Part shown: positions 1-64,000 of the stretch, one piece after another | Position numbering within the stretch: the stretch's first letter is position 1 | Layout: each line of letters begins with the position of its first letter | Assembly: GCA_945889325.1 (NCBI GenBank) | Contig: CAMDBH010000006.1 | Coordinates: 3,975-67,974 of the forward strand | Origin: Klebsiella pneumoniae | GTDB taxonomy: Bacteria > Myxococcota_A > UBA9042 | DNA length: 64,000 nt | Direction: 5' to 3' | Notes under the pieces: generated by a model | Told to the model about the DNA's origin: nothing | Database searches by the model: none | The model's input: only the letters and a program-made list of their open reading frames with translations | Translations under genes and position numbers: made by a program

Positions 1-259
1 GTCGCCACGGCATGGCTGGCAGTTGAACAAGCGAGTAAGGCGATTAGAGCAAAAGGAGAGAAGAAACGCATGGCTACCTCCGTGGGCAAACGGGCCCGTT
101 GCTTTTGACGCGTCAGGTTGAATGAAGATCTACCACTTTGAAAATAATTTTTGGACCCTAGGTACGCGCGAATTTGCCGACAAGGACAAATTGGCAACAA
201 TGCGCCGACTTTGCTATGCTGCCGCAGCGCGCAGGTTTGGGCGTAAACAGGGAAATGCC

Positions 260-3200
260 TTGAAATTTACAGCAATTTTTGCCCACACCGCAGCCAAGCA
301 CGCCACGCGCCCAGTGATTGGCGTTTGTGCGGTGCTGTTATTTGCCGCTTGCGGCGCAAAAGCACCCGCCGAAGTCGAAGCCGACGTCGCCGACACGGCC
401 GCACCTGAAGACACTGCCGCAGTTGTCGCCGATCCAGATGCCCAAACGTCTAACGAAGCTGGCAGTTGCAGCGGCAATGCCTGCCCGGACAGTCAGGCCG
501 CGCCCGACATCGCCAAAGATCCCAACGAAGATACGGGTGGTTGTGGCGCCGATGGTTGCGTGGACGTGCCCAACCAAGGCAGCGACGGCGGCGCTCAGCC
601 TGAATCAGACACCGATGCCGTCCAACCATTGGATACTGTTGATGTGCCGGACGAAAACGTCGATGGCGATGGCAGTCCGGACTCGGCGCCCGACGGCGGT
701 GCTGGCGACAGCGATGCTGCGCTGGATGCAGCCCCGACTTGTCCGGGCGCAACCGAGTGCGCATGCGAAAAAGACAATGAATGCACAAGCAAAGCTTGTT
801 TTGAATTCAAGGACGGCAGCAAGAAGTGCGCGGCGTCGTGCGCCAAAGACGGCGTTTGCAGTCCGGGCCTCGTTTGCAAGGACATCAGTGAAATCAACAG
901 TCAGAAGCCCGTATGTGTGGAATTCGATTTGATTTTGTGCGATCCCTGTGCGGCGCAGGCCGATTGCCAAAAGCCGGGCTATTACGACTTTGTGTGCGCC
1001 GTGCAACCCGACGGCAATGGCAAATTTTGCGCCAACAATTGCAAGAATAACGGCGATTGTTCAGAAGGTTACCTCTGCCAGCAGGGCATTGCCGACACCA
1101 ACGGCGGCAAATTTGGCCGCTGCCTGCCGGCGGCCGGCAGCTGCGCTTGTACACCGCGCGCGGCCAAACTGGGCTTGAAAACTGCTTGCGGCATCGGGGT
1201 TTGCGCTGGCAAGCGCGGCTGTATTTTGAGCGATCCCAAGCAACCGACTTCGGCGGTGCTGAGCGCTTGCGACGGCGCGGCCGCAACCACGGAAACCTGC
1301 AACGGCGTGGATGACAATTGCAATGGCGTGGTCGATGACCTGAACACACCGTGCGGCAACGACAATCCCTGCGCCCAACCTGTTTGCGCGGGCGTCAAAG
1401 GCTGCACGGTCGTCAACGACGACACCGCGCCTTGCGAAGACGGTGACATCTGCACTGAAGGGGACAAATGCAAAGGCGGGACTTGTTTTCCCGGCAAGCA
1501 GGCGGCGTGCGACGACTTCAATGTCTGCACCGACCCGAGCTGCAACAGCAAAGGCGGTTGCGTGCAAACCAACAACAGCGCGGCCTGCGAAGACGGCAGC
1601 GTGTGCACCATCGGTGACAAGTGCGGTGGCGGATCGTGTCTGCCGGGCGCGCCGACCCAGTGCAACGACGAAAATCCTTGTACCAACGACGGTTGCAACG
1701 GCAAGACCGGCTGCACCGCCACGCCCAACGTTTTGCCCTGTGAAGATGGCGACAAATGCACATTTGCCGATGCCTGCAAAAATGCCCTGTGTTTGCCCGG
1801 CGTCATCACCGATTGCAACGACAACAATGTATGCACCACGGGCAGTTGTGACAGCAAGATCGGCTGCACCCAGACGGGCAACGATTTGCCTTGCGAGGAC
1901 GGCAGCAAATGCACGACGGCGGACAAATGCGCCAACAGTGCCTGTGGGCCTGGTGCTGCAACCAACTGCGATGACAACAATGTTTGCACTGACGATGCCT
2001 GCAGCCCCAAGATCGGCTGTGGCCACGTCGCCAATGTCGTGCCTTGCGAAGATGGCAACAAATGCACCATCGGCGACAAGTGCGGCGGCAGTATTTGCCT
2101 GTCCGGCGCTGCAACTGACTGTAATGACGCCAATATTTGCACAAACGATAACTGCCAAGCCAATACCGGCTGCGACAACACCGCCAACGTTTTGCCGTGT
2201 GAAGACGGCAGCAAGTGCACCTTGGCCGACAATTGCAAGGACAGCGTTTGCATGCCGGGCGTCGTAACCGATTGTAGCGACAACAATGTTTGCACCGACG
2301 ACAGTTGCACGGCCAAACTCGGCTGTGCCCATGTGGCCAACATTTTGCTGTGCGATGACGGCAACAAGTGCACCTTGGGCGACTTTTGCAGCAACAGCCT
2401 GTGCTTACCAGATGAGATAACCGGCTGTAGCGACAACAATGTTTGCACTGACGACAGCTGCGACAGCAAAAAGGGTTGCAGCAACATCGCCAATATTTTG
2501 CCGTGTGAGGACGGCAGCAAATGCACGCTTGGCGACAAATGCAAAGATAACGTGTGCTTACCGGGTGAAATCACCCTGTGCAACGACGGCAACGGCTGCA
2601 CAAATGACAGTTGCGACAAGGCCGGTGGCTGCCAGAATCTAGCAAATTCATTGCCTTGTGAAGACGGCAACGTGTGTACATTGAGCGACAATTGCGCCAA
2701 CGCGGCATGCGTAGCCGGTGCGCTCAACGCGTGTGATGACAAAAACCCTTGCACGGACGACAGTTGCGACCCGGTGACCAACTGTGCGCACAAGAACAAC
2801 GTCGCCTTGTGCGACGACGGCCAAGGCTGCACGATCAACGACACCTGTTTGGCTGCCAAATGCGCAGGCGTGGCCAAGGTTTGTGACGACGGCAACCCGT
2901 GTACGACGGACAAATGCGACGGCGGCACTTGTTTGGTGCCGGCCGTGGAAGGCTGTACCCTCTGTTTTAATGAAGTTTTTCCGATGGCCCCTGTTTTTGC
3001 CGGTGCCACAAAGAGCGACAGTGCCACGGCCGTTGCCTGGTCGTTGCAACCGTCTTTGATCAAATCTGCGCCTTTTGCCTTGTATTCTAGCTGGGTTGGC
3101 GACAACAGCCTGCCGACGGCGGTCGCCACTTGGTCCACGCCTGCGCTGACGGCTCCGGGTGAAACCAAACTCGAATTTTGGCTAGATGCGCAGTTGTCCG

Positions 3201-4045
3201 ATCCGCTGTGTGGCTCAGACGATTTTGAAGTGCGCGTCGGCAATGCGGTTTTGCTTCAAGTCTGCAAGTCGACGGTTGGGCCGACCAAGTTCTCCGTTGT
3301 GATTCCCGGCAATGTTGCGGCGCAGAACCTCGAGTTTCGCGCAGTGGCCAATTTGGCTGTCGGCCACAACGGCAAGATTTCCATTGACAACATTGCGTTG
3401 GGTGGCGGGTGTAGCCCCAACGCCTGCGCTGCGTGCGGGTTAGGTGCTTCGTGCAACGCGGGCACGGGCGTGTGCGAGTACCACGTGGTCTTTTCCGAAA
3501 TTGCCACCCAAGGGGCCAACGGCGCAAACGATGAATTTGTTGAACTTTACAATGCCGGTGACAGTGCCGCGACGCTGACTGGCCTGTTGCTGCAGTACCG
3601 CGCGTCCAGCAACAACACGACTTGGACCAACAAGATCGCGGGCGGCATGCCGACGGCGACGATCGCCGCGCACGGTTTTTATCTCATCGCTTCCAAGTCT
3701 TACCTGGGCGATGTGGTGGCCGACTTGCTCTTGTCGGTCGACATGCAGGTTTCGGCCGCGGCGGCGACCTTGCAGTTGATCGGCCCAGTGGCGCTTACGC
3801 CATTGGATTTGGTCGGTTACGGCGATACCCTGACGTTTGAAAGCAAGCAAGGACCCACGGCGAGCGCGCTGGCTACGGGCAGCATCGAACGCAAAGCCAA
3901 TGGCAACAGCACGGACAAGACCATGGTTATTGGGGGCTTGGACGAAAAAGCGGGCAACGGCCTGGATGGCGACAACAACCTGACGGACTTCATCCTTCGC
4001 GTGGCGCGCAACCCGCAAAATAAGGCCAGCGGCAGCGAGCCTTGA
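260..4045 (+). CDS. Large Cys-rich repeat surface lipoprotein with C-terminal lamin-tail domain (LTD)
   Basis: ORF 122-4045. TTG at 260 gives a signal peptide ending in lipobox FAAC. Acidic linker, MopE-like CNGVDDNCNG motif, ten 51-aa CxDxNxCTxDxC repeats, LTD motif FSEIATQG...DEFVELYN. Start uncertain. Confidence 0.8.
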   Translation: MKFTAIFAHTAAKHATRPVIGVCAVLLFAACGAKAPAEVEADVADTAAPEDTAAVVADPDAQTSNEAGSCSGNACPDSQAAPDIAKDPNEDTGGCGADGCVDVPNQGSDGGAQPESDTDAVQPLDTVDVPDENVDGDGSPDSAPDGGAGDSDAALDAAPTCPGATECACEKDNECTSKACFEFKDGSKKCAASCAKDGVCSPGLVCKDISEINSQKPVCVEFDLILCDPCAAQADCQKPGYYDFVCAVQPDGNGKFCANNCKNNGDCSEGYLCQQGIADTNGGKFGRCLPAAGSCACTPRAAKLGLKTACGIGVCAGKRGCILSDPKQPTSAVLSACDGAAATTETCNGVDDNCNGVVDDLNTPCGNDNPCAQPVCAGVKGCTVVNDDTAPCEDGDICTEGDKCKGGTCFPGKQAACDDFNVCTDPSCNSKGGCVQTNNSAACEDGSVCTIGDKCGGGSCLPGAPTQCNDENPCTNDGCNGKTGCTATPNVLPCEDGDKCTFADACKNALCLPGVITDCNDNNVCTTGSCDSKIGCTQTGNDLPCEDGSKCTTADKCANSACGPGAATNCDDNNVCTDDACSPKIGCGHVANVVPCEDGNKCTIGDKCGGSICLSGAATDCNDANICTNDNCQANTGCDNTANVLPCEDGSKCTLADNCKDSVCMPGVVTDCSDNNVCTDDSCTAKLGCAHVANILLCDDGNKCTLGDFCSNSLCLPDEITGCSDNNVCTDDSCDSKKGCSNIANILPCEDGSKCTLGDKCKDNVCLPGEITLCNDGNGCTNDSCDKAGGCQNLANSLPCEDGNVCTLSDNCANAACVAGALNACDDKNPCTDDSCDPVTNCAHKNNVALCDDGQGCTINDTCLAAKCAGVAKVCDDGNPCTTDKCDGGTCLVPAVEGCTLCFNEVFPMAPVFAGATKSDSATAVAWSLQPSLIKSAPFALYSSWVGDNSLPTAVATWSTPALTAPGETKLEFWLDAQLSDPLCGSDDFEVRVGNAVLLQVCKSTVGPTKFSVVIPGNVAAQNLEFRAVANLAVGHNGKISIDNIALGGGCSPNACAACGLGASCNAGTGVCEYHVVFSEIATQGANGANDEFVELYNAGDSAATLTGLLLQYRASSNNTTWTNKIAGGMPTATIAAHGFYLIASKSYLGDVVADLLLSVDMQVSAAAATLQLIGPVALTPLDLVGYGDTLTFESKQGPTASALATGSIERKANGNSTDKTMVIGGLDEKAGNGLDGDNNLTDFILRVARNPQNKASGSEP
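1352..2932 (+). repeat. Coding tandem repeat, ~153 bp (51 aa, 8 Cys) x10 plus a partial unit
   Basis: Units such as CNDENPCTNDGCNGKTGCTATPNVLPCEDGDKCTFADACKNALCLPGVITD, read from the translation. Confidence 0.9.
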
Positions 4046-4116
4046 CCTTGTAGCCAAAAGATCAACGTGATATCAAGTCGCCGCGCCCGCCACAACAGGT
4101 CGCGCGAGGATGACCC

Positions 4117-4818
4117 ATGGCTGTCGGATTTACCCAGTGGACCGTTCTCAAACACCGGCCCATTGATAAGCTAGAAGCAAATTTGTGGCATGTTTCCGGC
4201 CTGATGAAGGGCGGCAACGAGCGCAAAATGGTCGTGGCCAAGCGCAGCGATGGCGATTTGGTCATTTTCAATGCGATTGCCTTGGACGACGCAGAAATGG
4301 CTGAGTTGGAAGCGTTCGGAAAGCCAAAATACTTAGTGATTCCAAACGCCTTTCACCGGCAGGACGCGTTAATTTACAAAATGCGCTATCCGGACATCAA
4401 AGTCATCGCGGGCGCCGGTGCCGCCAAAGGTGCGGCCAAAGCGCTGCCCGTTGACATGACGCTGGACCAGTACAAGGGCGATGGCGACGTGCAACTGATT
4501 GCACCCGCTGGCTTTGCCGACAAAGAAGCGATGCTGATCGTCAAACACCAAGGCGGCGGGCAGACCGTGGCGACTTGCGACGCCATCCTCAACGTCACCA
4601 GCAAGGACGTAAAGTTCCCGTTTTCCTTCCTGTTAGCGCCGGTGGACACAGCCAGCACACCGCGGTTGATCCGTTGGATGATGCTCAAGGACAAACAGGC
4701 GTGGCTGGCCCAATTGGCTGAATTAGCAGGGACTACTACGCGCTTGATTCCGGGGCATGGCTTGATTTTGGACGATGCGCCCGCCGCCTTGCGCGGTGTG
4801 TCGGCGTTGCTCAGTTAA
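4117..4818 (+). CDS. DUF4336-like metallo-beta-lactamase-fold protein
   Basis: Motifs RKMVVAKRSDGDLVIFN, LVIPNAFH, DAILN and LIPGHG. Confidence 0.65.
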   Translation: MAVGFTQWTVLKHRPIDKLEANLWHVSGLMKGGNERKMVVAKRSDGDLVIFNAIALDDAEMAELEAFGKPKYLVIPNAFHRQDALIYKMRYPDIKVIAGAGAAKGAAKALPVDMTLDQYKGDGDVQLIAPAGFADKEAMLIVKHQGGGQTVATCDAILNVTSKDVKFPFSFLLAPVDTASTPRLIRWMMLKDKQAWLAQLAELAGTTTRLIPGHGLILDDAPAALRGVSALLS

Positions 4819-4821
4819 GGG

Positions 4822-4846
4822 ATTGGCCAAGCATAACTTGGCCAAT
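4822..4846. terminator. Hairpin between convergent genes, possible terminator
   Basis: ATTGGCCAAG-CATAA-CTTGGCCAAT, a perfect 10-bp stem just after the 4818 stop. Confidence 0.5.
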
Positions 4847-4901
4847 TGCCCTGGCAGTTTTGCTGGGCCGCCAAGCTCACCGATGCGGATTCGCGGCGAC
4901 T

Positions 4902-4938
4902 GTTGTCCAACAAATCGATCGATTTGTTTTTGGACAAC
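4902..4938. repeat. Near-perfect palindrome
   Basis: GTTGTCC + 20-bp palindrome AACAAATCGATCGATTTGTT + TTT bulge + GGACAAC. Confidence 0.7.
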
Positions 4939-4969
4939 CCCTAACCGGCTCTAGCTGAAAACGCCCAGG

Positions 4970-6154
4970 CTACTTCTTTTGGTTTTCGGCGGTGCTTTGT
5001 TCAACGCGCTGCGCGGTCTCCTTTGCCGTTTTGGCAAAGCCCGCATCCTTGTCATTCGCCAACATTTTTAGGTCTTTAAGTGCACGGGCCTCGCCAGAAC
5101 GCTCAAGGGCATATAGGGCCCAACTGCGATAAAATGGCGGAATTTTCTCGTCTTGGGCAATCGCCATAACGGTCGCGTAGGCCGCCTTGCGATCGATTGC
5201 TACCTTGTCCCCGCGGGCCAGAAAATTCTGCAGACCGCGCGCGGTGGCCGACGCCCAACTGCCATCGGTGAGCGTGGCGTAGCGCGCCTGCCAATTTTTC
5301 ATAACGGCCGTAAAACCCGCAGGTCCGCCGATTTCACCAAGTGTTTCAACGCATTTTTGTGCAAGACGCAGGCTTGGGTTGTCCAATTGCGCGATCATCC
5401 ACGCTTCAAACTTGGCGCGGGTCACCTGATCTTCGATCTGATAGACCACACCGACGATTTGAATCCGCAGTTCTTCTGAAGACTTATTGTCTTGGAGCAA
5501 CGCGTACAAGGCGTCGACATGCGCTGGCCGCTTGAGCGGCGCGGTGCCCAACCGGATGAGCTCAGTGCGGGCAAACTCTGGTAAATTTTGATCTTTTATC
5601 AGGTCCAAAATTTCTTCGTGCACGGCGCCGCAAGCGGCCGACGCGTAGAAGTTGGAAAGAAATTCACCCAGCCGACTGGACGTGTGCTCGGCTTTTTCAA
5701 CGCGAATCACCGCCAACAGCCGTTTGGCCACGTTGACATTGTCATTGCGCCCAGCGGGAAACAGACTAAAATTGGTTGCATAAACACAAGCATAGCGTTG
5801 CGCAGAGTTGCCGGCATCTATGCAGTCGAGCATCGCTTCATAGGTCGACTGTTGCCGCGTCGGGTCGTTGTTGCGAGTTTTGGCTAATGTCTCCAAGTCT
5901 TTGGCCGCGGGGCACGCTTGAAAGTCTGCGACTGGGCAGTCTCTGATTTTGGCATACAATGCGGCGATTTCCGGATCTTTCGGACCCGCTGGGGCGGCGA
6001 TGGCCGGTTTTTCTACCGCCTTGTCAGAAGTTGCTGCGGTAGGCAACGCGATTGCCTTGTCCGAATCTGCCGCGTGCATTGCGGGCGGTGCTGCCTTTGG
6101 CGAGCACGCGAGAAAAGCCACTGAAATAACAAGCAGATAGATGGCCTGACGCAT
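4970..6154 (-). CDS. HEAT-repeat lipoprotein, unknown function
   Basis: MRQAIYLLVISVAFLAC lipobox from ATG 6154; helical repeats such as CVETLGEIGG and ALYALERSGE. Confidence 0.7.
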   Translation of the reverse strand: MRQAIYLLVISVAFLACSPKAAPPAMHAADSDKAIALPTAATSDKAVEKPAIAAPAGPKDPEIAALYAKIRDCPVADFQACPAAKDLETLAKTRNNDPTRQQSTYEAMLDCIDAGNSAQRYACVYATNFSLFPAGRNDNVNVAKRLLAVIRVEKAEHTSSRLGEFLSNFYASAACGAVHEEILDLIKDQNLPEFARTELIRLGTAPLKRPAHVDALYALLQDNKSSEELRIQIVGVVYQIEDQVTRAKFEAWMIAQLDNPSLRLAQKCVETLGEIGGPAGFTAVMKNWQARYATLTDGSWASATARGLQNFLARGDKVAIDRKAAYATVMAIAQDEKIPPFYRSWALYALERSGEARALKDLKMLANDKDAGFAKTAKETAQRVEQSTAENQKK

Positions 6155-6344
6155 GCTGGCTCCGCTGGAAGTTGGGCGGCGCTTGTGGCGGATGTTGCAA
6201 GCGATGCCCAGCGTTGAATCGCAATAGCATCGCAAAGTTGCGGCCCATCGTCAACCGCGGTTTGACGCTGGGCCGCCGCTTGCATACGCTGCGACTGCAC
6301 CAAACTTGGCGGCGCAAACCAAACAGAAACGCAAGGAAGTGTCG

Positions 6345-7628
6345 ATGTCCGATTGGGAGGCGTTGCAAGGGGAGATCCGCCGCGCGCAAAAGCGCCATCG
6401 CGTGCAGGCGGATCGCGTGCGCGGCTTGTTTGTGCCGTATTTTCGCCGCGGCGTGTTGTCGGTTCCGGCGTTCAAAATGAGCGCGGGGGGCGATCCCAAG
6501 GTGCAGGGGCGGGAGCAAAGCCTCAAGTTGATGAGCAAAGCTGCGCAGTTGCCTGCCGATTGCTTCTTTTACGACTTGGAGGACGCAGCACCGGATCAGG
6601 CGGAGTTCAAACAATTTGCCCGCGAATTTGCCGTGGAAGCGTTGCTTACCCATGATTTTGCTGATCGTGTCGTGGCTTTTCGTCCCAATAACATCCGCAC
6701 AGAGTATTTCGAGCAAGACGTGCTGCAAGTGATTCGCGCGGCGGGCCACAAGCTGCAAATGCTGGTGATTCCCAAGACGGAAAACGCCGACGAAGTAGCG
6801 GACATCGCCAAAATGGTGCAGCGGATCAATGAACTGGCGGGTAACAGCAACAAACTCTATTTGGAAGTTTTGATCGAGTCGCCGCGGGCTTTTCTGCAGG
6901 CTCAGCAAATCGCGCAAATCCCGCAGGTCACGGCGCTGGTTTTTGGCGCGTACGATTTTGCCCGCACGGTTGGCGGGGAGGTCGACGCTAAGACATGGCT
7001 GCGAGATCAAACAGTTGTGCGACAAATGTTGCCCATCATCGCTGCCAGTGAGGGCAAGGATGCCGTGGATGCCGTGACGGCGACGCTGCCCTTGAAGCCG
7101 CCGCGAACGCCGCATCTGCCGCAAAAAAATTACGATCTGGTTATGCAACCGGGCTACGCTGGGCATTGGCTGTACCGGCCGGGTGATTTTGGCGACGGCG
7201 TTCGCGCACGGCACTACGCACTGGACCTCGTCCGACGCGATGCGCAAGATGCGAGAAAATTGGGCTTTGCGGCAAAATGGATCCTGCATCCCGATCAAAT
7301 CGCACCGATTCAAAAAGCCTGGGTGCCGACGCGAGCCCGCGCGCTTGAAGCGCTGCAACTAGCTGCAGCATATGCGAAATCGGCAATCGATGGATCGGGC
7401 GCGCAGCGACATGGCCTCAAGATGGCCGACAAAGCGGTCGTCGCTGCAGATTGGGCGCTCGTGCAAGCGGCCCTGCGCGCGCTAGTGCTCAGTTCGGACG
7501 ACATTGCAGATAATGGGTTCAGCATTGAACAGTTACAACGCAGCATGGCTACGCGCGATTCGCCCATCGACCGCCCAACGCCGCCTCAGCAAGAAGAAGG
7601 GGACGAGGAAGCCGAGATACCGTTTTGA
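6345..7628 (+). CDS. HpcH/HpaI aldolase / citrate lyase beta (CitE, malyl-CoA lyase-like) family protein
   Basis: Motifs FYDLEDA, IPK, LIESP, FGAYDF and KWILHPDQI; AAGGA RBS before ATG 6345. Confidence 0.8.
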   Translation: MSDWEALQGEIRRAQKRHRVQADRVRGLFVPYFRRGVLSVPAFKMSAGGDPKVQGREQSLKLMSKAAQLPADCFFYDLEDAAPDQAEFKQFAREFAVEALLTHDFADRVVAFRPNNIRTEYFEQDVLQVIRAAGHKLQMLVIPKTENADEVADIAKMVQRINELAGNSNKLYLEVLIESPRAFLQAQQIAQIPQVTALVFGAYDFARTVGGEVDAKTWLRDQTVVRQMLPIIAASEGKDAVDAVTATLPLKPPRTPHLPQKNYDLVMQPGYAGHWLYRPGDFGDGVRARHYALDLVRRDAQDARKLGFAAKWILHPDQIAPIQKAWVPTRARALEALQLAAAYAKSAIDGSGAQRHGLKMADKAVVAADWALVQAALRALVLSSDDIADNGFSIEQLQRSMATRDSPIDRPTPPQQEEGDEEAEIPF

Positions 7629-7701
7629 CCTGCAAAACTTTGGGACGGAACAATCCGCCGACTTTTGGGGTTGTATTGACCCGCAACCAAAGAGACGTCA
7701 G

Positions 7702-8640
7702 ATGAGCCTAACCGAACAAGATCAGCCTGAATCTGCCGAAACGCGGGTCAGTGGCCTGCAGCGCCGCGACGTCTTGCAGTTGTTGGCGGCCAGCGCAGTG
7801 GCGGTGGCAGTGCCGGCAAATACCCAAGCAAGTCCAACACAAGGGGCCAAAACCATGCAACGTGCCAAACCGATGCCCGTCATTTTTGCCGCGCACGGCA
7901 ATCCCATGTTCATGGATGACGCGCTGTTTATGCGGGAACTGCATGATTGGGCAGAGAAAATGCCCAAACCCAAAGCAGTGCTGATGATTTCAGCCCACTG
8001 GGAACAAAAACCGCTGACCATCGGTGCGGTCAAGACCGTGCCCTTGATCTATGATTTTTATGGCTTTCCCCAGCGCTATTACCAAGTCAAGTACGCGGCC
8101 CCCGGTGCGCCCGCGCTGGCGCAGCGCGTGCGCGATCTACTGCAAGGTGCAGGAATTGCGCACAAAGAAGCGCCCGATCGCGGTCTGGATCACGGCGCGT
8201 ACGTGCCCATGGTGTGCATGTACCCGCAAGCGGATGTTCCGGTGCTGCAAATTTCACTCCCAAGTATGAATCCGCAAGAGAATTTTGAGGTCGGTCTGGC
8301 GCTTGCGCCGCTGCGCAAAGAAGAAGTTTTGATCATCGGTGCCGGTTTTTTGACGCACAATTTGCGCACCTTTGTGCCTGGGGCCAATCCGCCTGTGGCC
8401 AAATGGGCGGCCGAATTTGACGAGTGGGCCGAAAAAACCATTGCAAAGCGCGATTTTACTTCACTTATCAACTACCGATCGCTCGCGCCCAACGTGCAAA
8501 TGGCGCTGCCGACGCATGAACATTTTGTGCCGGTGCTTGTGGCGGCCGGTGCATCAGCGGAACACACTGAAAGTGTAGCATTTCCTATCACCGGCTATAT
8601 GGCTGGCACTTTCACCAAGCGATCGGTGCAGTTCGGGTAA
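7702..8640 (+). CDS. LigB/YgiD-type (DOPA 4,5-) extradiol dioxygenase with twin-arginine signal
   Basis: Motifs HGNPM, ISAHW, YDFYGFP, RGLDHGAYVP, GFLTHNL and HPT-like PTHEHF. N-terminus QRRDVLQLLAASAVAVAVPANTQA. Confidence 0.85.
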   Translation: MSLTEQDQPESAETRVSGLQRRDVLQLLAASAVAVAVPANTQASPTQGAKTMQRAKPMPVIFAAHGNPMFMDDALFMRELHDWAEKMPKPKAVLMISAHWEQKPLTIGAVKTVPLIYDFYGFPQRYYQVKYAAPGAPALAQRVRDLLQGAGIAHKEAPDRGLDHGAYVPMVCMYPQADVPVLQISLPSMNPQENFEVGLALAPLRKEEVLIIGAGFLTHNLRTFVPGANPPVAKWAAEFDEWAEKTIAKRDFTSLINYRSLAPNVQMALPTHEHFVPVLVAAGASAEHTESVAFPITGYMAGTFTKRSVQFG

Positions 8641-8657
8641 TCGGTCTACTCTACTGA

Positions 8658-9827
8658 TTACGCGGGCTTTTCCAGCTTGCCGTCGGGCCGTTTGGCAAAG
8701 CGCTGCGGCTCACTGCCGTGCACCGGATCGTGGCGCGGCCACGGCCAGCCACCAAATTGGGTGCGCTGGTAATCCATCATGGTTTGTTGAATTTCCAGCC
8801 GCGTATTCATGACGAACGGCCCGTGCTGCACCACCGGTTCCTTAATAGGTTGACCTTGCAGCAGCAGCATTTGACAGTCTTGGGCGCCTGCCTGCAAAAG
8901 CACCGCCACATCGGCCTTCAAGGCAATCGCTTGTTTTACTGCAACGTTGCGCGCCCCGACTTGCAAGTCCTTGCCTTCAAAAAAATACAGCATCCGATTG
9001 GAACCCGCTTTGGCTGCAGGCAGCGTCCATTGGCCACCGGCCGGCATTTTCAGTGTCCAAATGGCGACATCGCTGTCGGGCTGCGTGGCCCAAGAACTCG
9101 GCGGCGGCTGCGGTGGCACCACGCCGTTCAATTGCCCAGCGACCAACGCGATCTCCGTCGCCAGACCTTTGTGATCTTTGACAAAGATGTGCGGGACCGT
9201 ATCGGCCCACAGCATCTTGAAATGCGGCTCGGCCATTTTGTCGCGCGCGGGCAAATTGAGCCAAATCTGGAACAGTTCGACCGGATTGGGGGCATTGCGG
9301 TCAAGGAGCGGAAACATTTCAGCATGTTGAATGCCACGACCGGCCGTCAGCCATTGCACGTCGCCTTGGCCGTAACGGGCGGCGGCGCCCATGGAATCGG
9401 CGTGATCGATCAGACCGCGGCGCGCCACCGTGACGGTTTCAAAGCCGCGGTGCGGATGTTGCGGAAATCCTGGGACAACTTGGCCGTGGTACATGCGCCA
9501 GCCATCCTTGCCGGCAAAATCTTGGCCCATGTCGCGACCGGCAAGCGATGCGGCTGGCCCATAGTGCTCGTTGGCGGCCGGATAGGCATCGTCGTGGTGT
9601 ACGCAAAACAGAAAAGGATCTGGCGTTTGCCATGGAAAAGCCAACGGTTCAACGCGCAGAATGGCGTCAACAGCGGGTTTGGTGGGCACGGTTTGGGCGG
9701 CTTGGGCGGTGGACACGGCGGCCTCCTTGGCTTGCGAAAGACTTGGCGAATTGCAATCGGTGGCGGCAACGGCTGCGCCAGAAACGGCAAGTGTTTTCAG
9801 AACAGCGCGACGAGACAAATCGGACAT
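8658..9827 (-). CDS. Pirin family protein with twin-arginine signal
   Basis: Motifs DPFLFCVHH, GFPQHPHRGFETVT, DHADSMG, WLTAGRGIQHAE, FQIWLNLP and GPFVMN. N-terminus SRRAVLK. Confidence 0.9.
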   Translation of the reverse strand: MSDLSRRAVLKTLAVSGAAVAATDCNSPSLSQAKEAAVSTAQAAQTVPTKPAVDAILRVEPLAFPWQTPDPFLFCVHHDDAYPAANEHYGPAASLAGRDMGQDFAGKDGWRMYHGQVVPGFPQHPHRGFETVTVARRGLIDHADSMGAAARYGQGDVQWLTAGRGIQHAEMFPLLDRNAPNPVELFQIWLNLPARDKMAEPHFKMLWADTVPHIFVKDHKGLATEIALVAGQLNGVVPPQPPPSSWATQPDSDVAIWTLKMPAGGQWTLPAAKAGSNRMLYFFEGKDLQVGARNVAVKQAIALKADVAVLLQAGAQDCQMLLLQGQPIKEPVVQHGPFVMNTRLEIQQTMMDYQRTQFGGWPWPRHDPVHGSEPQRFAKRPDGKLEKPA

Positions 9828-9983
9828 GACACGTTTTCCAGCGGCTTTGACTCAGCAGCTGTGAAATGGATATTTCACAGCCTCTGAGCCGAACAGCCTC
9901 GCAGTGTGCGAAGCAGCGCGGTGCAGGTCAAGCCAAAACAAGGTAGGACGATCGCGCAAACCTTGCCACTGCGGCGGGCGATG

Positions 9984-10024
9984 CGCACAATCAGTTTGCA
10001 ACCGCACAATCAGTTTGCAACCGC
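9984..10024. repeat. Perfect 19-bp tandem duplication in a divergent promoter region
   Basis: CGCACAATCAGTTTGCAAC twice (9984-10002, 10003-10021), followed by CGC. Confidence 0.85.
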
Positions 10025-10156
10025 GCAGGCACGTGGCAACGGCACAGGATTGGCTTGCAAAAAATACTGGCAAAGGTCCAAAACGATCTTTTGAGCAACG
10101 GGCACTAAAAGCGGCACGCGCCAATTTTATAGCGCGAATTTGTCCAAGGTCCGCCG

Positions 10157-10774
10157 ATGCCGCTGCCGTCGCTACTGCAAGAGGTGCCTTTGTTCTGGCG
10201 GCGCAGCCAAGTCCAACCTGTTGATACGCTTGTGCAACGCTTGCAAAACGCCGAAAGTTCGGCCGTCGGCGAGGCCTACGATTTGCACAACGCGGTGGTG
10301 CGCACTTTTGCGCGGCGTTTGATCGGCGACAACGATGCAGCGGAAGATTTGGTGCAAGACGTCTTTGTCGCGCTGCCCAAAGCGGTCAAACGTTTTGACG
10401 GCCGGTCCAGTTTGCGCACGTTTGTCGTGGCGATTGCGATCAACCACGCGCGCCACCATGTGCGCGCGGCGATGCGCAGGCGTGCAGCCTGGCAGCGGGC
10501 GAGCGCGCACGCGGAACTGACGGGTTTGCCGCAAAATCAGCAACATCAACCGGAGCAACAGACGGCCGACCGCGAGTTGGCGCAATTGCTGTCGGCGGCG
10601 ATGGATGCACTGCCCCTCGATCAACGCGTGGCCTTTGTGTTGTGCGAAGTTGAAGAGCGGACCTCGGTGGAAGCGGCGGCGTTGATCGGTGTGCCGGAAG
10701 CGACTGTGCGGACCAGACTTTTTCATGCGCGGCGCAAGCTCCGTGAAATGTTAGAGAAAAAGGGGTTGCGATGA
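10157..10774 (+). CDS. ECF sigma-70 factor
   Basis: Region 2 AEDLVQDVF...FDGRSSLRTF and region 4 LPLDQRVAFVL...GTV-like EATVRTRLFHARRKL. Confidence 0.9.
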   Translation: MPLPSLLQEVPLFWRRSQVQPVDTLVQRLQNAESSAVGEAYDLHNAVVRTFARRLIGDNDAAEDLVQDVFVALPKAVKRFDGRSSLRTFVVAIAINHARHHVRAAMRRRAAWQRASAHAELTGLPQNQQHQPEQQTADRELAQLLSAAMDALPLDQRVAFVLCEVEERTSVEAAALIGVPEATVRTRLFHARRKLREMLEKKGLR

Positions 10775-11688
10775 GCGACAAATGGCTGGAGCAAGCGACG
10801 CGGGCGCTGCGCGAACAAAGCGCTGATGCTGAAATTGCGCCACAAAATTCGCGACAACGGGTGCAAAGGCGCCTTGAGGACGACCGCCGCAGTGCGGCGC
10901 GGCGCGTGGCCATCGCGGTGCCATTGGTCGCTTTTTTGGTCGGGTCCACGGCGTTGGCGGCGGCGACCGGCCAATTGCCCAAAGTTTGGCGAACGGTGCG
11001 CCAATGGGTTGGGACCAGCGCGCCACAAATCCATGAAACTGCGCCAGTTGTTGAAAAAGGCGCGGCTGACACAAAAGCGTCAAGAGCGATCGCAAAAGCT
11101 GCACCCAAAGGGGCCGCAGTGGGTCCAGAAACTGCTGAGGCTGAACCGCCTGCGGCTCCCGCCGCTGCAGCTTTGGTCGACGTGGTGCCGCCCGCTGTTG
11201 ACAAAGACATTGAAAAAACTAATGAAATTGACACCAAACATCCACACGCTGGTGCCGGCGTTCGCGTATTCACATCGCGGATGCCCAAGCACGATCCGAC
11301 CGCGACAGCGGCCGCTGCGGATAAATTGGTGCAGATCCCCGTGGTTGCTCCCGTAGCGCCGCCCGCATTGCCCGCAGGACCTGACGTCTTAGCCCTGTTC
11401 CGTCAGGCACAAAAACTGCATTTCGATCAGAAAAACTGGCAGTTGGCGCTGGTAGCCTGGCAAGCGTATTTGGATGCCGCGCCGAACGGCGAACTGGCAC
11501 CGGAGGCGCGCTGGAATCGGGCCGTTTGTTTGGTGCGGCTGCACGAGAAACGAAAAGCAATTCAGGCGCTTAAACCGTTCGCGCTCGGCCCTTTGGGCAG
11601 CTATCGCCAAGCCGATGCGTTGGCTTTGTTGGAGGAACTGCAGGATGGAGCCGCAGCAGACGACGACACGCCTAGGTTTCTACCATGA
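10771..11688 (+). CDS. Putative anti-sigma membrane protein with Pro/Ala linker and C-terminal TPR-like domain
   Basis: Overlaps the sigma stop (ATGA). One TM segment VAIAVPLVAFLVGSTALAA. C-terminal YLDAAPNGELAPEARWNRAVCL. Confidence 0.65.
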   Translation: MSDKWLEQATRALREQSADAEIAPQNSRQRVQRRLEDDRRSAARRVAIAVPLVAFLVGSTALAAATGQLPKVWRTVRQWVGTSAPQIHETAPVVEKGAADTKASRAIAKAAPKGAAVGPETAEAEPPAAPAAAALVDVVPPAVDKDIEKTNEIDTKHPHAGAGVRVFTSRMPKHDPTATAAAADKLVQIPVVAPVAPPALPAGPDVLALFRQAQKLHFDQKNWQLALVAWQAYLDAAPNGELAPEARWNRAVCLVRLHEKRKAIQALKPFALGPLGSYRQADALALLEELQDGAAADDDTPRFLP

Positions 11689-13082
11689 AAATACTGCTGA
11701 GTTTGGCTTTTCTCCTCATGTCATGTCCGCTGTTGGCCCAGCCGATTGAAACTGCGGTGCCGCAACGCGCCCTGCATTTGCAGGCGGACGGGCAAGATCT
11801 GCCCAATATCACCGCATTGCAGCTGGCAGTGGAGCGTGAATTGGGCGTGGTCGTGCGGGTGGGCCAACCGGTGGCCAACGGCGACGCGGTGCTGATCGTG
11901 CGTCAAGCCGGTGTCAGCCAAGCGGAAGTGCGCTTTACGCTGGCCAACGCGCCCAGCATCGGCCGCGTGATCAGTTTGCCAGCCGAACCGGCGCGCGCCG
12001 CGGAAACGATCGCGCTTTTGGCGGCCAATCTGATTCGCAATGAAGCCAATGAATTATTGGATGAATTGCGTCGGTCCAAACCGCCCGCGAAAAAAGCCGA
12101 AACGCCGGAAATTCTTGATCCACCCAAAATTGTCGCATCACCCGTGGTTGTGGCACAGCCGCCAGCAGTTGCCGCGCGAGCGGAGTACCGCGAAGAGTTG
12201 CTCGGCGTCGATTTTGTGCCGCGGATCGGCTGGCCTCCGGCCGCCGGCCAAAAGACGCTGCGGCGCATTTCCTTGGGTCTGGTGGCGAGCTATTCGACCG
12301 CGCTGCAAGGCTTTTCGGCGGCGGGCTTGGCGACTTTTCACCGCGATTGGCTGCACGGCGTGCAACTGGCGGGTGTGGTCAATTTCACAGCCGGTGACGT
12401 GCAAGGCATTCAAGCCAGCGGCACGCTGAACTACGCGGGATCGATCAGCAATGGCGCGCAGTTAAGCGTGATCAATGTCAGCAACGGCGACGTCAAAGGC
12501 GGCCAGATCGGTGTGTTTAACTTGGCCCGCGGCGAAGTCAGCGGTGTGCAAATTGGCGTCCTCAACCTCGGCCGCAACGCCGATGCGGGCATCGGCCTTT
12601 TGTCGCTGTACAGCAACGGCCGCACGCAACTGGAGGCATGGACACAGCAATCCGGCCTAACGATGCTCGGCCTCAAGCACGGCAGCCGATTGCTGCACAA
12701 TATCTTGGCGTTTGGCGTGCGGCAAGACGGCGACAAATTCCTGCCCGTCGCCGCTTTTGGCTGGGGCGGTCGTTGGCGCTGGAGCGAGCGTTTGGCCTTG
12801 GATCTCGATGCGATCGAGCATGTGCTGTTTTTCGATCAACCGCACCGCGCGCCCGATTCGCTGTCGCAACTGCGCGCGCTTGTGCAGGTGGGTTTGTTCA
12901 AAGGCCTTTCGGTTTTCGCCGGTCCGACGTTGAACGCCACCATATCGCAAGCCGATTCGCAGCGGGCTGCGGACACCTTGGATGCGTTTGTCGATGCGGG
13001 CCGGGCTTGGAAGGGCAAGCCCGACCCGCGCGTCAACGTCAGTGTTTGGCCGGGCGTGGTTGTCGGCATCGCGGCTTTTTGA
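11685..13082 (+). CDS. Secreted/outer-membrane protein with Gly-rich GxQxGxxN (LA_2272-like) repeats
   Basis: Signal peptide, repeats GVQLAGVVN / GGQIGVFN / GVQIGVLN, and a C-terminal aromatic residue (…GIAAF) typical of beta-barrel OMPs. Confidence 0.65.
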   Translation: MKILLSLAFLLMSCPLLAQPIETAVPQRALHLQADGQDLPNITALQLAVERELGVVVRVGQPVANGDAVLIVRQAGVSQAEVRFTLANAPSIGRVISLPAEPARAAETIALLAANLIRNEANELLDELRRSKPPAKKAETPEILDPPKIVASPVVVAQPPAVAARAEYREELLGVDFVPRIGWPPAAGQKTLRRISLGLVASYSTALQGFSAAGLATFHRDWLHGVQLAGVVNFTAGDVQGIQASGTLNYAGSISNGAQLSVINVSNGDVKGGQIGVFNLARGEVSGVQIGVLNLGRNADAGIGLLSLYSNGRTQLEAWTQQSGLTMLGLKHGSRLLHNILAFGVRQDGDKFLPVAAFGWGGRWRWSERLALDLDAIEHVLFFDQPHRAPDSLSQLRALVQVGLFKGLSVFAGPTLNATISQADSQRAADTLDAFVDAGRAWKGKPDPRVNVSVWPGVVVGIAAF

Positions 13083-13115
13083 GAGCGTGTGAAAAACCCA
13101 TTCACCGCTCTCAAG

Positions 13116-13643
13116 CTATTTGCAAACGCCGGTGTCGCACTTCAAACCCACGGGGCATTCGCAGGTGCTTAAGCATTTGATATTGACCTCTTGCACGATG
13201 CCGCAGTGCAGATTGATGCAGCTCTCACCGCTGTGGCAATCGCAGGATGCGGCGCAGCGGGTCTTGCACGAGCCCTGCACGCAGTCTTCACTCCATGCGC
13301 ATTCCAGATTGACTTGGCAGGCATAACTGCCCTTAACTAAAGTGACATCTCCACTGATTGTGCCACTGTCGGTTGAATTGCCCGCGTCGATCGAGCTGCC
13401 GGCAACATCGGCGACGCTCGTCTGCGTGCCGCCTAGATCGTTGGCGCGGCCGCTGCCGCCGTCGGCCGCGCCGCCGCCTATCGCCCCACCGTCGGCGCAC
13501 ATGACAGCAGGTCCGCGCCCGCCTTTGGCAAAGTCGTCGTCCTCTTCACGTCCTTTGCCGTGGCCATAATTTTCGACGCGGCAGCCGGAACTGAGTCCGA
13601 TGAGGACAAATCCGCAAAATAACGAATAGATACGTAGATTCAC
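13116..13643 (-). CDS. Small lipoprotein with Gly/Ser/Asp linker and Cys-rich C-terminus
   Basis: GGAGG RBS then GTG at 13643; lipobox LSSGC; CQVNLECAWSEDCVQGSC-type repeats. Confidence 0.65.
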   Translation of the reverse strand: MNLRIYSLFCGFVLIGLSSGCRVENYGHGKGREEDDDFAKGGRGPAVMCADGGAIGGGAADGGSGRANDLGGTQTSVADVAGSSIDAGNSTDSGTISGDVTLVKGSYACQVNLECAWSEDCVQGSCKTRCAASCDCHSGESCINLHCGIVQEVNIKCLSTCECPVGLKCDTGVCK

Positions 13644-13893
13644 CGGAACCTCCAAAAGACGTTGGCAGCAAAAAAAAACAAAAAAGCTGGCGCTCGTTGC
13701 CGTGCGGCAACGCAAACACCTGAATTTCCTGGCGGAACCCCCGCTGGATTTCGCTTCTTTGTGCCCACAGAGGCCAACGCCGTTCAAACCCGCTCGCGGT
13801 TGCGTGAAGATTTTTGCGCCGCATTTGCGCATTGATCCGCGCCCGCTTTTGCCGCACACTGCCGCGCCCCATAGCTTTCAGCCAGAGGTCAAG

Positions 13894-15243
13894 ATGATCG
13901 AGCCAAAATTACTCAAAGGTTTCCGCGACTACATGCCCGATCTGATGGCGCCGCGCCAGGCGATGATTCGCGCGATCGAGGCCACTTTTGAGCGCCACGG
14001 TTTCTTGCCTCTGATGACGCCGGCACTGGAATATGCCGAGACGCTGACCGGCAAAATGGGCGAAGAAGGCGATAAACTCCTGTATCAATTTAAAGATCAC
14101 GGCGATCGAGCCGTGGCCTTGCGCTATGATCTGACCGTGCCGCTGGCGCGGGTGGTGGCGCAGCACCGCGGTGAAATTCAGCTCCCTTTTAGGCGCTATC
14201 AAGTGGCGCCGGTTTGGCGCGCGGATAAGCCGCAGCGCGGGCGTTATCGCGAATTTATGCAGTGCGACGCAGACTTGGCGGGGGCAAATTCCGCATTGGC
14301 CGATGCCGAAGTGCTGTTGACCGGTCTGGCCGTGCTCAAGGCTTTGGGCATCCAAGACGCGATTTTGCATATCAATCACCGCTTTGTGCTCACGGGGCTG
14401 CTGATCGCCGCGGGCGTCGCTGAAGAAGCGCAACAGTTTTCCGCCATCCGCGCGATCGACAAACTCGACAAAATCGGCAGCGGCGGTGTGCGCAATGAAT
14501 TGATCGAACAAGCGAATTTGACGCCAGAGCAGGCGCAGACGTTGCTCGACATCTTTGCCGACGATGGCCTGACGCTGGAAACGGTCGACGATCTGCTGGT
14601 GCAACGCGCCGGTTATGAAGGGGAAAAGCGCGCGCATTCGATCGGCCGCCTGCGCGAAGTTGTGGAATTGGTCAGCGCCGCGGGCTACGCCAACCTGATC
14701 CGCTTTAACCCCACAATCGCCCGAGGACTGGATTACTATACCGGAATTATTTACGAAACGCGGCTGACCGACACCCGCGTCGCCAATATCGGCGCGGTCA
14801 TGTCCGGTGGCCGCTACGATCATTTGGTCAGTTCGTTCACCAAAGAACAGGTGCCAGCGGTCGGCGTGTCACTGGGCCTTGACCGGTTGTTGGCAGCCAT
14901 GCAGGAATTAAGTTTGATCCCACACGGTTTGGACAAAGTGCCGGTGTACATCGCGGTGATGGACCCGACGTTGAAGGCGGCCATTTTAGGAATTGCGCAA
15001 ACTTTGCGCACTTTCGGCCTGCGCTGTGAAGTGGATGTCACGGGCGGCAAGCTCGGCAAGCAGCTTGAACGCGCCGCCAAGCGGGGGGCCACGGTCTGTG
15101 TTTTGGCCGGATCAGACGAAATAGCGGCCGGTGGTGCGGTGGTCAAAGAGCTGGGTAGTGGTATGCAACATTCGGTGCTTCTTGATGAAATTGGACCTGC
15201 GATTGCAAAGATTCTGGCCGCGGCGGCAACGTCGCCGACTTGA
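13894..15243 (+). CDS. hisS: Histidine--tRNA ligase
   Basis: Motifs LKGFRD, LRYDLTVPLAR, GRYREFMQCD, RGLDYYTG and GGRYD, plus the anticodon-binding domain. Confidence 0.95.
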   Translation: MIEPKLLKGFRDYMPDLMAPRQAMIRAIEATFERHGFLPLMTPALEYAETLTGKMGEEGDKLLYQFKDHGDRAVALRYDLTVPLARVVAQHRGEIQLPFRRYQVAPVWRADKPQRGRYREFMQCDADLAGANSALADAEVLLTGLAVLKALGIQDAILHINHRFVLTGLLIAAGVAEEAQQFSAIRAIDKLDKIGSGGVRNELIEQANLTPEQAQTLLDIFADDGLTLETVDDLLVQRAGYEGEKRAHSIGRLREVVELVSAAGYANLIRFNPTIARGLDYYTGIIYETRLTDTRVANIGAVMSGGRYDHLVSSFTKEQVPAVGVSLGLDRLLAAMQELSLIPHGLDKVPVYIAVMDPTLKAAILGIAQTLRTFGLRCEVDVTGGKLGKQLERAAKRGATVCVLAGSDEIAAGGAVVKELGSGMQHSVLLDEIGPAIAKILAAAATSPT

Positions 15244-15458
15244 GCGCCATTTGCGCGCGCGCTCACAAGCTGACGCCGAGTGACAATTTTTGGCACAAGT
15301 GACAAATTTCGTCGCACAAGTGCGCAAAGATCGTCACTTAAAGTGCGCAAAGTCTGCGGCCTTTTGTCGCATCCAACAAGATTATCCTTAAATTTCAATG
15401 CTTGAAAAATAGATCCGCCAGTTGGCACGAAGCGTGTATAAGACCCTAGTGGGGGATC

Positions 15459-15516
15459 ATTCCGAGCCCTCCGCTGAAACCGCGAAAGCGGATGAAGCGG
15501 AGGGTTCGGAATTTTT
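15459..15516 (+). ncRNA. Long hairpin with internal loop and GAAA tetraloop followed by a U-tract; candidate sRNA or terminator
   Basis: 17-bp stem (15459-15475/15496-15512, one G-U), 4x4 loop, CCGC-GAAA-GCGG, then TTTT. TATAAG lies at 15437-15442. Confidence 0.35.
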
Positions 15517-15662
15517 GGCCTAGTTTTATTTTTGGCTTGTGTGAAGGACGCGTTCCATTCGCCGCCAATAAATCGTCCCAAGCGAAGCCCAAACTCTGCA
15601 ATTATCAAGGTGTTGTGAGGCCAAAGTTGACCTCAACGGCGAATACGCGCTTACTTGCGCCG

Positions 15663-16883
15663 ATGACGCACCGCGACTACCGGCTCTATTTTTTCGCGTT
15701 CGCGCTTGTGCTGGTCGCTTGCAGTGCGGCGAAGCCTCAAGTCGTCGAACTCGATCCTATTGAAATTAAAGCAGATGACCAAAAACGCGCCTACATTCGG
15801 GATTTTGACCTGCTCACGAGCGAAGCGTCACAGCGGCGTGAAAGCGGCGACCACGCTGAAGCTGTTCGGCTTTACCTGATTGTCATCAAAGAGTTTCCCA
15901 AAGCGCCGCACCTGTCCGCGATTCATTACAACTGCGGCCTGTCGTTCATGCAGCTAAAGGACCACGCCAAGGCCGCGGAACAATTTGCGTTGGCCCGCAA
16001 GCTCGCGCACGGCACGCGCGACGCGCGCGATGCGCTGTTCTTGCAAGCCGAAGCGGAGGAAGCGGCCGAACATTGGCAAGCAGCCGCCGATATCTACAAA
16101 GCCGCGCTAGAAGATCCTGCAATGCAAGAGGAAATCGGTGGCGTGCTCGGCCTGCTGGATGAATTGGAGGCCACCGCGCGCTTGGGCCTGATGTTGCGCA
16201 AATTGGGTGATCCGCAAAGGGCCGATGTCGCGTTGCGCCGCGTCGAGCGCATTTACAGCGATCACCGCGACGTCAACGTGGTGGCTGAAAGTGTCTGGGT
16301 GGCGCGGGCTCTGTTTGAACGCGGTGATATCTATCGTGAACTTTTTGCGACCATTCGCTTCAAGCTGCCGGTCGAGCGCATGGAGCGCGACTTGGAGGAC
16401 AAAGCCAATCTGTTTTTGAAGTCGGAAAACGCCTTTTACCATTGCGTGCGGCTGCATCACCGCAATTGGTCGCTGGCGGCGGGTTTTCAAATCGGCGCGC
16501 TGTACGCCACGTTGATAAGCGACATCGACAATGCCGAAGTTCCGCCAGAGGTTACGGAACGCATGGCCGATGTTTACCGCGATGAACTGTGGAAGCACAC
16601 AGAGAAGTTGGCCAAGCGCGCTACGGTGATCTACAAGAAAAACATTGAATTGGCCATCAGTTTGGGTGAAAAGGACGGCGATTGGGCGCGCAAATCGCAA
16701 GAGGGTCTGGCGCAGATGGAGAAAATGATCGAAGTCAGCAACGAGCGCAAAGCCCGCGTGGCCAAGCAGGAGGCGGCAGAAGCGACGGCCGCATCGTTGC
16801 CGCAAGATCCGACGCCAGTCGCACAAAAGCCCCAATCGGGTAAAAAGCACCCGCCGAAAAAAGCGGCGCTTGGGGTCAAGTGA
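15663..16883 (+). CDS. TPR-repeat lipoprotein
   Basis: MTHRDYRLYFFAFALVLVAC lipobox; TPR-like AIHYNCGLSFMQLKDHAKAAEQF. Confidence 0.7.
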   Translation: MTHRDYRLYFFAFALVLVACSAAKPQVVELDPIEIKADDQKRAYIRDFDLLTSEASQRRESGDHAEAVRLYLIVIKEFPKAPHLSAIHYNCGLSFMQLKDHAKAAEQFALARKLAHGTRDARDALFLQAEAEEAAEHWQAAADIYKAALEDPAMQEEIGGVLGLLDELEATARLGLMLRKLGDPQRADVALRRVERIYSDHRDVNVVAESVWVARALFERGDIYRELFATIRFKLPVERMERDLEDKANLFLKSENAFYHCVRLHHRNWSLAAGFQIGALYATLISDIDNAEVPPEVTERMADVYRDELWKHTEKLAKRATVIYKKNIELAISLGEKDGDWARKSQEGLAQMEKMIEVSNERKARVAKQEAAEATAASLPQDPTPVAQKPQSGKKHPPKKAALGVK

Positions 16884-17866
16884 GCAATACCATTCGCTTT
16901 GTCCGCAGCGACGGACCCACCACACAGGGCACCAAGTCGCGGCGCGACGACCCGCGCATGGCCGCGCGCATGGTCAGTCTGGACAGCGACTTGGCCCCCG
17001 ATCGCGTGCAGGCGATTTTGCTCGGCGTCGCCGACGACCGCGGCGTCACCATCAACGGCGGGCGGCAGGGCGCGGCCGACGGGCCGGCCAAATTTCGCGA
17101 CTATTTTTCGCGGTTGCCGGTGCCCGCTGAGTTTGGCCACGGCTCGATCGTCAACGCCGGCGACCTGATGGCCGCTGAACACACTGCGGAAACCCACGCG
17201 CGCTTGGCTGAAGTCATTTTCGTGTTGCGCGAGCGATTTCCCAAAGCGCGCCTTGTCGTCATCGGCGGCGGTCACGATCACGCCTACGGCGAAGTGCTCG
17301 GATTGGCGCGCTCGATGGGCAGCAAGGCCGCTGACAGCCGCATCGGCGTGGTCAACATCGACGCGCACGCCGACGTCCGGCCGCACACCACAGAGCCGCA
17401 TTCCGGCACGCCGTTTAGGCGCTTGTTGCTTGAACCGGCCGCCCGAGTCGCCGGGACATCGCTGGTCGAATTTGGCCTGCAGCGCGCAAGCAATGCCGCC
17501 GTGCACTTGGCTTTTTTGCAACAACACCACGTGCAAGTGGTGATGTGGGATGACATTGTTGACGGCGATCGCGCGGCGAGTGAGCAATTGTTTGGCTACA
17601 TGAAAGCATTGGCGGAAAACCACGCAGCGATTTCGCTGTCGGTCGACATGGACGCATTTCCGCTGTCGGCTGCGCCAGGTGTCAGCGCGCCCTCAGCGAT
17701 TGGCGTTTCGCCAGGCGCGATCGTGCGCGCGGCGGCCGCGTTTGGCGCGTTGCCGCTTCCAACCCAATTGGGGATTTACGAACTAAATCCGCGCTTTGAT
17801 CAGGATGGCGCCACGACGCGGTTGGCCACCCGCATCGCTTGGAGCTACATCACGGGTTTGTTGTAG
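16880..17866 (+). CDS. hutG: Formimidoylglutamase (arginase family)
   Basis: Motifs DDRGVTINGGRQGA..GP, GGGHD, NIDAHADVR, SGTPF and SVDMD. Confidence 0.75.
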   Translation: MSNTIRFVRSDGPTTQGTKSRRDDPRMAARMVSLDSDLAPDRVQAILLGVADDRGVTINGGRQGAADGPAKFRDYFSRLPVPAEFGHGSIVNAGDLMAAEHTAETHARLAEVIFVLRERFPKARLVVIGGGHDHAYGEVLGLARSMGSKAADSRIGVVNIDAHADVRPHTTEPHSGTPFRRLLLEPAARVAGTSLVEFGLQRASNAAVHLAFLQQHHVQVVMWDDIVDGDRAASEQLFGYMKALAENHAAISLSVDMDAFPLSAAPGVSAPSAIGVSPGAIVRAAAAFGALPLPTQLGIYELNPRFDQDGATTRLATRIAWSYITGLL

Positions 17867-17886
17867 TCCGCGCGGTCTCGCGGTTA

Positions 17887-20295
<2,409 letters not shown>

Positions 20296-20391
20296 ATTTA
20301 GGCTCCAAAATGGCGGTGACTTGCAAGATTGCGCCGCGTCGTCCAACAAAGGACGAAGCGGGCCAATTGTCAATGGTGAAAACTTGGAAAA

Positions 20392-21657
20392 CTACGCGGC
20401 TGACGTGTGCTCTAAACCAAGAAGCGGGCGTTTTCCATGCAGAATCGTGTCTTCGTCGATCAACACTTCGCGCACAGAACCGTCGCCTGGTACATCGTAC
20501 ATGATGTCGAGCAACGCTTCTTCCAAAATCGCCCGCAGCCCGCGCGCGCCGGTTTTGCGTTCAATAGCGCGGTGGGCGGTCGCGCGCAGGGCGCCTTCGG
20601 TGAATTTGAGATCGATACCGTCCATTTCAAACAGGCGTTTAAATTGACGAATCAGAGAATTCTTGGGTTCAGTCAGCACGCTCACCAGCGCTGCTTCATC
20701 CAACTCGCGCAGCGAAACCACGACAGGCAAACGGCCGACAAATTCCGGAATGAGGCCGTATTTCATCAGATCTTCCGGCTGCACCTGCTCTAGCATCGCC
20801 GACTTGTCGGCCGCCGAGCCCTCTTTGGCCACTTCTTTGCCAAAGCCGATGGATTTTTGGCCAATGCGCCGTTCGATCACTTTCTCAAGCCCGGCAAAAG
20901 CGCCGCCGCAGATGAACAAAATGTTGGTGGTGTCCACTGGAATGAATTCTTGTTGCGGATGTTTGCGCCCGCCTTTGGGCGGCACGTTGGCGACGGTGCC
21001 CTCCAAAATCTTCAGCAGCGCCTGCTGCACGCCTTCACCCGACACGTCCCGTGTGATGCTGACGTTTTCCGATTTCCGCGTGATTTTGTCGACTTCATCG
21101 ATGTACACAATGCCGCGGCTGGCCGCATCGACATCGTGATCAGCGGCTTCAAGCAAGCGAACGATAATATTTTCAACGTCTTCACCGACATAGCCCGCTT
21201 CGGTCAGCGTGGTCGCGTCCACGATCGTAAACGGCACCTTGAGCACGCGCGCCAACGTTTGCGCCAACAGCGTTTTGCCCGAGCCGGTCGGACCCAGCAA
21301 AAGCACATTAGATTTCTGCAGTTCGATGTCGTTGTGCTTGGAACCTTTGTAGTCAATGCGCTTGTAATGGTTGTACACAGCCACCGACAGCACTTTTTTC
21401 GCTCGGTCCTGACCGATGACGAAGTCATCCAAAATCTTACGCAATTCCCGTGGTTTAGGAATCGATTGCAGGTTGGGCAGTTTGTCGTCGCGCTCGACTT
21501 CTTCGGCGATGATGTCGTTGCACAGCGCGATGCATTCGTCGCAAATGTAGACGGTGGGGCCTGCGATCAGCTTTTTGACTTCCTTTTGCGATTTGCCGCA
21601 AAAAGAGCAAGAAAGATTGCTGGCTTCGCGACGGCGATCGCCTCCGGAACTCGACAT
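20392..21657 (-). CDS. clpX: ATP-dependent Clp protease ATPase subunit
   Basis: C4 zinc finger CSFCGK...[36 protein letters not shown] loop. Confidence 0.98.
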
Positions 21658-21782
21658 CAAACACTCCTTGCAAGTCGCCGCTGCAACCAACCGCGCCAGT
21701 ATACTGGGTTGCCCGCGCTCACGTCAAAGAAGGCGCTTCGCAGCAACGCAGTTTTACACGAAAACCGGCGAGACTGGGCTGA

Positions 21783-22379
21783 TTACGCCTTGGGTTTGCG
21801 AATCAAAATCGCATCGACAACGCCATAGGCCTTGGCTCCGTCGGCGCCCAAATAAAAGTCGCGATCCGTATCTTTACGCACCTTTTCAACAGGTTGCCCG
21901 GTGTGCTTGGCGACGATTTCATTGAGCACACTTTTGGTCAGCAACATTTCTCGCGCTTGAATATCGATATCGGACGCTTGCCCTGAAAAACCGCCCAAGG
22001 GCTGATGCAGCATGACGCGGCTGTGCGGCAGCATCACGCGCCGCCCCGGCTTGCCCGCGGCAAGCAAAACCGCAGCCATCGACGCTGCTTGGCCGATGCA
22101 AATCGTCGCCACCGGCGCTTGGATGTATTGCATCGTGTCGTAAATCGCCAAGCCCGCATTGACCAAGCCGCCGGGACTATTGATGTAAAGTGAAATCTCC
22201 TTTTGTGGATCTTCACTTTCCAAAAACAGCAACTGGGCAATGACCATGTTGGCCACCATGTCATCGATTTCCATACCCAAAAACACGATGCGGTCCATCA
22301 GCAAACGCGAATACAGGTCCATCGCCCGTTCGCCGCGCGGCGTGGTCTCGATAATGCCGATGTTTTTCCACTGACTCAT
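21783..22379 (-). CDS. clpP: Clp protease proteolytic subunit
   Basis: [18 protein letters not shown] (Ser), MLHQP (His), DRD (Asp). Confidence 0.98.
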
Positions 22380-22427
22380 GGCTTTTGTTGTCCTTGCTGA
22401 TGGATTGGCTGCTAAGCCACAATTTTA

Positions 22428-23888
22428 CTACGGATGTTCGTGACCGTGCGCGCCGTGATCGTGGTCGCCGTGCGCGCAATTTTCATCGTGAACGTGTTCC
22501 ACAATGGACGTGCTTAACCCAAATGCGTCGTCGTCAAAATGGTCGTCCCCTTGGCTGCCCATTTGCGAGGTCGGCTGCGCGGCGTTGCGCGCTTGGGCCA
22601 AACTCAACTCGCCCGCGTCGCTAAATGTCGCCACCGACACCAAATAATCCGTAGCGCCCTTGATGACCTCGCGCCTGCGCAACTCGCCGCGGCCGGCTTC
22701 GGAGCCGTAATGCCGCAAGATATCAGCGCGCCGCGCGCCCGGCTGTTGCAAAAGAGCGTCCAGCGCCGTTTGCACCTGCTCGTCGCTAATCGTGATCTCC
22801 TGGACTTTGGCAATCGTTTCCAAGGCCATGCTGCGCTGAAAGGCGCGCGTGCCATCGCGGGCGATGTCTTTGCGCAATCTTTGCACAATGCTTTCAAGGC
22901 CGCGCAGCATCTTCGGATCGAGGTTGCCAAACGTCTGCTGCATCTGACTGTCGACATATTCGCGCAAAATCGCTTGCGGCACCTCAATGGGATTGGCGGC
23001 CAGCAAGTGCGCGATCACCGCTTTTTCACGTAGATCCGTTGTCAGTTCCACCGCTTCTATTTCGGCTTCGGCCGCCACCGCCGCACGCCACGTCGCCAAA
23101 TCGGTATGGCCAAAATCTTTGGCCAATTCATCATCGAGCACCGGCACGTCCAGACGCTGTAGTTCTTCAATACTGACTGAGAACTTCATGTTGCGCGCGC
23201 CGCTTTTGTAAAACACGTCGTCGTCGGTCAATTCAACTTCGCGCTGCAGCGTTTCGCCGGCATTGTGCCCGAGGACGGCTGCGTCAATTTGTTGCGGCAC
23301 CTGGCCATCGCCCAAGGTAAAAGACTTGTCTTCCGCGGTGATAGGGCCTGCAACGCTGGTGTCGCCGTCCAGTTCAATCGCATAGTTGACCCGCGCCTGA
23401 TCGCCTGGCTGCGCGCCATCGCTCACCGGCGCCAACTCCGCGCGATCGCGGCATTTCTTTTCCAAACGCTCGGCGATGTCCGCTTCTTGGACTTTAACAC
23501 TGCTCACGGCAATTTCAGCGCCGACGTAGCCGGAAAGATTCAGTTCAGGTAGCACGTCGAAAATACAGGTCACGTGAAACGCCGCATCGCGCGCCAAATC
23601 GCCAAAGCTTTCCACTTCCGGCCTGCCGACCGCGCGCAGCTCTGCCTGATCGATTGCCTTGAAGACATTGTCTTTTAGGAGCTTATCCAGCACCGCGCGG
23701 CGAATTTCCGTGCCGTGCATGCGCTCGATCATCTGCGCCGGCGCTTTGCCCGGGCGAAAGCCGGGCACCCGCACTTTGGCGGCATAACGCTGGGTTACGT
23801 TGTGAAAAGCCGCGGTTACCTGCGCTCCCGGCACGGTAAATTGCAAGCGGCGTCGCACGCTGCTGAGATTTTCAACCTTGATTTCCAT
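22428..23888 (-). CDS. tig: Trigger factor with His-rich C-terminal tail
   Basis: VPGFRPGKAP signature; upstream of clpP; GGAG RBS before ATG 23888. Confidence 0.9.
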   Translation of the reverse strand: MEIKVENLSSVRRRLQFTVPGAQVTAAFHNVTQRYAAKVRVPGFRPGKAPAQMIERMHGTEIRRAVLDKLLKDNVFKAIDQAELRAVGRPEVESFGDLARDAAFHVTCIFDVLPELNLSGYVGAEIAVSSVKVQEADIAERLEKKCRDRAELAPVSDGAQPGDQARVNYAIELDGDTSVAGPITAEDKSFTLGDGQVPQQIDAAVLGHNAGETLQREVELTDDDVFYKSGARNMKFSVSIEELQRLDVPVLDDELAKDFGHTDLATWRAAVAAEAEIEAVELTTDLREKAVIAHLLAANPIEVPQAILREYVDSQMQQTFGNLDPKMLRGLESIVQRLRKDIARDGTRAFQRSMALETIAKVQEITISDEQVQTALDALLQQPGARRADILRHYGSEAGRGELRRREVIKGATDYLVSVATFSDAGELSLAQARNAAQPTSQMGSQGDDHFDDDAFGLSTSIVEHVHDENCAHGDHDHGAHGHEHP

Positions 23889-23993
23889 GATTTTCTCCAC
23901 AATGGCCGACGCGCGCAGCTGTGCGCGGTGGCTAATTTTGCGCTATTGGGTTGGATTGGACCGGCCGATCGGCGGAAAAACCAACACTTCCGG

Positions 23994-24074
23994 TGCGAGA
24001 AGGGGGACTTGAACCCCCACGCCGTTAGGCGCCAGAACCTAAATCTGGTGCGTCTACCATTTCGCCATTCTCGC
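23994..24074 (-). tRNA. tRNA-Leu (TAG)
   Basis: GCGAGAATGGCGAAATGGTAGACGCACCAGATTTAGGTTCTGG...GGGTTCAAGTCCCCCTTCTCGCA; long variable arm. Confidence 0.97.
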
Positions 24075-24152
24075 GTTTGTTTGCAACGGGCTGTAAATAT
24101 GTACCTTTAATTTTTTTGCGCCCGCCTTTCAAAAAATCTTAGGCAGATACGC

Positions 24153-24184
24153 AAAAGCCCGCCCGCCTATTAGCGGAGCGGGCC
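24153..24184 (-). terminator. Intrinsic terminator-like hairpin downstream of tRNA-Lys
   Basis: Minus strand GCCCGCTCCGC-TAATAG-GCGGGCGGGC followed by TTTT. Confidence 0.6.
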
Positions 24185-24210
24185 CCAAAACAATGCGCAA
24201 TCGCCACGGG

Positions 24211-24283
24211 TGACCCCTGATGGAATCGAACCATCAACCTCCGGATTAAGAGTCCGCTGCTCTACCAATTGAGCTAAGGGGCC
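24211..24283 (-). tRNA. tRNA-Lys (CTT)
   Basis: GGCCCCTTAGCTCAATTGGTAGAGCAGCGGACTCTTAATCCG...GGTTCGATTCCATCAGGGGTCA. Confidence 0.97.
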
Positions 24284-24407
24284 GTTTATATATCATTTAT
24301 TGCGCAGCCGACCGCGGGCCTCGCGCGCAGCGAGGGCGGAAAGCCGGCTTTGCACACCGCGAATAGTCCGTGGCGCAATTTTCCTCGTAAGTGCGCAATA
24401 TTCTGGG

Positions 24408-24481
24408 CGCGCCCGGCAGGATTCGAACCTGCGACCTGCGGGTTCGAAGCCCGATGCTCTATCCAGCTGAGCTACAGGCGC
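24408..24481 (-). tRNA. tRNA-Arg (TCG)
   Basis: GCGCCTGTAGCTCAGCTGGATAGAGCATCGGGCTTCGAACCCG...GGTTCGAATCCTGCCGGGCGCG. Confidence 0.97.
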
Positions 24482-24559
24482 GTCGCCCTTCACGTGCGAT
24501 CACAGTAATCTGCAACCTTAACTAACCGTTTCCGCGCAGGAATTGGTTGTGATTTGCGG

Positions 24560-24633
24560 GGTGGAAGATGGGGCTTGAACCCACGACATCGGGTACCACA
24601 AACCCGCGCTCTACCAACTGAGCTACGTCCACC
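24560..24633 (-). tRNA. tRNA-His (GTG) with genomically encoded G-1
   Basis: GGTGGACGTAGCTCAGTTGGTAGAGCGCGGGTTTGTGGTACCCG...GGTTCAAGCCCCATCTTCCACC; G-1:C73 pair. Confidence 0.95.
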
Positions 24634-24646
24634 GTGGCCGCGCGGT

Positions 24647-24674
24647 ATGTTAGTCGCGGCGGCTTCATTGTCAA
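24647..24674 (-). promoter_or_regulatory. Sigma70 stable-RNA promoter for the tRNA cluster
   Basis: TTGACA-N16-TAACAT followed by a GC-rich discriminator just upstream of tRNA-His. Confidence 0.75.
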
Positions 24675-24774
24675 GCCTAACCGGACAGCGCGCGGTAGAC
24701 GCTGGACAAATGGCGTGGGCGAATTATTTTTGCAAGGCGGGCCGAATTTTTGCAATAAAAGATCGGCGCGCGGC

Positions 24775-24799
24775 GGAATAGAAATTCCGCTCAAGCGTT
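24775..24799 (+). promoter_or_regulatory. Candidate ECF (SigH/SigR-like) autoregulatory promoter
   Basis: GGAAT-N17-GTT, 55 bp upstream of the sigma start; one base shorter than the SigR consensus GGAAT-N18-GTT. Confidence 0.4.
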
Positions 24800-24854
24800 G
24801 ATGCATCTGTGGCGCATCTTCGATCCCAAGTCGCAGCCACACGGAGGACCTGAA

Positions 24855-25511
24855 ATGTTAAGCCTGTTTTCATCACAACGCCGCGAACGCGACGCCTTTG
24901 AACGCGAAGCACTGCCTCATCTCGACGCGCTGCACAGTTACGCACTGCATCTGTGCCGCGACGGTGCGGATGCGGAAGATTTGGTGCAGGAAACGTACAT
25001 CAAAGCCCTGAACAATTTTAAGTCTTATGAGCAGGGCACCAATTGTCGTGCCTGGCTGTTCCGCATTTTGACCAACACGTTTTTCAATTTGCGCCGCAGC
25101 CGCAAGCGGCACAATCCAATAGATACAGACAGTTCGCCGGAATTGGAGTTGCAGGTGGCCGAGGCCAGCAACGAACAAGGCATCTATCGGCCGATTGACG
25201 TGCAATTGCTGGACAATTTGGTGTCCAAGCACGTCACCGATGCGCTGGACGCCCTGCCACCGGAATTTCGCACGGTGTTGCTGCTGGCCGATCTGCACGA
25301 TTTTTCCTACAAGGAAATCGCCGATGTCGTCGAATGTCCGGTCGGCACGGTGATGAGCCGCCTGTATCGGGCGCGCAAAGCCATGCAAAAAGCTTTGATG
25401 GATCATGCAGTTCGCGAAGGAATTATCGAACGTCCACAAGTAGACGACAACGGTGTTGCCTCGTTGGACGCTTTTCGCATGCGCGCCAAGCGCGCCGTCG
25501 GCGCGAACTGA
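24855..25511 (+). CDS. ECF sigma-70 factor (SigH/SigR/RpoE-like)
   Basis: [10 protein letters not shown]...[14 protein letters not shown]; FSYKEIA...[12 protein letters not shown]; GGAGG RBS before ATG 24855. Confidence 0.92.
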
Positions 25512-25647
25512 GCGTACATTGCTGAAATTGTTGCAATTATATTTGTGATCGCGGCGATTTCTGCCAAGGTTGTCCTGAAAAAGCTTGGGTTGTTCGGGCT
25601 ATGGTTCTGATGAAATTTCTGATGACGTTGAGCCACGGGGTCTGCCG

Positions 25648-26742
25648 ATGAATTGCAACGAGATCAACAAATTCTCGTTCACCTACTTGGACGGTGAATT
25701 CGAAGCGCGCGAGCGCGGCGAATTTGAAACGCATTTGCGCCTTTGTCCGCAATGCCGTTGCGCCGTGCAGCACGACGCGATGTTTCGCGATGTCGTGCGC
25801 GACCACTTGGATATGCCTGCGCCCGCAGGTGAATTGCGCAATCGTCTGCGCGAACGTTTGGATTGTGCGCAGCGCAGTCAGGTTTCGCGGCACATCGCCG
25901 TGCCGATGGCGATCGCAGCGAGTTTGGCTGTCGTTGTTGTGGTTTGGCGCGTCGTTCCCGATGGCGATTCGGGCGTTTCGCCGCGCAACAGCGCGGCGGC
26001 TGGACGCACGCCAACCCCAGGTCTGCCGCCGCTCGCCGTCGCCGGCGGCGCGCCCAATAGGTTCGCGCTGGCCAAGATCGCACCCGCCAAGCCGTCTGGC
26101 CAAGCCTTTGCCAGCGCACAACTGCCTTCGGGCAACCGCGCGGTCGTCAACAATGTGGCCTATCCGAGCGTCGCCGGCTATGCCAACAACGTCGCGTACG
26201 CCAACGGCGGAAATAGTCCTGAAATGACAGGTGAAGTGCTGCGCGGCCGCCTGCCGTCGTCGGCGCTGGTGCAGCGCAGCCCGTTTGGCGCTGTGCGTTC
26301 AGAAGAAAGCCTGCGCGCGATGGTTCGCGTGCACATGGCCAATTTGCCTCCGGAAGTCGTGGGTCCAGCGCTGCGCATTCAGCGTTATTTGGCCACGCGG
26401 GTGCCGGGCATCGGTCCTTTGCCTTTGACGGAAGGGGCTGGCATTGAATTGGTCGGCGCGCGTTTGGCGATGATCGGCTCGCAGACCGCGGTGATCTATT
26501 CGTACCGCGCTTGGGGCAGTGCGCTCACGGTGTTTAGCCGCGCCAAAGCCAGCGGTGATGCCGATGATCCGGAAGTCGAAGTGGCCGATCCGATGGTGCG
26601 CGGCGAGCCGGGGATGTTGCTCGATCGCCGCGCGGGTCTGCACATGTTGCACGTGGTGTCGCGCGATCGCGTGCTGACGTTGGTGAGCGAACTGAGCGCT
26701 CAGCCGCTGATGCAGTTGATGCCTAGCAGCGTCTTTCTCTAA
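25648..26742 (+). CDS. Zinc-binding (zf-HC2/ZAS) anti-sigma factor with TM segment
   Basis: YLDGE...FETHLRLCPQC (HxxxCxxC), then TM MAIAASLAVVVVVW; directly downstream of the sigma gene. Confidence 0.85.
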   Translation: MNCNEINKFSFTYLDGEFEARERGEFETHLRLCPQCRCAVQHDAMFRDVVRDHLDMPAPAGELRNRLRERLDCAQRSQVSRHIAVPMAIAASLAVVVVVWRVVPDGDSGVSPRNSAAAGRTPTPGLPPLAVAGGAPNRFALAKIAPAKPSGQAFASAQLPSGNRAVVNNVAYPSVAGYANNVAYANGGNSPEMTGEVLRGRLPSSALVQRSPFGAVRSEESLRAMVRVHMANLPPEVVGPALRIQRYLATRVPGIGPLPLTEGAGIELVGARLAMIGSQTAVIYSYRAWGSALTVFSRAKASGDADDPEVEVADPMVRGEPGMLLDRRAGLHMLHVVSRDRVLTLVSELSAQPLMQLMPSSVFL

Positions 26743-26746
26743 AATA

Positions 26747-27847
26747 TTATGGGTTTGATGCTTGTAGCGAAGCTTCGGCAGTTGCCGGTGCGGCGCGGAG
26801 TTCGGCGTTGATCGCCCGCAGGAACGGCGCGGCGATGAACAAGCGCACCACGATATACGCGAAAATAAACGCCAGTGAATACGCATCGATAACCGGTGAC
26901 GGCGCCCGACCATCGACAACAAATGGCGCGTACAGCCAGCGCATCGGCACTTGCGTGGTGCCGACCCCCGACACACTCAGCGGCAATGTGCCGATCACCG
27001 TCAAAATCGGCATCGCAACTAGCATTCTGCGCCATTCCGGCTGCATGCCAAACGTCCGCATGACGGCGACCGCGGCCACGGTGTACATCAGCATCAAACC
27101 CATGCGCAGCAGCACGCCCACGATCATCGCGCTGGGCCGCAGCGACGCCAAAGGCCGAAGCACTGAAATGCCGCGCAATCGCACAAGAAACGGCCAATTC
27201 CATTTGGATTGCAGCAGTGCAAGGCACAACAAAGCGACACAAAAAATACCGGTGACCAAAATTTGCACCGTCTGCTGCAGCGATTGATTGCCGCCAAGCA
27301 CGTCAGGAGCGAGCAGCAGGCCCGCAACGCACATCGAGGCCACCGACACCAGATCGAGGTAGCTGAGCACGGCAAGCGCACCTGCAGCTTCTAGAAACGG
27401 CACCTGTTTGCGCCGCCCTACAAGCACCGCCATGCCCAAAGCGGCGGCGTGGTAGTTGAGCATGTTCAGCACATAACTGGCTGCTTTCAAAGGTAGAACC
27501 TGTTTGAGCGTGATGTTTTGCTGGGTGCCGCGATGCCCCAACGTCACGCCGATCAGCCACACCAGGCAATAGCTGTCGTACAGCCAAACAACCAAGGAAA
27601 CGGCGAGAATGACGCCAATAAAGGCAATAAAATTAGCGTGCTGCAACGCGTCGTGTACTTTGGCCAAATCCGTTGAGCGCAAAAAATACCCGATGAGCAG
27701 CACCGCCCCGACAAACGGCAAGAACTGGCGCACGCGGCTTTTCAGCGCGGTTTTAGGCGGATTTTGTGGCGGCTGTGACACTTGACGGCTCTTTGGCTGG
27801 CGCGCGACAAGGCAAATGCGGCGCAAAATAATGCACCAACCTAGCAC
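26747..27847 (-). CDS. Lysylphosphatidylglycerol synthase TM / UPF0104 flippase-like membrane protein
   Basis: Multiple TM helices; motif IGTLPLSVSGVGTTQ. Start uncertain. Confidence 0.7.
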   Translation of the reverse strand: MLGWCIILRRICLVARQPKSRQVSQPPQNPPKTALKSRVRQFLPFVGAVLLIGYFLRSTDLAKVHDALQHANFIAFIGVILAVSLVVWLYDSYCLVWLIGVTLGHRGTQQNITLKQVLPLKAASYVLNMLNYHAAALGMAVLVGRRKQVPFLEAAGALAVLSYLDLVSVASMCVAGLLLAPDVLGGNQSLQQTVQILVTGIFCVALLCLALLQSKWNWPFLVRLRGISVLRPLASLRPSAMIVGVLLRMGLMLMYTVAAVAVMRTFGMQPEWRRMLVAMPILTVIGTLPLSVSGVGTTQVPMRWLYAPFVVDGRAPSPVIDAYSLAFIFAYIVVRLFIAAPFLRAINAELRAAPATAEASLQASNP

Positions 27848-29197
27848 GTGATGACATCAGCGCCAAACCAACCGCAAATTGTATCACCGAAATCAGCAGA
27901 TCCGCGTCTGCGGGCCTGGCAAGCGCTGATCGAAATGGAAACGACCGGCACCGGAACGCAAGCGGCGCTGCGCCAAGTGCTGGATGAATCGCCGGCGCTG
28001 CAAGGGCCCGATCGCGGGCTAACTAGTCAAATCGTTTACGGTGTGCAGCGCAAACGCCGACCGTTGGACCACTGGCTGGAGGCCAGCTGCCAAAAAGGCA
28101 TTTACCGCATGGAATGGCGGGTGCTTTGCGCGCTGCGCGTGGGGGCCTATCAGCTCGCGTATATGCAAGTGCCTGTTTTTGCAGCCGTTCATGCGACGAT
28201 CGAGGCGTGCAAGCCGGTGCTCAACCACGGCCAAATCGGCTTTGTGCACGCCGTACTGCGCGCGCTGGCGCGGCGGGTGGATTGCGCGGATTGGCCGCAG
28301 CAAGACGATTTGCCGCCGTGGATTGCCCACAGACTGACGCAGTTTTCTCAGCAAGTTCACGGTGATCCGACGCAGATGCGCCAGGCTTTCGGGCAACACG
28401 CGCCTTTGCATGTGCGGATTTTTGCGCAGGACGAGGCGCAAGTCTTGCAAACCCTTGCTGAAGACGGCGTCGCTGTGCTGCCGACCACAATTCCCCATGT
28501 ATTTCAAAGCGATGGTTCGGCTTTGTACCGCAGTCGCGCCTTTGCCGCCCGCCAAGTGCTGCCGCAAGATGCGGCCAGTGCGGCCGTTGTCGCGTGGCTG
28601 GATGCCCAGCCAGGCGAGCAAGTGCTTGATTTGGCAGCTGGTCGTGGCGTCAAGTCTCTCGGTTTGGCCAGTAGCGGTGCCGCTGTGACGGCGGTCGATC
28701 TGCATCCTGACAAGCTCATCGCGGCGCAAAACTTATGCGATCAGGCGGGTTTTCCACTGCTGGCCGCGTTAGTTGCCGATACGACGCAGCCGATCGCGCT
28801 GCCGCACGCGCATTTCGATCGCGTGTTGCTCGATGCGCCGTGCAGCGGCTTGGGCACTTTGAGGAGGCGTCCGGAGATTCGCCATCGCCGTCAGGCAGTT
28901 GACTTGGTTCGCATGGCCCAGTTGCAAATGGCGATGCTGCGACAAGCCGCGCCATTGGTGAAACAGGGCGGCGTGCTGATTTTTGCCACCTGTTCGTTTG
29001 CGATCGAAGAGGGACCGCTGGTGATCGCAGATTTCCTGCGCGATCATGCCGAGTTCAAGCGCAGTGATTTTCAGCCTTCTTGGATCGGCCCGCTTTTGGA
29101 CGATCACGGCGATCTGCGATCGCATCCGCTGCAGGACTTGGGCCCGATGATCACGGGCGCAGACGCTTTTTATGCGGCGAGACTTCAGCGGCAATAG
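27848..29197 (+). CDS. rsmB: 16S rRNA m5C967 methyltransferase (Sun/Fmu) with NusB-like N-domain
   Basis: LRVGAYQLAYM, VLDLAAGRGVKS, DRVLLDAPCSGLGTLRRRPE, ATCS. Confidence 0.85.
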   Translation: MMTSAPNQPQIVSPKSADPRLRAWQALIEMETTGTGTQAALRQVLDESPALQGPDRGLTSQIVYGVQRKRRPLDHWLEASCQKGIYRMEWRVLCALRVGAYQLAYMQVPVFAAVHATIEACKPVLNHGQIGFVHAVLRALARRVDCADWPQQDDLPPWIAHRLTQFSQQVHGDPTQMRQAFGQHAPLHVRIFAQDEAQVLQTLAEDGVAVLPTTIPHVFQSDGSALYRSRAFAARQVLPQDAASAAVVAWLDAQPGEQVLDLAAGRGVKSLGLASSGAAVTAVDLHPDKLIAAQNLCDQAGFPLLAALVADTTQPIALPHAHFDRVLLDAPCSGLGTLRRRPEIRHRRQAVDLVRMAQLQMAMLRQAAPLVKQGGVLIFATCSFAIEEGPLVIADFLRDHAEFKRSDFQPSWIGPLLDDHGDLRSHPLQDLGPMITGADAFYAARLQRQ

Positions 29198-29359
29198 CGA
29201 GCTTAAACACATAATATTGCATAGTTGAGCAAAATTGCCTGCGGTGGTCAAAAAGAATTCGCCACCACAGCAAAATTATTTTGCATTTTAGGCGAGGCAA
29301 AACTCGGCGACCTGCCGACAACTCCTGCACGCGCATCCACCACCGCGCCGGAGTTCGCT

Positions 29360-30379
29360 ATGCAAAATGAATTTATTTGGGCCCAAACCTCACCGGAAAA
29401 TACCCTGCTTCTGCGCCGCGGGTCGCGCGATGCGCCGCTGTTTTGCCGCGGAACTGTGCCAAATTTATCGGCAATGCGCATTGCCATTGTCGGATCGAGA
29501 AATGCCACTGAGGCCCAACTGGCCTTGGCCGAAGATCTGGCCGAGGCGTTGGCGAGCCGCGGCGCGATCATCGTCAGCGGGGGAGCGCGCGGCATCGACG
29601 CGGCCGCCTTGCAAGGCGCGCTTTTGACCGATGGGCGCGCGATTGCCGTGCTGCCTAGTGACTTGAACAACCCAATTCCGGCGCAAAATCGAGACCTTTT
29701 CGATCGAATCGTTCGCGGCGGTGGCCTGCTGCTGACCGCGGTTGCTGAACGCGCTGAGCGCGCACCACCGCAATTCCTGCCACGCAACCGCTTGATTACA
29801 CAGATTGTGGATGGCGTGATCGCGGTTTGCGCAGACGACCCGAGTGGAACGCGCCATTGCGTGATGCAAGCCGCGCGCCTTGGCGTGCCGATCGCCGCGG
29901 CGCGATGGCCGGAGGGGTCCGCTAATTCGCGGGGAACCCTTGCTTTTTTGACCGCTGGGTCTTTTGAGATCGGCGACGCGGCAATGGCAAATGCGTGGCT
30001 GGACGCCCTAAAAAGCCGCGCGGCGCCCTTGCTCGAACTGCCCGCGCCCGCGTCGGACCGTCGCTGCCCCAAGTCCGCGCGCAAGCAGCAATCGGCGCCC
30101 AACTTGCCGCTCAAGATTGACGCGGCGGCCGCGGGTTCGCAATGCTACGCGCCCCAAGGCGACGCGCAGTTGCAGTTGCCTGAGGGCTGTGACGGTGAGT
30201 TTGCTTCTCAAATCATGGCGATTTTGCGCGAGAGTGCGGATGTTGCTCTGGGTTTGGAAGAACTGGTCGTGGCAACCAAGCGTTCGCGCAGCGACGTGGC
30301 GACTTTGGCGCTGCATTTGGCGATCGCAAATTTGATAGTACGCGATGCGTGCGGCGGCTACGCGCTGCGGCGGATTTAG
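29360..30379 (+). CDS. dprA: DNA-processing protein DprA/Smf
   Basis: IAIVGSRNAT, VSGGARGIDAAA, FLPRNRLI, C-terminal winged helix; immediately upstream of topA. Confidence 0.85.
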   Translation: MQNEFIWAQTSPENTLLLRRGSRDAPLFCRGTVPNLSAMRIAIVGSRNATEAQLALAEDLAEALASRGAIIVSGGARGIDAAALQGALLTDGRAIAVLPSDLNNPIPAQNRDLFDRIVRGGGLLLTAVAERAERAPPQFLPRNRLITQIVDGVIAVCADDPSGTRHCVMQAARLGVPIAAARWPEGSANSRGTLAFLTAGSFEIGDAAMANAWLDALKSRAAPLLELPAPASDRRCPKSARKQQSAPNLPLKIDAAAAGSQCYAPQGDAQLQLPEGCDGEFASQIMAILRESADVALGLEELVVATKRSRSDVATLALHLAIANLIVRDACGGYALRRI

Positions 30380-30412
30380 CCGCATAACCCAAGACATCGC
30401 AAGGGAAAGTAT

Positions 30413-33400
30413 ATGGCACGCGCGAGTTTGAAAACGGCACATGGCGCATCGTTGGTGATCGTCGAATCGCCGACCAAAGCCAATACCATCCGCAAATACT
30501 TGGGCGATGAGTTTATCGTCGAAGCCAGCGTCGGTCACATCCGCGATCTTGTGACGAAAAAGACCGATCTGGCTGCGGGCGATGCGTTGCGCGATAAATC
30601 GTGGGTGCATTACGGCGTCAATATTGACAATGATTTTGAACCCTTGGAAGAAATCTACTTGGTGCCCGCGGACAAGAAACGCCAAGTCGATGCGCTGAAG
30701 TCCGCGCTGGCCAAATGCGATGCGCTGTATCTGGCAACCGACGATGATCGCGAAGGTGAGGCAATTAGTTGGCATTTGCTGCAAGTGCTCAAGCCCAAAG
30801 TGCCGATCAAGCGCTTGGTGTTTCATGAAATTACCAAGGAAGCGATCGCCGAGGCGCTCAACCACACGCGACAAGTGGATGAAAGTCTTGTCATTGCCCA
30901 GCGCACCCGCCGAGTAGTCGATCGCTTGTTCGGCTGGGACGTCAGTGAAGTGCTATGGCGCAAGATCAAGCCGGGTCTGTCGGCGGGTCGCGTGCAATCC
31001 GTGGCATTGCGCCTGCTTACGCAGCGCGAACGCGAACGCATGGCTTTTGTGTCGTCGAATTTTTGGGACATCGACGCGCGTTTTGCCAAGGACGCTGAGC
31101 CGTTTGAGGCCAGCTTGTTTCGTCTCGGCGCGCAACGCATTGCCAGCGGTAAGGATTTTGACGACACGACCGGCAAACTCGTCAACCACGACGTGCTGCT
31201 GCTGACGGAAAAAACCGCCAAAGCGGCCTGTGAGCGCCTAGGCAATCGGCAAGCCAAGATCATCAAAATTGAAGTTAAACCCCAAAGCATGCGCCCGCAT
31301 CCGCCGTTTACCACCTCGACATTGCAGCAAGAAGCCAACCGCAAGCTGCGCTTTTCAGCCAAACAAACGATGCAAGTAGCTCAAAAGCTTTATGAAAATG
31401 GCTTTATCACCTACATGCGTACCGATTCCGTCCAGTTGTCGGATCAAGCCCTGACTGCCGCGAGGACACTGATCGAAGCGCAATACGGCAAGACCTATTT
31501 GCCAACGGCACCAAGGCGTTACCAGACAAAGACAGCCAACGCCCAAGAAGCGCATGAAGCCATTCGACCCGCCGGCACCAGTTTTCCGCCCCAAGCTGAA
31601 GTCGAGCGGTCTTTGGGGCGCGATGCGGAGCGCCTGTACGATCTGATTTGGAAACGCACAGTTGCCAGTCAGATGCTCGATGCGCAAGTGGAGCAGACCG
31701 CGGTCGATATCGCGGTGGACGACGCGATTTTTCGCGCCAACGGCCGCACCACGCGTTTTGCTGGCTACCTAAAGGCCTACGTGGAGGGTTCCGACGACCC
31801 AGAAGCGGCGCTGGGCGATCGCGATAAAGTGCTGCCAATCATGCAGGTTGGCGATGTGTTGCACTGGGGTGCGCCGCCGTTGGACGCCAAGGGTCACGAC
31901 ACCAAGCCGCCTGCGCGTTTGACCGACGCTTCGCTCATCAAAGCGTTGGAGGAACGCGGCATTGGTCGGCCATCGACCTACGCGGCGATTTTGCAGAATT
32001 TGCTCGACAAGGAGTACGCCTTTCGCCGCGGCGCGGCAGCATTGGTTCCTACTTTCATGGGCATGGCCGTCATTCAGATGCTTGAACAGCATATGCCGCA
32101 TTTGGTCGATTACAATTTTACGGCCGACATGGAAGCGCGTCTGGATGCGATCGCCCGCGGCGAGGAACAAAGCGGGCAATATCTAAGAAATTTTTACAAT
32201 GATGGCTTTCCCGCGTCGGGCAACCAAGCCGCTGTCCAAGGCCTGACCGAGGTCATTTCGAGCGTGCGCGACCGCATCGATCCGGTAAGCGCCAGTTCAG
32301 TGCCAATCGGTGCCAACGACGGCGAGCCCGTTGTGGTGCGCATTGGCCGCTACGGCACTTTTGTCAAAAACGGTGAGCGGACGGCCAACGTGCCCGACGA
32401 CTTGGCTCCCGATGAAATGACGGTGGCCAAAGCGCTGGAACTGATCGATGCCAAAGCCAAAGGCGATGCGCCGATGGGCAGCGACCCCAAGACGGGAGAG
32501 CCCGTTTTTTTGCGCAACGGCCGTTTTGGTTGGTATTTGCAGCGCGGTGCGGCGAGCAAAGATGAAAAGGCCGACAAGCCGAAAATGGTCAGCCTTTCCA
32601 AAGGCATGAAGCCCGAACTGGTGACGATGGACTTGGCGCTGCAACAGTTGGCGCTGCCGCGGACTTTGGGCAAGGATCCCAAGTCGAATCAAGCCATTGT
32701 CGTGACAGTCGGTCGTTACGGCGATTACCTAAAATGCGGCGAGGACACGCGCACGTTGGCCGCAGGCAGCCTCGCGATCACGCTCACGCTGGAGCAAGCG
32801 CTGGCGACGTTGGCTAAGCCTAAGGGAACGCAAGGAAAAGAACACGTCCGCGACCTCGGCGTGCGCGCGCGCGACGGCAAAACGCTGTCGCTGTGGACTG
32901 GGCGCTACGGTATTTATGTGACCGACGGCGAAGTCAATAAAACCTTGGGCGATTTGCTGGATCCGGACGCGCTGACCGTGGAAAAAGCCGATGCCATGCT
33001 GATGGCCGCGCTCGAAGCGAAGACTGGCAAGGTTCTGGGCAAGAATCCAGCCAATGATCAGCCTGTTCGCTTGATCGATGGCCGCTTTGGCCCGTACTTG
33101 ACCGACGGTATTACCAATGCGTCGCTGGCCCGCGGCGCCGATCAAGCTGAAATGACGCTGGAAGAAGCGCTGGACCGGCTAAAACACTTTGGCAAGCCGG
33201 CCAAGGGCAAGAAGACGGCACGCAAGTCCGCAGGGGCCAAGGCAAAAACCGTAGCTGCGCCAAAAGCGGACAAGAAAGTCGCAGCGGAAAAACCAGCGGC
33301 CACGAGGCCGACGATCGCAAAAGCCAAAGCCAAGCCAAAACCGCCGCCGCCTAAACCGGTTGAAAGCGGTGTGATGTCAGCGCGCAAGGCCGCCAGGCAG

Positions 33401-33481
33401 CAGGAACGCGCTCCGGCCGAGCCCGAACTGGCGCCGATCCGCGCCGGCATCGTGGTCAATCGGCGCCGCGCTGGATCGTAA
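30413..33481 (+). CDS. topA: Type IA DNA topoisomerase I with Zn-free C-terminal repeats and Lys/Pro tail
   Basis: LVIVESPTKA, ATDDDREGE, SAGRVQS, ITYMRTDS (catalytic Tyr), EAHEAIRP, GIGRPSTY; five GR(Y/F)GxY/F repeats. Confidence 0.97.
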   Translation: MARASLKTAHGASLVIVESPTKANTIRKYLGDEFIVEASVGHIRDLVTKKTDLAAGDALRDKSWVHYGVNIDNDFEPLEEIYLVPADKKRQVDALKSALAKCDALYLATDDDREGEAISWHLLQVLKPKVPIKRLVFHEITKEAIAEALNHTRQVDESLVIAQRTRRVVDRLFGWDVSEVLWRKIKPGLSAGRVQSVALRLLTQRERERMAFVSSNFWDIDARFAKDAEPFEASLFRLGAQRIASGKDFDDTTGKLVNHDVLLLTEKTAKAACERLGNRQAKIIKIEVKPQSMRPHPPFTTSTLQQEANRKLRFSAKQTMQVAQKLYENGFITYMRTDSVQLSDQALTAARTLIEAQYGKTYLPTAPRRYQTKTANAQEAHEAIRPAGTSFPPQAEVERSLGRDAERLYDLIWKRTVASQMLDAQVEQTAVDIAVDDAIFRANGRTTRFAGYLKAYVEGSDDPEAALGDRDKVLPIMQVGDVLHWGAPPLDAKGHDTKPPARLTDASLIKALEERGIGRPSTYAAILQNLLDKEYAFRRGAAALVPTFMGMAVIQMLEQHMPHLVDYNFTADMEARLDAIARGEEQSGQYLRNFYNDGFPASGNQAAVQGLTEVISSVRDRIDPVSASSVPIGANDGEPVVVRIGRYGTFVKNGERTANVPDDLAPDEMTVAKALELIDAKAKGDAPMGSDPKTGEPVFLRNGRFGWYLQRGAASKDEKADKPKMVSLSKGMKPELVTMDLALQQLALPRTLGKDPKSNQAIVVTVGRYGDYLKCGEDTRTLAAGSLAITLTLEQALATLAKPKGTQGKEHVRDLGVRARDGKTLSLWTGRYGIYVTDGEVNKTLGDLLDPDALTVEKADAMLMAALEAKTGKVLGKNPANDQPVRLIDGRFGPYLTDGITNASLARGADQAEMTLEEALDRLKHFGKPAKGKKTARKSAGAKAKTVAAPKADKKVAAEKPAATRPTIAKAKAKPKPPPPKPVESGVMSARKAARQQERAPAEPELAPIRAGIVVNRRRAGS

Positions 33482-33502
33482 GGACCGATTGCCGCTGCAG
33501 TG

Positions 33503-34504
33503 CTACCGCGGCGGTTCCAAAAGCGCGATCGGCTGCAAACCTTCAAGCAAACGCGCGATTTTCTTCTTCAAATTGGTCTCAATTTGGCGCACACGTTCGC
33601 GTGATATGCCGAATTGATCACCGATGTCCTGCAGCGTGACTTCCTGATCAGCGAGCAAACGCTGATTGAGAATCGCCAGTTCTTTGTCATTGAGTTCAGC
33701 GTGCAATTCGCTCAGACGCTCCGCCACGATCGAACTGACTTCGGCGCTGGCATATTGTTCTTCCAGGCTGGGTCCAGGGCTGGCCATCGTTTCGGACAGC
33801 GTCATTCTTCCATCATTTCCAAAATTTGCATCCAAGTTCAAATCGTGTCGTGCCGCATGAGCCGCGCGCCGCCATTCCTCGACTTCGGTCTCACTCGGCG
33901 TGCGGTTGACGCGTTTGGGACTGGCTGCCGTGGCTTCGGCCGCGATCAGAAAAGTCTCGTCCTGCTCCAAAGCGTTGGCGTCATCCAGCACGATTTCGGC
34001 ATCGAGCGTCTCACCATCCAGTTCAATTTCAGCGCCTTCTGCGCCAACGGCGCGCGCTGCCTGTTCTTCTTCGTCGCCCTCGACCGCTGGTAATCCGCGG
34101 CGGCCAAATAGCACGCGGCGCTGTTGCGAAATCGGTCCGACTTTGACCAGCGACCACGAATTAATAATATAATTCTGGATGTATGCCTTGATCCACCACA
34201 CGGCGTAGGAAATCAGCCGGTAGCCGCGATCCGGCTTGAACTTGCGCACGGCCTTCATCAAGCCGATGTTGCCTTCTTGCACCAAATCGGTCAGCTTGAT
34301 GTCGTAGTGGCTAAATTGATAAGCAATTTTAACGACAAAACGCAAGTTTGCGGTCACCAGCGCGCGTGCGGCGGCCGGATCGAGGCCTTCCTGGTATTTC
34401 TTGGCCAACGCATACTCTTCCTCGCGGGTAAGCAGCGGATAACGATTCACTTCCGCCAAATACTGCTCGAGCGTATCTTTCAAAATCGGTTCGCGTATGG
34501 CCAT
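33503..34504 (-). CDS. rpoH: RpoH/sigma-32 family sigma factor
   Basis: DLVQEGNIGLMKAV, YAVWWIKAYIQNYI, degenerate RpoH box QRRVLF, TLQDIGDQFGISRERVRQIE. Confidence 0.75.
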   Translation of the reverse strand: MAIREPILKDTLEQYLAEVNRYPLLTREEEYALAKKYQEGLDPAAARALVTANLRFVVKIAYQFSHYDIKLTDLVQEGNIGLMKAVRKFKPDRGYRLISYAVWWIKAYIQNYIINSWSLVKVGPISQQRRVLFGRRGLPAVEGDEEEQAARAVGAEGAEIELDGETLDAEIVLDDANALEQDETFLIAAEATAASPKRVNRTPSETEVEEWRRAAHAARHDLNLDANFGNDGRMTLSETMASPGPSLEEQYASAEVSSIVAERLSELHAELNDKELAILNQRLLADQEVTLQDIGDQFGISRERVRQIETNLKKKIARLLEGLQPIALLEPPR

Positions 34505-34682
34505 ACGGCTAGCTCCTAATACGTTTTGCGGTGTGGTGCGCGGCGGCGATTGTAGCATGTTCCGGCTGTCCGTATGCAAACTCTTGGCTTGCGCAAGCCT
34601 TGACAACACGTAGGGTAGCCGCATTATTCCCCCATTGCGCGCCACAATGCGCGTTGACGGCCAGTCACAGCAGCGAGGCGCC

Positions 34683-34958
34683 ATGCAGTCCCCGACGACA
34701 AGTACTCACATTGATTTCAACACGTTCATCTTGTCGTTGGCGAGTTCGGCGATGATGCACATGGGCATTGTGCCCGATCCGAGCGGCCGCCAAGCCGACG
34801 TCAACTTGGAAATGGCCCGCCAGACCATCGATATGCTGATCATGCTGCGCGGCAAGACCCAAGGCAATTTGGATCCTACGGAAGCGACGATGCTCGAACG
34901 TGTTTTGCACGACGTGCGCGTTGGTTATTTGGAAGCGACCAAAAAACACGCGTCGTAG
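34683..34958 (+). CDS. DUF1844 family protein
   Basis: IDFNTFILSLASSAMMHMG...DP...NLEMARQTIDML..L..KTQGNL. Confidence 0.85.
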   Translation: MQSPTTSTHIDFNTFILSLASSAMMHMGIVPDPSGRQADVNLEMARQTIDMLIMLRGKTQGNLDPTEATMLERVLHDVRVGYLEATKKHAS

Positions 34959-35021
34959 CGGCCATTTTATCGGCTTGGTCCGACGGCAACGGCAACTTGA
35001 AAATTTTGCTTGGGATTGCGT

Positions 35022-36488
35022 ATGGCTGTTGCGGCAAAATCAAAAGAGACAAATGAGCAACCGACCTTGCTCATCGTCGACGACGAACCGGCATTTGCGG
35101 AATTGCTGTCCGAACATTTAGCGCGCGCTGGCTTTTTGGTCCTGCGCGCCGTCGATGGCGAAGCGGCGTTGGGCCTTTTGCGCGAGCGCTCGGTCGACCT
35201 CATGTTGATCGACGTGCAGATGCCGCGCATGACCGGTTTGGAAGTCGTTGAAATTCTTGCACGCCAAAACAGACTGCCGCCAACTTTGGTGATGAGCGCT
35301 TTTGGCAGCCTCGAAAATGCCTTGCAAGCCATCCGCTTGGGCGCGATCGATTTTTTGTCCAAGCCATTTCGCCTGGCTGAAGCGGAATTGAAAGTTCGCT
35401 TGGCGCTGGAAAAAACCCGCGTCAAAGACAAACGACCAGCGGACAAAGGCGGCAACGCCAAGCAAACCCCGGAAGAAGCCGAAGCGCCGGACATCGGAAT
35501 CCGTAGTTATTTTGGTATGGTAGGTGGAACGGCGCCGATGTTGGCCCTGTTTCGGCAAATCGATCGGGTGGCGCGTTTTGGTTCGACGGTTTTGATAAGC
35601 GGCGAGTCGGGCACCGGCAAGGAATTGGTCGCCAAGGCGTTGCACCAGTCGTCGCCGCGGGCAAAGGGCCCTTTTGTGGCGGTCAATTGCGGAGCCATTC
35701 AACCAAACTTGCTTGAATCAGAACTATTTGGTCACGTCAAAGGCGCGTTTACCGATGCCCACACCGACCGCAAGGGTCTGTTTGAGGAGGCCAACGGCGG
35801 CACGCTGTTTTTGGACGAGATTGTCGATTTGCCCCTGCATTTGCAGGTCAAGTTGTTGCGGGTGCTGCAGGAGAACGAGATCCGCCGCGTCGGCGGCAAT
35901 AAAGCAATTGCGGTGGATATTCGCTTGGTTGCCGCCAGCGCCGTGCCAGCGCGACAGCGGGTGCGCGAAGGGCAATTTCGCGAGGACTTGTACTATCGCT
36001 TAAGTGTCATTGAGTTGCAGGTGCCTTCGCTGCGCGAACGGGCCGGCGATATCCCCGTGTTGGTCGAGCATTTTGTTGAAAAAGCCAACACGCGCCTAGG
36101 TACGCGAATTCGCGGCGTTAAGCCGCAGGCGATGGCGCGTTTGTGCGCCCACCATTGGCCGGGCAACGTGCGCGAGTTGCAGAACTGCATTGAACAAGCT
36201 TGCGTGATGAGCGAGGAGGATGAAATTACAGTTGAATCTTTGAATCTCGGCCGGCACGATCCGCTGCCGCGGCATGAACCGGTGACGATTCTGAGTGATT
36301 CATTAAGTATTCCGCTGACTATTGAGGCGACGGAGCGATCGCTGATTCATTCAGCGTTGCAGCGCACGGGGGGGAACCGCACGCACGCTTCAGAGCTGTT
36401 GGATATTTCGCCGCGGAATTTGCAGTATAAAATCAAGCAATATGGGATAGAAGTGGATGCGCCCTCCGGACGACCGCCTAGGCCTTAG
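35022..36488 (+). CDS. Sigma54-dependent response regulator (NtrC family enhancer-binding protein)
   Basis: Receiver IVDDE...IDVQMP, GESGTGKE, ESELFGH, GAFTDA, FLDEI, WPGNVRELQN, Fis-type HTH. Confidence 0.95.
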   Translation: MAVAAKSKETNEQPTLLIVDDEPAFAELLSEHLARAGFLVLRAVDGEAALGLLRERSVDLMLIDVQMPRMTGLEVVEILARQNRLPPTLVMSAFGSLENALQAIRLGAIDFLSKPFRLAEAELKVRLALEKTRVKDKRPADKGGNAKQTPEEAEAPDIGIRSYFGMVGGTAPMLALFRQIDRVARFGSTVLISGESGTGKELVAKALHQSSPRAKGPFVAVNCGAIQPNLLESELFGHVKGAFTDAHTDRKGLFEEANGGTLFLDEIVDLPLHLQVKLLRVLQENEIRRVGGNKAIAVDIRLVAASAVPARQRVREGQFREDLYYRLSVIELQVPSLRERAGDIPVLVEHFVEKANTRLGTRIRGVKPQAMARLCAHHWPGNVRELQNCIEQACVMSEEDEITVESLNLGRHDPLPRHEPVTILSDSLSIPLTIEATERSLIHSALQRTGGNRTHASELLDISPRNLQYKIKQYGIEVDAPSGRPPRP

Positions 36489-36866
36489 CCTCCCCGGCGG
36501 CTTTTAGCTGCGCATTGCTTTTGCCTCCGGCGGTTTTGCGCTGCGCGCGGCCCCGGCACGCTGAAGCGTGGACGAGCGGCACCTGCGGGTGCCGGTTGCG
36601 CGCTATCGCGCTGGATGCAAAGGGAGAAAACCAACGCTCTTTGATTCCGTGCTTAGCCGCTCAGGTTTTCTCCCTCTGCACTCCCTCTTTCCTTTTGGCA
36701 ACCGGTACGAGCTCGTTGCGCCCAAGGGCGCAACATCGCGCTGAATTCCCGCTTCGCGGCTGCAGGGGCGACGGGGCTGACGCCCGACGTCGCTGAAGGC
36801 GCCCACCCCCGTCATTCCCGCGGAGGCGGGCTTGCCAGACGTAGCCCGTGGCTTACAGCCACAGGG
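36489..36866. repeat. Dense mosaic of hairpins / REP-like elements (possible structured RNA)
   Basis: Stems at 36557-36570, 36577-36594, 36616-36632/36664-36680, 36715-36734, 36817-36830 and 36841-36866. Tandem GCCTCC(CC)GGCGG units at the left end. Confidence 0.7.
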
Positions 36867-36989
36867 TCCTAGCCGAAGGTCGATAACAAATCTACAGAAG
36901 ATCTACTAATAATCAGCGCTTATGTGCAAATGGCGTCGACGCACCGTTTTCTTGATCGCGGTTTCGCCCCAAACGGTCATGGCTTTGGT

Positions 36990-37017
36990 GCCATCCGCCA
37001 TCCGCCATCCGCCATCC
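36990..37017. repeat. Heptamer tandem repeat (GCCATCC)4
   Basis: Four exact units. Confidence 0.9.
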
Positions 37018-37235
37018 TATTGTAACAATTGCGAAAATTAATGTCAACAGCAAGTTTTTGATTCGCGTGCGGTGAACTATTTTCTGACGAGACCAGGCGC
37101 TTTCGGCCAATTTTGCTGGCCAAATACGGATGTTTGGACGAAGGTGTCTTTGGGGCAAGGTGCGCATCAGGCAATGGGCCGCGCAGAAAATTTTGGGCGT
37201 GGATTTGGGCTATCGATTAAAAACAAGGAGAAATT

Positions 37236-37625
37236 ATTAGATTTATTGTAATTTGTGAAAATGTGCCGTTTGATTTTTTCAGCGGCGCGACGATTCGCTT
37301 GGCGACAGGTGTCGATGTGCCCAATTGCAAAACTGTTTCCGTGCTTGTGCGTTATCACACCGGCGCTAAATTTGTTGGAACTGGTTCGTCGCTCACCGTT
37401 GACGTGCGGGCGGCGTGGCCGTTTTCGCGCGACGCTGCGATTTACGAATTTGCCACGGCGCTTTCGAGCGCTGCGGTTCTTGCTGCGAGTACAGCGCCTT
37501 CGGTGATTCCGGGCGTGGTCGGTAGTTGCACGGCACCTGCGGTGGATGTCGTGCTCACCGCTGTTAAGGGCGCAGGCGATTGTGGCGCAAATATCAGCGT
37601 CGGGCTAATGTTGTCGGAATATTAG
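37236..37625 (+). CDS. Small beta-rich hypothetical protein; probable ATT start (else GTG at 37263)
   Basis: AAGGAG at 37225-37230, then an in-frame ATT at 37236 giving MRFIVICENVPFDFFSG. No upstream in-frame ATG before the TAA at 37218. Confidence 0.55.
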   Translation: MRFIVICENVPFDFFSGATIRLATGVDVPNCKTVSVLVRYHTGAKFVGTGSSLTVDVRAAWPFSRDAAIYEFATALSSAAVLAASTAPSVIPGVVGSCTAPAVDVVLTAVKGAGDCGANISVGLMLSEY

Positions 37626-37864
37626 TTCGAGTTTCAATGGCATGGCACGACAGCTGGCCAAACGGGGGTTGCTGTATTCGGCCCCATCCGGTGCCTGACC
37701 GCCTGCGCGAAAAATATCGCACGGTTGCGCGTCGTTTGCGTTAAACTATCCGACGGTGGGCTGAACGGTCCTCGGAGGCGTCGTCGAAGTTGTCGCCTGC
37801 GGGGGGTCACACCGCAACGCGCTGCGCTCCTGTGTTGCAGTGCGTGATTCAACGGAGGTAATCG

Positions 37865-39232
37865 ATGAAGGACGACCCCAAACCCTACAACCCGGCCACA
37901 GAACAGCATTGGGACGATATTAAGGATATACGTCCCAACTCTTACGAAAGAGCGGTGCCAAAATACGGTGAGTCGGATTTGGGCCTCAGCCTGCAATACA
38001 TCAAGTTCGTTCATGATGATCCAACGACAAGTGCCTTGTATATGGGTGGAAAAACAACTGGAATTTGGAAAGCCGGCAAATCGTCCGATTTGCCCTTGCC
38101 CGTTCTTTATCCAATTGACCCACACGGAACACCCGACGACAAATCGGGATTCACAGTGATTCTAGGCTTTGCTGCCGACCAAGCTGGGACATACACCGTG
38201 TGGGCAGATGGCGGTGGGCGGTTGGGAGCCGTCAAGCCCTTCAGCGTGGTTTTCGACAGCGCTGGTATGCAGGAAGTCGCCGTATCTTTAAACCACGCTT
38301 TCTTCAAAGTCTGCATTTCGAGCGCCGTGTGGATATGGTCCGCCAAGAGCGCGATCGGCGGCGGCGGATACAACAAGATTCAAGAGAAAACCAATCCCGG
38401 AAAGTGTTTGAATGTTCTGTATATTCAGCTGTATTTGACTTTTGGCGCGCCGTACATACCTAATTCCGTTGATGTTGGCCCAATTCTCGATGTCGCGATT
38501 CCGCCGCTGCTTGCGATCTCGGCGCAGAATCCGGTCACAGCGCTCACTGCGCTCTGTCAGGCGATCTTCCCCTCGGCGCCCGGTGAAATTGGATTGTTCA
38601 AAGCCCAGTACCAAGCGGGCGCATCGAAATTCGCGGAGTGGCCGAAACCATTGAATGCTAAAATGAATGGAAGCCCCTACGAGGGAAACCCTTTGGTGAT
38701 AAAATTGACCTTATTACTCGCCCACATCAACGGCGATTGGAAAGTCAACGGCTTGGCGCAATGTGACTCCGCGTCATTCAACGGCGGATTTGCTATAATG
38801 GCACGCGCCCTCGGTTTGCCAATGAACGTGGCCTTTGTGCCGGAATTTATAGCCTGGCCGGTTCGCACTAACGGTTATGTCGGCTTCCTCAGTTCGGTGC
38901 CGAATAAGTACCAGAGCGTAACGAGCGACTTTATTTATGTGACGAGTTGGCAAGATGCAATATCACGCTACGAAAAGACTGGGCACTTTATTTGCACCTC
39001 GTCGCTTGCGGACAAAAATGGGTTTATCCCTCAGACCGCGCTTCTGTATGATGTAACATTTGCCGTCAACGGGTTGCCAAAGCTGGGGGCGGGATTTCAA
39101 CCGCCGGATCCCGCGAAGTTTCAGCCGCTTTTTGTCTTCGGCATTGAGCGCGGACTGTGCTTTTTCCGTATCGTGGAGGCAGTTAATTTAGGCGGGTACC
39201 TTTCCGGCATATTTGAACTCAAGTTGGTCTAG
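37865..39232 (+). CDS. Hypothetical protein with putative transglutaminase/papain-like Cys-His-Asp triad
   Basis: GGAGGT RBS. QC300DSASFNGGFAIMARALGLP, GH374FI and LYD396V have the order and context of a transglutaminase-like core. Confidence 0.55.
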   Translation: MKDDPKPYNPATEQHWDDIKDIRPNSYERAVPKYGESDLGLSLQYIKFVHDDPTTSALYMGGKTTGIWKAGKSSDLPLPVLYPIDPHGTPDDKSGFTVILGFAADQAGTYTVWADGGGRLGAVKPFSVVFDSAGMQEVAVSLNHAFFKVCISSAVWIWSAKSAIGGGGYNKIQEKTNPGKCLNVLYIQLYLTFGAPYIPNSVDVGPILDVAIPPLLAISAQNPVTALTALCQAIFPSAPGEIGLFKAQYQAGASKFAEWPKPLNAKMNGSPYEGNPLVIKLTLLLAHINGDWKVNGLAQCDSASFNGGFAIMARALGLPMNVAFVPEFIAWPVRTNGYVGFLSSVPNKYQSVTSDFIYVTSWQDAISRYEKTGHFICTSSLADKNGFIPQTALLYDVTFAVNGLPKLGAGFQPPDPAKFQPLFVFGIERGLCFFRIVEAVNLGGYLSGIFELKLV

Positions 39233-39240
39233 CGGTCGAA

Positions 39241-39792
39241 ATGGCTAATAGGTTTGCTACATTCACGCTTTTGGCTTTGGGATCCTGCCACGGCGCTGTC
39301 TCTAGCGTCGCGCCGACGGCGGACACCGCGCCGGAATCGGAGTACATGAAGTTGTTCAAGAGTTGCTCCGGTTGCGCTGGCTCCGGCGCTTGCCATTACA
39401 TCGAGACCGATTTTGGCTCCTATTGCGTCGCCTTTTTTGACTCGGACTGTCGTCAATCGAGCCTATGCCGTTGGGACGGCCGCTGTTGGCTTCGCGATTC
39501 TCAATGTGTTGCGCGGTTTGACTCTGACTGCCAACCTTCGGTGAGCTGCGAACAGAGCGGTCACTGCCATTTTGACGGCGCATTTGCTTGCAACGCCGCG
39601 GGCGCTGATTGCGCCGCGCCGACTGCGCTTTGCGTTTTGGGCGGCCTATGCACGGCCGTCGACGGCGTGTGCATTGCGACCTCCGCGACAGATTGCCAGC
39701 TTGCGACGTCATGCGGTGGCTCCAAGACGTTGGCACCGTGTAACGGCCTATGCTGCGAAGCCGGTTGTAAGAATTGCTGCACGATCTTCTGA
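39241..39792 (+). CDS. Cys-rich repeat lipoprotein
   Basis: MANRFATFTLLALGSC lipobox; about four CxAxxDxDCxxSxxCxxxGxC repeats. Confidence 0.75.
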   Translation: MANRFATFTLLALGSCHGAVSSVAPTADTAPESEYMKLFKSCSGCAGSGACHYIETDFGSYCVAFFDSDCRQSSLCRWDGRCWLRDSQCVARFDSDCQPSVSCEQSGHCHFDGAFACNAAGADCAAPTALCVLGGLCTAVDGVCIATSATDCQLATSCGGSKTLAPCNGLCCEAGCKNCCTIF

Positions 39793-39825
39793 ACTTGGAA
39801 AATGTGGGCGACAGAATGCTCGCGC

Positions 39826-39961
39826 CAAGCGCTCAAAACGTACCCAACCACCGAACGCAAATCCGTAGGCAGCAAGCCCGCTTGCCGGGCGACGCCGTCG
39901 CGCCAGGATTTGGGACACTTGTACAACACAATGATATCACGCCCGAAACCACTGAATACCA
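39826..39961 (-). pseudogene. Internally deleted remnant of a GSU2403-like nucleotidyltransferase gene
   Basis: 39826-39927 aligns ungapped to 40786-40887 at 77/102 nt (hand count), with a 23-bp identical core. It encodes LYKCPKSWRDGVARQAGLLPTDLR versus LCKWPKSWRDGVARQIRLLPADLR. Confidence 0.8.
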
Positions 39962-39995
39962 AGTTATACGCAGGTAACCAAAACTGCGTATAACT
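39962..39995. promoter_or_regulatory. 34-bp palindromic site, copy 1
   Basis: AGTTATACGCAG-GTAACCAAAA-CTGCGTATAACT, with perfect 12-bp arms. Confidence 0.75.
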
Positions 39996-40131
39996 CCCAC
40001 GCAAATACACGCTGCCACCCACACCCGCGCCCCGCGTGAGGCAAAGCCTTGACTTTCCGCCAAATCCGCGGCAGTTTAGCGCACAATCCGGCGAAAATCG
40101 GCCTTGATGCGCAGCGAAAAGCCAGCAAACC

Positions 40132-40716
40132 ATGACCAACCTCGAAACCGGCTATGAACTCGACCGACGGTGGCATTGGCTGCGCGGAGAAACCATGCAA
40201 GATGGGGCGGATGCTTCAAAACAGCTTGCGTTAGAGGCGCTTGCGGCGGTGCTCGGCGCCAGCGGTGTGCCGTACGCGATTATTGGCGGTGTGGCTTTGC
40301 AAGTGCATGTGTTGGAGCCGAGAACGACGTTGGACATCGATGTGGCGGTGGCTGATCGGCGCTTTTTGCCCGTCGCCGCGATGCAACAGGCGGGGTTTTC
40401 CCGCACTGGCCTATTTGAGCACACTGAAAATTGGCAAGGCCCAGGCGCTGTCCCGGTGCAATTTACGGATGATCCTGCATTTGCCGCAGCACTGATGCGC
40501 ACAGTCGAAGTCTCTAGCGGTTCCAGTCAGTTGCGCGTGCTTTGTGTGGAGGACTTGCTGCTTGCGAAATTGCGCGCAGGACGCGATCCCGCGCGGCGCC
40601 AGTCCAAGCGCATGCAAGATCTGACGGACGTGCAGACACTGATTGAAATCCATGCAGATTTGGCCGAACTGCTCTCAGCAGAAGATCGGGCTTTGCTCGC
40701 GCGCTTCTTCGGTTAG
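40132..40716 (+). CDS. Nucleotidyltransferase-fold protein (DUF6036/AbiEii/MenT-like)
   Basis: YAIIGGVAL...RTTLDIDV catalytic motif and C-terminal LLAKL...K..QDL. Alternative start 40195. Confidence 0.75.
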   Translation: MTNLETGYELDRRWHWLRGETMQDGADASKQLALEALAAVLGASGVPYAIIGGVALQVHVLEPRTTLDIDVAVADRRFLPVAAMQQAGFSRTGLFEHTENWQGPGAVPVQFTDDPAFAAALMRTVEVSSGSSQLRVLCVEDLLLAKLRAGRDPARRQSKRMQDLTDVQTLIEIHADLAELLSAEDRALLARFFG

Positions 40717-40784
40717 GTGTGCGGCGCGCAAAGGTGGCTGCACGATTTTGCAACTGCTTCGGATGTCATCGTGCCGCCGTCCAA

Positions 40785-41786
40785 CTAAGCCCGCAAAACA
40801 TCCTCTACTTCACCACGCAAATCGGCAGGAAGCAAGCGGATTTGTCGAGCGACGCCGTCGCGCCAGGATTTAGGCCATTTGCACAACGCGCGCCAAGCGG
40901 TCGCTAGATCGTTTGGACTCTCTTGGACCAAAACTGCAAGCAGACTCGACGCTTGCGCGAAATCCTTGGCACGCTTGTCCGGGTCTATGCGCCGCGGCAA
41001 GATCAGCAGCTTGTGCAATGCGTAACGCGCCGGTTGCGGCACGCGCATGAGCACGCCGGTGCCCAAAGGAAGCGCTGTCAAAGCGGAGTCTTGCAACAAA
41101 TAATCCAAGAAGCGCAGCGGTTCGCCGTGCGTGCGCAACGCCGGAACGACGATCGGCAGTTGGTTGGGCCGACCGATCAACGGAGTCAGCACGTCGACTC
41201 GCTGGCGCTGACCGGGCAAAACGAACATCACCGGTGGGCGCGCTGAATCCAAAAAGCGCGCAGGCTCAAAGCCAAGACGGGTATCGGCAAGGACTTGCTG
41301 CAAATCAATCTGTTGATCAGCCGGTTGTGCTGTTGCGGCCAAGTCGATGTCGTCTGTGGCCGCGTAATTTGGCCAGCGCAATGCGAACATGCCCTGGTAG
41401 GCCACAAATGCGTAAGTTCCGACAAGTACGGCGCCTGTTGCGTGGATGCGCGCTTCGCCCAGCGCCGTCAATACCCGCGCCATGGGGCCCTGCAAAGCGG
41501 GCCCATAGACGGGACGCAAGACGTCGCACAGAGTGCTGCGGGCGTTGCGCGCGGCCATTTCAGCCAATAGATGTTGGACCGCTGGCTCGCTATCGGGTCC
41601 GAGATAGGTCTGGCGATTTTGGCCATCGACATGCAGTTGCCAGTACCAGTACACCTTGCCTTTCAAGGTTTTGCGGACGAGCGTTGCCCGCGCGGGGGCT
41701 GCGATTTCGCTGGACGCCTCGGCTGACAATTGGGCCAATAATTCGCTATAAGCACCCTGAAGTGCGTTGGGCAGCCGGTAGCGCAT
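40785..41786 (-). CDS. GSU2403-family (NTP_transf_8-like) nucleotidyltransferase-fold protein with N-terminal three-stranded beta domain
   Basis: VLVGTYAF...ATDDID, VDVLTP, LRFLDYLL, VPQPARYALHKL and KRAKDFAQA. N-terminal RKTLKGKVYWYWQ...QTYLGP. Confidence 0.75.
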   Translation of the reverse strand: MRYRLPNALQGAYSELLAQLSAEASSEIAAPARATLVRKTLKGKVYWYWQLHVDGQNRQTYLGPDSEPAVQHLLAEMAARNARSTLCDVLRPVYGPALQGPMARVLTALGEARIHATGAVLVGTYAFVAYQGMFALRWPNYAATDDIDLAATAQPADQQIDLQQVLADTRLGFEPARFLDSARPPVMFVLPGQRQRVDVLTPLIGRPNQLPIVVPALRTHGEPLRFLDYLLQDSALTALPLGTGVLMRVPQPARYALHKLLILPRRIDPDKRAKDFAQASSLLAVLVQESPNDLATAWRALCKWPKSWRDGVARQIRLLPADLRGEVEDVLRA

Positions 41787-41791
41787 CAGGT

Positions 41792-41825
41792 GGTTATACG
41801 CAGTTGACATGATGTGCGTATAACT
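41792..41825. promoter_or_regulatory. 34-bp palindromic site, copy 2; overlaps a putative leaderless -10 box
   Basis: GGTTATACGCAG-TTGACATGAT-GTGCGTATAACT. Minus-strand TATAAC lies 6 nt before ATG 41786. Confidence 0.75.
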
Positions 41826-41965
41826 CAATTTGGCGAACAAGGCAAGTGTTCAGGTGCGACGACGCGGCGAAAGTGCATTGAAACCTTGACTTTCGAGCCA
41901 GACTGGCGCAATTTCGCCCGCCTCAACACCCCGCCTCGCCGCGCTAAAATTCACCGGAGCCAACC

Positions 41966-43402
41966 ATCCTTTCCCAACGTCTATCTGCCCGTTATCCCTT
42001 GCTTTTGTTGCTGCACAGCGATGAACGCGATGCCGTTGCGCGGGTGCAACAGGCGGCAAGCGAATTGCAACTAGACGTGCAACTGTTGAACTACGCGACG
42101 CAATCGCCAATCGAATTGGCGGTTGCTGCGTTACAGGGCCTGACCGAGCAAGCGAAGCGTCAGGTGTTGATTTTGCCGCTCGGCGATATTTTGCTGCGCA
42201 ATCAAGGGATTGTGCGGTTTCTGGTTGAAAAACTGGTGGATTTGGAGCGCATCGGTCATTCGGTCGTATTGCTCAGCGTTGTGCCGGTACAGTGTGTTGA
42301 ACTTGCCCGGGATTTGGCGGTGCTGCATCTGCCGCTGCCCGGCGTCGCGGAATTGCAACCGCTGGTCAATGCGGCCTTTTCGGGTAGCGCGCTTGACGTG
42401 CACGCGGGCGTGCAGGCGTTGCGCGGGCTCACGCAAGGGCAGGCGCGACGGGCCCTGCGGCGGATTCGTCAACAAGGTTTGCAACCTACGGCGATTGACG
42501 AGTTGCAGGGCGAGAAGCGCGATCTGATTGCGCAAGGCGGCGTGCTCGATTTGGTGGAAAACTTGGGCGATGCGACACAAGTTGGCGGATTGGATGCGGT
42601 TAAGGAGTGGCTGCACCGTCGCCGCCGCGCACTGCAACAGCCCGCGCGCGATTACGGCCTGCCGATGCCGCGCGGGGTGTTGGTTTTGGGCGTGCAAGGC
42701 TGCGGTAAGTCGCTGATTGTCAAAGCTTCTGCTCAGATTTTGGGTCTACCTCTTGTGCGGTTGGACATCGGGCGCCTGTACGCGGCCGATCGCGCGCCCG
42801 ATGAGCTGTTGCGCCAAGCCCTTGCCGTCGCTGAAGCGATGGCGCCTGTGGTGCTTTGGCTCGATGAAATTGACAAGGCTTTTTCAACCGCGGCGACGAC
42901 GCCATCTGAAGAAGGGGCTCGTATTTTTGGCAGTTTTCTGACTTGGTTGGGGGAACAGCGCGCCGGTGTGTTTGTGGCGGCGACGGCCAACCGCGTCGAA
43001 CATTTGCCGCCGGAATTGGTGCGCAAAGGCCGTTTTGACGAGATGTTTTTTGTCGATTTGCCCGATTCCGCGGTGCGTTCTGAGATTTTGGCGATCCAAC
43101 TGCGCCGATCGGGTCGAAATCCAGCGATATATGATTTGCAACAGCTTGCAAACAAAGCCGATCGTTTGACCGGTGCCGAGATTGAACAAGCCGTGACCGA
43201 AAGTTTGGCCAACGCTTTTTCGCAAGATCGCGAGATGACCACAGCGGATATCGCCGCAGCGCTGGCCAAAACCGTGCCCTTTGTGGAAACATACGAGCCG
43301 CAGGTGCAGGCGCTGCGCCAATGGGCGCGGCACCGCTGCAAACCGGCAACGCACGACCGAAGTCTGCGGGAACTTTATCTTTCAGCGCTTGATGAGCGCT
43401 AA
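41966..43402 (+). CDS. Ycf46-like AAA+ ATPase; probable ATC start (else TTG at 41999)
   Basis: VGGLDAVKEWL, GVQGCGKS, LWLDEIDK, ATANRVEHLPPELVRKGRFDE. Upstream in-frame RLSARYPL matches the family N-terminus. Confidence 0.8.
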   Translation: MLSQRLSARYPLLLLLHSDERDAVARVQQAASELQLDVQLLNYATQSPIELAVAALQGLTEQAKRQVLILPLGDILLRNQGIVRFLVEKLVDLERIGHSVVLLSVVPVQCVELARDLAVLHLPLPGVAELQPLVNAAFSGSALDVHAGVQALRGLTQGQARRALRRIRQQGLQPTAIDELQGEKRDLIAQGGVLDLVENLGDATQVGGLDAVKEWLHRRRRALQQPARDYGLPMPRGVLVLGVQGCGKSLIVKASAQILGLPLVRLDIGRLYAADRAPDELLRQALAVAEAMAPVVLWLDEIDKAFSTAATTPSEEGARIFGSFLTWLGEQRAGVFVAATANRVEHLPPELVRKGRFDEMFFVDLPDSAVRSEILAIQLRRSGRNPAIYDLQQLANKADRLTGAEIEQAVTESLANAFSQDREMTTADIAAALAKTVPFVETYEPQVQALRQWARHRCKPATHDRSLRELYLSALDER

Positions 43403-43414
43403 ACACGTTGGCTT

Positions 43415-44446
43415 TTGATGACGCGTGCTTGGCCTGAAAAATTTGAAGTAGGTGTCATCGGCGCAGGTGCTTGGGGCACAGCGCTGGCGATGCATTGCGC
43501 GCGCAAGGGCATGAATACGCTGATGTGGGCGTACGAGCCTGACACCGTGCAAGCCATTGAAGATACGCAACAAAACCCGACGTTTCTGCCTGGCGTGGCA
43601 CTGCCGGGTAACTTGCGTGCCACCAACGATCTGCAAAAGTGCGTGCAAAGCGCCAACATTTTGCTTACAGTGATCCCGACGCCGCATGTAGCTAGAATTG
43701 CCAAGCAAATCGCACCTTGGCTGACCGACGATCATGCCATTGTCAGCTGCTCAAAAGGCATCGACAACGAATCGCTTGAGACAGTCAACGAGATTTTTGA
43801 GCGGGTCTTGCCGCGCAGGTTCCATCTTTCACTGGCTTATTTGAGCGGTCCGTCGTTTGCGGCCGAAGTTGCCGCGGGCAGTCCGACGGCCGTGACGATT
43901 GCCGCTTTGGACCGCAAGTTAGCGCATCATTTGCAAAAAGAACTGTCCAACGATCGCTTGCGCTGCTACGCGACCAACGATGTGATCGGCGTGGAAATGG
44001 GCGGCGCGCTGAAAAATGTGATGGCGATCGCGACCGGTGCGGCGGATGGTTTGGGCTTTGGTTTCAATGCCCGCGCCGCTTTGATCACCCGCGGCTTATC
44101 GGAAATTACCCGCGTGGCCGTGAAGAAAGGCGGCAATCCGTTGACGATGCAGGGACTTGCCGGCATGGGCGATCTCGTGCTGACCTGCACCGGCGACTTG
44201 AGCCGCAACCGCACGGTCGGGTTGCGACTGGGACGCGGTGAAACCATTGAGCAAATTCTCGGGTCGATGAGTGCAGTGGCCGAGGGGGTCCTGACCAGCC
44301 GCAGCGCGCACCGCCTGTGCGAGCAACTGGGCGTCGACGCGCCGATTATTCACAATACTTACCGCGTGGTGCATGAGGGGCTGCCGCCTCTGGAAGCGCT
44401 GGCGTCGCTGATGAGCCGGTCGCTCAAAGATGAATTGACGCTGTAA
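43415..44446 (+). CDS. gpsA: NAD(P)H-dependent glycerol-3-phosphate dehydrogenase
   Basis: GAGAWGTALA, SKGI, LSGPSFAAE, GGALKNVMAI, GMGDLVLTC...SRN. Confidence 0.95.
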   Translation: MMTRAWPEKFEVGVIGAGAWGTALAMHCARKGMNTLMWAYEPDTVQAIEDTQQNPTFLPGVALPGNLRATNDLQKCVQSANILLTVIPTPHVARIAKQIAPWLTDDHAIVSCSKGIDNESLETVNEIFERVLPRRFHLSLAYLSGPSFAAEVAAGSPTAVTIAALDRKLAHHLQKELSNDRLRCYATNDVIGVEMGGALKNVMAIATGAADGLGFGFNARAALITRGLSEITRVAVKKGGNPLTMQGLAGMGDLVLTCTGDLSRNRTVGLRLGRGETIEQILGSMSAVAEGVLTSRSAHRLCEQLGVDAPIIHNTYRVVHEGLPPLEALASLMSRSLKDELTL

Positions 44447-44449
44447 CAA

Positions 44450-45001
44450 ATGACAAAAATTGTTAAAAATCTTACGGTTGACCCGCAGGCTACCTACTTG
44501 GATATCGGGCGCATCGGCAGGCCGCACGGCGTCCGCGGTGCGGTTCACCTACATCTGTTCAACCCAGACACCGATATCTTTGATCACACGATGGATTTTC
44601 GCATCTACCAGCCCGGCAAACCGGCTGTGATGTTGCATTTGGCCGAATTGCGGCCAGCGGCCGGTGATTTTCTTGCGCATTTTGCCACCATTGAAGATCG
44701 GGCGCAGGCGGCTGCCTTGACCCACGCGGTTGTCAGTGTAAATGAAGCGCATTTGCCCGCTGCGGCCGAGGACGAATTTTACCTCGGCCAGCTCATCGGC
44801 GCGATCGTTTACGATGAAGCAACGGGTCAACGCTGCGGCGTGATCGACGGCCTGCTGCAAACGCACACAGAACTGCTGTCAATTCAATTGGATACAGGCG
44901 GAAACGCCTTGGTGCCGATCGAGTCGGACGCCATTGTTGAGATGGGGCGGCAAGCCGGCAAAGTCGTGATCCGCCACGTGGACGATTGGCGCAGTGCTTG
45001 A
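44450..45001 (+). CDS. rimM: Ribosome maturation factor RimM
   Basis: IGRIGRPHGVRG, EDEFY...LIG; upstream of trmD. Confidence 0.85.
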   Translation: MTKIVKNLTVDPQATYLDIGRIGRPHGVRGAVHLHLFNPDTDIFDHTMDFRIYQPGKPAVMLHLAELRPAAGDFLAHFATIEDRAQAAALTHAVVSVNEAHLPAAAEDEFYLGQLIGAIVYDEATGQRCGVIDGLLQTHTELLSIQLDTGGNALVPIESDAIVEMGRQAGKVVIRHVDDWRSA

Positions 45002-45779
45002 GCGGACTGAAAATACGCCGGAAATTAGCCGATCAGCGCCTTTTCGCTTTGATGTCCTGACATTGTTTCCGGCGCTTTTTGACGGCCTCAAACAGGAAAG
45101 CCTTCTGGGCAAGGCGTTGCAAGCCGGCGTCATCGAACTGCATTTGCACAATTGGCGCGCCTTTGCCACCGACAAGCACCACACCGTGGACGACGCGCCT
45201 TTTGGCGGCGGCGCCGGTTTGGTGCTCAAACCCGATGTCGTCGTGAACTGCCTTCGCTCAGTGAAGCCAGTGCAATCAAAATCAATTCTCCTCTCCCCCG
45301 CTGGTGCGCTATTTACCCAACAAACCGCGATCGCTTGGTCCAAACTGGCCGGTGTCACACTTTTGTGTGGACGGTATGAGGGATTTGACGCCCGCGTCGA
45401 CGATCACGTCGATGAAGTCGTTTCGATCGGCGACTTTGTCCTCAATGGCGGCGAAGTCGCGGCGATGGCGATCATTGAAACGGTGGCGCGACTGTTGCCG
45501 GGTGTCATTGGCAACCATGCGTCATTACAAGAAGAATCCCATCAAAATGGCATGCTCGAATACCCGCAGTACACCCATCCGCGGGATTTTGAAGGGGCTA
45601 TGGTCCCACCCGAACTGCTCAGCGGCCACCACGCCCAGATCGCGCAATGGCGCGCGCGTGAGGCTCTTTTGCGCACGGCCTTGCGCCGACCAGAACTGAT
45701 TGATCATAATACCCTTTCTGCAAAAGATGCCCAATGGCTGGCTGCGCAACTGGCGACTTTGCCCGCAAATACGGATTGA
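44994..45779 (+). CDS. trmD: tRNA (guanine-N1)-methyltransferase
   Basis: VLTLFP, VDDAPFGGGAG, LCGRYEGFD, SIGDFVLNGGE, LEYPQYT. Confidence 0.97.
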   Translation: MLERTENTPEISRSAPFRFDVLTLFPALFDGLKQESLLGKALQAGVIELHLHNWRAFATDKHHTVDDAPFGGGAGLVLKPDVVVNCLRSVKPVQSKSILLSPAGALFTQQTAIAWSKLAGVTLLCGRYEGFDARVDDHVDEVVSIGDFVLNGGEVAAMAIIETVARLLPGVIGNHASLQEESHQNGMLEYPQYTHPRDFEGAMVPPELLSGHHAQIAQWRAREALLRTALRRPELIDHNTLSAKDAQWLAAQLATLPANTD

Positions 45780-45786
45780 CTTTTTC

Positions 45787-46377
45787 ATGAATAGGCGTAT
45801 CTTCCTCGCCCTTGTTCACTATCCGGTCCTCGATCGGCGCGGACAATTGCTGGCTTCGGCCGTCACAAACGTGGATATTCACGACCTTGCGCGTTCGGCC
45901 CGCACTTTTGGTGCGCAAGGCGTGTACATCGTGACCCCCGTGACGCTGCAGCAGCGGATGGTTGAGGAAGTCCTTGATCATTGGACCAAAGGTGACGGCG
46001 CTGCGCACATCCGCCGCGCCGAGGCGCTGCAACGGGTTGCCGTGGCCGCGTCGTTAGAAGCCGCGGCGATAGATATCGCAGAGCGAACCGGTCTTGCGCC
46101 GGTTACAGCGGTCACCGGCGCGCAAATGTTGGCGCCGACTCACAGTTTTGCGCAGATGCGGCGTGAACTACGGGCGCCCGACGGCCCACCAGTCCTGCTC
46201 GCGTTTGGCACCAGTTGGGGCTTAGCTCCGCAAATCATTGAAAGTGCGCAGATTCGTCTGCCACCTGTCGGCCGCGACCCAGCGCTGCAAGGCGATGAAC
46301 CGCGTTACAACCATCTTTCTGTACGCGCAGCAGTGGCGATCGTTTTGGATCGGCTGCTGGGCGACACCCAACCCTAG
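45787..46377 (+). CDS. SPOUT RNA methyltransferase (SPOUT_MTase_2-like) between trmD and rplS
   Basis: LALVHYPV...VTNVDIHDLARSARTFG, FGTSWGL, YNHLSVRAAVAIVLDRL. Confidence 0.85.
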   Translation: MNRRIFLALVHYPVLDRRGQLLASAVTNVDIHDLARSARTFGAQGVYIVTPVTLQQRMVEEVLDHWTKGDGAAHIRRAEALQRVAVAASLEAAAIDIAERTGLAPVTAVTGAQMLAPTHSFAQMRRELRAPDGPPVLLAFGTSWGLAPQIIESAQIRLPPVGRDPALQGDEPRYNHLSVRAAVAIVLDRLLGDTQP

Positions 46378-46518
46378 CTTGCCCGGCGGGCGGGCACAAC
46401 GAACCGGCGCTATTGCAGCGCTTTCAAAGGCAACGCCCGTCGGGGCGTTGACCGAATCGGTGGCAAGTCCTCAAAATGCGGACCTCTGCAAACCTGCAAT
46501 TCTGACAAGGAGAATCCT

Positions 46519-46863
46519 ATGAGCCTGCTCGACGACGTCCAAAGTGGTCACCTGCGTTTTGACCTGCCCAGTTTCGGTACCGGCGACACCATCAAGGTGC
46601 ATGGCCGTATTATCGAAGGCGAAAAAGAACGCGTGCAAATTTACGAAGGCGTGGTCCTGCGCCGCACCGGCAACGGCTTGAATGCCAGCTTCACCGTGCG
46701 CAAGATCTCCAACGGCATCGGCGTGGAACGCATTTTCCCGTTGCACAGCCCGCGGATTTTGAAAGTTGAAGTCGTCAGTTCGGGCAAAGTCCGCCGTTCG
46801 CGCATCTACTACTTGCGCGCTTTGCAGGGCAAGGCCGCGAAATTGAAGAAGATCGAAGGATAA
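46519..46863 (+). CDS. rplS: 50S ribosomal protein L19
   Basis: [53 protein letters not shown]. Confidence 0.98.
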
Positions 46864-46885
46864 GTTCTTCGATACGTCTTCTGTC

Positions 46886-46925
46886 AAGCCTTGGTATTTA
46901 GCGATGCCAGGGCTTTGGCATTTTT
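46886..46925 (+). terminator. Intrinsic terminator after rplS
   Basis: 12-bp stem AAGCCTTGGTAT/ATGCCAGGGCTT, followed closely by TTTTT. Confidence 0.6.
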
Positions 46926-46942
46926 GCGCTGGCGCTCGCGGT

Positions 46943-47015
46943 TGAACATATATTCACTTTCTGAACTTTCGTTCAAAATATGACTTGACAGTTCAGCGAA
47001 ATGAACTATCGTTCA
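46943..47015 (+). promoter_or_regulatory. Three TGAAC-N4-GTTCA operators overlapping the tetR promoter
   Basis: 46943-46956 (1 mismatch), 46962-46975 and 47002-47015; TTGACA at 46985-46990. Confidence 0.75.
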
Positions 47016-47019
47016 CTTC

Positions 47020-47688
47020 ATGCATGCAGAAGTCAAAAAGCCCTCGACACCGACGCTCTTGCGCGACCGTCTGCGTGAACAGACGCAAGGCCTGATCCTT
47101 GAAGCTGCGCAGCAACTTCTGGGCGAGGAAGGCCTCGCCAACACGCGCATCGACGCGATAGCGGCGCGCGCTGGCGTGTCCGTGGGCACATTGTACAACC
47201 ATTTCAAGGACCGCGACGCGATTTTGGCCGCGGTGCTTGAGCACAACCTGCAAACGCTGCTGCGCAGTCTTGACGCCGTGCTGGCCAATCCAAATCCCGA
47301 TTACTCCTTGGCATTGCGCCAATTTGTCAACGCATTTAGCGATCACTGGCAGCAAAATGGTGAAGTCGTGCACTTGCTGATGACGGGCCAACCGGACACG
47401 ACCAATCTGGTGTGCAACCGCCAAGGGGTGATTCGCGAAATCCGCTGGCGCGGAGCGCGGTTGATCAAACTCGGTGTGGATGCGGGCGTGTTGCGCTCGG
47501 AACATCCCAGCCTGTTTGGCGACTTCCTATTGGCTTTGATGCGCCAGCGTTGGATGCAACGGATGCTGTTGCCCGATGAGGCGCTGCCAGATGTTCATCA
47601 CATGATTGATTTTTTTCTCCACGGCGCCGGCCTTAGGCATCCTGCCGCAGCGTCGGAAAGCGCATTTCCAGAGGCGTCAGATGTCTAG
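47020..47688 (+). CDS. TetR/AcrR family regulator
   Basis: HTH ILEAAQQLLGEEG...IAARAGVSVGTLYNHFKDR. Confidence 0.92.
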   Translation: MHAEVKKPSTPTLLRDRLREQTQGLILEAAQQLLGEEGLANTRIDAIAARAGVSVGTLYNHFKDRDAILAAVLEHNLQTLLRSLDAVLANPNPDYSLALRQFVNAFSDHWQQNGEVVHLLMTGQPDTTNLVCNRQGVIREIRWRGARLIKLGVDAGVLRSEHPSLFGDFLLALMRQRWMQRMLLPDEALPDVHHMIDFFLHGAGLRHPAAASESAFPEASDV

Positions 47689-49045
47689 ATCTGCCTATTT
47701 TGTAGGTTTTCTCGTCGGATTGGCGCCGTGCGCCGCTGCGCTGGCCCAAGAAGTTGAACAACCTGCGGCTGAAGTGCTGACGCTTGACGCCGCAATCGAG
47801 CAAGCGCTGCAATACAATTCCGATGTGCAAATAGCGGGTTTACGCCTTGGCGAAGTCAAAGCGGTGCGCGACAAAGTGACCACGGCCTATTTGCCCAACA
47901 TCGTGGCGGCGGCGACGTACACGCACAATTCGGCGGAAGCTGTTTTCGATATGGGCAAAATTATTCAAGGTATCGGCAAAAATATCGGTGTGCCGATTGC
48001 GCCTGAAAGTTTGCCGCCGCCGTCCTACATCCAGCGCTTTGACACGCTGGGCGCAGTTTTGACCTTGGATCAGCCGGTGTTCGCGATGTCGCCGATCTTG
48101 CTCATGCGCGCTGCTGACCGTCAGATCGACGCCCAAACGGCGGCACAGGAAGCAACCAGACGGGAAATCATCTATCAAGTCAAGCAAGTGTACTACACGT
48201 TGGCTGGCACCGAGCGCCTGATTCAAAGCGCGCAACGGGCTCTTTCACTGGCAGATCAACGCATAGCCAACGCGTTGCGCCGTCAGGCCAGCGGCGCCGA
48301 GGGCGAACTCACGGTGCTGCGGGCGCAAACGGAACGCGACAAGGCCGAACAGGATCTGATTCGCACGCAAAATGTCCGGCAACAGCTCCTAGCGGCGATC
48401 GGCACGCTTTTGGGCGCCGATCCACCAACCGCGGTCAGTCCGCCGCCGGCGCTGGAACTGCCCGCGGGCGATGCACAAGCGTGGGTCCAAAGTTCAATGC
48501 GTCAGCGTCCCGACTTGGAAGCCCGGCGGCAAGCGGTGGCGGCCGCGCAAGTCGCGCTGGAGGAAGCGCAACTGCGCTGGTTGCCGATCCTGAGCATTGG
48601 CGGACGCTTGAATTATACCGACACTGCCGGTTTTGCTGGAAAAAATTGGCTTTGGGCCGTAACCGCCAATTTGGCAGTGCCGTTGTTTGATCGCGGTCTG
48701 CGTTACGCCGATGCCCGCGAGCGGCGGCAGACCCAAGCGCGCCTCAACGCGGAACTGAGCAAAGCACAAACGGAATTGAAAACGGCCCTGCGCCAGACGG
48801 AACTCGATCTGCGCACTGCTGAAAAAACGCTGGCGATCGCGCTGGCGCAAGCACAAAAGGCCAAACGCATGGCCGAAATTGTCGGCAAAGCGCAGGTGGC
48901 CGGCGCGGCCACATCTTTGGAAGTAGCCGAAGCCGATACAGGCCTGCGCGTTGCCGAATCCGCCGCCGAGCGCGAACGCATCAATTTGCAATTGGCGATG
49001 TTGAAGTTGCAGCACCTTACGGGTGCAGTCACCGCATCTAAATAG
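47681..49045 (+). CDS. TolC-family outer-membrane efflux protein
   Basis: Signal peptide; LTLDAAIEQAL, AYLPNI, RPDL, PLFDRG; two-repeat architecture. Confidence 0.88.
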   Translation: MSRSAYFVGFLVGLAPCAAALAQEVEQPAAEVLTLDAAIEQALQYNSDVQIAGLRLGEVKAVRDKVTTAYLPNIVAAATYTHNSAEAVFDMGKIIQGIGKNIGVPIAPESLPPPSYIQRFDTLGAVLTLDQPVFAMSPILLMRAADRQIDAQTAAQEATRREIIYQVKQVYYTLAGTERLIQSAQRALSLADQRIANALRRQASGAEGELTVLRAQTERDKAEQDLIRTQNVRQQLLAAIGTLLGADPPTAVSPPPALELPAGDAQAWVQSSMRQRPDLEARRQAVAAAQVALEEAQLRWLPILSIGGRLNYTDTAGFAGKNWLWAVTANLAVPLFDRGLRYADARERRQTQARLNAELSKAQTELKTALRQTELDLRTAEKTLAIALAQAQKAKRMAEIVGKAQVAGAATSLEVAEADTGLRVAESAAERERINLQLAMLKLQHLTGAVTASK

Positions 49046-50356
49046 ATGAAAGCCATGGAGAATTTGATGTATTTCCCAGTGAAAGCCCACCAAAATCTGG
49101 CTTTGCTCGTGCTATTCGCCTGCGCGCTAAGCGCTTGCAACAAGGCGGATGCCACCGCGCCCGGTGGGGGCGCCGACGCTGCCGCAGCGCCGGCCGCACC
49201 TTCGACGCCCGCCGTCGAAAAGCCAGAAGTCGTTCATGTGATTAAAATCAAAACCGAAAAATTGCCGCCGACGCTAGACCTGACCGGTACATTGGCGGCT
49301 GATGAATCGAGCGACGTCGCGGCGCCTGCGCCGGGCTTGCTCACAGAAGTGCTGATCGACGTCGGCTCGCGGGTCAAAAAGGGCGACGTCTTGGCCAAAG
49401 TCGATCGCCGCGATGCGCAAATGCGCGAACTGCAAGCGACAGCGGCCACCGCGCAGGCAGGCGCGCGCTTGGGCATCAAGCCGGGCGATGCCTTCAACCC
49501 GCAAAAAGTGCCCGAGGTCCTTGTCGCCAAGCAAGCGTTGGAACTAGCTGAAACTGAAGCAAAACGTGCCAAGGCTCTGGTCGAAGGCGGCTCAGCGGCA
49601 GCCTCGCTTTGGGATCAGGCGCGCATCCGCGGCGAACAAGCGCGCGGACAATACGACGCGGCTGTCAACGGCGCGCGTCAGCAATACGCCGCGCTGCAAA
49701 TGGCGCGGGCGGCTCAGGATTTGACGGAAAAAGCCAGCAATGACACCGAAATTCGCGCGCCTTTTGACGGCGTGGTCATTGAAAAGCGCGTGTCGCCCGG
49801 CGAATATGCCCAAGCGGGGCGGGTCATCGCTGTCGTGATTCGCGACACGACCTTGCGCCTCAAAGTCGACGTGCCGGAAGCCGACGCGGCAAAAGTGAAG
49901 ATCGACGCACAAGTGCTTGTTACTGTTGCCGCTTGGCCTGGTCGGGTTTTTTCCGGCGCCATCAAACGCATCGGCGCATCGCTGAAAATGCAGTCGCGCG
50001 CGCTGCCGGTTGAAGCGGAATTCGCCAATCCAGACGGCGAACTCAAACCGGGATTTTTCGCCCATGCCTCTATCGTTGTTGAAGGCGCTGGCTTAGATGC
50101 AATGTTGGTGCCCGCCACGGCCATCGGCAACAGCGGCAGCGCCTCGCGCGTGTTCGCCATCACAGGCGATCGCATCGCCGAGCGCATCGTCACCGTCGGT
50201 CGCAGTTGGCAGGGTTTGGTTGAAATCCATGGAAATATCAAGGTAAATGATGAGATCGCCAACGACAACCTGACCAAGCTCCTCGACGGTGCTGCGGTGG
50301 TCGTGCAGCGATCCGAACCGATCGCCGCAGCCATTGAGTCGACATCAACCCATTGA
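49046..50356 (+). CDS. RND periplasmic adaptor (membrane fusion protein), lipoprotein
   Basis: Lipobox LSAC, GSRVKKGDVLA, EIRAPFDGVV, LKPGFFA. Confidence 0.9.
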   Translation: MKAMENLMYFPVKAHQNLALLVLFACALSACNKADATAPGGGADAAAAPAAPSTPAVEKPEVVHVIKIKTEKLPPTLDLTGTLAADESSDVAAPAPGLLTEVLIDVGSRVKKGDVLAKVDRRDAQMRELQATAATAQAGARLGIKPGDAFNPQKVPEVLVAKQALELAETEAKRAKALVEGGSAAASLWDQARIRGEQARGQYDAAVNGARQQYAALQMARAAQDLTEKASNDTEIRAPFDGVVIEKRVSPGEYAQAGRVIAVVIRDTTLRLKVDVPEADAAKVKIDAQVLVTVAAWPGRVFSGAIKRIGASLKMQSRALPVEAEFANPDGELKPGFFAHASIVVEGAGLDAMLVPATAIGNSGSASRVFAITGDRIAERIVTVGRSWQGLVEIHGNIKVNDEIANDNLTKLLDGAAVVVQRSEPIAAAIESTSTH

Positions 50357-50375
50357 TCTCGTTTAGGAAAGCCTT

Positions 50376-53300
50376 ATGCAATGGTTAGCGGAAATTTGCG
50401 TTCGCCGTCCGGTTTTCGCCAGCGTTTTGATGATGATGCTGACCGTGGTCGGCATTTTTGCCTATGCCAAACTAGGTGTTGATCGCTTTCCCAAAATCGA
50501 TTTTCCGGTCGTCACCGTGATGACCCTGCTACCCGGCTCCGCACCCGAGGAAGTCGAGTCCGAAATCACCGACAAGATCGAGGCAGCCGTCAATACAGTC
50601 AGTGGTATTGATGAGTTGCGTTCAGCATCGGCCGAAGGTGTCAGCCAAGTGATTGTGACTTTTGTGTTGGAAAAAGACGTCGACGTCGCGGCGCAGGAAG
50701 TGCGCGATCGCGTGGCCGCCGTGATGCGCGATCTGCCGCAAGGTGTTGATCCGCCAGTAGTTACCAAAATGGATCCGGATGCCGCACCCATTTTGGCGCT
50801 GGCGATTTCAGGCGATGCAAGTCCGCGCGAATTGACAGAATTTGCCGACAAAACCCTGCGCCGCGAGTTGGAATCGCTCAGCGGTGTCGGCCAGGTCACT
50901 TTGGTCGGCGGCCGACCGCGCCAAGTCAACGTCTGGATAGATCCGGATAAGCTCATTAAATTCGGGCTTACGGCCGCCGAAGTCGAAAGGGCGCTGCGCT
51001 CGCAGAACATCGAACTGCCATCGGGGCGGGTGGAGCAGGGGGCGCGGCAGCTGACGCTGCGCACGCAAGGACGCGTTGAAAGTGTAGCGCAATTTAACGA
51101 ATTGTTCGTCGGTACCCGCGACGGCAAGCAGATCATGGTGCGCGATGTGGCACGGGTGGAAGACGGCACAGCGGAACCGGAATCCGTCGGCTTCAAGGGC
51201 GGCAAATCCGCAATTTTGCTGAACATTCGCAAACAGTCGGGCACCAACACGGTCGAGATCGTCCACAACGTCAAACAGCGCTTGGCCGACTTGGAAAAAC
51301 GCCTGCCCAAAAGCTACCAGATCGACATTGCGCGCGATCAATCTGAATTTATTGAAAATGCCATCGCCACCGTCAAAGAGCATTTGATCTTGGGCGCTCT
51401 GTGCGCGGCACTTATCGTCCTGCTTTTCCTCGGCAATTGGCGTTCGACGATCATCGCCGCCGTCGCGATTCCCGTTTCGATCATTTCGACGTTTGGCGTC
51501 ATGAAATGGGCCGGATTTTCCCTCAATGCAATCACGCTGTTGGCGTTAACTTTGGCCGTGGGCATCGTCATCGACGACGCCATCGTCGTTTTGGAAATCA
51601 TCTGGCGCAAAATCGATGAAGAAAACATGAAGCCGTTTGACGCCGCCATCCACGGCACCGCGGAGATTGGCTTAGCCGTTCTGGCGACTACGTTTTCACT
51701 GATCGCCGTGTTCATGCCGGTGGCTTTTATGGGCGGAATCGTGGGCCGCTTCATGAATTCGTTCGGCCTGACCATGTCGTTTTCTATTGTCGTATCCCTA
51801 CTTGTGTCGTTCGTGCTCACACCGATGCTGTGCGCGCGCTGGTTGCGCAAGAAGATCGCCAAGCGCAGCGACGGCACCGCGCTGCCACAGCCGCAGGGTC
51901 ACGGCGCAGCCAGCAAGGGGCTTTACGGTCTGGTTGAGGGCGCTTACATGATCATGCTCGGTTGGTCACTGCGCCACCGATGGGTTGTCGTGCTGGCTTG
52001 TGTCGGCGCGCTGGCGTCGATTCCAGCGCTCGGCAAACGCGCCAACGCCAATTTCTTGCCCGACGAGGACGAATCGCAATTTGCGGTAACAATTCGCGCG
52101 GCTGAAGGCACAAGCCTGGATGAAATGCGCATCATCGCCACGCGCTTTGCCAAAGCCGTTGAAGGCCAGGTCGGCGTGCGCTATGCGGTGACGACGATTG
52201 GCGACGACCCGCAAAAAATGCCCAATCTAGCGAGTTTGTACGTTAAATTGCTGCCGCCGGACAAGCGCAAGCTGTCGCAGCTTGAAATGATCGAGGCCAC
52301 GCGCAAGACGGTCATTCCGCAATTCGCGGGGCAAAATCTGCGGATCGCGGTCAGTCTGGTCCAGCCATTTTCCAGTGGCCAAGCAAATTTTCCGGTGATG
52401 TTTCAGATCATTGGCCCCGACATGACTCGAATCGCTGAATACACCGACAAATTGCTGCAAAAACTGCGGACGTTGCCCGGCGTGGTCGACCCCGACACGT
52501 CGCTTATCGTGGGCAAACCGGAAATGCGCGTTCACATCGATCGCGCCAAGACCGCGGAACTCGGCGTCAATGTCGCCGATGTGTCAGCTGCGCTGCGTCT
52601 GCTGGTCGGCGGCTATGAAGTCACGACCTACAACGAACACGGCGAACAATACGAGGTCCACGCCCGCGCCGAAGCCGGCAACCGCGCGGATGTGCAAAGC
52701 TTACGCCGCCTCACGGTGCCTTCGATGAAACTAGGCAGCGTGACTTTGGACAACATCGTGACGTTTAGCGAAGGCCGCGGCCCGACGAAAATCGACCGCT
52801 ACAACCGGCGTCGCCAAGCCATGGTGATGTGCAACATGCAAAAAGGCTTTTCAGAAGGCGCAACTGTGGCTTCGCTCAACGACGCGGTCAAAGAACTCAA
52901 GCTCGATCCCGCCTACAGCGCGGCCGCAACGGGCCGTTCGCGCGAGTTGGGGCGTGCGGCGCAGAACTTTTTCCTCGCCTTTGCGATGTCATTTATTTTC
53001 ATGTATTTGGTGTTAGCCGCGCAGTTTGAATCGTGGCTACATCCGATCACCATTTTGCTGTCTCTGCCACTGACCGTGCCATTTGCGATCTTGAGCGTCA
53101 TTATTTTCAAGCAATCGCTCAATATTTTCTCGATGTTGGGGATTTTGGTGCTGTTTGGCGTGGTCAAGAAGAATTCGATCTTGCAAATCGACCACACGAT
53201 CAAGCTGCGCGCCACAGGTCTGCCGCGTTTTGAAGCCATGATGCAAGCGAACAAAGACCGTTTGCGGCCGATCCTAATGACAACGCTGGCCTTTGTCGCA

Positions 53301-53534
53301 GGCATGATTCCGCTGGTCGTGTCGAGCGGCGCCGGCGCCGGTACCAACCGGGCCACGGGTTATGTCATTATCGGTGGCCAGACGTTTAGCCTTTTGCTCA
53401 CGCTGCTGGCAACGCCGGTGGCTTACAGTCTATTTGACGATATGTCGATGTTCTTCCAGAGGCTTCTGAGCGGCAAGCTGCGCCGCGCGCCGACCCTTGT
53501 TGCGCCCATCCTGTCGCAGAAGCGCACGGAGTGA
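50376..53534 (+). CDS. RND efflux permease (AcrB/AcrD/AcrF family)
   Basis: RRPVFA start; TM4 IVIDDAIVV (proton-relay DD), [15 protein letters not shown]; 1052 aa. Confidence 0.95.
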
Positions 53535-53559
53535 ACGTTTTTTCGCTTGACGAGGCGCC

Positions 53560-54657
53560 TTGTCCATCTCTGAATTCACACGGTTTGTCGCCATTGCGCT
53601 TCTGCTTGCGGCCTGCGGCGAGCAAAGCGTGTTGACCATTGGCGCAAGCCAAAGCCAAACCGAGGGTCGTTCGGACGCCGTCGCGCCGGACTCGGGCCCC
53701 GCGGACGTCTGGAGCGATGCCGCCGAAATACCGGAAGATACAACGCAAACCTGGGCCATTGCAGTCGACCGCGACGACAACCACGCGTGTGCAGTGACCC
53801 GCGATCACCGCGTGGCCTGTTGGGGCGACAACACCGGCGGTCAGTTGGGCGACGGTACCCAGAATTGGCGCGGCACGGCCCAATTTGTGGCCAATGTCTT
53901 CAATATTTCACGGGTTGTCGTCGACAAGCTCGCCAGTTGTGCCATCGCGGTCGACGGCAACGTGACGTGCTGGGGCAGCATCGCCTGGAAATTCGGCAAA
54001 GGCCAACAAGCGGCGTGGGAACCGCGCCTTATGCCAGAACTCGGCAAACTCAAAGCGCTTTCGTTCGGCGCAGTCGATGTCAGCTTGGTGCGTCTGGATG
54101 GCGAGACGCTGTGCTGGGAGCCGCAAAAAGCCATGGTTGAAGCGCAAGGTATCGCAGACGGGGTCGACACGGCGCTGGGCTGCAGCGGTTGCGTCCTGCG
54201 GGCCAATGGCACGCTTGTTTGCGGGGATTTCATTAACAAAAACACACATGTGATTGCCGGCATTTTCACCGCGTTGCGCGCAGACAAGGGCAAGGCGTTC
54301 GTGTTGCGTCAGGACGGCCACGTCTTGGCGACCAGTCCGCTCAGCGTCGCGGTCGTCGATGAAGTCTTTACCGGTAAAGCCATAGCCATTTCAACCGACT
54401 GTTTCCTCGATGCCGCGGGCCAAGTGTACTGTGCGGATCATTTGCCAAGCGGTGCGGCAAAAAATCCGGCTTTGGGCTTGGGTGATGTGGCCTTTGTGCC
54501 GCAACTAACAGGAACACTAAATGTATTCCGCGGACCTTGCGCCAATGGTCCGGATGGCCTGCTGCGCTGTTGGGGCAACAATAGCAATGGTTCGATCGGC
54601 AATGGCCTAAAGCACCAGGAATTTATTGCCGATCCTGCATTAGTTGTGCAGCCATAG
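53560..54657 (+). CDS. RCC1-repeat lipoprotein
   Basis: Lipobox LAAC; HACAVTRDHRVACWGDNTGGQLGDG and CWGNNSNGSIGNG. Confidence 0.8.
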   Translation: MSISEFTRFVAIALLLAACGEQSVLTIGASQSQTEGRSDAVAPDSGPADVWSDAAEIPEDTTQTWAIAVDRDDNHACAVTRDHRVACWGDNTGGQLGDGTQNWRGTAQFVANVFNISRVVVDKLASCAIAVDGNVTCWGSIAWKFGKGQQAAWEPRLMPELGKLKALSFGAVDVSLVRLDGETLCWEPQKAMVEAQGIADGVDTALGCSGCVLRANGTLVCGDFINKNTHVIAGIFTALRADKGKAFVLRQDGHVLATSPLSVAVVDEVFTGKAIAISTDCFLDAAGQVYCADHLPSGAAKNPALGLGDVAFVPQLTGTLNVFRGPCANGPDGLLRCWGNNSNGSIGNGLKHQEFIADPALVVQP

Positions 54658-54749
54658 CGCAAGCAGTCGGGGCGACCACGCTGGACTTTAGCCCCCTTTT
54701 CTGACACCTTCGCCAGACTTTGCAGCGCCCGCCGCTACCGGAGACTTAA

Positions 54750-55700
54750 ATGCAGGTCATGACTTCAAACTCGGCCGCTGAGCCGATGCAGTGGCGCGAA
54801 ATCGCCGACCGGCCGCTGCGCAGCGATGAAATTCGCGTCACTGTCAAGGCGGTTGGCGTAAACCCCGTCGATTGGAAAATGCGCCAAGGCGACATGCTCG
54901 GCATGGCCCAGAAGTTGATTGGGCCGCCGGGATCGCTGGTGTGTGGCATTGATTTTGCCGGTGAAATCACAGAGATCGGCGGCGGAGTGACCGACTTAAA
55001 AGTCGGCGATCGTGTGGTTGGCGGCACCGATTTTTCGCGCAAGCAATACGGCAGTTACGCCAAGACCGTCCAGGTCCGCGCCGATCAAGTGGCTGTTTTA
55101 CCAGCTGAAGTGACCTACGAGGACGCAGCCTGTCTGCCAGTCGCGGCAAGCACGGCGCAAACATCGCTGTATGATTTGGGTCACTTGCCGGTCGGCGGCC
55201 GCGCGCTGATTTTGGGCGCCTCGGGCGGCGTAGGTCATTTTGCCGCGCAATTGGCAGCTTACCGCGGTGCCACTTCCGTCGGCGTGTGCTCAACGCGCAA
55301 TGTTGCGTTTGTTGAAGGACTTGGCGCCATTGCGCTCGACTACGCGCCGGGTGACGTACCCGCACGCGCGTTGGCGCTCGGGCCTTACGACGTGGTCGTC
55401 GACGCCGTCGGCAGCGCGAGTTATCCGATCGCCATGTGCCAGAAGTTGCTGAAAAGAGGGGGTAAGCACATTATGGTCATGCCCAAAGCCGTGGATTATT
55501 TCAGCGTTTTGATGCCGGGGCCGACTCTGACGGTGTTGGGACGGGCCAACCGCGCTACGTTGACGCCGCTGGTGGCGGATGTGGCCGCAGGCAAGCTCAA
55601 AGTTACGATACATCAGCGGTTTTCAATGGACCAGGCCAATGAAGCCCATGAAATGTCGCGCGGCGGCAAGGTCGTCGGCAAGCTGGTTTTGGTCAACTAG
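54750..55700 (+). CDS. NAD(P)-dependent MDR/quinone oxidoreductase-like protein
   Basis: VGVNPVDWK, GIDFAGEI, ILGASGGVGHFA, GKLVL. Confidence 0.88.
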   Translation: MQVMTSNSAAEPMQWREIADRPLRSDEIRVTVKAVGVNPVDWKMRQGDMLGMAQKLIGPPGSLVCGIDFAGEITEIGGGVTDLKVGDRVVGGTDFSRKQYGSYAKTVQVRADQVAVLPAEVTYEDAACLPVAASTAQTSLYDLGHLPVGGRALILGASGGVGHFAAQLAAYRGATSVGVCSTRNVAFVEGLGAIALDYAPGDVPARALALGPYDVVVDAVGSASYPIAMCQKLLKRGGKHIMVMPKAVDYFSVLMPGPTLTVLGRANRATLTPLVADVAAGKLKVTIHQRFSMDQANEAHEMSRGGKVVGKLVLVN

Positions 55701-55857
55701 GTGGCTGTCGGAAAACCTTCCGACAGCCACCGTCGCAACGTCTTTTTTGTCCTGCGGCGTGCAAACACCAGAAGTGAATTCCGATATTTGCACGCCGCAG
55801 GCAGCCCGCATCCGCGGTCTGCCTAGGAGCTTGTCGGAGTTTTCCGACAAGCTCCTA
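55700..55857. repeat. Pair of related perfect palindromes (REP-like) between convergent genes
   Basis: GGTGGCTGTCGGAA-AACC-TTCCGACAGCCACC (55700-55731) and TAGGAGCTTGTCGGA-GTTT-TCCGACAAGCTCCTA (55824-55857). Confidence 0.75.
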
Positions 55858-55905
55858 ACAAAGCGCAGATTCTTTCTGCCCATTGAATTTGTTCAGATAT
55901 TGCGT

Positions 55906-56268
55906 TTAGAACGTTTCCAAGGGCAACCAGCGAATGTGTTCGCTTTGGCCGTCGAGTGCGACGAGCACCAACACCACCTCAATGGACGCCAACTGCTTCT
56001 GGGCACACAGAATTTCCGCCATCCGCCACAATCTTTGCAGTTGGCGCGGCGCCAAGCGTTCCGGTTGTACCTCCCTGTCGCGCGATGACTTGACTTCCAG
56101 CAATAATCCACGGGTGCCTAGGCTATCTGTGCGATAGCACACAACATCGGCCTCATAGCGCCCGATTTTGACGTTGGTCATGCCGTTTTGCCAGCCAAGC
56201 GTCTCTGCAAAGCGCAAGGCCAGCCTCTCGCCGCGGCGGCCGGTGTCGTGGACCTGCGGCGACGCCAT
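55906..56268 (-). CDS. yraN: YraN/UPF0102 PD-(D/E)xK family protein
   Basis: GRRGERLA...EAD...LLEVKSSR; directly downstream of rnhB. Confidence 0.75.
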   Translation of the reverse strand: MASPQVHDTGRRGERLALRFAETLGWQNGMTNVKIGRYEADVVCYRTDSLGTRGLLLEVKSSRDREVQPERLAPRQLQRLWRMAEILCAQKQLASIEVVLVLVALDGQSEHIRWLPLETF

Positions 56269-56997
56269 CTAAAATAACCGTTGCTGCGAAGTGGCTTGCG
56301 CGACAGGCCCAAAACTACGGCGGTGCTGCGGCGTCGGGCCCAACTGGCGCAGCGCAGCCAGATGCTGCGGCGTGGGATAACCCTTGTGCACTGCAAAACC
56401 GTAGCCCGGATAGGTAGTTTCCATAGCGACCATCAATCCGTCGCGGTGCACTTTGGCCAGGATCGAAGCGGCCGCAATCGCCCGCGAGCGCGAATCCCCT
56501 CTGACAACCGAGCGCTGTGGCGTGTGCGGCCAATCGGGGACGGGCTGATTGCCATCGACCAGCAAAATCTGTGGTAAAATCGCACCTTGTGCGATCAACT
56601 GCTGCCAAACGTCTTGGCAAGCTTGCTGCATCGCCCACAGCGACGCCCGCAGGATATTGCGCTTGTCAATTTCGGCCGGACTGCCTTCAAAAATCGCCCA
56701 AGCGATCGCCGACTCGGCAATGCGCGGAGCCAACGCATCGCGCTGCGCCTCGGTCAGCATTTTTGAGTCGCCCAAGCCGGGCAAGTCCGCGTCATCGCGC
56801 AGAATAACCGCGGCTGTGACCACCGGTCCCGCCAGTGGGCCCCGCCCGACTTCATCGGTGCCCAGCACCGGCCAGTGTCCAAGTTCGCGACATGCAATCT
56901 CAATCTCACCCAACACCGCGATGCGCTTTGGCGCGTTGTGCGTGCTCGCAAACAAATCTGGCAGGTTGTTTTGCGCTGAATTTGGTTGTTGTGGCAT
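56269..56997 (-). CDS. rnhB: Ribonuclease HII
   Basis: GTDEVGRGPLAGPVV, DSK, VDGN, AASILAKVHRD, HKGYPT. Confidence 0.95.
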   Translation of the reverse strand: MPQQPNSAQNNLPDLFASTHNAPKRIAVLGEIEIACRELGHWPVLGTDEVGRGPLAGPVVTAAVILRDDADLPGLGDSKMLTEAQRDALAPRIAESAIAWAIFEGSPAEIDKRNILRASLWAMQQACQDVWQQLIAQGAILPQILLVDGNQPVPDWPHTPQRSVVRGDSRSRAIAAASILAKVHRDGLMVAMETTYPGYGFAVHKGYPTPQHLAALRQLGPTPQHRRSFGPVAQATSQQRLF

Positions 56998-57118
56998 CGC
57001 CTGCAAGTAGCAAATCCAACTGCGGTTGTCCAAGGTTGTCGCCAGCCGCCAAAAGTGCTATTCCGCGCCCGCTTTGCAAGGCCGTCGGCTGGCAAATATT
57101 TTGAACTGGAGTTGCACT

Positions 57119-58216
57119 ATGGGTCTTTCTTGCGGCATCGTCGGCCTGCCAAATGTTGGAAAATCAACGCTTTTTAATGCATTGACCAATGCGGGCGCCC
57201 AGGCAGCCAACTATCCGTTTTGCACGATTGACCCAAATGTCGGCGTGGTGCCGGTGCGCGACGCGCGGCTGGATCGCATCGCCAAAATCGTAGGAACGCC
57301 AACAATTATCTACGCCAGCATGGAATTCGTCGACATCGCCGGTTTGGTCAAAGGCGCCTCCAAAGGCGAGGGCTTGGGCAACAAATTTCTCGCCAACATC
57401 CGCGAAACCGATGCGATTGCCCATGTTGTGCGCTGTTTTGACGACGGCAACGTGGTGCACGTAGAAGGTACTGTCGATCCGCTGCGCGATGCCGAGATTA
57501 TCAATACGGAATTGGGCATTGCCGATTTGGAAGTTGTCGAACGGCGCATGACCCGCCAGCAAAAGCAACTGCGGGTCGGCGACAAGGAAGCCGCGGCGGA
57601 AGTAGCTGCGTTGCAACGTATTTATGAGGCGCTCAACGCAGGCAAACCGGCGCGGTCGGTGCAATTGACCAAGGAGGAAGAACCGTTGATCAAGGCGCTG
57701 TCGCTGATCACGCGCAAGCCGATGCTGTATGTCGCCAACACGGCCGATCCACAGCCCGGTGAAACCAATGCCTATTTGGAAAAAATTGTCGCTTTGGCCG
57801 CGGCAGAAGGCGCAGCCGTTGTGCAATTGTCCTGCAAAACTGAAGCCGAAATTGCCGAATTGGATGATGCGGATGAACGCCAAATGTTTTTGGATGAATT
57901 GGGTTTGACCGAATCTGGTTTGGATCGGCTGGCGGCCGCAGCCTTTCATTTGCTGGGATTGCAAACGTATTTTACCGCTGGGGTCAAAGAAGCCCGCGCT
58001 TGGACCATTCACAAAGGTTGGACGGCACCGCAGGGAGCCGGGGTCATCCACACCGATTTTGAACGCGGTTTTATCAAAGCGGAAATCTACAATTGCGACG
58101 ATCTTTTTGCCCTTGGCAGTGAAAGCGCAGTCGGTTCGGCGGGCAAGAAACGCATGGAAGGCAAGGAATATGTGATGAAAGATGGCGACGTGTGCAATTT
58201 CCGGTTCAATGTGTGA
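57119..58216 (+). CDS. ychF: Redox-regulated ATPase YchF
   Basis: [58 protein letters not shown]. Confidence 0.98.
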
Positions 58217-58245
58217 ATTGACCACGGCTGCAAAATAAGGTCGCG

Positions 58246-60399
58246 ATGGATTTCGCTAACCCATGGATGCTACTTGGACTTCTCGCGGCGCTGTTGCCGC
58301 TTGCCGTGCATCTGTTCGGTCGCAAGAAAGCGCCAGTCGTGGCCTTTAGCGCGCTGGCGTTCATTCTGGCCAGCAATCCAAAACAAGCTCGCGCGTTGCA
58401 AGTTAGCGAATGGTTGTTGGTTTTGCTGCGCAGTGCCGCCGTCGCGCTCGTGGCCATCGCTTTGGCCAAACCGATGCTGCCCGTTTGGGACGCGCAGGAT
58501 GCGGTGCTGCAAGGGGCTCAAGGCCCTACAGCCGTTGTGGTTATTCTGGACGACAGCATGTCCATGCAAACCACTGATGGCAAAATGATGCTGTTCGAGC
58601 GGGCGCGGGCGCGGGCGATAGCGCTCATCGAAGCTCTGCCTCAGGGTTCAATTATTGCTGCTGTTGCAGGTGGTTACCCCGCGCGGATGCTGGTCCGCCA
58701 ACTGACCCGCGACCGCAGCGCGGTGATCGACGCCGTGCGCAAGCTGGAACTGCATCCGCGCCGTGACGACCCATCGCGGGCGCTGGCCATGGCGGAGGCG
58801 CTGCTCGTTCACGCTGAACTTGCTGATCGCAGGGTCGTTTTATGGACAGATTTGCAGGCGGCTGGCTGGAAAGGCGTCTCGCCGCCGTGGTCGGCTAAGG
58901 CGTCGGCGGATGCGCCAGCGATCGAACTGCGGGTCGATGTCCTTGCCGCCAAAAATCTTGAAAATACTGCAATTACCGACGCTGTCGCCACCAGCGCCAG
59001 CGATCGCGGGCCCAATCAGGTGCGCGTCGAAGTTGCGGTGCAAAATTTTGGCCGGAAAGACTTCCGCGATTACCTGACGTTGCGCGCAGGCGACCGCGAG
59101 ACCAAAAGCCTGCTGCGTTTGGCGCCCGCCGAAGCCCTGCGCCGCGGCTATGTCCTGCAGGCCGCAGCACCGATAGCAGAAATCGTGTTGCCCGACGATG
59201 CTTTGAACATCGATAACCGGCGGTTGGCGCGTCTGGACGGCGGCGCTGCGGTGCGGGTGGCGCTCATCAACGGCGCGCCGCGTCCCGTGCCGCGCGAGGA
59301 TGAACTGTTTTTCGCCGCCAACGCCCTTGAAATGTCGTCGTTGCATCCCGGCGAAATGAGCGTGGACGTACTGCAATTGCCCGGCCTGACTTCGAGCGCT
59401 CTGAAGGATTACGATGTGATTTTACTGGCCAATGTCGGCGAGCTGCCGGCCGAATTGTTGCGCGGTCTCATCTTAGCCACCCAACTGGGCAAGGGACTGC
59501 TTGTGAGCGTGGGAGATAATCTTCCAGTAGATCTAACAACTTATCTGCCTGGCCTGCTGCCCGCGAAACTCTTTGGTGTGCGCCAACCTTCGGGCAGCGA
59601 CGCGGCAAAAGGCAAACGCCGCGGCGACGTAGCCGTTCGCGTTCAGCCGCCAGACGCCGCGGGCCAAACGACGGCTGCTGCCCAGCGGTTGCGGGTGCAA
59701 TTGCAGGCCGATCTCGGCGACTTGCTGCAAACGGCGGCCGTGTCGAAATACGCGTTGTTGGAACCGGCGCCCGAGCTGAGCAGCCAAACTGTGCTGCAAT
59801 TCAGCGATGGGGCACCTGCTTTTGTCGTAGCGCCTCGCGGTCGCGGCCTCGTCGGGTTGTGGACCACCACGCTGGATTTGGATTGGACCGATTTGGCTCT
59901 GCAGCCGGTGTTTTTGCCGCTCATTCACGATGCCGTCGTGGCGCTGGCCGGCGATCGCGGTCTGGAACGCCGATCGGCGGTGGAAATCGGCGAGGTCGCC
60001 GTGCTTTCCCGCGATGAACGCGCGGATCAGCTTGAAGTCAAACTCGAAACGCCGACGACGCCCGGTGCGGTCGTGCCGCGCAGAACGCTCAACCCACCGC
60101 CACAGCGCGGGCAAGCGTGGCAAATCAACGGTCTGGAAGAACCCGGGCGCTATACCGCTACTGAACTCAAACAAGGCGTAGCGCTGACTTCGCGCTCAGT
60201 TATCGCTGTGCCACCCGCGAGCGAAAGCAACCTCGCCCCGCTGACCACTGGCCCTCTGGTTCAAGCGTCGCGGGCCATCGTCCGCAGTCGCCAAGCTGCC
60301 AAAGCGCCGGGCTGGAGCGCCGTGCTTCTGGTATTAATGGGGCTTTTAACGTTTGAAGGCGTGGTCTTGCTGCGCGGTGCCGCGCCGCGCGTGTCTTGA
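58246..60399 (+). CDS. BatA N-terminal / vWA domain membrane protein
   Basis: FANPWMLLGLLAALLPLAVHL, LLVLLR, DDSMSM (MIDAS), TD; C-terminal TM. Confidence 0.85.
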   Translation: MDFANPWMLLGLLAALLPLAVHLFGRKKAPVVAFSALAFILASNPKQARALQVSEWLLVLLRSAAVALVAIALAKPMLPVWDAQDAVLQGAQGPTAVVVILDDSMSMQTTDGKMMLFERARARAIALIEALPQGSIIAAVAGGYPARMLVRQLTRDRSAVIDAVRKLELHPRRDDPSRALAMAEALLVHAELADRRVVLWTDLQAAGWKGVSPPWSAKASADAPAIELRVDVLAAKNLENTAITDAVATSASDRGPNQVRVEVAVQNFGRKDFRDYLTLRAGDRETKSLLRLAPAEALRRGYVLQAAAPIAEIVLPDDALNIDNRRLARLDGGAAVRVALINGAPRPVPREDELFFAANALEMSSLHPGEMSVDVLQLPGLTSSALKDYDVILLANVGELPAELLRGLILATQLGKGLLVSVGDNLPVDLTTYLPGLLPAKLFGVRQPSGSDAAKGKRRGDVAVRVQPPDAAGQTTAAAQRLRVQLQADLGDLLQTAAVSKYALLEPAPELSSQTVLQFSDGAPAFVVAPRGRGLVGLWTTTLDLDWTDLALQPVFLPLIHDAVVALAGDRGLERRSAVEIGEVAVLSRDERADQLEVKLETPTTPGAVVPRRTLNPPPQRGQAWQINGLEEPGRYTATELKQGVALTSRSVIAVPPASESNLAPLTTGPLVQASRAIVRSRQAAKAPGWSAVLLVLMGLLTFEGVVLLRGAAPRVS

Positions 60400-60462
60400 A
60401 GCCGCCCGCTTGGCCGTTTGCTGCACGTGCGCTATGCTGCGCCCTCGCGTCGGTAAGGCGCA

Positions 60463-61368
60463 GTGAATCAGACCATGGATTCTTCAATAAATTCAGAAGA
60501 CTTGCGCGCCCGCGTGTTGCAAGCAGTGGCGACATTGCCCTTGCACAACCGCCCCGATGCTGCCGCGTTCGGCGAGTGGCTGGCGATGCTGCCGCAGCCT
60601 GTGCGCGGCGCTGTCGACGAATTGGAATACACCGCGACGTTAACCGCCGATTTGCAAAGGCTAACCTTGAGGGCAGCCGCTAGTCCGGCGATGTTGACAC
60701 TGCGCACAGCGCGCTACCTCGGCGCGGCGGCCGCACCCGACGATGAAGTGGAGCAATTTGCCCTGATGAGCGAACGCATGGCGCCGGCGTTGCTCGGACC
60801 GTGGCTGGAAGTGAGTCCCTTGGGTGTCGATGGTGGTTGGCAAGTACCTGTAGAACTTAATCTTTCTATTGCCGCCGAATTTGCCCCGCCAAGTGAAGCG
60901 CTGACCGCGCTGCTGGCGTGGGCCGATACCTGCGGCGTGCAGCACTGCACCGGCCTCAAGCGCGCCGTCGGTGCTGCGGCGCCGTACACGGAAATGGTGG
61001 TGCCGTTGCCTCAAGGCGATGCGCTGCATCAGATGACCGCGTTTTTATTGGCCGCTGAGACCATGGGGGCGCCCACGCCGCCCGAGTCGGTGCGCCGTGC
61101 CATCATGCGCCAAGTGCAAGGGCCGATGGCGCTTTCCGTGTGGCTGCTCGGCGAAGGTTTGGGCAAGCTGGGAATTATGCTGCCCTTTCCCGATGCCGAA
61201 CTGGTGGAATCGCTGCTGCCCACAGGTACGGATCGCGCGGCTCTGCTTAAATTTCAAAATGCGCTGCAATCTTCAGGTCCTGCGGCCGTGGAATGGCAAT
61301 ATGTCGCCGATGGCCCGACGGTGGAACTGCATTATGCGGTATTGCCAACGCTGGATGCGCCGAATTAA
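60463..61368 (+). CDS. Hypothetical protein
   Basis: 301-aa ORF with genome-like codon usage in an operon-like position; no motif recognised. Confidence 0.6.
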   Translation: MNQTMDSSINSEDLRARVLQAVATLPLHNRPDAAAFGEWLAMLPQPVRGAVDELEYTATLTADLQRLTLRAAASPAMLTLRTARYLGAAAAPDDEVEQFALMSERMAPALLGPWLEVSPLGVDGGWQVPVELNLSIAAEFAPPSEALTALLAWADTCGVQHCTGLKRAVGAAAPYTEMVVPLPQGDALHQMTAFLLAAETMGAPTPPESVRRAIMRQVQGPMALSVWLLGEGLGKLGIMLPFPDAELVESLLPTGTDRAALLKFQNALQSSGPAAVEWQYVADGPTVELHYAVLPTLDAPN

Positions 61369-61384
61369 CTAAAGGAGATTCTCA

Positions 61385-61885
61385 ATGCAATTCAAGGTAG
61401 AACACCGTTTTAGCAACATTGCCCTAGCTGATTTTGAAAAGCTTTACCTAGATGAAACTTGCAATATCGCGCTATGCAATGCGGTCAAATTGGTGCGCAC
61501 GCTGGTCAAGATGGAGGACAACGGCGGCAAATTGCACCGCGTGGTCAAGGTGTGTCCGGACCGCGAACTGCCCGGACCTGTTGCCAAAGTGCTGGGCACG
61601 GCCAAATTGGAGTACACCGAGTACCTCGACTACACGTGGGGCACCAACCGCGGAACTTGGAAGACGATTTCGGCGGTCATGACCGACAAAGTCGCATCGT
61701 CTGGCACGTTTGGCTTTCGCCAAGAAGGCAGCCAAGTCGTGAGAACGGTTGAAGGGGACGTCAAAGTCAGCATTTTCGGCTTGGGCGGGCTGGTCGAGCG
61801 CGGCATCATCGCTGATGTCGAAAAAAGCTACGTTCAAGCGGCCGAATTCATGCAGCGCTGGATCAACAACGGCGGCAAAGCGTAA
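61385..61885 (+). CDS. DUF2505-like / SRPBCC-fold small protein
   Basis: AAGGAG RBS; size and pattern (RTVEGDVKVSIFGLGGLVERGI) resemble DUF2505. Confidence 0.55.
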   Translation: MQFKVEHRFSNIALADFEKLYLDETCNIALCNAVKLVRTLVKMEDNGGKLHRVVKVCPDRELPGPVAKVLGTAKLEYTEYLDYTWGTNRGTWKTISAVMTDKVASSGTFGFRQEGSQVVRTVEGDVKVSIFGLGGLVERGIIADVEKSYVQAAEFMQRWINNGGKA

Positions 61886-61915
61886 ATTTCGCAGCGGCGT
61901 GGGCCGATGTTTCGG

Positions 61916-62524
61916 CTAATTCGCACTGATTCCGCGCAGTAGACCCATAAACGCCTGCACGGCGAGCTTGGCGTCTGCGCCTTGGGGATCGGCTAGTTCT
62001 TGCACCAAAAGGCCCAGATAACCGCCAAAAACGGTGGCAGCAACGCCTTGGATTCCTTGCTCATCTAGCTTGCCAGCCAATGCGGGGCGCAGAATTTCGG
62101 CGGTCGCGGCGCGCGCATGTTGATAGAATTGACCCAGAGCGTCGCGCAGCGCCGGATCTTTGCGCGCGTGCACCGCGAAATCGAGCCAAACCGGCACAAT
62201 CACACGACCGCGGCGAATTTCGCGCTCCAACGCTTCGGTCATGGCGCCAATCGAATCCGCTGAACCGAGCGCGCCGAGAAATTGCGCATACATTTGGTCG
62301 ATAATTTCACGCGTCCATTGCGCCAAAATGTCCAGAAACACGTCTTGTTTGGACGCATAATGCCAATAAAATGAACCCTTGGAAGCATTTGCCTCGGCGG
62401 CGATTTGATCAACCGTAGTTTCATCATAGCCGTGGTCGCGAAACAGGCGATAAGCCGCCATGCGCAGATCGTCTTTGCGCTTGTCGGCATTTACCGTTGT
62501 ATTTCTCGTCACTTTGACGGGCAT
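61916..62524 (-). CDS. TetR family regulator
   Basis: AAYRLFRDHGYDETTVDQIAAEANASKGSFYWHYASK. Confidence 0.9.
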   Translation of the reverse strand: MPVKVTRNTTVNADKRKDDLRMAAYRLFRDHGYDETTVDQIAAEANASKGSFYWHYASKQDVFLDILAQWTREIIDQMYAQFLGALGSADSIGAMTEALEREIRRGRVIVPVWLDFAVHARKDPALRDALGQFYQHARAATAEILRPALAGKLDEQGIQGVAATVFGGYLGLLVQELADPQGADAKLAVQAFMGLLRGISAN

Positions 62525-62542
62525 CGTCGCTTCAGTTCTCCT

Positions 62543-64000
62543 CTATGCGGTCGGTTGCGTCAAATTCGGCGGTCGGGCTTCGCGGGCCCAACCCGCTTGC
62601 AGCGCATGACGCAGACGTTGAATGATTTCCGGACGCAACTTGGACGGCGCGATGACCGCGTCAAGCGATCCAACCCGTACCGCCCGATCCACGGAATGCA
62701 CAGCGTCAAATTCGCGTGCAACATCGGCTTGTTTGTCCATCGTCACATCCGTCAGCACGGTTTCAAGCTTCTCGCGCAGGCGCGGGCGCTTGGCTGCAGG
62801 CGCATCTTCGAGCGCCTTGCGCGCTGCAATCACGCGTGAATCGGCTTCGGTGCGGCGTTTGACTTCGCGCGGGAACACCACAGCGGCAGCGGGCGCTCCG
62901 CCAATGACCGAGGCAAAACTGCCTTCCAGCGCCAACGCCTGCAATCGCGGATTTAATGCTTTGGAAAAGACAACGTACGCGCCGCCGTGGTAGCGCCCGA
63001 CCACGACGAACACAATCGGTCCGTCAAATTCAACCACCGCGCGGCCTATTTCAGCGCCGAATTCCAATTGCAATTTGCGCATCGATTCCGGACTGCCGTC
63101 AAAACCGGACAAGTTGGCCAGCACGACCACGGGGCGGTTGCCGCTGGCGGCGCGCAAGCCGCGGGCGATCTTTTTGGAACTTTGCGGAAATAGCGTGCCA
63201 CCGGTGAAGGTGTCGGGGCCGTCCAACGGAATGGCGCCGCGTCGCGCCTGCGGTTGGCTTTCAAAGCCCAAAACGCAAGTGGCGATGCCGCCTATGTGGG
63301 CGTCCCAAACGACCGCCGTTTCCGCATCGCGCATCCACGGCCAGCGTTCCAATTTGCCGCCGTCGCTGTCGATGACCGCCGCCATGACTTCGCGGATGGC
63401 AAACGGGCGTTTGCGGCCGGGGTTGCGCGCCTCGTCAAAAATTTCACCGACACTTGTGAATCCACCGGCCTCAGCTTTGTAGGGAAAATCCAAAATCGAG
63501 CGAATGTCAGCATCATTGGTTTCAAACAACCTGGGGCCAGCTTCGCCGCGGCGACACCAAGTGAAGCGATAATGCTCAAATAAAATCGCGTACGCCGCGC
63601 CCAAATCGCGGGCGAGAAATTGCGCTTGGCCGTTGGGGCCCATCACGCGGTCAAAGCCGCCGATGCCGCGTTCGTCCTCGGCGGCGATGCTGCCGGAAAT
63701 TTCCAACGCTCTTTTGCCGGTCAAAACCATCGCGGCATCGGGCGTCATTACCAAAATACCTTTGGTATGCATGAGCATAGTCGCCATGGCATTCCAATAC
63801 GACTGCGCACCGACACAAGTGCCGGCGACCAAAACGTGCACCACGCCGCCATCGCGGGTGAATTCGACGATGCGCCGCAGCACCCGCGCGGTCCAATCCA
63901 AGTTTTCTGTGCCGCTGTCCATGGAAATCCGCGCGCCCGATGACACAGGTACCCATTCGACGGGGACGCCGCGGGCCTGCGCCAAGTCAAAAGCAGCAAG
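62543..64000 (-). CDS. C-terminal carboxyltransferase domains of a large biotin-dependent acyl-CoA carboxylase (5' part outside the window)
   Basis: SSGARI, VGAQSY, GGTLFP.SSKK.AR, LANLSGFDG.PESM, GRYHGGAYVV, IGGAPAAAVVF. Confidence 0.8.
   Translation of the reverse strand, partial: LAAFDLAQARGVPVEWVPVSSGARISMDSGTENLDWTARVLRRIVEFTRDGGVVHVLVAGTCVGAQSYWNAMATMLMHTKGILVMTPDAAMVLTGKRALEISGSIAAEDERGIGGFDRVMGPNGQAQFLARDLGAAYAILFEHYRFTWCRRGEAGPRLFETNDADIRSILDFPYKAEAGGFTSVGEIFDEARNPGRKRPFAIREVMAAVIDSDGGKLERWPWMRDAETAVVWDAHIGGIATCVLGFESQPQARRGAIPLDGPDTFTGGTLFPQSSKKIARGLRAASGNRPVVVLANLSGFDGSPESMRKLQLEFGAEIGRAVVEFDGPIVFVVVGRYHGGAYVVFSKALNPRLQALALEGSFASVIGGAPAAAVVFPREVKRRTEADSRVIAARKALEDAPAAKRPRLREKLETVLTDVTMDKQADVAREFDAVHSVDRAVRVGSLDAVIAPSKLRPEIIQRLRHALQAGWAREARPPNLTQPTA

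Follow-up and report, generated by a model that had tools for sequence, protein, structure and literature searches.

In AbiE, a type IV toxin-antitoxin and abortive infection system, the antitoxin AbiEi is paired with the DUF1814 nucleotidyltransferase (NTase) toxin AbiEii, and the DNA-binding partner represses the promoter of the NTase (PMC3985639, PMC7319586). MenT/MenA and TglT/TakA comprise NTase toxins of Mycobacterium tuberculosis (PMC7450476, PMC10435456, PMC11375011; PDB: 6j7r, 8an4). The family PF12281 (NTP_transf_8), designated 'GSU2403 family nucleotidyltransferase fold protein' by NCBI, is large and spans phyla, and there is no experimental work on it; a literature search found no mention of PF12281, NTP_transf_8, or DUF6788, and GSU2403 was named once, in one paper. 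Here we describe a locus from a 64,000-nucleotide stretch of DNA (the window) that contains an intact GSU2403-family gene, the remnant of another, and a short AbiEii/MenT-like NTase gene (Table 1). No AbiEi- or MenA-type antitoxin gene was found among the open reading frames (ORFs) beside either NTase of the window. We consider it probable that the remnant, located in an unstable accessory island, is a decayed paralogue of a self-regulated GSU2403 NTase gene and that its operator and divergent promoter have been conserved.

Table 1. Features of the GSU2403 locus, with positions counted from the first nucleotide of the window.
Feature	Position	Strand	Basis or remark
Accessory island, 5.5 kb, between the sigma-54 activator gene (35010–36488) and the AAA-gpsA-rimM-trmD operon	36489–41947		Comparison with Myxococcales relatives and L162
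Cys-rich lipoprotein-like ORF	39241–39792	+	Last ~12 codons lie within the duplicated 3' flank
Copy 1, duplicated 3' flank of GSU2403 gene	39754–39826		Aligns with 40718–40784 and with the L024 and L149 flanks
Copy 1, stub: pseudogene retaining the last ~34 codons of a GSU2403-family gene, without the stop codon	39827–39927	-	76–78% nucleotide identity to 40787–40887
Filler without homology, 35 nt, replacing ~905 nt of gene body	39928–39962		In L149, 5 nt and a shorter stub
Palindrome 1 (orphan putative operator), GTTATACGCAG-N10-CTGCGTATAAC	39963–39994		Arms 20/20 relative to palindrome 2, L149, and L024
Promoter-like block P1: TTGACT (40049–40054), 17 nt, CAGTTT (40072–40077)	40048–40077	+	55 nt upstream of the NTase start
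Short AbiEii/MenT-like NTase, 194 aa	40132–40716	+	PF08843 at 3.7e-9
Copy 2, intact GSU2403/PF12281 NTase gene, 333 aa	40785–41786	-	PF12281 at 1.5e-39
Palindrome 2, putative operator over the GSU2403 promoter and start	41793–41824		The same palindrome is found upstream of PF12281 genes across phyla
Putative GSU2403 promoter: -35 TTGCCT (41845–41840), 17 nt, -10 TATACG (41822–41817), 6 nt, ATG (41810–41808)	41817–41845	-	Read from sequence
Promoter-like block P2: TTGACT (41886–41891), 17 nt, CAATTT (41909–41914)	41885–41914	+	Upstream of the AAA ATPase operon
AAA ATPase, lineage core gene, first after the island	41999–43402	+	Pfam AAA

The preliminary description of the locus had proposed that a unit composed of the GSU2403 gene, a palindrome, and a promoter motif occurs twice in direct orientation, and this organization was confirmed. 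A repeat search of the window identified a direct repeat of 101 nt (39827–39927 and 40787–40887) with an identity of 76% ungapped and 78% gapped, close to the 102 bp and 75% given previously for the retained 3' end of copy 1. A second repeat of 34 nt (39963–39996 and 41793–41826) contains the palindromes, and the motif CCTTGACTTTC-N14-GCA(G/A)TTT is located at 40047–40077 and 41884–41914. The homology between the copies extends ~50–70 nt beyond the stop codon (~39754–39826 versus ~40718–40784) and thus reaches into the final codons of the Cys-rich ORF, which in the flank alignments read CKNCCTIF in the window and CKDCCTIF in the related contig L024, each followed by the stop codon. The missing middle of copy 1, put at about 900 bp before, corresponds to ~905 nt of gene body (40888–41792), in place of which there are 35 unrelated nucleotides. 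The translated stub is 69% identical in amino acid sequence to residues 301–332 of the full protein; it covers only these residues, lacks the NTase domain, has lost the start and stop codons, and is not a member of the PF12281 family. The earlier statement that the reading frame is preserved is literally true, as a minus-strand ORF (39561–40139) spans both retained parts of copy 1, but it carries no weight for function, because copy 1 no longer has the start and stop codons of the full gene and a frame is kept by chance in one case out of three. The second NTase gene reported between the copies is AbiEii-like. The pair AGCAAACCAT and AGCCAACCAT, considered as a trace of a second NTase copy, was attributed to chance in view of the low local alignment score.

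The arms of the two 32-bp palindromes (GTTATACGCA/TGCGTATAAC) are identical, and the spacers are equal in 5 of 12 positions. There are two occurrences of the pattern GTTATACGCA-N8-16-GCGTATAAC in the window and none in 100 shuffled sequences. The 3.47-Mb, 84%-complete assembly contains only these two copies of the palindrome, even when three mismatches are allowed.

The product of the copy 2 gene, described before as a full-length GSU2403-like protein, matched PF12281 with a score of 136.6 bits (gathering cut-off 26.3) and an E-value of 1.5e-39, and the assignment was confirmed in a whole-genome search. An alternative start codon within palindrome 2 (ATG 41810–41808) would give a protein of 341 aa. 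Within the catalytic G...DxD motif, all of 48 homologues share G123 and D146 and nearly all share D148, and the window protein has all three residues. The structure predicted by AlphaFold (AF2) on the basis of the 48 homologues has a pLDDT of 94, and its best match in the PDB identified using Foldseek is the AbiEii-type toxin TglT/Rv1045 (E-value of 1.8e-5), with a weak TM-score of 0.32–0.38. Residues 1–110 are predicted to fold into one helix, a sheet of three strands, and a second, long helix, with a pLDDT of 85 when modelled alone. This N-terminal domain has no significant fold match in the PDB (best E-value of 0.05), so the operator reading draws no support from a known DNA-binding fold; the weak, non-significant matches to XLF heads and integrase arm-binding domains were not trusted. 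The protein had no match in NCBIfam, PADLOC, or PF08843, a sequence search of the PDB using the GSU2403 family profile gave none, and the neighbourhoods of GSU2403 homologues in other genomes contained no conserved partner gene.

The 194-aa NTase, which matched PF08843 and gave weak PADLOC matches to AbiEii, belongs to a widespread family of solo proteins of ~190 aa, with 871 homologues, the close ones being typically 54–60% identical. The neighbours of these genes in other genomes are variable, with no conserved partner, and none of 69 loci exhibited linkage with a GSU2403 gene. The 194-aa NTase and the GSU2403 family share a C-terminal motif (hhalign E-value of 7e-5), and the profile of the former weakly matches the 196-aa AbiEii-family toxin chain 8an4 (E-value of 0.04).

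The preliminary description suggested looking for the palindrome beside GSU2403/PF12281 genes elsewhere, and the search was positive across phyla. Genomes of 185,579 species, one per species, were scanned for GTTATACG-N10-18-CGTATAAC, which yielded at least 120 loci. Among the matches listed, a PF12281 gene adjoins 31 of the 44 palindromes with a total length of 34 bp, 6 of the 11 with a length of 33 bp, and 11 of the 22 with a length of 30 bp, and none of the 46 of all other lengths. The linked form, GTTATACG-N14-18-CGTATAAC, is positioned 2–31 nt upstream of codon 1 of PF12281 genes, in a few cases farther, and overlaps sigma-70-type promoters. The hosts belong to Acidobacteriota, Myxococcota, Alpha- and Gammaproteobacteria, Coriobacteriia, Elusimicrobiota, and Planctomycetota. 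Palindromes of ~32 bp with the same arms are located just upstream of GSU2403 homologues in L005, L024, L025, and L028, whereas in others the geometry is unchanged but the arms are specific to the subfamily (TTACCCTCTA...TAGAGGGTAA and GTATCCGTCA...TGACGGATAC). The upstream GTTATACG...CGTATAAC palindrome is a feature found in this study and lies outside the Pfam definition of PF12281.

Relatives of the window display three states of the locus (Table 2). L024 is a single Logan metagenome contig, ~80% identical to the window, in which the last ~60 nt of the NTase gene are fused to a truncated homologue of the 455-aa gene, so that neither the Cys-rich ORF nor the stub is present and most of the NTase gene is absent. 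Two JGI samples yielded L149 and L158, both ~85% identical to the window. The stub in these contigs consists of ~65 nt of the 3' end and 5 filler nucleotides, the spacer of their palindrome is orthologous to that of palindrome 1, and the AAA gene follows directly after the NTase gene, the segment corresponding to 40730–41947 being absent. In both the window and L149 stubs, the -35 element and the ATG of the dead gene are gone and the palindrome arms are kept. Judging from these alignments, the stub predates the split of these lineages or was formed twice, and its erosion continues. The combination of a stub and an orphan operator was found in this lineage only.

Table 2. State of the locus in the window and its relatives.
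Sequence	Cys-rich ORF end	Stub, palindrome 1, and P1	194-aa NTase	Full GSU2403 gene, palindrome 2, and P2	AAA gene
Window	Yes	Yes	Intact	Intact	Yes
L024	No	No	Last ~60 nt only	Yes, split by frameshift	Yes
L149 / L158	Yes	Yes, with shorter stub	Yes, frameshifted in contig	No	Yes

The constraint on the orphan site was assessed by comparing four instances of the control region: the two from the window and those of L149 and L024. The 10 + 10 arm positions are equal (20/20) in all six pairs, CTTGACTTTC is equal in 10 of 10 positions, and the promoter block CTTGACTTTC-N14-GCAnnTT is invariant. In contrast, the 51–62 nt between the arms and the promoter block are 47–58% identical, orthologous pairs included, versus 45–49% for shuffled sequences. 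The stubs of the window and L149 are 64% identical; with this level of identity, the probability that 20 positions stay unchanged is ~1e-4. Because the arms and the promoter block are invariant and the intervening DNA is as diverged as shuffled sequences, the control sites of the stub seem to be under selection, and both the orphan palindrome and the rightward promoter appear to experience purifying selection. Thus, the earlier suggestion of a decayed tandem duplicate with a retained cis site fits the orthologous eroded stub in L149 and L158 and the invariant sites between randomized flanks. The locus represents a natural experiment, in which the gene body has been lost and the site has remained unchanged in two lineages, which argues that the site is read in trans.

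Alternatively, the whole stub, including the palindrome, may be neutral debris of a duplicated gene, its conservation reflecting limited time or chance. Several observations are compatible with such a relic. Among nine genomes with a gene-less GTTATACGCA palindrome, seven gave no match to PF12281 and one more only a sub-threshold match, and at locus L078 a decaying gene still bears its palindrome, so such sites can outlive their gene. Furthermore, L149 and L158 keep the stub palindrome on contigs that carry no full gene, and the stub is still eroding, as that of L149 is ~55 nt shorter than that of the window. However, the complete identity of the arms next to non-coding DNA that is indistinguishable from shuffled sequences, in stubs that are only 64–78% identical, makes a neutral relic rather unlikely. 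The preliminary description had also suggested searching for other end-only miniatures. No second one was identified among the loci fetched, and no C-terminal stubs were found beside the gene-less palindromes L059, L071, L075, and L086.

The position of the palindrome relative to promoters indicates how it may function. In 32 sites of the 34-bp class, TTGA is placed directly against the left arm, and TAnnnT is present at positions 20–25 of the sense strand in 20 of the 32 sites, compared to 6 of 32 at the mirrored place. The -35 element, the 17-nt spacer, and the -10 element are embedded in the palindrome, which is therefore mostly untranscribed. As read from these alignments, a promoter within a palindrome is the layout of a classic auto-repressor operator and argues against an RNA hairpin, and the family palindrome is most likely an operator for auto-repression. 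The window clade uses a different register, in which 17 nt separate the -35 element (TTGCCT in the window, TTGACT in L024) from TATACG, located downstream of it in the left arm, and the ATG follows 6 nt further on, in the spacer. This arrangement suggests that the GSU2403 transcript of the window clade is leaderless.

It is very improbable that the palindrome is instead a nucleic-acid hairpin, either RNA or a cruciform, acting as a terminator, insulator, or translational element. Such a structure would be in agreement with some compensatory change at the inner stem, where 20 sites have C-G and 9 have T-A at the pair 9–26, with arms of up to 14 nt in some loci and spacer lengths of 10 to 14, with the perfect long palindromes with the same arms and no gene in L155–L157, and with the position of the ATG within the spacer in the clade of the window. 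Nevertheless, the outer 8–10 nt of the arms retain their sequence, not just their pairing, across phyla in which the proteins are 35–55% identical, the main class has its promoter inside the palindrome on the sense strand, no T-run follows the palindrome, and no match to it was found in Rfam.

The unit is located in a variable part of the genome. In Myxococcales relatives, the sigma-54 activator gene abuts or overlaps the AAA gene, with AAA-gpsA-rimM-trmD directly after it, and the AAA ATPase orthologues have identities of 55–62% and conserved synteny. L162 is colinear with the window up to position 36482 and again from 41969. The colinearity and the Myxococcales gene order together define the segment in between as an accessory island, the GC content of which is not distinct. 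From this gene order, the core operon downstream must obtain its promoter from the right end of the island. Compared with L149, the indel seems to comprise exactly one unit because its ends are pinned just after the NTase stop codon and at the island/core junction; since both ends are set by genes that need to stay intact, its precision was rejected as a sign of mobility. It is hardly credible that the GSU2403 unit acts as a mobile cassette from which copy 1 derives as a MITE-like miniature keeping only the ends required for mobilization, as the preliminary description had also considered: the GSU2403 family is patchy, cross-phylum, and without conserved neighbours, and the window and L149 differ by precisely the unit 40730–41947, but there are only two palindromes, one stub, and one PF12281 gene in 3.47 Mb, the palindrome is at one side of the unit and not at both ends, terminal inverted repeats and target-site duplications are missing, with no repeats at the unit borders 40730/41947 and 39754/40118, no transposase or integrase is encoded, the NTase being the sole protein, the internal breakpoints differ between the two stubs, and an ordinary deletion between the pinned ends would be equally precise. 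The duplication and deletion are ordinary turnover in an accessory island. Gene decay is ordinary as well, yet it is notable here because the leftover control site is still conserved.

According to the explanation that we favour, a decayed paralogue with conserved control sites, the island would once have contained two paralogous stand-alone GSU2403/PF12281 NTase genes, in each of which a 32-bp palindrome covered the promoter and start codon and an outward promoter TTGACT-17-cAnnTT was located ~55 bp further on. Copy 1 would have lost ~900 bp of its body and become a dead stub, copy 2 would have stayed intact, and the palindrome and outward promoter of copy 1 would now serve the adjacent 194-aa MenT-like NTase gene as a control region. 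The GSU2403 protein, predicted to combine an AbiEii/MenT-like NTase with the additional N-terminal domain described above, may bind the palindrome as a dimer and repress its own promoter, and the protein made from copy 2 could also occupy the orphan palindrome.

The outward -10 element is weak, and a consensus promoter scan calls neither P1 nor P2 but instead TCAACA-16-TAAAAT at 41923–41950. A sigma-54 reading of the GCAnnTT block was rejected, as the GG/GC spacing is one off in the window and the GC is missing in L024. The centre of palindrome 1 is ~70–78 bp upstream of the P1 -35 element; at a distance of ~70 bp simple occlusion of P1 is unlikely, and the position is not a repressing one. 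The first protein may control the second NTase through the retained site, as envisaged in the preliminary description. A more far-reaching proposal treats the GSU2403 protein as a one-chain, self-repressing MenT-like NTase, the N-terminal domain of which is a new sequence-specific DNA-reading fold. It further holds that the operator of the dead paralogue was co-opted, so that the protein would also govern the second partner-less MenT-like NTase in an antitoxin-like role; we regard this proposal as quite doubtful. The conserved palindrome provides a handle for bench tests, in the form of a defined 32–34-bp site and a candidate DNA-binding domain of ~110 aa.

The locus shares features with each of the described systems. 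The predicted fold of the GSU2403 NTase may be AbiEii-like, and the promoter of its gene contains an inverted repeat that is a putative operator, as in AbiE. Unlike AbiE, GSU2403 has neither a separate AbiEi gene nor a winged helix-turn-helix; instead, the NTase bears at its N-terminus an extra domain without a match among solved folds, and there is no conserved partner gene. Among the mycobacterial toxins, the GSU2403 model is closest to TglT and the 194-aa NTase to 8an4, both likenesses being weak with sequence E-values near the threshold; in contrast to the MenT and TglT systems, neither NTase of the window has an adjacent antitoxin gene. Copy 2 is a clear member of the PF12281 family and has the family's upstream palindrome.

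The arrangement of a short nucleotidyltransferase (NTase) gene behind a palindrome of the GSU2403 (PF12281) NTase family has a counterpart in the contig L124 of a Coriobacteriia metagenome-assembled genome (MAG). In L124:1-989, a GSU2403 gene, cut by the contig end, lies with its own palindrome opposite a divergent gene pair; one member is a 71-aa ORF, and the other encodes a small NTase of 189 aa that belongs to a different family. L124 is a second instance of a short NTase behind a putative GSU2403 operator.

The GSU2403 homologues on L047, L114, and L145, which carry the 30-bp class of palindrome, have two palindromes in tandem. A single Myxococcales MAG contains a gene-less 34-bp putative promoter-operator (L086:4704-4737) and, at other places in its genome, two PF12281 genes, one of which (L159:1124-2187) is preceded by a palindrome of 32 bp whose last position falls at the gene's ATG. 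Perfect long palindromes that share the GTTATACGCA arms occur on three metagenome contigs, L155, L156, and L157, on which a PF12281 gene is absent; the arms of the L155 palindrome are longer, at about 21 nt.

Positions of tandem and long palindromes and of the second insertion
Feature	Position	Details
Tandem palindrome pair	L047:134-218	Start-to-start spacing 55 bp
Tandem palindrome pair	L114:4205-4289	Start-to-start spacing 55 bp
Tandem palindrome pair	L145:1008-1082	Spacing 45 bp
Perfect long palindrome	L155:1456-1505	GTTATACGCA arms
Perfect long palindrome	L156:6089-6120	GTTATACGCA arms
Perfect long palindrome	L157:616-647	GTTATACGCA arms
Second insertion	window 46883-55918	Between rplS and UPF0102/RNase HII genes; comparison with L162

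The AAA ATPase gene that follows the island starts with TTG, and its reading frame is open upstream (41948-41998) back to a TAA at 41945-41947. This open segment contains no ATG, GTG, or TTG. It encodes the peptide ...ILSQRLSARYP, which is kept, with mostly synonymous nucleotide changes, in the related metagenome contigs L024 and L149 and in the syntenic Myxococcales contig L162. L024 and L149 also conserve the window's in-frame ATC at 41966. The original start codon of the AAA ATPase may have been lost through the insertion of the island.

The gene pair encoding the 455-aa protein and the Cys-rich lipoprotein varies between the window (37865-39792) and L024:1879-3001. L024 lacks the lipoprotein gene, and its homologue of the 455-aa protein carries a frameshift and is fused to the final 19 codons of the NTase. 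Relative to L162, the window also contains approximately 9 kb of extra DNA, which constitutes a second insertion.
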